Below are positions 1-32,000 of a stretch of DNA of 32,000 nucleotides, in pieces. The notes under the pieces are model-generated. The model saw nothing but the letters and a program-made list of their open reading frames with translations, did no database searches and was not told the origin of the DNA. The stretch comes from Candidatus Omnitrophota bacterium (lineage in GTDB: Bacteria > Omnitrophota > Gorgyraeia > Zapsychrales > JANLHA01). The translations under genes were made by a program, and so were the position numbers. Each line of letters opens with the position of its first letter. Position 1 is the stretch's first letter. The stretch covers positions 2,430,001-2,462,000 of the forward strand of contig OY759724.1 in the NCBI GenBank assembly GCA_963662715.1, in the 5' to 3' direction.

Positions 1-1
1 C

Positions 2-211
2 CTCTCTTTCCCGGAAGAAATGACGGCGGAGTCCCACCCTGAACTTGTCGTCATGTTATGGAAATTCTTGCGTAAAGAATTCCAGACAACAATTGTCGGA
101 CTTTGTTACAAAGCAACCTATGATGAGGAATTCCGCCTGAAATGGAGTGCGAAATCTGTAAAAGCCGCCCAATTATTAAGAGAGGTTTTCCGCCAGCTGG
201 AACACCCATAA
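2..211 (+). CDS. 3' end of a CDS that probably starts upstream of the window; hypothetical protein
   Basis: The frame of the listed ORF 20..211 stays open back to position 2 with no stop, so the gene may be truncated by the window edge. I recognise no domain. Confidence 0.3.
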   Translation, partial: LSFPEEMTAESHPELVVMLWKFLRKEFQTTIVGLCYKATYDEEFRLKWSAKSVKAAQLLREVFRQLEHP

Positions 212-362
212 TATACCCACAATATCCCCGCTGAATTCATTTGTCCCTTTCAGAATCTTTCTAAAAAAGTACAGTATATTATCGATTAAAGGCTTTTTCT
301 ATGTTATCTTTATCTATTAGGATAACAGATTATTAAATATTAACCTTATTTTGAGGTGAAAT

Positions 363-1796
363 ATGTCATATAAGATCAAACTCACGTCCTTTGAAAATGC
401 TTCGCTTCTGCGCAAGTTATCAATTTTATATTTTTTGATGTCCATTATCCCCATCGCCTTTCTGTATTTTTTGTACCTGCAGTTGGTGGATTTCGGCCGG
501 ATCACTATTGACGAAGAGAGATTCAGCTCAATATTTTTCCTGGTCGTTCTCGGGGTTGCCGTCGGATATATTGCGATGCGTTCTATTATTGTCAGTATTA
601 TTGATATCACGCGGGAAAACAGAAATGCCTTAAAAGAATTGCTGGGGCCGGATAAGATTAAAGCCCTTTCGGAAGACAGCAGTAACGAAATTGCCATCCT
701 CGCCAAATCGTTTAATGAAATTACGAACCGGCTGGAAGAGAATATCCGGAATCTGGAATTAGCCAAAAGAACGCTGCATTCGGTTTTAGCTAAAGTCGGG
801 GAAGGTATTTCATCCATGGATAATATCGACAGTTTTTTAAGCCTGATCCTGGAAACTGTCACCGAAGCTCTTTCCGCCAAGAGGGGGGTGCTGCTCTTAA
901 GAGATGAAAAGCGGGATGATTTTTATTTGAAGTCCATTTACGGGAAATCCCTTGACAAGACAAAGCAGATCCGTATTGATTTATATGACAGCGTCTTTAA
1001 GGAGGCGGTTACAGCTCATCAGCCCGTTGTTTTGAAGAGTATCCCGAAAGACACGCTGCAAGGCCTTTTGCGCGCTCCGGTCCTTTGCGCTCCGCTGCTT
1101 CTTCACGACCATCCTTTAGGGGTCATAGCCGTTTCGGACAGGGCGACAGAGGAGCCTTTTGATGAGGAGGAAATGAACCTTCTTAACAATCTGGCTTTGC
1201 AGACGGCTGTCGCTGTCGAGAATTCCAGGCTGAACGAAGATGCGGAGAAAACCTATTTTGAGACGATCTCGGCCCTCGCGTTAGCCGTTGAAGCAAAAGA
1301 CCCTTATTCCCGCGGCCATTCTGAGCGCGTTGCGAATTTTTCTGTTATCATTGCTCAGGAAATGGGGTTGACGCAGGAAGATATTATTACTTTGCGTGAT
1401 GCAGCCAAACTGCACGATCTCGGCAAGATCGGGGTCGTTGACAAGATTTTAAAGAAACCCGGGCCGTTGACAGCGCCGGAGATGGAAATGATGAAAAAAC
1501 ATCCGGAAATAGGCGAGGGGATCATTAAGCCGATCCGGTCTTTAAAGAAGCTGTGTGATCTCATTCGTCATCATCACGAAAAACTGGACGGAAGCGGCTA
1601 CCCGGACGGTTTGCTCAGTTCGCAAATTCAGCCGCTTGTTCGTGTCCTTCAGGTTGCGGACATCTACGACGCGTTAACAACGAACCGCCCTTATCGTGAT
1701 CCTTTTACTCCTCAACAGGCGATCGATACATTGAAGTCCATGAAGGACCAGGTGGATATTAAAGTCGTTGAGGTGCTGGAAAGGGTCATTCAATAA
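363..1796 (+). CDS. HAMP-GAF-HD-GYP domain protein, a likely c-di-GMP phosphodiesterase or signalling protein
   Basis: SD-like GAGGTG lies 5 nt upstream of the ATG. There is an N-terminal TM segment. HAMP-like motif NEIAILAKSFNEITNRLEE. GAF-like core LLLRDEKRDDFYL...PLGVIAVSDR. Diagnostic HD-GYP motifs HDLGKIGV and HHHEKLDGSGYPDGL. Confidence 0.9.
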   Translation: MSYKIKLTSFENASLLRKLSILYFLMSIIPIAFLYFLYLQLVDFGRITIDEERFSSIFFLVVLGVAVGYIAMRSIIVSIIDITRENRNALKELLGPDKIKALSEDSSNEIAILAKSFNEITNRLEENIRNLELAKRTLHSVLAKVGEGISSMDNIDSFLSLILETVTEALSAKRGVLLLRDEKRDDFYLKSIYGKSLDKTKQIRIDLYDSVFKEAVTAHQPVVLKSIPKDTLQGLLRAPVLCAPLLLHDHPLGVIAVSDRATEEPFDEEEMNLLNNLALQTAVAVENSRLNEDAEKTYFETISALALAVEAKDPYSRGHSERVANFSVIIAQEMGLTQEDIITLRDAAKLHDLGKIGVVDKILKKPGPLTAPEMEMMKKHPEIGEGIIKPIRSLKKLCDLIRHHHEKLDGSGYPDGLLSSQIQPLVRVLQVADIYDALTTNRPYRDPFTPQQAIDTLKSMKDQVDIKVVEVLERVIQ

Positions 1797-1973
1797 TTAA
1801 AAATACTTTAAGCATGTTATCAAGGGGCCTTGGTCGATGAGGGTTCCTTGTTTTTATGCTTTTGAATCCTCCCCAGTGAGGTATAATACCAGAATAAAAA
1901 TGTTTTCATTCAGAAGCGGATTCCACACCGCTTTTCATGACGCTGTATCCTGAAATCCGCAGCGCAGATTATC

Positions 1974-3221
1974 ATGGGTAAGAAAAAAAAGAAACATCCC
2001 AAAATCAAGAAACCCAAAATCCCTCTGGCAGGGCGCATTGTTCTTGTTTACTATATCGTCCTGATTCTCCTGGTTGTTCTGACGATCCAGATGGGAGAGC
2101 CGGTTTCCGGAAAGGCGGAAGATGCTCCGTTACGCTGGGTGGATGTCATCAGGTTTGTGTATTATATCTTGCCTGTCCTGCTGGCTTTCATGTATGGTTT
2201 TATTTTCCGTCCTTTTTGGTCAAGATTCCGCGATATGTTAGTGGTTATTATTGTGATTCACGGTATTTACAGTTTGTCTGTTTATACTTTCCGGGTGATG
2301 TATTTTGAACATCTGCAAGACGAATCTTTCCGGCTGAAACTGGCGGATTATTCCATATTCCGGGTCCAGCACCGGATGCTGGATAAAAGCAAAGACGGGT
2401 TGATAGACCGGGTTGAATTCAGGGCGAGCCTTGATGCCGCGGAATTTCCTCCCGGGCAGTATGTGATTTATGCTAAAATCACTCAAAGAGGCCAGGAATT
2501 CCCCGACAGTATTATCGGCCGACGGCCGTTTCAGATATTTCCGACGAAACAGAAGCCTTTTAGTGTCTATTTTGCCGCTAACCCGCAGCTCTTTGAGCCT
2601 TATTACGAAAGCGGGCATTTTGATCTTAACCTGGGATTACAGCGGGTTGTGGGCGTCGATGAAACAGGGAAGATGCTGCTGTCTTTGTCGCGCTGGTCGC
2701 CTTTTATCCGTTTTACGAGCTGGGATGGGGAAGACCCGGCCATACAGAACGCTGTTATCGATTTAGACTACCGGGAAAATATAGACTCTTTTTATATTAT
2801 GCCGTTAAAATTTCAGTCCCTGCAGGTCAAACTCGCTGGTCATCTTACGGATTTCGGGGTTGACGAAAACGGGAACGGTTTACTTGATGCCCTTGTGGTC
2901 ACGATCCCGCTGGAATCGGAATATGAAGGGGACATTTTTGTGCAGGCCATTATGAGAGGAGCGGATTATCCTTTGACCTTTAATGAGTACCTGAGGCTGG
3001 GTGATAATTTAATACAAATCACAATCGGTTCCGATTATATTCAGGAAATCGGCCAAAACGGTCCGTACGAGTTGATTGATTTTCAGATTTTCAATCAAAA
3101 TCCTGAATGTTTTGATGAAGAATGTGTCAGGCGTATCAAACCGAATTTTATTTTTTACCTGGATGATTATGTGACAAACCCGTATAAGCTGAACCAATTT
3201 GATGCTTTGGCCGATCGGTAG
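1974..3221 (+). CDS. Hypothetical membrane protein with a polybasic N-terminus and several TM helices
   Basis: 415-aa ORF. N-terminus is MGKKKKKHPKIKKPKIP, followed by hydrophobic segments (IVLVYYIVLILLVVLTI, YYILPVLLAFMYGFIF, VVIIVIHGIYSLSVY). The internal antisense and alternate-frame ORFs are shorter. No domain recognised. Confidence 0.6.
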   Translation: MGKKKKKHPKIKKPKIPLAGRIVLVYYIVLILLVVLTIQMGEPVSGKAEDAPLRWVDVIRFVYYILPVLLAFMYGFIFRPFWSRFRDMLVVIIVIHGIYSLSVYTFRVMYFEHLQDESFRLKLADYSIFRVQHRMLDKSKDGLIDRVEFRASLDAAEFPPGQYVIYAKITQRGQEFPDSIIGRRPFQIFPTKQKPFSVYFAANPQLFEPYYESGHFDLNLGLQRVVGVDETGKMLLSLSRWSPFIRFTSWDGEDPAIQNAVIDLDYRENIDSFYIMPLKFQSLQVKLAGHLTDFGVDENGNGLLDALVVTIPLESEYEGDIFVQAIMRGADYPLTFNEYLRLGDNLIQITIGSDYIQEIGQNGPYELIDFQIFNQNPECFDEECVRRIKPNFIFYLDDYVTNPYKLNQFDALADR

Positions 3222-3231
3222 GGGGGGCTTT

Positions 3232-3720
3232 ATGAAGAAATGGCTGTCTGTTGTCCTGAGTGCTGCTGTTGCCTTGGGGGCGATAGTCCATGTCTTCCAG
3301 TTTAACCAGGCCAGAAAAGCCCGTTTTTCAGTTGATGTTTTGCAGCGGTATCTTACGGCTTTGGAATTAATTGCGGGGCAGAAAGTTTTATCCTGGTCAG
3401 ATCTTCCGGATTTTGATATTATTTCTCCGGAATACAGTCTGCAGTTAAAGTCTGCTGATCTGAAGAAGTCCCCGATCCAAAACGGGTATGCCTTTGATAT
3501 GCAATGGAACGGGCAGGATAAGTATGTGATTTCCGCTTCTCCTGTCGGGGTGCTGTCTCCCCGGATCGAATACGGGATTACTGAAAAGGGGATCCTCAGG
3601 GAAAACCGGAATGATGTTGACCCCTTGCCTGATACGTATCATGAAGTCGTTTTGTGGACGCCGATAGACCGTATTGAGCAAATCCGGACGAAGAATGTCC
3701 CCGCATATTTGCGGGATTAA
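3232..3720 (+). CDS. Hypothetical protein with an N-terminal signal or anchor segment
   Basis: I prefer the ATG at 3232 (MKKWLSVVLSAAVALGAIV...), preceded by a G-rich SD-like run GGGGGGG, over the listed start at 3199. It follows the previous gene within 10 nt, suggesting an operon. Confidence 0.55.
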   Translation: MKKWLSVVLSAAVALGAIVHVFQFNQARKARFSVDVLQRYLTALELIAGQKVLSWSDLPDFDIISPEYSLQLKSADLKKSPIQNGYAFDMQWNGQDKYVISASPVGVLSPRIEYGITEKGILRENRNDVDPLPDTYHEVVLWTPIDRIEQIRTKNVPAYLRD

Positions 3721-4002
3721 AATTTTTGAAATTATTGTTATAATATGTAAATGATGCTTTGAAGGGTTATTTCTTTACGGATGGCCATGAGTCTGGTATA
3801 AAGAATTTCTGGTCTTGTAGTATGCTGTGAGCGGTGCAGATGTTTTTAGCCTGGATAGCTGTTCTTTGTTGTCTCTGTCTGTTCTTTTATTCGTGAGACT
3901 CGTTTTTATCTGGGCATGCCTGAGGGGGAGTCGGCCTGCAAGATAAATATTTTTATCCAGTTGAGATATTTTTGTGCCAATTATTTGTCAGGAGAAAGGG
4001 AT

Positions 4003-4554
4003 ATGATGGCGAAGAGAATTATTCTGGTGATTTGTTTGTTTTTATTCGGAGTCTCTGTGCCGGTCTTTGCCAACGAGATTGATATTTCTGTGCAGGGAAG
4101 TGTTTTTGATCAGAATAATGAATATTTTATGGATTTTGGTCAGATTCTTTCAAGAATTAAAAAAATGGACGAGGAGATTCCCGTACAGGCCGAATATGAG
4201 ACCGAGGCCCAGTATGAGGCAAGAATTCAGCCTTTTAAAGATAAGTTGGCAGAAATTTATGATTCGGAATACAATGTTTCACTTAAACCCAAAAGTTTCC
4301 CTTACGGAGAGGGTAAGGAATTTTACCGGTTTGTTCTGCGGTTCCCTTTCGCTATTTACAGAAAGGATGATTTTTCCAAGACAGAATCATTAGAATACGT
4401 GTATGAAGTCCCTTATAATGATGTAAATACTATCGCAGGGAAAATGGCCAATATGAAATTCATGCTGTACTTTAAAATTAAAGAAGACAAGACCGTGTCG
4501 ATTCGCAGAGCCGTGTTGATTGTTGATAATAAGAAAGTCCATGAATGGGACTGA
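4003..4554 (+). CDS. Secreted hypothetical protein
   Basis: AGGAGA SD lies upstream of the ATG at 4003. The signal peptide is MMAKRIILVICLFLFGVSVPVFA. The listed start at 3916 has no signal peptide or SD. Confidence 0.6.
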   Translation: MMAKRIILVICLFLFGVSVPVFANEIDISVQGSVFDQNNEYFMDFGQILSRIKKMDEEIPVQAEYETEAQYEARIQPFKDKLAEIYDSEYNVSLKPKSFPYGEGKEFYRFVLRFPFAIYRKDDFSKTESLEYVYEVPYNDVNTIAGKMANMKFMLYFKIKEDKTVSIRRAVLIVDNKKVHEWD

Positions 4555-4625
4555 GGAAAGCCCATGATGGACAATTGAATATATAAAGCCCCCCATAAGA
4601 ATCAACCAATAAACGGGAGGGAAGA

Positions 4626-5423
4626 ATGAAAAGGAACATTTGTTTTGTCGCGTGGCTTCTTATGGGTGTTGTTATGTGGGTGGGTGAAGCAGGGGCCTGT
4701 AAAACTATTGCTCCGGAAGTGATGTCTAAAGGAGTCCAGTTTGTCCGGGAGAGAAAACCTCAGGAAGCGATTAGGGAATTTAATAAAGGGTTAGCGGACG
4801 GTTATCATAACCGCGGTGAAGCCTACCAGATAGCGGGCCGCTGGAATGAAGCGATGGCAGATTATAGTAAAGCTGCCATCTTGAACCCGAATGATTCACG
4901 GCCTTTTTACGGCCGGGCGCAGTATTATGCGGTGCAGGGGAGATTCGTTGATGCTCTGGAAGAATTAAACAGAGCCATTGCTATTAATGATTCTTCTTCC
5001 AAGGGGTATGTCCCGATGAGGGCCTGGATTTATGGCATGACCGGGGAGCTGGATTTTGCCCTTAAAGACTACAATCGTATTCTTGCGAATATTCCTGTGC
5101 AGCAAAAAAAGCCTATATATTTAGCCCAGCGCGGTTTTGTTTATTATTATAAAGGTGATTTTGAGAAGGCCTTGGCTGACTTCAATGCCGCTCTTAGTCT
5201 TAATCCCGGTGTGACTTTTGCGTATTTTGGACGGAGTTTGACTTATGCCATGCTGGGCCAGCAGGAAAAGGCTAAGGCTGATCTGGAGAGAGTCCGCCAG
5301 ATCAATGACGGGCTGGCCAGGCATTACTGGCAAAGGTCCAAAGATCTTCGTCATTATGGCCTGAAGAAAAAAGCGGACGAATATATAAAGTACGCGATTA
5401 TGATAGATCCTTCGTTAAATTAA
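4626..5423 (+). CDS. Secreted TPR-repeat protein
   Basis: GGGAGGG SD. Signal peptide MKRNICFVAWLLMGVVMWVGEAGA. Repeated 34-aa TPR signatures are present (e.g. YHNRGEAYQIAGRWNEAMADYSKAAILNPND, FYGRAQYYAVQGRFVDALEELNRAIAIND, YLAQRGFVYYYKGDFEKALADFNAALSLNP). Confidence 0.8.
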   Translation: MKRNICFVAWLLMGVVMWVGEAGACKTIAPEVMSKGVQFVRERKPQEAIREFNKGLADGYHNRGEAYQIAGRWNEAMADYSKAAILNPNDSRPFYGRAQYYAVQGRFVDALEELNRAIAINDSSSKGYVPMRAWIYGMTGELDFALKDYNRILANIPVQQKKPIYLAQRGFVYYYKGDFEKALADFNAALSLNPGVTFAYFGRSLTYAMLGQQEKAKADLERVRQINDGLARHYWQRSKDLRHYGLKKKADEYIKYAIMIDPSLN

Positions 5424-5473
5424 ATAAATTAAAGGGCTAAATTAAAGGACCAGTCCCCAAAAAGGGACAGGGC

Positions 5474-6168
5474 GTGGTTGGCCCGCTGTGCTGAATAAAA
5501 TTTGTGGAAGCGGGCACATTCTGGAATACGTTTCTGCGAAGTTATTGAAGGATATTGTTGATTACTGCTATTTCTGGAGAGATGCGAGAGTGGTTGGCCC
5601 GCTGTGCTGAATAAAATTTGTGGAAGCGGGCACATTCTGGAATACGTTTCTGCGAAGTTATTGAAGGATATTGTTGATTACTGCTATTTCTGGAGAGATG
5701 CGAGAGTGGTTGGCCCGCTGTGCTGAATAAAATTTGTGGAAGCGGGCACATTCTGGAATACGTTTCTGCGAAGTTATTGAAGGATATTGTTGATTACTGC
5801 TATTTCTGGAGAGATGCGAGAGTGGTTGGCCCGCTGTGCTGAATAAAATTTGTGGAAGCGGGCACATTCTGGAATACGTTTCTGCGAAGTTATTGAAGGA
5901 TATTGTTGATTACTGCCATTCATGGAGAGATGCGAGAGTGGTTGGCCCGCTGTGCTGAATAAAATTTGTGGAAGCGGGCACATTCTGGAATACGTTTCTG
6001 CGAAGTTATTGAAGGATATTATTGATTACTGCCATTCATGGAGAGATGCGAGAGTGGTTGGCCGATTGAGCTGGGATGACGGCTTGACAGATTTTTGAGG
6101 AAATCGGCACATTCTGGAATACGTTTCTGCGAAGTTATTGAAGGATATTGTTGATTACTGCCATTCAT
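5474..6168. repeat. Tandem array of 116-bp units, each made of a tRNA-Ser leader, the first 21 nt of tRNA-Ser and a 7-bp-stem hairpin
   Basis: Unit starts (GGAGAGATGCGAGAGTGGTTG) are at 5576, 5692, 5808, 5924 and 6040, spaced exactly 116 bp apart. A partial unit spans 5474-5575. The last unit is a 129-bp variant. The genuine tRNA starts at 6169 with the same 21 nt. Units are near-identical apart from the leader variant CTGCTATTTCT versus CTGCCATTCAT. Confidence 0.92.
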
Positions 6169-6257
6169 GGAGAGATGCGAGAGTGGTTGAATCGGGCGGT
6201 CTCGAAAACCGTTGTGCCTTTTAGGTACCCAGGGTTCGAATCCCTGTCTCTCCGCCA
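6169..6257 (+). tRNA. tRNA-Ser (anticodon CGA), class II with a long variable arm and encoded CCA
   Basis: Manual cloverleaf. Acceptor GGAGAGA/TCTCTCC. D-stem CGA/TCG with a GG-containing loop. Anticodon stem GCGGT/ACCGT with loop CT-CGA-AA. Variable arm GTGCC-TTTTA-GGTAC. T-arm CAGGG-TTCGAAT-CCCTG. Discriminator G followed by CCA. Confidence 0.9.
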
Positions 6258-6266
6258 TATAATTTT

Positions 6267-6318
6267 AGGAACTCGTAACATATTGATTGCATTTATGTTA
6301 CGGGTTCCTTTTTCTTTT
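6267..6318 (+). terminator. Rho-independent terminator of tRNA-Ser
   Basis: 15-bp stem AGGAACTCGTAACAT / ATGTTACGGGTTCCT with one G.U pair and a 13-nt loop, followed by TTTTCTTTT. Confidence 0.8.
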
Positions 6319-6450
6319 AGAGTCGCTTTAGTGCCCAAACTGAGCCTAGACATCAAAAGTATATATTAAGGTAAAAGTGAGTTGTCATTCGACAAGTCTG
6401 GAATTTGGTCCCAAAGAGTGGAATTAGAGGATAAGAAATTTTTTATCAAA

Positions 6451-6520
6451 GTTAAAAAAAGTCAACAGGAAGTATAGCCAGCCTATACCATTTTATTCAA
6501 ATTGGAATATAATAGGACAG
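6451..6520 (+). promoter_or_regulatory. Conserved ~70-bp upstream element, copy 1, containing a TATAAT-like box
   Basis: Ungapped alignment to 15631-15700 gives about 50/70 identities, including GTTAA-AAAAGTCA, CAGCCTATA and ATTTTATT..AATT..ATATAATA. It lies about 80 bp upstream of the lectin gene start. Confidence 0.35.
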
Positions 6521-6600
6521 ACTTTTTGAAATAGTTGTTAGTCTATCGGGGATAAGGTAAATTTAAAACAATAAAATAAGTGCAGACAAAGGAGATTAGA

Positions 6601-7218
6601 ATGAAAAAACTATTCTGTAATTTTCTTATTTCATTTTTTATATTTGCGCTGTCTCAGTCCGCTTCAGCGATGCCGGTCATTTGGAGTGGAAACGGACATG
6701 CTTATGAGCTTATTTCTTCAAATTTGACATGGCAGGAGGCCAGGGCAGCCACCCAAACACTCACGGCCCCGGAGGGCTTTCAACAGGGACATTTGGCCAC
6801 ATTTTCAGATGCGGAGGAAGAAAATTTTGTTATATCTTATTTTGGAGATGAGTTAAGTGGCGCATGGTTCGGTTTTACGGATGAATTACTAGAGGGAGAG
6901 TGGAGATGGATTGATGGGACTCCAGGTATTTGGCAAGATCCGGACAACTTTTCTGCTCCTATCCAAACCGCATATACCAACTGGCGTCCCAGTACGAGCG
7001 AACCTAATAATGAGCTTGGGGAAGATTATGCCGTCTTTTCCCTTTTCGATACCCCTGTTTTAAAATGGAATGATTTGGATAATGACAGAGGATTTTACGA
7101 CGGTTATTTGGTCGAGTATAGCCCCGGTTCACCGGTTATCCCGGAACCGACCACCTTGTTTATGTTTAGTGTGGGAATAACAGGTCTTTGTTTCCATAGA
7201 AAAAGTCGGCTACCATAG
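6601..7218 (+). CDS. C-type lectin domain protein with a PEP-CTERM sorting signal
   Basis: AAGGAG SD lies before the ATG at 6601. Signal peptide MKKLFCNFLISFFIFALSQSASA. CTLD hallmarks are WQEARA, GHLATFSDAEEENFV, WFGFTDELLEGEWRWIDGTP, an EPN motif and a WND motif. The C-terminus has PEP, then a TM segment (TTLFMFSVGITGLCF), then a basic tail HRKSR. Confidence 0.85.
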   Translation: MKKLFCNFLISFFIFALSQSASAMPVIWSGNGHAYELISSNLTWQEARAATQTLTAPEGFQQGHLATFSDAEEENFVISYFGDELSGAWFGFTDELLEGEWRWIDGTPGIWQDPDNFSAPIQTAYTNWRPSTSEPNNELGEDYAVFSLFDTPVLKWNDLDNDRGFYDGYLVEYSPGSPVIPEPTTLFMFSVGITGLCFHRKSRLP

Positions 7219-7353
7219 AGTAAAGGCCTATCACTGTCCGGACAGCAAGAAGCCGTCAGAGATCGACGCTGTTTAGTGTATATGTTGAAATATTAATAGT
7301 TTATCCCCGATGATGCCAGGTCCATTGGTGGAAAAGATTGGCCAGCATAATCT

Positions 7354-8322
7354 ATGAAAAGCAATTTAGATAATCTTGTCGAAGATCTAAAAACCTCCAA
7401 TTTAGCTGTATTCGTTGGCGCTGGTGTGACTTGTGAAGTTACGGGTGTTACATGGAAAGAACTTGTGTCGAATTTGCTGAAGAGCGCTGTCAATGCTTTC
7501 TTTGCTGGGGAACGGGATAAAGGCGACCCTGATGAACTGATATCTTGGCTGGACCGGAAGAAAAAGGATTGCTCTTTTACACAATATGAACAAGCGACAT
7601 TAATTAGGCGTTTTTGGGGCGACCAGTATTTGTACCGCTTACAGGCTGAAATATATAAAAAGCAAAGAAGTTTTTCAAAAGAAGAGTTGCCTAAATACCC
7701 TATGCTTCAAAGAGTCGCAGAGTTATGCCTTCGCCGTGCTTCCGTTGTAATTAATTACAACTATGATTTTTTCCTGGATCAGGCCATGAAGGCCCTTGAG
7801 CAAGACGGCCCGCAAACCGAAATCATTTTTGGGCCGGTAGACCTGAGGAAGAAAGTGTCTGTGAAAAAGAGGATGTTGCCAGTTTATCATGTCCATGGCA
7901 GATTGGTGCCGAGTGAGATCCCACCCAACGGGGTCGAGGCGGCCATAGTACTATGTCAGGAAGATTATTTTAAGATGATGCTGGAGCCATTTTGCTGGCA
8001 AACCGTCACGCAGGTGCAATGCTTAAGAGACTATACTTGTCTTTTTGTGGGAACGTCATTAACCGATTTGAATATGCTGCGAATGCTGCAGCATGCTTAT
8101 GCGTATAAGGCTACCCATAGTGCTTATGTTGTTTTTTCTGCCGATAATTTGGTTAAGGATAGAAAGCTTAAGAAAATGAAACAAAGGGTTTATTCTACCT
8201 TATTGGATGATATGGGAGTGCGGATTATTTTAAGTGACGGCGGCTTATCGCAACTGCCACAAAAAATTGAAGAGTTAAATAACCGGCTGGACAAGGAGGT
8301 GCTGTCCAATGACCAAAAGTAA
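7354..8322 (+). CDS. SIR2-like (SIR2_2 family) protein, a putative NAD+-consuming effector
   Basis: Motifs appear in canonical SIR2_2 order: LAVFVGAGVT (Rossmann GAG), VINYNYDFFLDQ (TTNYD-like, Asn retained), VYHVHGRL (LHG-like, His retained), IVLCQEDY, and LFVGTSLTDLNMLRML (FxGxSLxD). The protein is 322 aa and is essentially the SIR2 domain alone. Confidence 0.8.
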   Translation: MKSNLDNLVEDLKTSNLAVFVGAGVTCEVTGVTWKELVSNLLKSAVNAFFAGERDKGDPDELISWLDRKKKDCSFTQYEQATLIRRFWGDQYLYRLQAEIYKKQRSFSKEELPKYPMLQRVAELCLRRASVVINYNYDFFLDQAMKALEQDGPQTEIIFGPVDLRKKVSVKKRMLPVYHVHGRLVPSEIPPNGVEAAIVLCQEDYFKMMLEPFCWQTVTQVQCLRDYTCLFVGTSLTDLNMLRMLQHAYAYKATHSAYVVFSADNLVKDRKLKKMKQRVYSTLLDDMGVRIILSDGGLSQLPQKIEELNNRLDKEVLSNDQK

Positions 8323-10171
8323 AAAAAGTTCACCACAGCAAAAAACTAAGGAAGCAATGAGTCAAGTTAAGTATAAGACGGATGTGCAAGGCCTTGATGA
8401 TATTTTGCGAGGCGGGTTTGAATTGCCCCCTCAAGAAGAGGCAAAGAACAATGCCAGTTTATTAGTTTTAATTAAAGGGGCTTCCGGTACGGGTAAAACT
8501 ACCTTGTCTCTGCAAATAGCATGCAGTGCAACAAAGTGGCCAGAGAAATTCCATAAGGATGTTTTGTATTTCAGCTGTGAGCAGACGCATCAGGATATTT
8601 ATTTTAAGTGCCAGCAATTAGCTTTACAGGCTAAAATACCAAGCGGGCCAAATGATGTCTCCCCGGAAGCAGGGATCGCCGTTCAGGATATTAGCAGTCT
8701 GTCTGAAGTCACGGGTGAACAGCCGTTCGAAAGTCTCAGTTCCACGCTCACTCGTGCGAATGGCATATTTGATAAAATTTCAAAGAAAAAAAGCAGATCA
8801 AGACTGATTGTTGTAGACGGATTAAACGCGTTGACACAGAAAGAACGGGAGCTGTTAGAAATTCAGCGCCTACTTAAGCTTCTGCGTCAAAAAAGCTTAG
8901 TCAGTATAATCGTTTTTGAGGAGGCTCATGAGACGGACGCGCTGGATTATTTGGTAGATATGGTTATTGAAATGACGGGGAATGACGCAGAGAATGAGTC
9001 TGAATATTTTATAAACCATCTCCGTATTTCAAAATCAAGATATCAACAGAGCGCTTTGGGGTGGCATCAGTATAAAATCCGAGGTCGCAAGGAGGGGAAA
9101 AAGCCAAAAGATGATGGACAGTATTTAGGGGTGGAAGTCTTTCCCTCGCTTCATTTTCATGTTCATAAGACCCCCAACCATGTTCACGATGAAATGATGC
9201 GTTCCTGCTTTTCGGTTGTAGATCCCCGAGTTAGAGAAGAGGCCGTCCCTGAATATATAGAAGATGATGCTTCTATTATTTCTTTTTTGCTGAATTTTGG
9301 CACGACTGAACATCCGGTATTTAAACGCGGTAGTTCAACGGCGATTCTCGGCCCAAGACAAACCTTTAAAACTCAGCTGACATTGGATTTTTTGAGGGCT
9401 GGATACGAGAAAAACGAAAGCGGTTTATTGTTGTCTCTTATGGATAACCCCGGAGACATAAGAAAAGAAAGAGAGAGTTTATGTAAACGGTATTGCTTAA
9501 AAGAAGAAAGATGTGCTGATTGGAGTGCTTGTTATAAAAATGTCTATAATTTTCACTTTCGGCCGGGATGTATTTCTTCCTCAGAATTTTTTCAAAAAAT
9601 GGAAGCCAGACTGGATCTCTCCGAAAAAAAAGAAGAAGATGTCCCCGTAAAGAGGCTGGTCCTTTGGGATATGACGCAGATTGAATACCGTTTTCCATTA
9701 ATGAAAGCTGATGAAATGTTTCTGCCCGCCCTAATGGATTATCTTAAATATTCTAAAAATAGAAATGGAGCTAATAGGAAAATCACTTCTGTTTTTATGG
9801 GGGCGGCTAACACCCCTTTAGCTGCCGCCGCTTCGACAATGGCAGACAATGTTATTTTTTGCTGGCAAGATACATTGACAAGGCAAAATGCGGTAACAAT
9901 AGAAAAAGAACTCTTCGATGGGATCGATGGGATTGCCCTTTATTTGGATAGGATTGAGGGAATTCCCAGTGAAAGCCGAATATTTTTTCTTAAAATGAGA
10001 GAAAAAAAGAATTCAGCATACGTGGATATTGATACTAGGACTAAAAAACAATTGGAAGAGCGTATTACGCTGGTTAAAGATCTGCAAAATTTGCTTAATG
10101 CGCAAGACCCAATCGAACAAATCCGGCGGAAGCATGGTTTTGTTACGTCTATGGACTTAAAGCTAAAATAA
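8309..10171 (+). CDS. Double-domain KaiC-like (RecA-superfamily) ATPase with an intact N-terminal domain and a degenerate C-terminal P-loop
   Basis: The ATG at 8309 overlaps the SIR2 gene by 14 nt. N-domain motifs are GLDDILRGGF...LVLIKGASGTGKTTLSLQIA (Walker A at 8477-8500), VLYFSCEQ (the KaiC 'sfEE' position) and RLIVVDGLNAL (Walker B). The second domain has SSTAILGPRQTFKTQLTLDFL (9350-9373, where the Gly before Lys is replaced by Phe) and KRLVLWDMT. Confidence 0.75.
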   Translation: MTKSKKSSPQQKTKEAMSQVKYKTDVQGLDDILRGGFELPPQEEAKNNASLLVLIKGASGTGKTTLSLQIACSATKWPEKFHKDVLYFSCEQTHQDIYFKCQQLALQAKIPSGPNDVSPEAGIAVQDISSLSEVTGEQPFESLSSTLTRANGIFDKISKKKSRSRLIVVDGLNALTQKERELLEIQRLLKLLRQKSLVSIIVFEEAHETDALDYLVDMVIEMTGNDAENESEYFINHLRISKSRYQQSALGWHQYKIRGRKEGKKPKDDGQYLGVEVFPSLHFHVHKTPNHVHDEMMRSCFSVVDPRVREEAVPEYIEDDASIISFLLNFGTTEHPVFKRGSSTAILGPRQTFKTQLTLDFLRAGYEKNESGLLLSLMDNPGDIRKERESLCKRYCLKEERCADWSACYKNVYNFHFRPGCISSSEFFQKMEARLDLSEKKEEDVPVKRLVLWDMTQIEYRFPLMKADEMFLPALMDYLKYSKNRNGANRKITSVFMGAANTPLAAAASTMADNVIFCWQDTLTRQNAVTIEKELFDGIDGIALYLDRIEGIPSESRIFFLKMREKKNSAYVDIDTRTKKQLEERITLVKDLQNLLNAQDPIEQIRRKHGFVTSMDLKLK

Positions 10172-10270
10172 AAAGTGCCAGTCCCCAAGAAGTTTTTAAT
10201 ATTGAAGTACAACATATTCGTTTCATTAATATCACTATAAATTTTTTTGCCATCTTGAGGAGGTGTCAAA

Positions 10271-10654
10271 ATGCGATGGGTTAAGACATTGATTTCGGTT
10301 CAGCTAATTTTTTCTCTGGTCGTTGTTCAATCAGGATGTTCCTTTTTAGCTCCGCGTAGACAAAGCTTTTCAGTTATTGCCTCAGAAGAAGACGCAGAAA
10401 TTTATATTAACGGTGAATTTATTGGACAGGGTAATGTGGAAACAAGAGTCCCGCGCAATAAAGATGTTTCTGTTATGGTAAAAAAGGAGGGGTTCCGAAC
10501 GACAACGCGTGAAATTGGCACGACAATAAGTTCTGTGGGAATTTGTGATATGATCGGAGGTTACGTTTTTCTTCTCCCTTTATTCGGTTTATTAGCCCCG
10601 GGATTTTACCACCTAGATCGGGACAATATTTCTATTGTAATTCATGAAGAATAA
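10271..10654 (+). CDS. Small PEGA-domain-like envelope protein, possibly a lipoprotein, with a C-terminal hydrophobic segment
   Basis: GAGGAGG SD. N-terminus MRWVKTLISVQLIFSLVVVQSGC (lipobox-like SGC). PEGA-like core AEIYINGEFIGQGNVETRVPRNKDVSVMVKKEGF. C-terminal hydrophobic stretch GGYVFLLPLFGLLAPGF. Confidence 0.6.
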   Translation: MRWVKTLISVQLIFSLVVVQSGCSFLAPRRQSFSVIASEEDAEIYINGEFIGQGNVETRVPRNKDVSVMVKKEGFRTTTREIGTTISSVGICDMIGGYVFLLPLFGLLAPGFYHLDRDNISIVIHEE

Positions 10655-10764
10655 AAGCCCTTTTTTCTGGATAATGGAGCAAGTAAATTTTCTGGAGTAC
10701 TTAATAGGAACGTTAACTTTTTAGATGCTTAGGTCATTCCTGAAAGCCGCGAGTTATTTATCCA

Positions 10765-11337
10765 ATGATTGTTAAATATAAAGATCTTAATAACTATGGA
10801 TTACATTGCAAGAGGATTACTCGCAGAAAATTAAATGTCTTGTGTTTTTTTGGATTATTTGTTTGTGGATGGCTGTTGTTGTGGGTTTTGGAGGGTCTTG
10901 GGAAGAAGAATCTTGGCTACAAGTATTTATTACTTCTTGTTATTTCCTTTACAGTCTCTTCACATGATTTAAGTCCCATTTCATTGGTTGCTCTTGCCAT
11001 TTATATTATTGGATGGATACACGCAAACTTAATTCTTTCAGGTTATCGTAAGTTGGCAGCAGAACGTATTATTCAGATTGATTCTCTGAAAAAGGAAGAT
11101 ATCTCCATTGATGTCGTTTTAGAAAAAGGAATGCTGCAGTCTAATGTTTTACTTGAACCTGAGGCAGCGATAACAAGTTTGATGCAAGGGCTTGCTATGC
11201 CTGGAGGTGAGCCTAAATTATTAAATATGGCAGGAAGAATTTTGTTGGCAAATAACAGGGAAGAAGAGGCAGAAGAATTTTTTAATAAAGCAACCTCAAG
11301 AGTTAAAGAGAAGAGGGCGCAGCTTTTACCAGTTTGA
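10765..11337 (+). CDS. Hypothetical membrane protein
   Basis: 190-aa ORF with TM-like segments (VLCFFGLFVCGWLLLWVL, LLLLVISFTV, LVALAIYIIGWIHANLIL) and a TPR-like C-terminal tail. No clear SD, and the start is uncertain. Confidence 0.45.
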   Translation: MIVKYKDLNNYGLHCKRITRRKLNVLCFFGLFVCGWLLLWVLEGLGKKNLGYKYLLLLVISFTVSSHDLSPISLVALAIYIIGWIHANLILSGYRKLAAERIIQIDSLKKEDISIDVVLEKGMLQSNVLLEPEAAITSLMQGLAMPGGEPKLLNMAGRILLANNREEEAEEFFNKATSRVKEKRAQLLPV

Positions 11338-11429
11338 CAATATTTGATCTTTGGATTAGAAATTATTTTGGGGCCCGCTTTTAAGTCTTTTGAATGGGTG
11401 ACTATAAGAAAAGAATTTAAGCAGATAAT

Positions 11430-11825
11430 ATGTTTAAAAAATTAATCATCATTTTTTTAGTGATTGTCGGAATGTTAATGTTGTCGGTGCACTTATATAG
11501 AAAAGAATTGCAATCACGAAGCCCGACACTTGAAGAGTCTTTAAGTAGCGAACGATGGAAACAAAAGGTGGCAGGAGATGAATATCTTACATATAATAGT
11601 AAACGCAATATTGAAGAAGGTATGTCCGATGGTCTCTTTTTTCCTTGTCCAAAAGGATACGATTGTGAAAGGCTGGTCCCGAAAGAATATAAGACAGAAG
11701 GGCAGAATATTATTTTTGACGAATGTGAGGTAAATGAGTGCATGAATCTTTTGCGGAAGACTGTTTATGCGTATGGTGTAGATGATATTGATGAATATTT
11801 GTCTGAAAGAAAGATCTGGGAATGA
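11430..11825 (+). CDS. Hypothetical protein with an N-terminal membrane anchor
   Basis: N-terminus MFKKLIIIFLVIVGMLMLSV followed by a Cys-containing soluble region. The competing antisense ORF 11417..11743 looks low-complexity and unlike a real protein. Confidence 0.45.
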   Translation: MFKKLIIIFLVIVGMLMLSVHLYRKELQSRSPTLEESLSSERWKQKVAGDEYLTYNSKRNIEEGMSDGLFFPCPKGYDCERLVPKEYKTEGQNIIFDECEVNECMNLLRKTVYAYGVDDIDEYLSERKIWE

Positions 11826-12044
11826 TCAACATAAAAAAGGGAAGGGAGGAAGGGGCTAGTTTCCCGGGTTGTCCATTTAACCATTTTTTAGTGCCTAAAA
11901 GGTGCCCCTTTGACATCAAACCGTTTGCACTTCAGCGTAACGGGATGTAAATCTTCGCACAACAAACAGCAGCCAGAGATCGAGGCTATTTTTCATAAGT
12001 GCTTGAAGAACATAAATTTGTTATCGACGAGATAGAGGTAAATC

Positions 12045-12746
12045 ATGTCTGTTGAATTAACTAAATATGCGACTTTGGAACATACCAAAAATCATGTTCA
12101 TATTGAATTCAATGTTCCTCATCAAGTAGCTAGTTCAGCAGTACTTAATGGTGGTATGGTTCAAGCGAACCATATTGTTAATATGAAGGTTCCCAAAACT
12201 TCCCAGTGCACAGAGTCTCCGGATTTGACTCTTTTAAATTATTGTAATGATTTTGGTTGGAGTGGAACTATTGTTGGAATGATGACAGCTGCATCTATGA
12301 ATTCTTTTCGAATCATGAAAAAGTCGGAACAAGGCATTGACATTGTGGTTTTAGTTACATCCGGTCTTTCTAATCCAAGACGTGTGGGTGATTACGCCGA
12401 ATATAGACAGATGACTTCTCATATCAAAGAAATTGGTACAATTAATGTGATTGTGATTACTTCTGCAAAGCTAACAGGGGCAGCTATTATAGAAGCTTTG
12501 TTAATAGTGGCAGAGGCAAAAACTGCAACTTTACAAGAAACGGGAATAATGAGTCCAGTTTCTAACAAGCTAGCAACAGGAACAGGAACAGACTCTGTAG
12601 CCGTTGCTAGTGGTCACGGGCCGGGGGACGTTCAATATTGTGGTAAACATGTTTTATTTGGAGAATTGCTTGGCAGCTCAGTAATTGATGCCGTGTCCTC
12701 TTCAATACAATGGGAGATCAGAAACAAAACCAATAAGTATAGATAA
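12045..12746 (+). CDS. CbiZ-like (adenosylcobinamide amidohydrolase family) protein
   Basis: Motifs I recall from the CbiZ family: SSAVLNGG near the N-terminus, GTINVIVI, AEAKTATLQE and ATGTGTDSVAV. Not confirmed by a profile search. Confidence 0.5.
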   Translation: MSVELTKYATLEHTKNHVHIEFNVPHQVASSAVLNGGMVQANHIVNMKVPKTSQCTESPDLTLLNYCNDFGWSGTIVGMMTAASMNSFRIMKKSEQGIDIVVLVTSGLSNPRRVGDYAEYRQMTSHIKEIGTINVIVITSAKLTGAAIIEALLIVAEAKTATLQETGIMSPVSNKLATGTGTDSVAVASGHGPGDVQYCGKHVLFGELLGSSVIDAVSSSIQWEIRNKTNKYR

Positions 12747-12901
12747 TAAGCCGTATCAGGATAGCTAACAAGTGCATTTAGTTGACCGCAATCGTCTCCG
12801 GGTGTGCCACAGTGCGATGTTCCTGGTACAATCATCTTTGAGCCAGCGTTAACGCAGCGGCAACTGATGTCAGTTAGCCCTTACCATAAAGGAGATGATA
12901 A

Positions 12902-13402
12902 ATGAGGAAATTACGAATTTATTTATTTGTATGGTTTATTTTTGGGCATATTTTTGCATTAAATGTTAGCGCTAATGAACCGACAGGCCAGAATATTAAT
13001 TCTCAAAAAAATGTTATGTGTGAAATAAAAATAGTAATTTTTGAACATGATAAAGAGAAAAGGGTTTTTAGATATTATTTTAATAATGCAGAAAATAGGA
13101 AATGGAAGTATTTAAATGGGCATGCAAAACCGTATAAGTCTAAAGAAGATGGAGAAGTTAATTATATAGATATAGGCACAAAAATATATGTTAATCACAG
13201 AATAAAAGATGATTTAAATATATTGCAATCGAAAGTTGAAATAGTCTATGTTGACAGTTATTTAAATGAGGATATTCCAATCGTCAACACTATAGAATAT
13301 GACGGTACAAGTGTTCACAACAATAACGCATTTCAAAATGTATTTAATGGCGAACTTTCGATTGAGAATCAAAGGGTAGAAATTTTTATTAAAGTAAATT
13401 AA
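12902..13402 (+). CDS. Secreted hypothetical protein in a very AT-rich gene
   Basis: AGGAG SD. Signal peptide MRKLRIYLFVWFIFGHIFALNVSA. Composition is Asn/Lys/Ile-rich. The gene is visibly more AT-rich than its flanks. Confidence 0.6.
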   Translation: MRKLRIYLFVWFIFGHIFALNVSANEPTGQNINSQKNVMCEIKIVIFEHDKEKRVFRYYFNNAENRKWKYLNGHAKPYKSKEDGEVNYIDIGTKIYVNHRIKDDLNILQSKVEIVYVDSYLNEDIPIVNTIEYDGTSVHNNNAFQNVFNGELSIENQRVEIFIKVN

Positions 13403-13634
13403 AAAGGCTAGCAAATCATTTCAGCTGTCGCGGCCTGCGCACGGGGACGCAAATCCTTGGAATCTATTTGAACGAGGAGCCTGAAAGCTCATGCAAATGA
13501 GCAGGGAAGCGATTGAAAGAATATTTTTTCATATAATAAGGTATAATGAAGTATATCAAGAAGAAATATTGAATCTCAGGCAGTTGATTTTAACGTGAAA
13601 TAATTGTTAGGCTTAAGAACGAAGGAGATAAGGG

Positions 13635-14063
13635 ATGGAAGTGGAAATTTTTGCCCTGTGCGATGCCGCAACCGATTCCGCCGGCAAACTCAACATACTG
13701 GGGGCCTTCGACAGAATCGGCACGCGGCAGTTCCCCGCCGTACATATGCACTGCGCCATAGCATTGCGTATCCGGTTTGAACGAATTGAAGAAGGCCATC
13801 ATCGCGTCCGAATTAACTTCGTCGATGCTGACGGTAAATCGATAATGCCGAGTATTGGCGGGAATATCGGGGTGAAGTTCCCTGATGATGTCCGTTCTGT
13901 TTGTGCAAACCTGGTCCTGAATATCAATGGGCTGAAGCTGGAATCGGCCGGTCAGCATTCGATCGACCTGGCCATTGACGGCAGACATGAAAAATCCCTT
14001 CCTGTCAACGTGATCCCGGCGAAAGGCGCCCAGCGGCCACCCGAAGCCAACGGTGCTGTATGA
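13635..14063 (+). CDS. Hypothetical cytoplasmic protein, beta-rich in appearance
   Basis: AAGGAGA SD lies 6 nt upstream of the ATG. I prefer it over the fully overlapping antisense ORF 13590..14081, which has no SD and a poor start context. Confidence 0.6.
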   Translation: MEVEIFALCDAATDSAGKLNILGAFDRIGTRQFPAVHMHCAIALRIRFERIEEGHHRVRINFVDADGKSIMPSIGGNIGVKFPDDVRSVCANLVLNINGLKLESAGQHSIDLAIDGRHEKSLPVNVIPAKGAQRPPEANGAV

Positions 14064-14107
14064 TAATAGATGAGAAAACATTAGAAAAACCTTGAGAGGG
14101 GGAAAGC

Positions 14108-14869
14108 GTGTCTTTATGGAACATATACGTTAGGCATTACTGGAGTGAAGGGCGGTATCTCTTCCTTAATAGGGGCCCGATTATGTGGGATATCGTTTTA
14201 TTGACCTTTGCGCTGACGGGTGTGTTTGCTTATTTTGTTTTTCGTAAACCAGGAAACCTTTCCTGGTCAAAACCAGACACTGTGCCTGCGGAGACCAAAC
14301 TCCAAAAATGGAACATTCTTCTCTGTCATTTTTTATCAACGGCTCTCTGGCTTTTTGTCCTGTTCTGGCTTTTGCGAGGTTTTTATCTCTTGGCAGGATC
14401 CATGGGCAGTTCAATGGCAGGTGAAGTCTCCCGGGAATACGGGCCCGGGCTTTCCCGCGGGCCGTTTTATGCTGTCGTAATCATGTTTGCGTATATCTGC
14501 AACTTTTTCGGGTTGCTTTTAGGCTTGTATGCACCCGTTGGCTCCGCTTCATTCAGAATGCTTTTATTAGAACGGCCTCTGATTATTTTGTCATCAGATA
14601 AACCCGTTTATAAAATACCGTGGAACTTCCGCTGGTGGCTGGGGTATGTTATCCCGGGAGGAATTTTGGTTTGGCTTTTAATGCCTGTTTTGAAGGGGGC
14701 CTTGCCCGTTGGAATCTTGTATTACGGCCCTGTTGTGTTATACATGTGGAGCAACTGGGGGCTGGGACATGATTTAGCAAAAAGAAAACTGGTGCGGAAT
14801 TGTTTGCGGACCGCGTTCTATTGGTTTTTTATTTATTCCTTTGTTAATTTATCAACGTTGCTGATATAA
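14108..14869 (+). CDS. Hypothetical polytopic membrane protein
   Basis: GTG start preceded by GAGGGGGA. There are at least 6 hydrophobic helices (e.g. IVLLTFALTGVFAYFVF, LLCHFLSTALWLFVLFWLL, FYAVVIMFAYICNFFGLLLGLY). The start could instead be an internal Met. Confidence 0.6.
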   Translation: MSLWNIYVRHYWSEGRYLFLNRGPIMWDIVLLTFALTGVFAYFVFRKPGNLSWSKPDTVPAETKLQKWNILLCHFLSTALWLFVLFWLLRGFYLLAGSMGSSMAGEVSREYGPGLSRGPFYAVVIMFAYICNFFGLLLGLYAPVGSASFRMLLLERPLIILSSDKPVYKIPWNFRWWLGYVIPGGILVWLLMPVLKGALPVGILYYGPVVLYMWSNWGLGHDLAKRKLVRNCLRTAFYWFFIYSFVNLSTLLI

Positions 14870-14890
14870 AAAATTTGAAAGAATATATTG

Positions 14891-15442
14891 ATGAAACGAA
14901 CCTTGCGGTTGATCCTGTTGTTTTGTGCCTTTTCCTCGGGGCCAATGCCCGGCCAGGCGACAATGTCCTGGCGTCCGGCTGAAGCGGCCCTGGAGAAGGT
15001 GTATCAAATCCTTGTCCCGGAAACACCTGACATATCGTTGCCCAAAGGCCTTTCCGAGGATATCCTCACGCGGATCCGGAAAAGCGGCCGGGACATGCCG
15101 TTGGAGCCCGGCAAATATCCTTCCGATCAGTTGTCGGCGCTCGCCTGGGAAGCGCTTGAGGTGCGGGATGTCGCCAAGGTGGAAGCCGCGGTTTTTTGGT
15201 GCCTGGAAATTTATGGTGAAGAAGCCGGAAAGCTCCAGGCGGAGTTCGAAGCGGATGATAATAAATATCTTGACGCTTTAATGAATCCGGGCTTGACGAC
15301 CATGCGGCCGTTAGTTTATGTCGGGGAAGCCCTTTTCGCTTTAGGAGAGGTTTATTATAAGGAAGGGCGGCAGGAGGATGCCGTCCTTGTTTATAGTGAA
15401 CTGATCCATAAATATTATTTAAGCGCCTCTGAAAGGCGATAG
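14891..15442 (+). CDS. Secreted hypothetical protein with a TPR-like C-terminal helix pair
   Basis: ATG at 14891. Signal peptide MKRTLRLILLFCAFSSGPMPGQA. TPR-like stretch ALFALGEVYYKEGRQEDAVLVYSELIHKY. The overlapping ORFs 14925..15281 and 15066..15569 are Arg/Pro-rich off-frame artefacts. Confidence 0.6.
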   Translation: MKRTLRLILLFCAFSSGPMPGQATMSWRPAEAALEKVYQILVPETPDISLPKGLSEDILTRIRKSGRDMPLEPGKYPSDQLSALAWEALEVRDVAKVEAAVFWCLEIYGEEAGKLQAEFEADDNKYLDALMNPGLTTMRPLVYVGEALFALGEVYYKEGRQEDAVLVYSELIHKYYLSASERR

Positions 15443-15571
15443 TTTCAGTGTGCCAAAGATAAAGGAGCCGGGAAAATATATTTGTCAACGACTGATAAAG
15501 ATTTCTTCTGTCATTTGACCGTGCCAAATGCGTCTCAAAGCGGCAGCAGGGCAAAAGAGGGAGCTTCAAAG

Positions 15572-15610
15572 GGCAGACACTTTTAGCGGGCTGCCTTTTT
15601 TTATTTTTTA
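15572..15610 (+). terminator. Putative rho-independent terminator
   Basis: Stem GGCAG (15572-15576) / CTGCC (15591-15595) with a 14-nt loop, followed by TTTTTTTATTTTTT. The stem is short, so confidence is moderate. Confidence 0.55.
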
Positions 15611-15630
15611 TAAATAAAGCTTTTCTGCTG

Positions 15631-15700
15631 GTTAAGAAAAGTCAGCGCGGGGTGCAGTCAGCCTATAGTATTTTATTTGAATTAAGATATAATAATAAGC
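15631..15700 (+). promoter_or_regulatory. Conserved ~70-bp upstream element, copy 2, containing a TATAAT-like box
   Basis: Aligns without gaps to 6451-6520 (about 50/70 identities). It lies about 165 bp upstream of the transglutaminase-like gene. Confidence 0.35.
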
Positions 15701-15866
15701 GGTGGAGATGATGTATATTCGAAGAGTCATAGAACGCAAAGAGATTTTAATGTTTTTAGGGAAAGGATTATCCATAAAGGGATTGTTGTTTCGTTCAAAT
15801 CTGTTCCTACCAAGATATCCGTGAGGCCTTGTTTATTGCATAAGCCGGCCGTATAATTTTAAAAAT

Positions 15867-17795
15867 ATGAAAAAATTTTTCTGCCAGTTTTTGACCGCTC
15901 TATGTATAAGCCTTGTCTTTTGTCCCTTTTCTTCCGGGGAGAATGAGCTTTTCCGCGACTATACCCATCCGGAGCGGATGCCGATCCTGATGTGGGTCGA
16001 GATTGTTGAGGAACTCCCGTATTATTTTCTTGAAGAAACCCGGGAGACCGAGGTGAACGATGACTGGTCGATCGATGAGCGCGTGCATTACCGTCTGAAG
16101 ATTCAGAAAGAGGCGGCCAAAGAGCTTGGAGAACAAAAGCTTTATTACAATGCAAGCCGGGAAGAGATCACCGATATCCAGGCATTCGTTGAAACCCCGG
16201 ATGGGAAGAAATATCCCTTTACCAGTATCCAGGACCTGGATGTTATTCAGGAAGCCCCCATGTACTCGGACCTGAAGGTCAAGGTGATCACGTTGCCGCA
16301 GGTGAACATCGGCAACATTATTGACGTGACGGTGACCTCACACATAAGCAAAGATGTCATGGCGGATCAGTTTGCCCGCATCGAGATGTATCCGGAAGTC
16401 CCTCATCAAACATATCAATCGACTTACACCTGGCCTGAACAGAAAAATATCCGTATCAAACCGTACCAGACCACATTAAGTCCGCAGAAGTCGGAGGAGG
16501 ACGGGAAGGTGAGTTATACGTTTGAACACAAACGGACATTCCCTATCGAGGGGATAGAACCGTTTCTTCCTCCATATAATGAGGTTTTCGGCTTTTTTGC
16601 CATTTCTTCCCTTGACGACTGGAAAAACGTGGCGGACTGGTATCGGGATTTGATCCGGAAGAATATCTCCTCAGACGATAACATCCTTAAGAAAGTGAAG
16701 GAACTGACGAACGGGAAGTCCGGCCAAACCCGGAAGGCCAAAGCGATCCTGGAATATTTGCAGGATAACATGCGTTATGTCTCCATGTCTTTTGGGGAAC
16801 ACACTGTTGAGCCGCATCCCACCAGTGAAATATTCAGCAATATGTACGGGGATTGCAAGGACTGGTCTCTTTTAGCCAAGCAGATGCTGAATCACGCCGG
16901 CATCAAGGCGGACCTCTGTTTGTTTAATGACGAACTGGCCGGCGACCCTGAGTGGGGACTGCCGTCAGTTTCTTTGTTTGACCATGTGATACTGGAGGTG
17001 GAACTGGACGGCAAGAAATTTTTTGTGGACCCGCAGCTTAAGAATTTTGATTTTGGCCAGTACCCGCAGGACTATAATAATGCCTATCTGCTGGTCATTC
17101 AGGATGAAGGGTACCGTTTTGCCAACATCCCGGTGGCCTCAGTCCGAGAAACGAAAAATATTTATAAGATCACGTGCCGTCTGTCTTCCAGGGGTGCGGC
17201 TTCTTATAACGTGATAGCCCGGCTGAACACGGAGTACTCGAACTACCTGAGGCTGATGTGGCGCAACATTTCCCAGGAGAGCAGGGGCAGATTCTTCGAA
17301 GAACTTGAAGCTAAATTTGCCAGGGGCGGGAGGTTGACTCATTCCAAACTGGACGGCGTTGACAACCGTTATGGGCCCTTGCTGTTGAAGTTTGACATAA
17401 AATCTCCGCACGCGTATCAGAAGGCAAACGGGATGATCATCCTGAACGAGCCGGTCGACCATTATTTCCCTAACCCCTTTTCCGCCAAGGAAAGGACTTA
17501 CCCTGTCTTTATCCCTAACGACGAAATGCATCGTATCCTGATTGTCTATTCGATACCGGAGGGGTATGAAGTAGACTATACGCCCAAAGATTTTAGTTTG
17601 AAGAACGATGCTTTTGTCTTAAAGCGCAAAACGGTCGTCGGTGACGGGCACGTGGACGTGAATTATCTCTTTTGGACTAAGCGGGCCCGGGTGCCCCGGG
17701 CCCGTTATAAGGACATTTTGAAAGTGTGGCGCGTTTATGACCGGGAAATCCGTAATGCGATCATTTTGAAGTCTAAAACCGGGAGACGCCAGTGA
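15867..17795 (+). CDS. DUF3857-type / transglutaminase-like cysteine protease superfamily protein
   Basis: Signal peptide MKKFFCQFLTALCISLVFCPFSSG. The transglutaminase core has Cys in YGDCKDWSLLAKQML, His in FDHVILEV and Asp in KFFVDP. Its large flanking N- and C-terminal regions fit the DUF3857/DUF3858 architecture. Confidence 0.8.
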   Translation: MKKFFCQFLTALCISLVFCPFSSGENELFRDYTHPERMPILMWVEIVEELPYYFLEETRETEVNDDWSIDERVHYRLKIQKEAAKELGEQKLYYNASREEITDIQAFVETPDGKKYPFTSIQDLDVIQEAPMYSDLKVKVITLPQVNIGNIIDVTVTSHISKDVMADQFARIEMYPEVPHQTYQSTYTWPEQKNIRIKPYQTTLSPQKSEEDGKVSYTFEHKRTFPIEGIEPFLPPYNEVFGFFAISSLDDWKNVADWYRDLIRKNISSDDNILKKVKELTNGKSGQTRKAKAILEYLQDNMRYVSMSFGEHTVEPHPTSEIFSNMYGDCKDWSLLAKQMLNHAGIKADLCLFNDELAGDPEWGLPSVSLFDHVILEVELDGKKFFVDPQLKNFDFGQYPQDYNNAYLLVIQDEGYRFANIPVASVRETKNIYKITCRLSSRGAASYNVIARLNTEYSNYLRLMWRNISQESRGRFFEELEAKFARGGRLTHSKLDGVDNRYGPLLLKFDIKSPHAYQKANGMIILNEPVDHYFPNPFSAKERTYPVFIPNDEMHRILIVYSIPEGYEVDYTPKDFSLKNDAFVLKRKTVVGDGHVDVNYLFWTKRARVPRARYKDILKVWRVYDREIRNAIILKSKTGRRQ

Positions 17796-18553
17796 AAATA
17801 AACCACTCCATTGGATCTGCCGGACTCGCTATCATGGTGTTCTTTGTCTCTGCCGCTGTTTTACGGGCGGACAGCGTGACATTAAAAACCGGTCGTGTTA
17901 TCGAGGGGGACATCGTTGACCGAGGGGAAGACTTTGTGACAATCCATGACGGGGAGTCGTCTTTTAAGGTCCGTTACACCCAGATGAGCGAAGAGTCGCG
18001 GGCGTTGCTGAACGGGGAAAGTCCGCCCGTTAAGAAAACGGGTTCCACGGAAGAGGTCTTGGAGAGGCTGGCTATGGAGCTGGGGAAGGAGGAATGGAAG
18101 GAACGCGTTGAGATTTACCGGAAATATTTTGAACAGGTGGGGGATTTGCAGGTCCAATTCATTGTGACCATGCTGCAGTCAGCCGTAATCATCAACCATT
18201 CGTTACGCAGAAAAAACGTCCCGATCAGCGCTAAACTTGTTCAGGAAACGTATCAGCAAATCCTTTATCTCAAGGAGCAGATGGAGCAACTGACCCCGTT
18301 GGAGGAACTGCGGCCCTTTCATGAGAAAGTGGCAAATTCTTTCGCCCTGACGCTCAAGGCGATTGACGCGTGGTCTGTGGGAGACCAGCATATCTATTAT
18401 AGCTGCGATAAGAAGGCCGGCCAATCCATGATCGATGCCATGGAGGAGTACGCGCTGTTTATTGAAATCCTGGGCACTTCTCCGGGGGAGATTAAAATCA
18501 TGCGCGCGGCGACTGCTCACATGAGGTCCCAGATAGAGCAGCTGTATTATTAA
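17792..18553 (+). CDS. Secreted hypothetical protein
   Basis: The GTG start overlaps the upstream stop (GTGA, 4-nt overlap). Signal-like N-terminus IGSAGLAIMVFFVSAAVLRADS. The antisense ORFs are shorter. Confidence 0.6.
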   Translation: MKINHSIGSAGLAIMVFFVSAAVLRADSVTLKTGRVIEGDIVDRGEDFVTIHDGESSFKVRYTQMSEESRALLNGESPPVKKTGSTEEVLERLAMELGKEEWKERVEIYRKYFEQVGDLQVQFIVTMLQSAVIINHSLRRKNVPISAKLVQETYQQILYLKEQMEQLTPLEELRPFHEKVANSFALTLKAIDAWSVGDQHIYYSCDKKAGQSMIDAMEEYALFIEILGTSPGEIKIMRAATAHMRSQIEQLYY

Positions 18554-18791
18554 TTGTCCAGCCGTGCGTGCTTCCTGCAGGTTTTTCTTGTCTCATGTAA
18601 CACTTTGGGAATAAAGACTTTGTCCTGGAGGAGCAGAACGAGCCTTTATCTCGCCGTTTAATTTTTCTTGTGTTATAATCCGATACATATTATGCTAAAA
18701 GATTGGCAAGCAGATGTCCTTTTTGGTGACAAGGGGATAAACCCGAGGGAAACATGCGGAATAGACCTGTTTTTACAGGACGGGAGACGAC

Positions 18792-19433
18792 GTGAAATTA
18801 AAATGGATTTTGCCTGCGGCTTTAATAAGTTTTGCAGTGTTTTTTGCCGTTGACACAAGTCATGCGGTTGTTTTATTCGAGCAGACCCCTAACCTTGATT
18901 TCATGGGGCATTTTAGCAATTCAGGTTCGGCTATTGTTGCCGATCAATTTATATTGCCGGAGAAGGCAACACTTACAGGCTTGCGCTGGTATGGATATTA
19001 TGTGGCTGACCTGGATCCCGGCGTCACGTCCTTAGATTTCCAGATTCGATTTTATAATGAAAAGTCAGGTTTGCCTGATGCTCTATTATATGAGACGATT
19101 GTGCCTGCTTCGGTCGTTGATTCCGGCTTAGTCTTTGCTGCCGGGAAACATGCCGGGAAGAAAGTCTATGAATTTACTGCCGGTTCTATAGGGCCTTTTG
19201 AATTCAGCGGCGGTAAGACAGTATGGATTTCCATTTCTGAAGCTGATGCTTCAACTTTCTTGAGAGGTGATACTCAATGGCTATGGGCCAGAAGTTCCAA
19301 CTCTTTACAGCTCAGCGCCCGGTTTAATGAGTTCACGCCGGATGATGGCTGGAGTGTTGTTCCCAGCGGAGATTTTGCTTTTTCTTTAACCGTCACCCCG
19401 GCTCCCCTTAACCCTGCACCGCCGGGTTCTTAA
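18792..19433 (+). CDS. Secreted hypothetical protein
   Basis: GTG start with GGGAGA upstream. Signal peptide MKLKWILPAALISFAVFFAVDTSHA. The C-terminal tail is Pro-rich. Confidence 0.6.
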   Translation: MKLKWILPAALISFAVFFAVDTSHAVVLFEQTPNLDFMGHFSNSGSAIVADQFILPEKATLTGLRWYGYYVADLDPGVTSLDFQIRFYNEKSGLPDALLYETIVPASVVDSGLVFAAGKHAGKKVYEFTAGSIGPFEFSGGKTVWISISEADASTFLRGDTQWLWARSSNSLQLSARFNEFTPDDGWSVVPSGDFAFSLTVTPAPLNPAPPGS

Positions 19434-19548
19434 TAATCCCCGGAATAGAGGAGTGACGGATTCATAAGAAGAATGGCATCGTTCGCGGGGATATCCTTTG
19501 AGGGAGAAGACGGACAGTGTATTTAATTTATTTAAAACAGGAGGAGAC

Positions 19549-20184
19549 ATGAAGATTCGTTTTTTATTAAGTTTTTTTATCGCTTGCCTGGGATTTCTAT
19601 CCGTGCCGCGACAGGGTGTCTGTGAAGACATGAACTATCAGGAGGGGGTTTTTCAGGTGAACATTTCTTCGGACTGGACCAGGATGCCGGATGAGATGCT
19701 GAGCGAAATGCGGGAAGTCATGATCGGGGGCGGCCGTGACCTGGCGGAAAGTTCCAATTTGGCGGATCCTAACGATATTAATGAAAAGGCTATTCCTTTC
19801 GTTTCGGGATTTCAGCTGCAGAGGGGAGACAAAAGGATCCTTCTCACTTTTTCCGGGGTGGATTCCCCTGTTGTTATGGACCGGGAAGAGATGTTTGAGA
19901 CAAATACCGAAAGAGTGCAATGGGGGATAGATACCGGCCGGCTTAAAAAGACCAGTAAAGGAGTATCAAAATTGGAACTTGACGGGATCCCCTGTCTTCT
20001 CCAGGACATTGAGACTCAACAGGGGGGGAGGATGCAAATGTATTCGTTTTTTATCCCGGAGCATCCCAAAATGCTGTATTCCGTGCAGATTATATGTGAT
20101 GATAAGGAGACCTGGGATGCACAGGCGGAGGATCTTTCTGCCATTATTGAGGCCATTAAAGTTGTTCGGAAAACGGCCCAGTAA
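19549..20184 (+). CDS. Secreted hypothetical protein
   Basis: AGGAGG SD lies 5 nt before the ATG at 19549. Signal peptide MKIRFLLSFFIACLGFLSVPRQGVC. The listed start at 19498 has neither an SD nor a signal peptide. Confidence 0.6.
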   Translation: MKIRFLLSFFIACLGFLSVPRQGVCEDMNYQEGVFQVNISSDWTRMPDEMLSEMREVMIGGGRDLAESSNLADPNDINEKAIPFVSGFQLQRGDKRILLTFSGVDSPVVMDREEMFETNTERVQWGIDTGRLKKTSKGVSKLELDGIPCLLQDIETQQGGRMQMYSFFIPEHPKMLYSVQIICDDKETWDAQAEDLSAIIEAIKVVRKTAQ

Positions 20185-20246
20185 AAATTTTTTTGTGGCA
20201 TACCCTTTTCTATCCTCGTCCCGGGGCCTTTTGAGGAACAGAACCG

Positions 20247-21194
20247 ATGAAATACGTGTTATTAGCTCTCGCTTTTTTCCTTGGTGTTTTTCCGGAATTT
20301 CTTTTTGCGGAAGACCTGTCCCCAAACCGAAGAAAGGCGTCTTTCCGACTCATTTCCCCTGAAGACGAGAGCCAGGAAACACAGGTGAAATGTGCGCAAT
20401 GGTCGAATAAGCAATGGTATGTTTTTTCAAGGGACAATAAGGTTGATGTTTCCACGGAGAGGGAGGAGGCTCCCGGGCTGCTGAAAGTTGAGGACTTGCC
20501 TTTTGCGGTGCCTAATGATCCGGCCCTTGAATCGGATGATCAAAAGAAAACGGTTCTGCCCGTGGAGGACGGTTTTTTAATCTCCTTTTATGCCGGGGAA
20601 TTCGGCGGCTCCCTTTGGTGGTTTTCCGAGGACGGGACGCAAAAGAAAACGGTCCTCGACTATGATCCGCAAAGAATTTACCCTACGAGTTTTGTGAATA
20701 ACTTTTTAGTTATGGGGGATTCTGTTTATGCTTTAGTCGGGTTGGAACATCTCTCTCTGGATATGGGAGGAATCATAGGCCTGCAGAAAGATTTTTACGG
20801 GAATTGGACTGTGGGGAGTTTTTTTGATTTGGGTTCCGCGGCGGGGAGTTATTACAGAATAGGTTACAAGAAATATTTTATCCTGACGAATAAGAAGGTC
20901 GTGGAGTTTTCCCCCCTGAAAGGGACAAAAACATTATACGAGGTTAATACATTAAACAGAAACGGGAGTCATCCCTTTAAGAGTGATGCCACCTTGGCCA
21001 GAGATGAAGACGGCAATATTTATATTGGCGGAAATTACAAAATCATCCGTTTGTCTCCTGTCCAGGGAGGATATAAAGAAGAATGGCTCATCCCGGAGTA
21101 TTGTGAATGGGATGTCGCGGCGAACGGTGTGTGTCGTTGCCGGGGGGACGAGCAGGCTTTGGGGACCGAATTGCTCCGGATTTTAAATAAATAG
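20247..21194 (+). CDS. Secreted hypothetical protein, possibly beta-propeller-like
   Basis: Signal peptide MKYVLLALAFFLGVFPEFLFA. 315-aa ORF. The overlapping ORFs are short. No domain recognised. Confidence 0.6.
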   Translation: MKYVLLALAFFLGVFPEFLFAEDLSPNRRKASFRLISPEDESQETQVKCAQWSNKQWYVFSRDNKVDVSTEREEAPGLLKVEDLPFAVPNDPALESDDQKKTVLPVEDGFLISFYAGEFGGSLWWFSEDGTQKKTVLDYDPQRIYPTSFVNNFLVMGDSVYALVGLEHLSLDMGGIIGLQKDFYGNWTVGSFFDLGSAAGSYYRIGYKKYFILTNKKVVEFSPLKGTKTLYEVNTLNRNGSHPFKSDATLARDEDGNIYIGGNYKIIRLSPVQGGYKEEWLIPEYCEWDVAANGVCRCRGDEQALGTELLRILNK

Positions 21195-21245
21195 GCCTAA
21201 CGTCTCTCCCCGTCCCCGCGCAGTATAACGGCATTGTTATTTTTG

Positions 21246-21644
21246 ATGTGCAGCATGAATAATAACGGTATAAATTCTGTCCGTATTGATAAATGGCTGT
21301 GGGCGGTGAGGATCTGTAAAACCAGGCTGATGGCGGCGGATTTGTGCAGAAAACAAAAGGTGAGCGTTGAACAGCAAAAAGTTAAGCCGTCCAAAGAAGT
21401 CAAGGCCGGACAAATTATAACTGTGCGGCAGGAGGGTATTGATTGGCAGTATCGGGTCGTAAGGTGTATTGAGAAACGGGTCAGTGCGGCGTTGGCCTCA
21501 GAGTGCCGTGAAGATCTGACGTCAGAGGAAGAGATAAACAAATTAAAGATTATTAAAAGCAACTGGGGGCTTCATCGCCCCAGGGGAGCGGGACGGCCGA
21601 CCAAGAAAGACCGTCGGGCTATTGACCGGTTCTTTCAGGAATAA
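21246..21644 (+). CDS. hslR: S4-domain RNA-binding protein, Hsp15-like ribosome-associated heat-shock protein
   Basis: VRIDKWLWAVRICKTRLMAADLCRKQKVSVEQQKVKPSKEVKAGQIITV matches the Hsp15/S4 signature (RxDKWLW..R..KTR). The C-terminal tail is basic. The start is ambiguous (21234 TTG, 21246 ATG or 21255 ATG). Confidence 0.75.
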   Translation: MCSMNNNGINSVRIDKWLWAVRICKTRLMAADLCRKQKVSVEQQKVKPSKEVKAGQIITVRQEGIDWQYRVVRCIEKRVSAALASECREDLTSEEEINKLKIIKSNWGLHRPRGAGRPTKKDRRAIDRFFQE

Positions 21645-21776
21645 CAGGCACCGCCTTTTTCCCCGGGGCAGCCATGCCTTCCCAATTTGGTTCCGCAGAT
21701 TCGTGGATATTATCCTCTCCAGCGGACTTTTTCCTGGACAGCTTTATAAGGTTATTGTACCATTCTTTCTATAACA

Positions 21777-23171
21777 ATGTTATACAGAAAAGGACATCTG
21801 ATGGCTGCAGATATCATATTCACGCGAAGATTTGTCTACGTATGTTCTTTATCTTTAAGTGTGCTTTTTTTTCTTTCCGTTAATTTCTTTGTGGCTGATG
21901 CCTCCAAAGAAGAAATGCAGGCGCGTCTTGGCGAGATATACAGCCTATATAATGAAGATCCGGCCGAATCTTGTCGGCAGCTTGAAGACAGCCTCCAGTC
22001 CGCGGATGTGCCTTTTTTGTCGCTGCCGGAGAAAAAGAAGGCTTATTATTTCCTGGCCAATTGTCATTATCAGTTGAAGAATTTTGATAAAGCCCTTTCT
22101 TATTACGAGACAGTTTCTCAGATTGATCCTGAAGACCCTCAGCCTGTTGTTAATGCAGGGCATGTTTATTTTGAACGGGGGCAATACGCTAAAGCGGAAA
22201 AGAAATATAAAGAAGCTTTGCGGAGAGTGAGCGGCGACGATTCTGAAAAGACGAAGATCCGGGCAATGCTCGACCGCATCCCGGGGAAACTGCGGACGAA
22301 GTACACGTTTTCGACAAGTATCGGTTACGACAGCAATGTTAATTCCGGGCCTTCAGACACGACACATTTTTTATATGAGGCCTTTAATTATACGCTTAAG
22401 GATGATGAAGAGCGTCGTGAGGATTTTTATTCTTATAATAATATATCCGGACTTTTTCAGAAGGATATTGACTCCAAGACAAGTCTTCATCTAAGAGCCG
22501 GTGCCAATAATATGAATTATTTTAAAGAGAAGAATTATAACACTTCGGTTTTTTTTACTTCGATGGAGTATAAAAAACTGTTTGGAGACAAAAGTGTCAA
22601 AGTGTCTCCGTATGTCAATTACCAGACATTGGATGACAAGAGTTACCAGATCAACGGTGGGCTGAATCTGTCCGGAGCCGTCAGGATGTCAGAGAAGATC
22701 TGGGTTTGGCCTTATGGGGGAGGGTACTTCCAAAATTATTATAAAGAAGCTGCCCGAGATGCGCTGGGGATTGCGGTGGGGAGTAGCGCGTCTTATAAAA
22801 TAAACGAAAAAACTTCGTGGATCACACGCCTTTTTTATACGTATAACCATGCGGATGATAAGCAGTTTACTTATAATAATATGTTTTTGGGGGGCGGTCT
22901 TTACAGAGTCATTGCCCCGGGTCTGACAGCAACCGCAGGGTATAATCTCCAGCTGTTTTATTATGCCGGAATCAATCCCGCATTCGGGACTGCGCGTAAG
23001 GATCATGGACACAAGTATTACGTGAATTGCGACTATTCGCTGAAGCAACTTCTTAACACGGATCAGGCGTTTTTGAGTTTAAGTGTTTCTTATCATGACA
23101 ATAATTCCAATCATTCCTTCCAGGAAAGGGAAAGACTTTTTTCCGCCGTAACATTTACTTATTATTTCTGA
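21777..23171 (+). CDS. Outer-membrane protein with an N-terminal TPR domain and a C-terminal beta-barrel, Slam/DUF560-like
   Basis: Signal-like segment FVYVCSLSLSVLFFLSVNFFVADA. TPR units (YYFLANCHYQLKNFDKALSYYETVSQIDPED; NAGHVYFERGQYAKAEKKYKEALR). The barrel region begins FSTSIGYDSNVNSGP, has alternating hydrophobic strands and ends in the aromatic terminus TFTYYF. The start is 21777 or 21801. Confidence 0.65.
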   Translation: MLYRKGHLMAADIIFTRRFVYVCSLSLSVLFFLSVNFFVADASKEEMQARLGEIYSLYNEDPAESCRQLEDSLQSADVPFLSLPEKKKAYYFLANCHYQLKNFDKALSYYETVSQIDPEDPQPVVNAGHVYFERGQYAKAEKKYKEALRRVSGDDSEKTKIRAMLDRIPGKLRTKYTFSTSIGYDSNVNSGPSDTTHFLYEAFNYTLKDDEERREDFYSYNNISGLFQKDIDSKTSLHLRAGANNMNYFKEKNYNTSVFFTSMEYKKLFGDKSVKVSPYVNYQTLDDKSYQINGGLNLSGAVRMSEKIWVWPYGGGYFQNYYKEAARDALGIAVGSSASYKINEKTSWITRLFYTYNHADDKQFTYNNMFLGGGLYRVIAPGLTATAGYNLQLFYYAGINPAFGTARKDHGHKYYVNCDYSLKQLLNTDQAFLSLSVSYHDNNSNHSFQERERLFSAVTFTYYF

Positions 23172-23186
23172 GAAATATATTTTTGT

Positions 23187-23230
23187 AAAAAAAAAGAATC
23201 AGGCGCATTTAAGTGCCTGATTCTTTTTTT
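23187..23230. terminator. Bidirectional rho-independent terminator between convergent genes
   Basis: Perfect 10-bp stem AGAATCAGGC (23195-23204) / GCCTGATTCT (23215-23224). It is flanked by an A-run upstream and a T-run downstream, so it can serve both strands. Confidence 0.85.
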
Positions 23231-23246
23231 GCTTAATATTATATTT

Positions 23247-24122
23247 TTATCCTTCAGTCGTCGTGTCTGTCCAAGGGGCTGTAGGAGCAGTCGGTCCATT
23301 AGGTGCTGTTGGTTCGTTCGGTCCGACCGGAGCGCTAGGTCCTACGGGTTCGTTCGGTCCAACCGGAGCGCTGGGTCCTACGGGTTCGTTAGGTCCGACC
23401 GGAGCGCTGGGTCCTACAGGCTCGTTCGGTCCAACCGGAACGCTAGGTCCTACGGGTTCATTCGGTCCGACCGGAGCGCTAGGTCCTACGGGTTCGTTAG
23501 GTCCGACCGGAGCGCTAGGTCCTACGGGTTCGTTAGGTCCGACCGGAGCGCTAGGTCCTACGGGTTCATTCGGTCCAACCGGAGCGCTAGGTCCGACAGG
23601 TTCGTTAGGTCCGACCGGAGCGCTGGGTCCAACGGGTTCGTTCGGCCCGACCGGTTCATTCGGTCCAACCGGAGCGCTAGGCCCGACCGGTTCGTTCGGT
23701 CCAACCGGAGCGCTAGGCCCGACAGGTTCGTTTGGCCCCACCGGAGCGCTAGGTCCTACGGGTTCATTCGGTCCAACCGGAGCGCTAGGTCCTACAGGTT
23801 CGTTCGGTCCAACCGGAGCGCTAGGCCCGACAGGTTCGTTTGGCCCCACCGGTTCATTCGGTCCAACCGGAGCGCTAGGTCCGACAGGTTCGTTTGGCCC
23901 CACCGGTTCATTCGGTCCAACCGGAGCGCTAGGTCCGACAGGTTCGTTCGGTCCTACAGGTTCATTCGGCCCCACCGGAGCATTTGGTGAGTTCGGCTCT
24001 GTTGGCGGAACAGGTTGTGCTGATGTCGTAGTGTAGAGAACGAAGGAAACAACACACAACACTACGAAAGAACAGCCCATGAGCATTTTGGATTTTCTTA
24101 GCTTTGTTAAATTTTGGAACAT
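23247..24122 (-). CDS. Secreted proline-rich protein built of about 40 tandem hexapeptides (PNEPVG / PSAPVG)
   Basis: On the minus strand GAAGGAG lies 5 nt upstream of the ATG at 24122. Signal peptide ...[29 protein letters not shown]|QP. The terminator lies just past its stop. The repeat is P-x-x-P-V-G throughout. Confidence 0.75.
23300..23985. repeat. 18-bp / 36-bp tandem DNA repeat underlying the Pro-rich protein (approximate bounds)
   Basis: Iterated GGTCC(G/A)ACCGGAGCGCT(A/G)GGTCC(T/G)AC(G/A)GGTTC(G/A)TT(C/A) units. All three + frames and the - frame stay open across it. Confidence 0.9.
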
Positions 24123-24394
24123 TGAGACTCCTTCTGTGTTAAGGTTAATGGTAAAAATTGATATTTTAAACTATGAATAGTTTACTAGTAATGGTTAACT
24201 TTGAATATTTTACTATAGAAAAGATTAATAATATATGAAAGTTTTGCTAAAATTGTGGAAAAATTTGTCTTTTAAGTTAAATAATTTATCAGAGATGGGT
24301 ATCCTTTCTAAAACTAGGGAATCTGTCTTAAATATGAGATAAGTTGCTGGATGGGGTAATCTTTGCTATGCTTTAAGAAAATAAAACAAAGCGG

Positions 24395-25972
24395 GTGTAT
24401 GTTAAGAATAAAATTATGGGGAATCGTCATAAAAAACTAATCATTCTGCTGGCTGTCTTGTATGTGGTTGTAAATCTTTTGACAATAAAAGATGGGCATA
24501 ACTGGTGCTCGGACTTTGGGCAGTATTTAGGTCAGGCGGAAAATATCATTGAAGGACGACCATATGGCCATACGTATTTTATCGGAAGGCCGGTCGTTAC
24601 CCCGCCGGGATTCTCCCTGATTTTGATCCCGTTTTTAAAATATTCCGGGTTGAATTTCCGGATTTTGAAATTTCAAAATGTTTTTTTCTTTCTGGGATTT
24701 ATTTTATTGCTGTATGCTTTTATGCGGAAACATTCAGATGAAAAGGATGCCATATTAGGTGCTCTTTTACTGTTGACTTCCCCGGACTTTTTTATTTTTA
24801 AGCAACATATCATGTCTGATGTCCCTTTCTTATCTTTCATTACGGCTTCCATTTTTTTCTGGATAAAGTATGAAGAAAATAAGCAGACCGGAAACGCAAA
24901 ACAAGAAGTCCTGTCTTTATCGGCGGCAACGATTTTGATGTGTTTTGCCTTTTTTATCCGTTGGGCCGGGATGGCCCTGTTTATATCCATGACGATATAT
25001 TTTCTTCACAAGAAAGCGGACAGGAAAGCTTTTGGCCTCATTTTGCTGGGATTCATTATTTCTATTTTTATTCAAAAAGGGCTGGGGACGGATGGCTCAA
25101 ATTATTACCATGAAGTCGCTCGCCCGTTAGGGAAATGGATCATGATGAGCTACGGGGCTATGGCGCAAACCATAAAGACGATATTGATCTTTTTCTTCCC
25201 GTGCCGGACACAAGTGAGCCTATGGGTTTTCGCTGTTTTGGAAAAAACGGTCCATATTATCAGCCCGCTTTTCTTTGTCGCCGTGATTTCCCTGTTCTGT
25301 TGCCGGATCAGAAAGAAGTCTTTAACGGTCATTGAATCTTTCTGCGTTGTTTATCTGGCCGGGAATCTGCTCTGGTATTTTATCGGGGGCACTAGGTACT
25401 TATATCCGGTCATTGGTTTTGTTGTCCTGTTTCTTGTTAAAGCCTTGACCTTTTCCGCCCGGAGTGCCTTTGGCCGAAAATGGTTTATTCATTCCTGGGG
25501 GCGGCTCCTTATCATTTTATTGATCTTTCATAATGTCGTTAGCATCCTGCTTGTTTTGGATTACGATGACGATCAAATCGGTAAAAAGGATGCCAGGGCC
25601 ATGATAGAGTGGCTTAAGACTCATACGCAGGAAGATGAACGTCTGGTTTTTGGAAAACCCCGAGAGTTGGGTTTCCTCACGAAAAGATACGCCACTTCAT
25701 ATCATTTTTTGCGTGATGGAGATCTGTGTCAAAGAATCCGGGAACTGAATGTCCGTTATTTTGTTTTCGAAGACTATAAAGAAAAATATATCTGTCCGCG
25801 TTTGAATTTGACGGACGTTCCTCTTTGGGCTCTCGCCAAGAAAAATGTCCTGGTCCCGTTTAATATTGATACAGGCCAGCTTTCTCTGAAAGAAATAACG
25901 GCGTGCGGCTTGGACGTCAGGCAGGTATGGGGGGGGGACAGAGAATACAAAATATATAAAATCGTTGAATGA
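24395..25972 (+). CDS. GT-C fold membrane glycosyltransferase (ArnT/PMT family 39/83-like)
   Basis: 525 aa with about 10 or more TM helices and a C-terminal soluble domain. This architecture is typical of dolichyl/undecaprenyl-phosphate-sugar-dependent GT-C enzymes. The start is the GTG at 24395 or the ATG at 24416. The call rests on topology, not on a strong catalytic motif. Confidence 0.6.
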   Translation: MYVKNKIMGNRHKKLIILLAVLYVVVNLLTIKDGHNWCSDFGQYLGQAENIIEGRPYGHTYFIGRPVVTPPGFSLILIPFLKYSGLNFRILKFQNVFFFLGFILLLYAFMRKHSDEKDAILGALLLLTSPDFFIFKQHIMSDVPFLSFITASIFFWIKYEENKQTGNAKQEVLSLSAATILMCFAFFIRWAGMALFISMTIYFLHKKADRKAFGLILLGFIISIFIQKGLGTDGSNYYHEVARPLGKWIMMSYGAMAQTIKTILIFFFPCRTQVSLWVFAVLEKTVHIISPLFFVAVISLFCCRIRKKSLTVIESFCVVYLAGNLLWYFIGGTRYLYPVIGFVVLFLVKALTFSARSAFGRKWFIHSWGRLLIILLIFHNVVSILLVLDYDDDQIGKKDARAMIEWLKTHTQEDERLVFGKPRELGFLTKRYATSYHFLRDGDLCQRIRELNVRYFVFEDYKEKYICPRLNLTDVPLWALAKKNVLVPFNIDTGQLSLKEITACGLDVRQVWGGDREYKIYKIVE

Positions 25973-26015
25973 TTTTTATCTCTTCCTTGTCCGGCAGGGG
26001 GTGTTTTAAAGGGGT

Positions 26016-27425
26016 TTAGAGTTCCTGCAGGATTTCTCCTACGGCCCGCTCCAGCGACCGCCCGTCCAGTTTGTAGGCAAAATCTTCAATGATCTGCGCC
26101 GTATTGTTTTTCCCCCTTTCCCCGGTTATAGAGCCGAGCACGGTATGGACGGTCTGTTTTAAGGCATTTTTTTCTGTCGCATATACTGTTCTGTAATTAT
26201 GGTATCCCTCCAGATGGCGGTATTTTTTTGTGCGCCCTTCTTCAAGTAGATCAAAGGCTATAACAGTTTTATCCAATAGTAAAGCTTCTTCGGCAAGAGT
26301 GGAGGCCAGGGTGATCAGCAGGTCTGAACAGTGAATCAGGGAATAGGCATCAAGGGAGCTTCCTACGGGCTGTGAATCAACCAGAAGAATGGCTTCGCGG
26401 CGTGATTGGGGGATTAATTGTTTGTATAATTTTTTCCTTCCCCGGTCGTCAGGATGGGGCTGCACAAGGAGAAGCGCTTTTGAGGCATCAAAACTATCGT
26501 AAATATCCCGCACGTATTGATTGTACATATTTTCACAATCCGGATATATGTCGTAATAGTCGTGCAGGCATCCCGCAAAAAAAATGACTTTTTTGCCTTG
26601 CGACTTTTCTCTGTATCCGGGGTGAATCTCTGCCAGTCTTTCCAAAGTGATGTCCTTGTTCAGCCTGCCCAGACGGTCATGCAAGGGATTGCCGGTCAGC
26701 CTTACACTGTCCGGGGGGACGCGGTATTTGTTGGTGAGGTCTTCCCGTATCCGTTTTCCAAAAACCAGAAGGATATCGGAGGCGGATGAAGCCAGCCCTT
26801 TAACGGAATCTTCACGGCTTCCTCCGTGTTGAATGGAAACGGTCTTGACACGAAATTTTTTTAAGACATCAGCCGTGTCAACGCCGTATTTATGATGCCG
26901 GTAAAAATAACGCTGGTCAAGACACAAAAGGACGATTTTTCCTTCCGGCCGGAGGCAGGCTCTCAAAAGACATCCGTGATCTTTTTCGATATGACAGCCC
27001 TCTGCCCGCAATTCTTCCGCAACGTGTTGCGGGAGGCTTTTAAAAAGGATGAGATTGATTCGAATATCTTTGGCCTTTGCCGGGGACGCTTTCAGAAGAC
27101 CATGCAATAGCGGGATCAACATCCTTTCATCGGCGACTGTATGCACGAGCGCAGTTATTTCATGCCGCGCCGGTTGATTGTCGCTGAAAAATTGCGTAAA
27201 GCGAAAGGAGAGGGGGTAGAAGAGGAGGCGAATCCTTTTTCTTGCCGGGACATGATCAGTCAAAGAGAAATAATAATTCCCCAGGATCATTCTCTCAAGG
27301 GCGGACAATATTTTCTTCAGCGTCTGTTTGCAGGTCTGGATCATTTTCTGTCTGTGGTTCCCGTAAGAGTTGCGGTATGTATGGTATAAGCCGGGGGGCA
27401 TCGCAAACAGTGAAAATTGTACCAC
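26016..27425 (-). CDS. GT-B-fold-like glycosyl/glycerophosphotransferase or epimerase-like protein
   Basis: 469-aa ORF. Motifs are reminiscent of TagF / 2-epimerase-type GT-B proteins: VSIQHGGS, VRLTGNPLHDRL, VIFFAGCLHDYYDIY and SDLLITLASTLAEEALLLDKTVIAFD. The family assignment is uncertain. Confidence 0.45.
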   Translation of the reverse strand: MVQFSLFAMPPGLYHTYRNSYGNHRQKMIQTCKQTLKKILSALERMILGNYYFSLTDHVPARKRIRLLFYPLSFRFTQFFSDNQPARHEITALVHTVADERMLIPLLHGLLKASPAKAKDIRINLILFKSLPQHVAEELRAEGCHIEKDHGCLLRACLRPEGKIVLLCLDQRYFYRHHKYGVDTADVLKKFRVKTVSIQHGGSREDSVKGLASSASDILLVFGKRIREDLTNKYRVPPDSVRLTGNPLHDRLGRLNKDITLERLAEIHPGYREKSQGKKVIFFAGCLHDYYDIYPDCENMYNQYVRDIYDSFDASKALLLVQPHPDDRGRKKLYKQLIPQSRREAILLVDSQPVGSSLDAYSLIHCSDLLITLASTLAEEALLLDKTVIAFDLLEEGRTKKYRHLEGYHNYRTVYATEKNALKQTVHTVLGSITGERGKNNTAQIIEDFAYKLDGRSLERAVGEILQEL

Positions 27426-27812
27426 TCATTCCCAATAGAGGCAATGAGAATAAACCTTGCGGGCGTATTTCTTAACATGTTTTATTATAATGATTTGCAA
27501 TATGGCCGATCCCGGCCGCTTCTATAATGAGGAAATGATCCCGGGCAGGCCCTGATAGCCGGGATGCTTAAATCATCCTGCTAATCTGCCTCCAGAAAGA
27601 GGCCCTTCCCTAAAAGCAACCCTGGATAAAAGATGTTCCGGTGAATTTGATAAAAATAAGTATGAGTGATATACTTGAAGGGACTATTAATTAGATATAT
27701 GTCTCATAATATTTATATTTATAAAAACGTCGAAAAAAGTTGTTCATAGATCGTATCAGGTTCCGTAACGGAGAAGATCATCATTTAAGTATTGAGATGA
27801 GGAGGTCCATAA

Positions 27813-28952
27813 ATGAGAATTTTATCACTCGCTGTTATAATTGTTCTTTTAGGGGCTGTTGCTGCGTTTTCCGGGCAACCTCGGGTCATGCTCACTCCTT
27901 TGTCGATGACGGTAGGCGGGGACATCAAAAGTCTGCAGGACGGCGGCAGTTTTGAAATCTCGTCTAACATGTTTATTAAGAAGGAACCCAAGTCCTTTTA
28001 TGTTAATGATGAGTCTTTTATCATACGGGTTAGAATCACCAATTACGGCCCGGAAGAATTTGGTTTCAACGGTGCGGAATATTTGACTAAGGAGGAGTGG
28101 GTTATAAGCAGCCCTTATTTTGTCGTGGATTTGGGCAAGCCCAGGTGTGAAGAAGATGATGATCTGGGTTTGGGGAAAGAAGAAGAGGCGAAGATCTGTC
28201 CGCCTATAAAGATTGAAGTTGAACCGTTAAGCCGGAGATCCGGGAAAGATGTTGATCTTTATTTTAATTTTACAGAGAAGATTCAGCACGGCAAACTGGA
28301 TCTGAAAATAGGGTTAAAGGCTCCCGATGCGAGAGGGGCCGATGAGGACGGTGTTATTTGGGCTGACCCCCTGAAATTGGATATTGACCCCTGGCCGGTA
28401 AGGAGCTTTATGAAGGTATGGGAGGAGAAAACAGGCTGGGCGAATATGCGCAAAGATATGCGGGAGAATCAGCGCACAGGGTTGATTAAACGGCGTTACT
28501 TGACCGGGGAATTGATGATTGAGGAAAATTATCGAAACGGAACATTGAACGGGACAAGAAAATTTTATTATAAAAACGGCGTTGCTCAGGAAGAAGCCGA
28601 GTTTTTGGACGACGAATTGCACGGAGAAAGGTTTTTATTCCAGAGCAATAAGGAACTTGAAAGATTCGAGATATACCGGTATGGAGAGCTGCTGGGAGCT
28701 GTTCGGTTTACGCCTTTTGAAATAGAAAGGGAAAAGCAGAAGAAGATCCATAGCCTGCGAGCCAGGGTCGAAAAGGAACTCAATCCTCCTGAAGAAGAAT
28801 CCGACCAGTCAGAGGGGACTCCTGCGCCGTCCCCATCCACAGATATGACCACAGGAGCTACGCCGCATACGAAAGATGCCTCTGCGGCGCCGGCCGGGAA
28901 TCCCGTCCCCCCAACGGGGCAGAACCCGGCTGTGCCTGTGCTCCCGGAATGA
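27813..28952 (+). CDS. Secreted protein with MORN-variant (YwqK-like) repeats and a Pro-rich C-terminal tail
   Basis: GAGGAGG SD. Signal peptide MRILSLAVIIVLLGAVAAFSG. MORN-variant-like stretch YLTGELMIEENYRNGTLNGTRKFYYKNGVAQEEAEFLDDELHGERFLF. Tail TPAPSPSTD...PVPPTGQNPAVPVLPE. Confidence 0.6.
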   Translation: MRILSLAVIIVLLGAVAAFSGQPRVMLTPLSMTVGGDIKSLQDGGSFEISSNMFIKKEPKSFYVNDESFIIRVRITNYGPEEFGFNGAEYLTKEEWVISSPYFVVDLGKPRCEEDDDLGLGKEEEAKICPPIKIEVEPLSRRSGKDVDLYFNFTEKIQHGKLDLKIGLKAPDARGADEDGVIWADPLKLDIDPWPVRSFMKVWEEKTGWANMRKDMRENQRTGLIKRRYLTGELMIEENYRNGTLNGTRKFYYKNGVAQEEAEFLDDELHGERFLFQSNKELERFEIYRYGELLGAVRFTPFEIEREKQKKIHSLRARVEKELNPPEEESDQSEGTPAPSPSTDMTTGATPHTKDASAAPAGNPVPPTGQNPAVPVLPE

Positions 28953-29002
28953 AGAAGCTCTTCTCATCCGCGGCCTGTTAAATTTTATAAAATGGATGTC
29001 CC

Positions 29003-30100
29003 TTATTGCGGAAAGCGCTTCCGTACAGGCGTCTTTTTAAAATCTGAGCGTTTTAATTCAACATCATGATTAGGATTATAAGAATCGCTGTCCGTATAGA
29101 GAATGTCTCCCGACTCATTGACCCAGCGGTTTCTCCACTGGTTTGAACCCACCTCGACTTCATTGGTATAAGGGTTAACGTATTCCTCCTGATCCGTCAA
29201 CGTGAGGAACATGTCATTATGAATTTCTGCGTTCGTCTTCTGCTGATGGGACACGATATCTTGTTCGATACGTTGAATCTCTCTCTGGGTGTCCAGGACA
29301 ATTTGACCGCGCTTGATCTGTCCTTGCAGTTCTCCCGCCAGCCAGCGGGAATCGATCTTTACGGATTTTTGAATGATACCGAAGACAGCTTCCCATTTTT
29401 CAAACACATCTTTCGGCGCCCGGATGAAAAATGTTTCCTTGTTGCCCCACATGCCGGCACCGAGCTGGCCCCAGTTTTCTATGACCCCCACCATTTTTTC
29501 TTCAAATTCCGTATTGTTTTCAGAGTAATTTATTATGGCCATGGCGGCGTCGTACTGAAAGCCCAGCTGCGGGAAGAACTGCCGGACGCGTTCCTGGTAG
29601 TTCTGCGCTACTTTATTGAGATTTTTCTTTTTTTTGAAGTCGATGTTTTGAGCCTGCGGATGGGCGTAGGGGAAGGCTATCTGAGTCAGGAAATCGGCAG
29701 CGGACATTAAAGGATAGACCGTCATCCCGTTGTAATTGCTCCCGGGAGGAAACATGCCCATTTGTCCGGCGGGTGAGTATCTGGCGTCAAAATACAGCAT
29801 ATCAGGAAGCCAGCGAATCATGACCGACCCCTCTTTGTCTTTTTTTACGCTGAAGTCCAGTTTGGCGGCGATAGACTGGGCCGGGCCGCCTTGCGATAAA
29901 GGGTCAACCCGGACAATCCCGCCTTCAATCTGCCACCCTTGCGGAATGAGGATGGAAAACGCTTTTTCTCTGGGTTCATAAACGCGGGTGAAAATCATAA
30001 CATCTTCGCGAGCGGTCTTCAGGGCTGTCTCAGGAGGCTGAGAGCAGGACAGGGATGTTCCCAACAGAACTAAAAGTAAAAAAACAGAAAAGCTTTTCAT
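29003..30100 (-). CDS. Hypothetical secreted protein or lipoprotein
   Basis: On the minus strand AAGGAGG lies 5 nt before the ATG at 30100. N-terminus MKSFSVFLLLVLLGTSLSCSQ, with a possible lipobox L-S-C. 365 aa. Confidence 0.65.
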   Translation of the reverse strand: MKSFSVFLLLVLLGTSLSCSQPPETALKTAREDVMIFTRVYEPREKAFSILIPQGWQIEGGIVRVDPLSQGGPAQSIAAKLDFSVKKDKEGSVMIRWLPDMLYFDARYSPAGQMGMFPPGSNYNGMTVYPLMSAADFLTQIAFPYAHPQAQNIDFKKKKNLNKVAQNYQERVRQFFPQLGFQYDAAMAIINYSENNTEFEEKMVGVIENWGQLGAGMWGNKETFFIRAPKDVFEKWEAVFGIIQKSVKIDSRWLAGELQGQIKRGQIVLDTQREIQRIEQDIVSHQQKTNAEIHNDMFLTLTDQEEYVNPYTNEVEVGSNQWRNRWVNESGDILYTDSDSYNPNHDVELKRSDFKKTPVRKRFPQ

Positions 30101-30246
30101 ATGACCTCCTTGTTATGATAAAAATAATAAATATTGTAACGAATGAGATTTGTTTCGTCTATATTGAAATTATGACTTTTGGTGTGGTGAGCGGCCTTTG
30201 TCCGGAGCATGAAACATTTTTAAGACTGTTGAAAGAGGAGGGGAAT

Positions 30247-30609
30247 ATGTTGTTGAAGATTCTCGGATGGTTTTGGATCACCGGAGGGATTCTGTTTTTG
30301 TGGAAACCGGAATGGTTGCGAAATCGATTGAAAAAGAAAAGCGTCAAAACAGTCCGCAGATTTTTATTCAGCCTGATTTTATGTGTGAGTGTCCTTTTGA
30401 TCAAGGGGGCCTGGGGCGTTCCCGGGATTCTGGCGAAAATCATTCTTGTCCTGGGAATGATCGGTATCATGAAAGCTTTTTATCTTTTAAAGGCGAAAAC
30501 CGCTTCGGTCATTATTGACTGGTTTGTCAATCAGCCGGCGGTTTTTTTCAGGATAGCCGCCGCCGTTCATCTCATAATCGGTGTTGTTCTCTTACAGGTC
30601 CGTGCCTGA
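30247..30609 (+). CDS. Small hypothetical membrane protein
   Basis: GAGGAGGGG SD lies before the ATG at 30247. There are four hydrophobic segments (ILGWFWITGGILFLW, FLFSLILCVSVLLI, ILAKIILVLGMIGIM, FFRIAAAVHLIIGVVLL). The listed longer start at 30055 lacks an SD. Confidence 0.5.
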   Translation: MLLKILGWFWITGGILFLWKPEWLRNRLKKKSVKTVRRFLFSLILCVSVLLIKGAWGVPGILAKIILVLGMIGIMKAFYLLKAKTASVIIDWFVNQPAVFFRIAAAVHLIIGVVLLQVRA

Positions 30610-31284
30610 AACAGTCCGTTGATGAGCCCGCTTGCCCTCCGGACAAGTTGCCTGTGATTTGTCGGGACAGGACGCGGAGAAAATCTTTGCGATGACAAAC
30701 GAGATCAGCAGAGAATAAATGAGCGGAGCTGTTGCTAAAATGAGGATGATTTTTCGTCCGGTTAATACGGGCGCAGGGATAATCAACGCGAGGAGAATAA
30801 CCACGGTGATCATGAAATTTTGCGCGGTTCGGCTGTAGGTGTTGATCACTTGGATGATGGAGGGGATGCGATATTTATCGGCATAGAATTCTCCGATCTG
30901 ATAAAGGGTTTTCTTCCTGATAACATCACCCTCAAAATCAGAGGACAGGAGGGTTAAGGACAGCTCCTGTACGAGTTTTTTCTCCCTGAAATGATTCCTG
31001 GCCCCAAGGCAGAGGCAGGGGATGATCCCCAGGAGGATGAGTTTCTGCAAATAAACATAAGTCAGTAACAGGAACAGGATAATCAGGATGAAAATGGTCT
31101 TCTGTTGCCGGCAGATCCCGGTGAATTCTTTGAAAAGCTGTTTTGTCCTTTCATCCCGTATAAGCCGTGATTTTATGGCGGGACACAGCAGCAAAGATGA
31201 AAACCAGTGACGGACTTGTCGGTCGTTATCGATAGTGCTTGCGATAGCTTCCGTGCTGGTTATATTGTCATAAGAGGGGATCAT
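30592..31284 (-). CDS. Hypothetical polytopic membrane protein
   Basis: 230-aa ORF with TM segments (IFILIILFLLLTYVYL, LILLGIIPCLCLG, FMITVVILLALIIPAPVL, IILILATAPLIYSLLISFVIAKIF). Its 3' end overlaps the convergent small gene by 18 nt. Confidence 0.55.
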   Translation of the reverse strand: MIPSYDNITSTEAIASTIDNDRQVRHWFSSLLLCPAIKSRLIRDERTKQLFKEFTGICRQQKTIFILIILFLLLTYVYLQKLILLGIIPCLCLGARNHFREKKLVQELSLTLLSSDFEGDVIRKKTLYQIGEFYADKYRIPSIIQVINTYSRTAQNFMITVVILLALIIPAPVLTGRKIILILATAPLIYSLLISFVIAKIFSASCPDKSQATCPEGKRAHQRTVSGTDL

Positions 31285-31392
31285 GGATTTTTACGGTTAT
31301 GGCGTGAATGTATGTTTTATTATTCCACATTTTATATCAATTGTTTCGGTGGAACAAGATTTTTAACTTCGGTTTGATCTGGAGTGCCGGTG

Positions 31393-32000
31393 ATGTCTCA
31401 AAAAAATACGGCCGAGGCCTGTTATAATCTGATCAGCATTTTTGTTTTAAGCCTGGTGTTTTTATATTCTTTCATCAGGGCGGCTGTCGTCCCGGTTTTT
31501 CATGATGAAGCTTATACTTATTTTGTCTATGTCAAGGCCCCTCTCAGCGTTGTGATGTCTGAACTGGGCAACAATCATATCCTGAATTCCCTCTTGATAA
31601 AGATGACGGTCGGCATGTTCGGTCTCAATGAATTGAGTCTCCGGCTTCCGGCTCTTTTCGGGCATGTCCTGTATCTTGTCGGTGTTTACAGGATTTCCAG
31701 ACTTTTTTTGCGGAGATTCGATCTTGTCGTTGGAACTATCCTGCTGACATTTAATCCCTTTGTCCTGGAATTGTTCTCTGCGGCCCGGGGGTATGCCTTG
31801 GCTTTAGGGTTTTTTATGCAGGCGTGTTATTATTTTCTGCGAAGCCGCGAGGATTTCACCCCGAGGAATGTTACCCTGACAGCCTGGCTTTTGGGATTAG
31901 CCGTATTTTCTCACTTGACCTTTCTTTATCTTTACGTGGCGGCCATGATCATTTTGTCCGGCGAAATTTTCAGCCGCGGGAATTCATCTTGTCCTGGACA
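31393..32000 (+). CDS. GT-C fold (ArnT/PMT-like) membrane glycosyltransferase, 5' partial that runs off the window
   Basis: This ORF is not in the supplied track because it has no stop. My manual translation from the ATG at 31393 stays open to 32000: MSQKNTAEACYNLISIFVLSLVFLYSFIRAAVVPVFHDEAYTYFVY... The DE-containing first loop after TM1 is typical of GT-C enzymes, and several TM helices follow. Confidence 0.6.
   Translation, partial: MSQKNTAEACYNLISIFVLSLVFLYSFIRAAVVPVFHDEAYTYFVYVKAPLSVVMSELGNNHILNSLLIKMTVGMFGLNELSLRLPALFGHVLYLVGVYRISRLFLRRFDLVVGTILLTFNPFVLELFSAARGYALALGFFMQACYYFLRSREDFTPRNVTLTAWLLGLAVFSHLTFLYLYVAAMIILSGEIFSRGNSSCPG

Follow-up and report, generated by a model that had tools for sequence, protein, structure and literature searches.

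The 32-kb stretch of Omnitrophota DNA analysed here (the window) contains a tRNA-Ser(CGA) gene that is preceded by a 716-bp tandem array, the units of which each carry a stub of the 5' end of this tRNA, an inverted-repeat module and a copy of the tRNA leader. More likely than not, this array is the product of a head-to-tail amplification of a 116-bp piece of DNA, i.e. of a microhomology-seeded tandem duplication that was expanded by unequal crossing-over, with the tRNA stubs being mere passengers and a single gene remaining functional. That the array is 5'-sided and tandem, and in this respect unlike the duplications of tRNA 3' ends generated by integrases, had already been noted in a preliminary description of this DNA and is borne out here; the tRNA 3' end is present only once within the window and no integrase was found in it.

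Anatomy and boundaries of the array

Tandem Repeats Finder (TRF) reports just one array in this region (5474-6189; period 116, 6.1 copies, 95% matches, score 1182), which adjoins and runs into the tRNA gene at 6169-6257 (table 1). Each unit is made up of a 21-nt tRNA stub, an inverted-repeat module (H or, in the tRNA-proximal unit, H2) and a 60-nt leader copy; by unit alignment, the repeated content corresponds to the entire -95 to -1 region of the tRNA. The units are 116 nt long, with the tRNA-proximal one alone having 129 nt. The stub, GGAGAGATGCGAGAGTGGTTG, is identical to nucleotides 1-21 of the tRNA and occurs exactly at 5576, 5692, 5808, 5924, 6040 and, as the start of the gene itself, at 6169, with no occurrence being expected by chance (100 shuffles). 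The units differ in diagnostic positions that define three leader types and two hairpin types, and these differences are ordered along the array: leader type La is found in the three distal units and leaders ending in CATTCAT in the three proximal ones, the last of these being the genuine leader, which in the unit alignment gives the order (H-La) x3, H-Lb, H-Lb', H2-Lb. Because the units differ by such ordered diagnostic changes, at least three distinct unit types must be real. The units, stub positions and two hairpin forms given in the preliminary description were accurate; it had also correctly recognized that the leader is reiterated in each unit, but the length of about 59 nt given there has to be replaced by the measured 60 nt. 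Minus-strand open reading frames of 68-69 amino acids in the array were considered as coding sequences and rejected, because 116 is not a multiple of three, the frame drifts with each unit and the translation is not periodic.

Table 1. Features of the array and of the adjoining tRNA-Ser(CGA) gene (positions in the window).
Feature	Position	Strand	Basis
Whole tandem array (five periods of 116 nt, one period of 129 nt, plus 7 nt)	5474..6189	+	TRF, unit alignment
Left boundary GTGGTTG, 7-bp direct repeat of tRNA nt 15-21, proposed microhomology R1	5474..5480	+	sequence; unit homology starts exactly here
Module H, copy 1 (GCCCGCT-21 nt-AGCGGGC, 35 nt)	5481..5515	+	inverted-repeat search; fold z = -2.8
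Module H, copy 2	5597..5631	+	inverted-repeat search
Module H, copy 3	5713..5747	+	inverted-repeat search
Module H, copy 4	5829..5863	+	inverted-repeat search
Module H, copy 5	5945..5979	+	inverted-repeat search
Module H2, tRNA-proximal variant (GCCGATT-34 nt-AATCGGC, 48 nt)	6061..6108	+	inverted-repeat search; fold z = -2.9
Terminator-like inner stem-loop and T-run within H2, absent from H	6066..6097	+	terminator/promoter scan
TTGACA in the H2 loop, candidate -35 element; no other consensus -35 hexamer in the 150 nt preceding the tRNA	6084..6089	+	read from sequence; below scan threshold
Leader copies, type La (60 nt, ending TATTTCT)	5516..5575, 5632-5691, 5748-5807	+	unit alignment
Leader copy, type Lb (60 nt, ending CATTCAT, same as genuine leader)	5864..5923	+	unit alignment
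Leader copy Lb' (Lb with G-to-A at 6021)	5980-6039	+	unit alignment
Genuine tRNA leader (60 nt, type Lb)	6109..6168	+	sequence
tRNA stub (nt 1-21), copy 1	5576..5596	+	exact 21-mer
tRNA stub, copies 2-5	5692-5712, 5808-5828, 5924-5944, 6040-6060	+	exact 21-mer
Intact tRNA-Ser(CGA) with encoded CCA	6169..6257	+	ARAGORN; Rfam RF00005, 53.1 bits
Right boundary GTGGTTG (nt 15-21 of the real tRNA), proposed microhomology R2	6183..6189	+	sequence, TRF
16-bp stem-loop followed by T-run, likely terminator of the tRNA transcript	6267..6318	+	inverted-repeat search, sequence

With tandem repeats being error-prone in assemblies (PMC6868369), the array or its copy number might in principle derive from a mis-assembled repeat. 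However, ordered differences between units, comprising three leader types and two hairpin types, are not what an assembler invents, and the source contig is 3.36 Mb long, which points to long reads that would span 716 bp. We therefore consider an assembly artefact to be very improbable.

At both ends the array is bounded by the same 7-bp direct repeat, GTGGTTG, which had previously been overlooked. On the left side, the flank upstream of 5474 reads GGGC where the other units have GAGA, with no match further upstream; on the right side, inter-unit homology ends at 6189, in the GTGGTTG of the real tRNA. In length the array amounts to six periods and exactly 7 nt more; the chance of homology running 7 nt or more past a blunt joint would be approximately (1/4)^7. 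The segment at 5474-5575 had been taken for a partial sixth unit, but it is no decayed copy; its first letters are exactly the heptamer that represents nucleotides 15-21 of the tRNA. This boundary would also explain the length of the stubs, which end at nucleotide 21 just as GTGGTTG does in the D-loop of the tRNA.

Tandem duplication by pairing of two short direct repeats leaves a classic footprint of the kind seen here, with R1-S-R2 being converted into R1-S-R-S-R2. In experiments with E. coli, microhomologies of 3-12 bp were found at the break points of tandem duplications, which was followed by amplification to 2-8 copies (PMC6614815). With these the present array shares a short direct repeat at both ends, a length of n periods plus the repeat and the presence of several copies. 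In contrast to the laboratory duplications, which are recent, kb-scale and laboratory-selected, it has a unit of 116 bp, is old enough for unit-specific changes to have accumulated and features one strongly diverged edge unit.

For the locus described here, we infer an ancestral order of flank-GTGGTTG-hairpin-leader-tRNA. The amplified piece would have comprised an inverted repeat already present in front of the tRNA, together with the 60-nt leader and the first part of tRNA-Ser(CGA). Slipped or illegitimate pairing of the two GTGGTTG heptamers would have duplicated everything between them and thereby generated a new joint between tRNA nucleotide 21 and the hairpin, and homologous unequal crossing-over between the resulting long repeats may then have raised the number of copies to six. 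The 21-nt stubs would be passengers, with a length that has no biological meaning in itself but would be fixed by the site of the heptamer in the D-loop, and there would still be one functional gene, as the last copy alone continues into the rest of the tRNA. The ordered succession of unit blocks along the array fits what unequal exchange produces.

Some considerations qualify this scenario. The 7-nt left end could instead represent a unit truncated by a later deletion, in which case the heptamer would be uninformative with respect to the origin of the array. Moreover, tandem arrays are unstable in bacteria, and selection might be maintaining an array whose six copies are old enough to have diverged.

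The hairpin modules and transcription of the tRNA gene

H is the insert in five of the six cases, in identical form, with H2 being the exception. The two modules are homologous at both ends (9/13 and 11/15 identities at fixed register), yet they are approximately 30% diverged and separated by a 13-nt indel, which makes the centre of H2 longer, whereas the flanking 81 nt are identical. Such divergence right beside an identical stretch is not explained by a simple one-unit amplification and needs an extra assumption, i.e. that the long repeat was homogenized, that the proximal promoter has been under selection or that the palindrome underwent a complex mutation.

Within the 7-bp stem, three adjacent pairs are compensated between the two modules (CGC/GCG in H, GAT/ATC in H2). 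Both hairpins fold better than shuffled sequences (z = -2.8 for H and -2.9 for H2, with 2/200 and 1/200 shuffles, respectively, being as good), and the fold of H2 is more stable on the plus strand than on the minus strand (-14.5 versus -6.6 kcal/mol). Stem compensation and better-than-shuffle folds are a hint that the hairpin matters. Imperfect palindromes can also regain complementarity by intrastrand template switching, without selection, and the preserved complementarity of the stem could be due either to a real cis-element or to self-correction of a quasi-palindrome by this route. Thus, the compensated arms that the preliminary description had seen in the tRNA-proximal unit are there, in the form of three stem pairs, but the selection on structure that it took them to suggest has a weaker basis than stated, this being one comparison of two variants, for which template switching could suffice.

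A similarity of the 3' arm to the D-arm of the tRNA, also proposed initially, comes down to a match of 6 nt, with alignments of the inserts to the tRNA being no better than those of shuffled sequences (p = 0.14-0.73). A derivation of the hairpin or leader from the tRNA was rejected on the same grounds, as alignments of H, H2 and the leader are all at shuffle level (p = 0.10-0.94), and a dispersed REP- or MITE-like element was dismissed as well, because there is no other copy of the hairpin or loop sequences in the 32 kb.

Better-than-shuffle folds, compensated stem pairs and the plus-strand bias of H2 stability would all be in line with an array of small structured RNAs, in which each unit gives rise to an RNA of about 60-116 nt that comprises the tRNA 5' stub and the hairpin, as a 5'-side counterpart of the E. 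coli RtT/TLR RNAs, i.e. of tRNA-linked repeats (TLRs), some of which are processed sRNAs (PMC8144298). The hairpin is the sole support for this reading, however. Whole units fold no better than shuffles (z = -1.0 to -1.3), and a cmscan search of 4500-7500 against Rfam, which includes the known tRNA-operon RNAs, returned at E <= 10 the tRNA itself along with chance-level matches and no family for the units. There is no promoter-like site in the units and no terminator after H, and with two sequence variants covariation amounts to a single comparison. Furthermore, if the TTGACA-containing promoter discussed below is real, the proximal hairpin would be located upstream of the transcription start. 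Structured non-coding RNAs, as suggested at first, are thus an improbable explanation of the array.

Promoters were another explanation put forward in the preliminary description, with each unit adding an amplified copy. A consensus scan detected no sigma-70-like site at its threshold on the plus strand of the array, although such sites are enriched in the window (57 versus 36.8 ± 5.8 in shuffles) and several are located in front of genes; by this enrichment, the genome appears to use promoters of this kind. The TTGACA hexamer in the loop of H2 is located 18 nt before CACATT (6108-6113), a weak -10 element with 3/6 matches, and in the distal H modules the hexamer in the corresponding place is CTGAAT. 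In other genomes, the tRNA-Ser(CGA) genes among the matches listed have TTGACA/TATAAT-type promoters 20-50 nt upstream. Judged from sequence, TTGACA in H2 is a candidate for the -35 element of the tRNA promoter, transcription of the tRNA most likely starts in the proximal unit, and the five distal units are probably promoter-poor and largely inert extra upstream copies. Such an arrangement argues against amplified promoters, an idea already weakened by the scan and by the confinement of TTGACA to the proximal unit, with weak or non-canonical promoters being the form in which it could still apply.

A broader version of this idea is an adaptive amplification of the control region, with a promoter, an activating element or a protein-binding site in every unit, such that six copies raise or tune the expression of tRNA-Ser(CGA) and read-through transcripts are trimmed to the mature tRNA by RNase P. 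It accommodates the fact that the whole -95 to -1 region is repeated and that the array has persisted long enough for unit-specific changes, and since 116 bp correspond to approximately 11 helical turns, the A-tract AATAAAATTT in each H loop would be in phase. In addition, measurable selection acts on the supply of tRNA-Ser in Pseudomonas fluorescens: when serCGA is lost, duplications make up for it (PMC7661048). Yet no unit has a sigma-70-like site at the scan threshold in a genome that seems to use them, CTGAAT takes the place of TTGACA in the distal units, and a stub and hairpin in a long precursor would be useless at best, all of which leaves control-region amplification as a tentative and rather unlikely alternative. 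If the array indeed arose by microhomology-seeded duplication, its distal units would at most modulate transcription of the tRNA, be it by weak read-through, in-phase A-tracts or extra protein-binding sites, and they would make the locus variable in copy number.

Gene neighbourhood and searches for relatives

Several genes around the array deserve description in their own right. The first gene 3' of the tRNA (6580-7218, plus strand) codes for a protein of 212 aa that combines a C-type lectin domain with a PEP-CTERM sorting signal and has no match in the PADLOC library of defence proteins. It is followed at 7354-10171 (plus strand) by two genes with an overlap of 14 nt, the first being SIR2-like (PF13289) and the second encoding a KaiC/STAND-like P-loop ATPase of 620 aa; the SIR2-like protein shows weak PADLOC matches to ThsA, Dsr1 and LmuA. 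This pair, located just downstream of the tRNA inside a stretch of lower G+C content (0.37-0.43, 6.5-14 kb), is a candidate two-gene defence module. Further away, an open reading frame at 23247-24122 (minus strand) encodes a 291-aa protein in which an N-terminal hydrophobic segment is followed by more than 30 tandem hexapeptides (EPVGPN / APVGPS), corresponding at the DNA level to a 36/108-bp tandem repeat at 23311-23981 with a local G+C content of 0.56.

Genes for tRNAs are common integration sites, and the stretch of lower G+C content with its SIR2-like and KaiC/STAND-like ATPase genes is located downstream of the tRNA gene described here. The array could accordingly be imagined as a series of scars of site-specific recombination, left by repeated integration and loss of elements that target the tRNA D-loop and bring along their own leader and 5' part. 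Yet the sizeable open reading frames of the 32-kb window contain no integrase, recombinase, transposase, Cas, ToxN-like or reverse-transcriptase domains, the tRNA 3' end is not repeated, and what lies between the repeats is just 35-48 nt, identical in five of six cases. Moreover, the junction of the 21-mer with a base other than A, as found in the array, has no counterpart in viral contigs, in 185,579 species genomes or in JGI metagenomes. Recombination scars thus are an extremely improbable source of the array. In duplications of att sites by integrases, each element gives rise to one copy of the 3' part of a tRNA, and an integrase gene and kilobases of element DNA separate the partial from the full copy; the window locus resembles these in having partial tRNA copies beside an intact gene, but differs by the absence of an integrase, of element DNA and of a 3' copy as well as by the small size of its inserts.

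Other array-like systems were compared as well. Type III toxin-antitoxin loci also feature a short tandem array of non-coding units, which a terminator separates from a protein gene downstream, but their ToxI-type antitoxin units are about 36 nt long and precede a gene for a ToxN-type endoribonuclease, whereas the 116-nt units described here precede a tRNA and the next gene is that for the C-type-lectin/PEP-CTERM protein; with no ToxN-like protein in the window, this assignment was rejected. So was that to a CRISPR array: CRISPR loci consist of short repeats (approximately 25-40 nt) and unique spacers with cas genes nearby, but here the conserved part is 81 nt long, five of the six 'spacers' are identical and the flanking open reading frames contain no cas domains. 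A retron or an integron was discarded too, as no matching proteins are encoded in the window.

Searches for the array elsewhere returned no relatives. The junction pattern (21-mer plus non-A base) had 0 matches in the 185,579 species genomes and 0 in JGI metagenomes, a 25-mer of the leader had 0 in JGI metagenomes, and blastn found no match to the proximal unit in phages and plasmids. Six matches to a 16-mer spanning the junction in viral contigs were set aside as chance matches within unrelated sequence. Exact-protein look-ups of three flanking proteins found nothing. For the TPR protein encoded in the upstream flank, the nearest homologues among 5.8 billion proteins are at most 58% identical and not syntenic, being located on contigs without a tRNA. 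With regard to one of these, P0002, which has the 58% identity (contigs L007-L010), it was observed that five of five independent assemblies break 31-170 nt after its stop codon (with sequence for four), which suggests a repeat or mobile element downstream of this gene in that organism.

A search of genomes with a 22-mer of the tRNA yielded at least 119 loci in many phyla, with 395 tRNA genes in these loci. The leader of the window tRNA occurs at none of the loci among the matches listed (at least 119), and there is no genuine 5' stub upstream of a tRNA among the 395 tRNA genes of these matches, the only apparent one (L029) having turned out to be a run of N. Stubs of the 3' end downstream of tRNA genes gave 47 tRNA/stub matches among the same 395 genes, a number that may count one stub for more than one tRNA-Ser paralogue.

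Some loci seen in this survey come closer to a repeated upstream element. At the contig end of an Elusimicrobia MAG (L123, 1-200, minus strand), a 5' fragment resembling tRNA-Ser(GGA), which extends from nucleotide 1 to the T-loop, is followed by 52 nt with two small hairpins, after which an identical second copy begins that is cut off by the contig end; ARAGORN called no tRNA in L123 1-200. This may be an independent upstream repeat of a 5' tRNA fragment, i.e. an incomplete analogue, or an assembly effect. In two Acidobacteriota MAGs (L043, L099), two tRNA-Ser genes are each preceded, at a distance of about 200 nt, by palindrome modules of approximately 85 nt (…GATTCACTCGCGCGCAGTGAGC…) that are duplicated twice. 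Repeated hairpin-bearing modules upstream of tRNA genes are thus not unique to the window.

A mirror image of tRNA-linked repeats

The preliminary description knew of no described element like this array, but the TLRs of E. coli are its mirror image. As a family they comprise 22 elements at ten loci and are mostly without known function (PMC8144298). They include the 178-bp repeat at tyrT-tyrV, or rttR (Egan & Landy 1978; Rudd 1999; both as cited in PMC8144298). We checked this locus in strain MG1655, where the 178-bp unit is present 3.1 times with 95% identity; the repeat, annotated as rttR/tpr, shares with tyrV the final 19 nt of the gene. It follows that tRNA termini do get caught in such arrays. 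TLRs and the window array have in common that non-coding tandem units lie directly against a tRNA gene, that each unit contains about 20 nt of one terminus plus flanking DNA, and that the array overlaps the real gene by the copied terminus. By contrast, TLRs directly follow a tRNA or rRNA gene inside its operon, their units end with 18-19 bp of the 3' end of the gene and they are transcribed by read-through of the tRNA operon, whereas the window array is upstream (5474-6168), its units hold the 5' 21 nt plus leader and they precede the gene. An Rfam search revealed no sequence similarity of the units to TLRs or tRNA-operon RNAs. The window array should therefore be called a mirror-image analogue of TLRs rather than a member of the family, from which it departs in side, in the terminus repeated and in homology.

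The tRNA survey also brought up Spirochaetota tRNA-Ser clusters (L012 1955-3100 from a Treponema MAG; L017, L026, L028, L060, L090, L113 and others), in which a module of approximately 90 nt is situated about 60-130 nt downstream of each tRNA-Ser. This module has the form GGGGATTCGATCGTGAG...GGGCGAATCCCCC..CTCCGT and repeats at its end the final 20-25 nt of the tRNA, which means that the architecture of the E. coli TLRs is present outside the enterics.

The literature searched contained no description of 5'-side arrays of tRNA stubs. The 5'-side array is rare and apparently undescribed, while its simplest reading is an ordinary one. A more far-reaching reading, which we regard as distinctly unlikely, is that it represents the first example of a maintained, copy-number-variable 5'-side counterpart of TLRs, which would tune transcription of the single-copy tRNA-Ser(CGA), for example via phased A-tracts or binding sites every 11 helical turns, or would yield unit-length stub-hairpin RNAs, with the hairpin being under structural selection, from which the compensated stem would result. 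Should selection maintain the array, TLRs would extend to the promoter side of genes, and the organism would possess a copy-number handle on the expression of a single-copy tRNA. If, as we favour, it is a product of slippage only, it would be a tidy natural case of a known process, in which a 7-bp microhomology in the D-loop seeds an array. Slippage would then explain the odd repetition of a '5' tRNA half' and serve as a warning to annotators that such stubs need no special biology.

Follow-up and report, generated by a model that had tools for sequence, protein, structure and literature searches.

Two overlapping genes in a Candidatus Omnitrophota genome pair a SIR2-family protein with an ATPase related to the clock protein KaiC, and they raise the question of what such a pair does in a bacterial cell. 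We analyzed them in a window of 32,000 nt, the whole stretch of DNA to which all positions below refer; the two genes, their domains and motifs, and the tRNA gene lie on the plus strand. A first-pass annotation of the sequence had proposed an undescribed NAD+-depleting defense system in which a KaiC-type tandem ATPase takes the position that HerA holds in SIR2-HerA. To our knowledge, KaiC-like ATPases have been described in clocks and in signal transduction but not in immunity. Judged from sequence comparison and structural models, the pair is most likely an unnamed anti-phage system, a well-supported candidate akin to the ATPase-plus-SIR2 abortive-infection systems.

Organization of the gene pair

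The first ORF (7354..8322) encodes a 322-aa protein of the SIR2_2 family, the predicted NADase effector, and the second (8309..10171) a 620-aa KaiC-like ATPase of probable tandem architecture, the predicted sensor or regulator. The two genes share 14 nt (8309-8322), and both ORF sizes and the overlap agree with the first-pass annotation. A strong Shine-Dalgarno sequence read from the DNA, AAGGAGG (8293..8299), lies 9 nt before the ATG of the ATPase gene, within the 3' coding end of the SIR2 gene. We consider it probable, though by no means assured, that the pair is a translationally coupled two-gene module and that this module serves as an anti-phage conflict system of the abortive-infection type, the judgment applying to the whole of this reading jointly. 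A scan 3' of position 10171 found no convincing terminator, so co-transcription of the pair with the PEGA gene is possible.

The SIR2 protein resembles immune NADases

The 322-aa protein comprises a SIR2 domain and nothing else. It matched the Pfam profile SIR2_2 (PF13289) with 51.7 bits against a gathering cut-off of 24.5 (E = 1.3e-13). Four motifs were recognized: FVGAGVT (aa 20-26), which contains the Rossmann NAD-binding motif GAG (G22-A23-G24, 7417..7425); NYNYD (aa 134-138, 7753-7767), in which N136-Y-D138 (7759..7767) includes the putative catalytic residue N136; YHVHG (aa 178-182, 7885..7899) with the putative catalytic residue H181; and FVGTSLTD (aa 231-238). Because a search with the single sequence gave three matches, homologs were collected more widely with a profile. 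Both in the 17 syntenic partners and in a wider set of 29 homologs, G22, G24, N136, D138, and H181 did not vary, and H179 and G182 were likewise invariant in the 17 partners, which bears out the expectation that the putative catalytic Asn and His are intact. NYNYD and YHVHG aligned with TTNFD and LHIHG, respectively, of FAM118B, and a His at a comparable position is reported to be important for the activity of ThsA and SIRT2 (PMC12700824).

When the profile of the SIR2 partners was compared with the PDB, the best matches were FAM118B (1e-18), ThsA (8e-14), KomC, and DSR2. In a Foldseek search with the AF2 model (pLDDT 84), the 50 top matches were all antiphage SIR2s, no classical sirtuin appeared among these 50, and HerA-bound SIR2 came no higher than 43rd and 47th. 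Sequence and predicted fold thus agree in placing the protein in the immune NADase type (ThsA/DSR/KomC/FAM118-like). By analogy with these proteins it would hydrolyze NAD+ and not consume NAD in some other way; SIR2_2 proteins are capable of further NAD-dependent reactions, for example ADP-ribosylation. In a different reading, which we regard as unlikely, the pair might be a non-immune regulatory module in which a KaiC-like signaling ATPase responds to a physiological signal and governs a SIR2 whose role is to deacylate or ADP-ribosylate some target in the cell. The confinement of the SIR2 matches to the immune NADase clade speaks against it.

Domain 1 of the ATPase is KaiC-like and complete by its motifs

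The 620-aa protein matched Pfam KaiC (PF06745) with 68.3 bits, the cut-off being 26.6 (E = 8.2e-19), so that both profile searches suggested by the first-pass annotation scored above the gathering thresholds. Its profile matched KaiC in the PDB at 1.5e-15. With the AF2 model of the ATPase, which is of moderate confidence (pLDDT 75.7), the top Foldseek matches were all KaiC, and the full-length two-domain KaiC aligned over about 580 columns (E = 8e-24).

Domain 1 (about aa 20-262, 8366..9094), delimited by conservation and by HMM alignment to KaiC, is a P-loop domain of the KaiC/RadA type. It carries GLDDILRGGF (aa 28-37), the Walker A motif GASGTGKT (aa 57-64, 8477-8500), E91-Q92 with the catalytic Glu (8579-8584), the Walker B motif RLIVVDG (aa 165-171, D170 at 8816-8818), and K242-x-R244 (9032-9040), which corresponds in the alignment to the K/R region of KaiC. 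In the family, conservation of G57, G60, G62, and K63 of Walker A is 90% or higher, and E91, D170, K242, and R244 do not vary. By these motifs domain 1 is catalytically complete, and by analogy with KaiC, K242 and R244 would be trans-acting fingers. The end of the domain is marked by LGWHQYK (L250-K256, 9056..9076), which is invariant in 20 homologs and was the search pattern by which the loci of relatives were retrieved. The KaiC/RadA-like character that had been proposed for the N-terminus is upheld, and all the motifs listed earlier for both proteins, including the Walker A Lys (K63, 8495-8497), were located where they had been placed.

The PDB and Foldseek matches of the ATPase were all clock KaiC, ArlH/FlaH, or RadA. 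This agrees with the regulatory-module reading, since the KaiC family is known from clocks and signaling, and a signaling role has been proposed for archaeal KaiC homologs. With KaiC, ArlH/FlaH, PH0284, and RadA/Sms, the ATPase has in common the predicted fold, with a probable tandem RecA-like architecture, and, in domain 1, Walker A, the catalytic Glu, Walker B, and K-x-R.

RadA is also the starting point of a third reading, a DNA repair or processing pair in which a RadA/Sms-like ring translocase acts on DNA and is assisted by SIR2, either in an NAD-dependent capacity or as a nuclease. In its favor are weak matches of RadA and DnaB profiles to domain 1 and the K-S-R-F/Y-Q motif of the ATPase, which we take to resemble KNRFG of RadA. 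Nuclease activity has also been reported for the SIR2 of SIR2-HerA (PMC11472057). The zinc finger and Lon-like domain of RadA are absent, however, and together with the distribution and partner exchange described below this makes such a role very improbable.

Domain 2 is degenerate and carries a Cys cluster

The first-pass annotation had placed a second, degenerate KaiC-like domain after the first. A domain of this kind (about aa 325-565, 9281..10003) is indicated by conservation and by the Foldseek alignment, which spans both halves of the protein. From sequence and conservation, its P-loop, GPRQTFKT (9350-9373), has lost the second Gly, SLMDN (9434-9448) stands in place of the catalytic Glu pair, and W453-D454 (9665-9670) is Walker B-like; D547-R548 (9947-9952) was noted in the same way. 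Five Cys residues, C392, C396, C402, C408, and C421 (9482..9571), form a cluster that may bind metal; C408 does not vary in the family, and conservation of C392, C402, and C421 reaches 90% or more.

The predicted fold favors the proposed second domain, but the within-protein sequence comparison does not: when the two domains were aligned with hhalign, the match was not significant (E = 0.15). With the domain 2 profile, the KaiC P-loop region was the top PDB match, at an E value of 0.026 that is likewise not significant, and an F1-alpha P-loop was also below threshold. In two relatives (P0087 and P0110), a Pfam KaiC match falls inside domain 2. TM values of 0.3-0.4 between the model and KaiC likely reflect domain orientation in a model of moderate confidence. 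The KaiC identity of domain 2 rests on this predicted structure, and the domain may bind nucleotide or be regulatory.

A circadian KaiABC clock was considered and rejected, because neither KaiA nor KaiB is among the neighbors in the window or a conserved neighbor in relatives, domain 2 has GPRQTFKT and SLMDN, and the NCBIfam KaiC equivalog scored 55.8 against a cut-off of 408. The family differs from KaiC in the degenerate P-loop (GPRxTxKT) and the missing catalytic Glu pair of domain 2, in signatures of its own (LGWHQYK, ADNVxFCW, and the Cys cluster), and in its genomic partner, which is a SIR2, TM, or HD-CE effector instead of KaiA/KaiB.

The pairing recurs across bacterial phyla

Whether the two genes stay together in relatives had been named as a check, and they do. 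In about 28 independent loci (22 non-redundant loci from genome and metagenome scans and 6 contigs looked up independently), the SIR2 gene lies immediately 5' of the ATPase gene and in the same orientation. These loci represent at least 10 phyla, among them Planctomycetota, Nitrospirota, Hydrogenedentota, Myxococcota, Calditrichota, Cloacimonadota, Verrucomicrobiota, Bacteroidota, Armatimonadota, and others. The distance from SIR2 stop to ATPase start is mostly between -29 and +84 nt. Pairwise distances of the SIR2 and ATPase proteins were correlated in 15 pairs (r = 0.84, Mantel p = 2e-4). Around the pair, the loci of relatives contain no conserved third gene and no conserved KaiA, KaiB, or response-regulator partner, the latter counting against the regulatory module.

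Relatives share 25-47% identity and occur sporadically across many phyla, with concentrations in Planctomycetota, Nitrospirota, Hydrogenedentota, Cloacimonadota, and gut Bacteroidales; clustered at 50% identity, the family comprises 449 clusters or more (E <= 1e-30). This patchy distribution, as seen from sequence searches, fits horizontal spread. Being sporadic across many phyla, it argues against the regulatory module, and being rare and patchy rather than conserved, it argues against DNA repair. No copy of the family was found in the viral contigs of IMG/VR, a result that we counted as neutral.

The SIR2 gene is exchanged in distant branches

In a Bacteroidales branch, SIR2 is absent and a gene for a 6-8-TM protein is tightly linked 3' of the ATPase gene. 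The most distant members have an HD-CE gene (PF24391) upstream, and in two loci (L027 and L028) Mrr_cat_2 and ResIII are fused to domain 2 of the family. In Bacteroides loci, the ATPase is flanked by SIR2 on either side. Replacement of SIR2 in distant branches suggests effector swapping of the kind typical of defense systems and adds support to the defense reading. Exchange for a TM protein, HD-CE, or an Mrr nuclease would be unexpected for a fixed regulatory pathway, and the membrane-protein and HD-CE replacements do not fit DNA repair. Effector swapping had not been part of the first-pass prediction.

A wider proposal, which we hold tentatively and rate a little below an even chance as a whole, is that an unrecognized modular immune family, independent of HerA-based systems, is built around KaiC-type tandem ring ATPases. 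The interchangeable effectors of this family would be a SIR2 NADase, a multi-pass membrane protein, an HD-CE phosphohydrolase, and an Mrr nuclease, and the degenerate domain 2 with its Cys cluster would be the module that receives the signal or docks the effector.

Genomic neighborhood

The pair had been described as lying in an AT-rich accessory stretch next to a tRNA gene, in typical defense-island context. A tRNA-Ser(CGA) gene (6169..6257; ARAGORN; Rfam tRNA, 53 bits) does lie 1.1 kb upstream, separated from the pair by a lectin gene. About 8 kb of lower GC content (6258-14100, GC 0.397) are bounded on the upstream side by this tRNA gene; the pair itself is lower in GC than the window (0.415 versus 0.443), although the difference is mild. 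The defense-island context was not supported in the window: the neighboring genes encode a PEP-CTERM lectin, a PEGA lipoprotein, a TPR protein, and CbiZ, the ORFs that were scanned included no defense gene of the PADLOC type and no mobile-element gene, and there is no second copy of the tRNA 3' end (att repeat) within the window. Nor does the remainder of the window contain an evident housekeeping marker. These ordinary envelope and metabolic neighbors are in line with the regulatory module, as is the lack of recognized defense neighbors in most relatives, where the largest flanking genes scanned included none that PADLOC recognizes.

A minority of relatives do lie in clear defense or mobile-element neighborhoods. 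A genuine SIR2-HerA pair directly adjoins the SIR2-KaiC-like pair in L033 and L050-52; a DrmMI/type IIG methylase is the neighbor in L026 and PDC-S15 in L024; L049 has RdrA-like and RdrB-like genes (a RADAR/Kongming-like setting), a Ham1-like gene, and a KomC/ThsA-like SIR2; and L045 is an integrase/TraG ICE-like element with Metallophos and HATPase_c_3 genes. Cas1-Cas2 also occurs beside the family, and L027/L028 and the contig of P0037 are likewise among the clear cases.

The location of some relatives on ICE-like elements or beside HicB, the lower GC after the tRNA, and the tight, overlapping two-gene unit are compatible with a toxin-antitoxin or addiction module that stabilizes mobile elements, with SIR2 as the toxin and the ATPase as its neutralizer and no dedicated phage sensing. 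Such a module overlaps mechanistically with abortive infection and is hard to tell apart from it. We think it improbable because the ATPase, with its 620 aa, two domains, and conserved catalytic residues, does not look like a typical antitoxin, and the window lacks an att repeat and mobile-element genes among the scanned ORFs.

Comparison with known defense systems

No model in PADLOC v2 describes a SIR2 plus KaiC-like ATPase pair, and the ATPase matched no model at all. The open literature that we searched contained no description of the pairing; recent DefenseFinder models and subscription-only papers were outside this scope. Within these sources, the pairing is without a name, as had been supposed.

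One of the closest counterparts is SIR2-HerA (Gao_Her_SIR, 'Nezha'), likewise a two-gene operon in which SIR2 comes first and is followed by a gene encoding an oligomeric ATPase of the RecA superfamily. HerA can also have partners other than SIR2, DUF4297 among them, much as effectors are swapped in the KaiC-like family. In SIR2-HerA, the NADase is activated by complex formation (PMC11472057, PMC11514289).

This common logic is what would favor a divergent member of SIR2-HerA, a reading that is refuted by several differences. The ATPase there is of the HerA/FtsK type and here of the KaiC/RadA type, probably in tandem, which Pfam and Foldseek assign to KaiC with no DUF87 or HerA match in Pfam or PADLOC; the true HerA of L033 scored 7e-228 on the PADLOC models that miss the 620-aa protein. 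No PADLOC model of the HerA-partner SIR2 matched the SIR2 of the window, and conversely the HerA-partner SIR2 of L051 was undetected by the profile of the SIR2 partners of the KaiC-like ATPase. Where both pairs occur (L033, L050-52), they lie side by side as separate units, and the SIR2-HerA proteins escape the family profiles for both SIR2 and the KaiC-like ATPase. The proposal of a KaiC-type ATPase in the HerA position is supported as to the KaiC-like ATPase and its pairing with SIR2, but the SIR2 is of the ThsA/DSR2/KomC-like clade and not that of HerA partners. This points to an independent recruitment of SIR2, not to an exchange of HerA for KaiC within one lineage.

The nearest relatives of the SIR2 protein are ThsA, DSR1/DSR2, KomC, and vertebrate FAM118B, all of which have the GAG, N...D, and HxHG motifs. 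Unlike ThsA of Thoeris, which has a SLOG/STALD or Macro domain and a ThsB/TIR partner, the SIR2 of the window has neither; PADLOC ThsA matches cover only the SIR2 part, and no TIR gene was found among the neighbors in the window or as a conserved neighbor in relatives. DSR1/DSR2 are single proteins of about 1000 aa or more in which SIR2 is N-terminal and is followed by a C-terminal sensor region of about 700 aa that the 322-aa protein lacks, and the PADLOC Dsr1 match covers only profile positions 14-223 of 1227. KomC of Kongming works with KomA/KomB, which do not accompany the SIR2 of the window, a bare 322-aa protein whose constant partner is the KaiC-like ATPase. Lamassu with a SIR2-type LmuA is similar in pairing swappable effectors with an ATPase, and PADLOC LmuA (PDLC03856) matched the SIR2 protein over nearly its full length (E = 1.9e-5); the Lamassu ATPase, however, is SMC-like LmuB, with or without LmuC, and no such gene is present here.

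A possible mechanism and its significance

In the anti-phage reading, the tandem KaiC/RadA-superfamily ATPase would most likely form a ring oligomer, as its solved relatives do, with domain 1 as the working ATPase and domain 2, bearing the Cys cluster, as a degenerate nucleotide-binding or regulatory part. The ATPase would be sensor and switch, and SIR2, the effector, would stay inactive for as long as the ATPase senses no cue of infection. Activated SIR2 would then hydrolyze NAD+, like ThsA, DSR2, KomC, and the SIR2 of SIR2-HerA, and growth of the infected cell would stop. We infer ring formation, a physical complex in which the ATPase scaffolds SIR2, and NAD+ depletion by analogy with these systems; an infection trigger and phage protection by the pair are presumed in turn. 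A KaiC-like ATPase might sense infection by DNA threading, as a nucleotide-state timer, or through phosphorylation.

If the pair protects against phage, KaiC/RadA-type double-domain ATPases would be a new sensor class in bacterial immunity, and the superfamily of the KaiC clock protein would enter prokaryotic immunity as a sensor or switch. It would also be a second, independent ring ATPase that harnesses a SIR2 NADase, strengthening the 'oligomeric ATPase plus swappable suicide effector' as a recurrent design. Members of the family are found mainly in little-studied phyla and in gut Bacteroidales, where the known defense repertoire is thin, and the version of cultured Bacteroides gallinaceum (SIR2-ATPase-SIR2) offers an experimentally tractable entry point.

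Homologs of 835-1002 aa were considered as SIR2-ATPase fusions, which was rejected because Pfam gives only KaiC in them, with large insertions in domain 1. Two long extended relatives, P0145 (Metallophos-KaiC) and P0129, resemble generic KaiC homologs more.

Organization of the gene pair and the SIR2 protein

The SIR2 gene (7354–8322, + strand) encodes 322 aa and the ATPase gene (8309–10171, + strand) encodes 620 aa, with a 14-nt overlap, exactly as the first-pass annotation had proposed; all the motifs quoted there were at the claimed positions, with the Walker A lysine (K63) at nt 8495–8497. A strong Shine-Dalgarno sequence, AAGGAGG (8293–8299), lies within the SIR2 coding sequence, 9 nt 5' of the ATPase ATG. 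This sequence and the gene overlap suggest that the pair is arranged for coupled translation. By Pfam, the first protein belongs to SIR2_2 (E = 1.3e-13), and the second matches KaiC (PF06745) in its N-terminal half (E = 8.2e-19). Both scores are far over the curated cut-offs and agree with the assignment made by eye.

The SIR2 protein is a bare SIR2 domain. In all 17 syntenic partners, i.e., SIR2s encoded next to an ATPase of this family, G22 and G24 (GAG), N136 and D138 (NYNYD), H179, H181, and G182 (YHVHG), and G233, S235, D238, and R243 were invariant, and these positions were likewise kept in 29 wider homologs. Thus, the Asn and His motif residues (N136 and H181), which had been read as intact, are both present and invariant among the partners. 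The best solved relatives of a profile of the syntenic SIR2s were FAM118B (1e-18), ThsA (8e-14), KomC, and DSR2, which are immune NAD-processing sirtuins (PMC12700824). The AF2 model of SIR2 was confident (pLDDT 84, pTM 0.85), and its top 50 Foldseek matches were all antiphage SIR2s (ThsA, KomC, DSR2, SPARSA, and HerA-bound SIR2), with HerA-bound SIR2 only at ranks 43 and 47. PADLOC detected weak matches to ThsA, Dsr1, and LmuA, and its HerA-partner SIR2 models did not match this protein.

The ATPase consists of an intact KaiC-like domain and a second, apparently degenerate one

A profile of 20 ATPase homologs matched clock KaiC, archaeal KaiC-like proteins, FlaH, and RadA in the PDB, only via the N-terminal domain 1 (best E = 1.5e-15). 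A DNA-processing role of the pair seems very improbable. Domain 1 retains the full catalytic set, all conserved: G57, G60, G62, and K63 of the Walker A motif GASGTGKT (at least 90% conserved in the 20 homologs), E91-Q92 at the place of the KaiC catalytic Glu pair, and the invariant Walker B D170. K242-S-R244 aligned with the K/R region of KaiC in the profile alignment, and we infer that K242 and R244 are trans-acting fingers, implying an oligomeric active site. The 620-aa protein was not matched by HerA, DUF87, or any other PADLOC defence model (Pfam, PADLOC), in line with its initial reading as a KaiC-type ATPase in the HerA position. These searches refuted a divergent SIR2-HerA system, as neither HerA/DUF87 nor HerA-partner SIR2 models matched.

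The second domain had been described as a degenerate KaiC-like domain, and the evidence for this was mixed, with support from the predicted fold but not from the sequence of this protein. The AF2 model of the ATPase (mean pLDDT 75.7) matched full-length two-domain KaiC structures over ~580 aligned columns (Foldseek, E = 8e-24); TM-scores to KaiC were low (0.3–0.4), probably because the two ATPase domains are oriented differently to each other. By sequence, no relationship between domains 1 and 2 was detectable (hhalign E = 0.15), and the KaiC P-loop matches of a domain 2 profile searched alone against the PDB were all sub-threshold. Pfam KaiC matched domain 2 of two relatives (P0087 and P0110). 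Domain 2 harbors a P-loop-like G348-PRQTF-K354-T, in which a bulky residue takes the place of the second glycine, SLMDN in place of the catalytic glutamates, a Walker-B-like W-D454, and a conserved Cys cluster (C392, C396, C402, C408, and C421). It may be a degenerate domain with a nucleotide-binding or regulatory role.

The SIR2-ATPase pair is conserved across many phyla

A word-indexed search for the ATPase family retrieved only 38 clusters, whereas an exhaustive profile search retrieved 449 representatives at E <= 1e-30; it is thus an uncommon family, yet not a tiny one. Pattern scans of species-representative genomes and metagenomes provided 41 loci. A SIR2 homolog was located directly upstream of the ATPase on the same strand in 22 non-redundant loci with upstream DNA present, and the same order was seen in six additional, independently found contigs (P0002, P0020, P0014, P0032, P0035, and P0036). 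The ATPase mostly starts -29 to +84 nt relative to the SIR2 stop. When flanking ORFs were clustered all against all, no third conserved gene emerged. Pairwise distances of SIR2 and ATPase were correlated (r = 0.84, Mantel p = 2e-4, 15 pairs), suggesting that both genes move and diverge together.

The hosts include Planctomycetota (Pirellulales; an anammox contig with hydrazine synthase), Nitrospiraceae, Hydrogenedentota, Polyangiaceae, Calditrichota, Cloacimonadales, Opitutia, Armatimonadota, Actinomycetota, Anaerolineales, and Bacteroidota, and identities among relatives are low (25–47%). Such a pattern is better explained by horizontal spread than by vertical inheritance. An addiction module, in which the pair would stabilise mobile elements, is unlikely. 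A scan of IMG/VR viral contigs did not detect the ATPase family. In a Draconibacterium MAG (L010, 8943–12532), SIR2 and ATPase are each broken into two or more ORFs, probably because the copy has decayed or the assembly contains a frameshift.

The partner of the ATPase differs in distant branches

Defence systems characteristically combine one constant ATPase with exchangeable toxic modules, as in HerA with SIR2 or DUF4297, Lamassu, and Avs. Other partners occur in distant branches of this ATPase family. Five Bacteroidales loci harbor a tightly linked downstream protein predicted to have 6–8 TM segments; these proteins are mutually homologous, and neither Pfam nor PADLOC identified them. The two most distant ATPase members (24–25% identity) have a PF24391 'HD-CE' gene upstream, and in gut Bacteroides loci the ATPase is flanked by a SIR2 on each side. 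In L027 (2–1639) and L028 (6053–8221), an Mrr_cat_2 nuclease together with a ResIII helicase N-lobe is fused straight onto the family's domain 2 (query residues 275–548), with a match to the N-terminus of the PADLOC type IIG REase-MTase (E = 1.5e-148). Thus, domain 2 can function separately from the KaiC-like domain 1.

Metallophos and HATPase_c_3 (MORC-like) genes recur beside a distant branch of ~790-aa ATPases (L045, 12393–16114; L047, 2603–4609), and P0145 is a Metallophos-KaiC-like fusion protein. They may be extra components in this branch.

Some relatives are located near defence genes

A genuine SIR2-HerA pair lies directly upstream of the family locus in L033 (PADLOC; HerA E = 7e-228, SIR2 E = 2e-140) and in Bacteroides gallinaceum GCA_016901875.1. 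In the loci from B. gallinaceum and gut metagenomes (L050–L052, about 970–9311), the genes form a five-gene block of SIR2-HerA, SIR2 (376 aa), ATPase (844 aa), and SIR2 (436 aa). The family profiles matched the 844-aa ATPase (E = 1.6e-65) as well as the SIR2 on either side of it, and did not detect the HerA pair. Since the contig index lists the 436-aa SIR2 in 47 blocks, the five-gene block is probably common in gut samples.

Other neighbours were an abutting DrmMI/type IIG methylase (L026), an adjoining PDC-S15 (L024), and Cas1-Cas2 alongside a P0037 relative. L045 has an integrase, a TraG-type coupling protein, and lysozyme upstream, and the Metallophos and HATPase_c_3 genes downstream. Directly downstream of the pair in L049 (5267–11715) are genes for RdrA-like (883 aa), RdrB-like deaminase (803 aa), Ham1-like, and ThsA/KomC-like SIR2 (265 aa) proteins. 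This set resembles RADAR or Kongming, and PADLOC v2 gave no name to the cluster as a whole. In most other loci there was no PADLOC match among the largest neighbours.

Proposed mechanism and novelty

We consider it reasonably probable that the pair is an abortive-infection-type module of a KaiC-like ATPase and SIR2. The ATPase, probably ring-forming, would sense an infection cue via ATP-dependent activity of domain 1 and then license SIR2 to use up NAD+, and domain 2 would act as a regulatory or docking module. SIR2-HerA is an analogue of such control, in that the NADase becomes allosterically activated when it forms a complex with the ATPase (PMC11472057, PMC11514289). Alternatively, SIR2 might be activated through filament formation or assembly, as are ThsA and FAM118B (PMC12700824). 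A non-immune regulatory module is rather unlikely, though less so than the addiction module; these and the DNA-processing pair are all less likely than the abortive-infection module.

The design of an ATPase with a SIR2 suicide effector is already known. The ATPase family and its modular effector set appear to be new as judged from PADLOC v2.0 and the openly accessible literature: none of the PADLOC v2.0 models covers the ATPase, consistent with the first-pass suspicion of an undescribed system, and no paper in that literature was found to couple a KaiC-like ATPase with SIR2 or with phage defence.

Surroundings of the pair in the window

The pair had been placed in an AT-rich stretch next to a tRNA gene and in a defence-island context. 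The former part stood in a mild form: from tRNA-Ser to about 14.1 kb, GC is 0.397 versus 0.44–0.46, with depressed GC3. The latter did not, as the flanks encode a PEP-CTERM C-type lectin, PEGA lipoprotein, TPR protein, CbiZ, transglutaminase-like protein, and HD-GYP/GAF protein. No att-like repeat of the tRNA-Ser 3' end was found in the window. Downstream of the pair, an ORF without a Pfam match (12902–13402; GC 0.267, GC3 0.21) is compositionally the most foreign gene of the lower-GC stretch.

A tandem array (5474–6189; 116-bp unit x 6.1, 95% identity) runs into tRNA-Ser (6169–6257). Each unit opens with the initial ~22 nt of the tRNA-Ser(CGA) gene (GGAGAGATGCGAGAGTGGTTG) and continues with a GC hairpin (GCCCGCT...AGCGGGC) and the tRNA upstream region, and the last unit runs on into the real tRNA-Ser. 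The array yields a series of spurious 68–79-aa minus-strand ORFs. A whole-window Rfam search at the gathering threshold gave no match, but the tRNA scored 53 bits (gathering score 29) when the search was limited to 5400–6400; the miss looks like a filter effect, and whole-window Rfam negatives need care.

Another repeat region (23311–23981) contains 36-nt and 108-nt tandem repeats (36-nt unit x 18.6) with a local GC spike of 0.556. Its + strand is readable as a Gly-X-Y collagen-like repeat, and its - strand as an alternative repeat preceded by a signal-peptide-like N-terminus.
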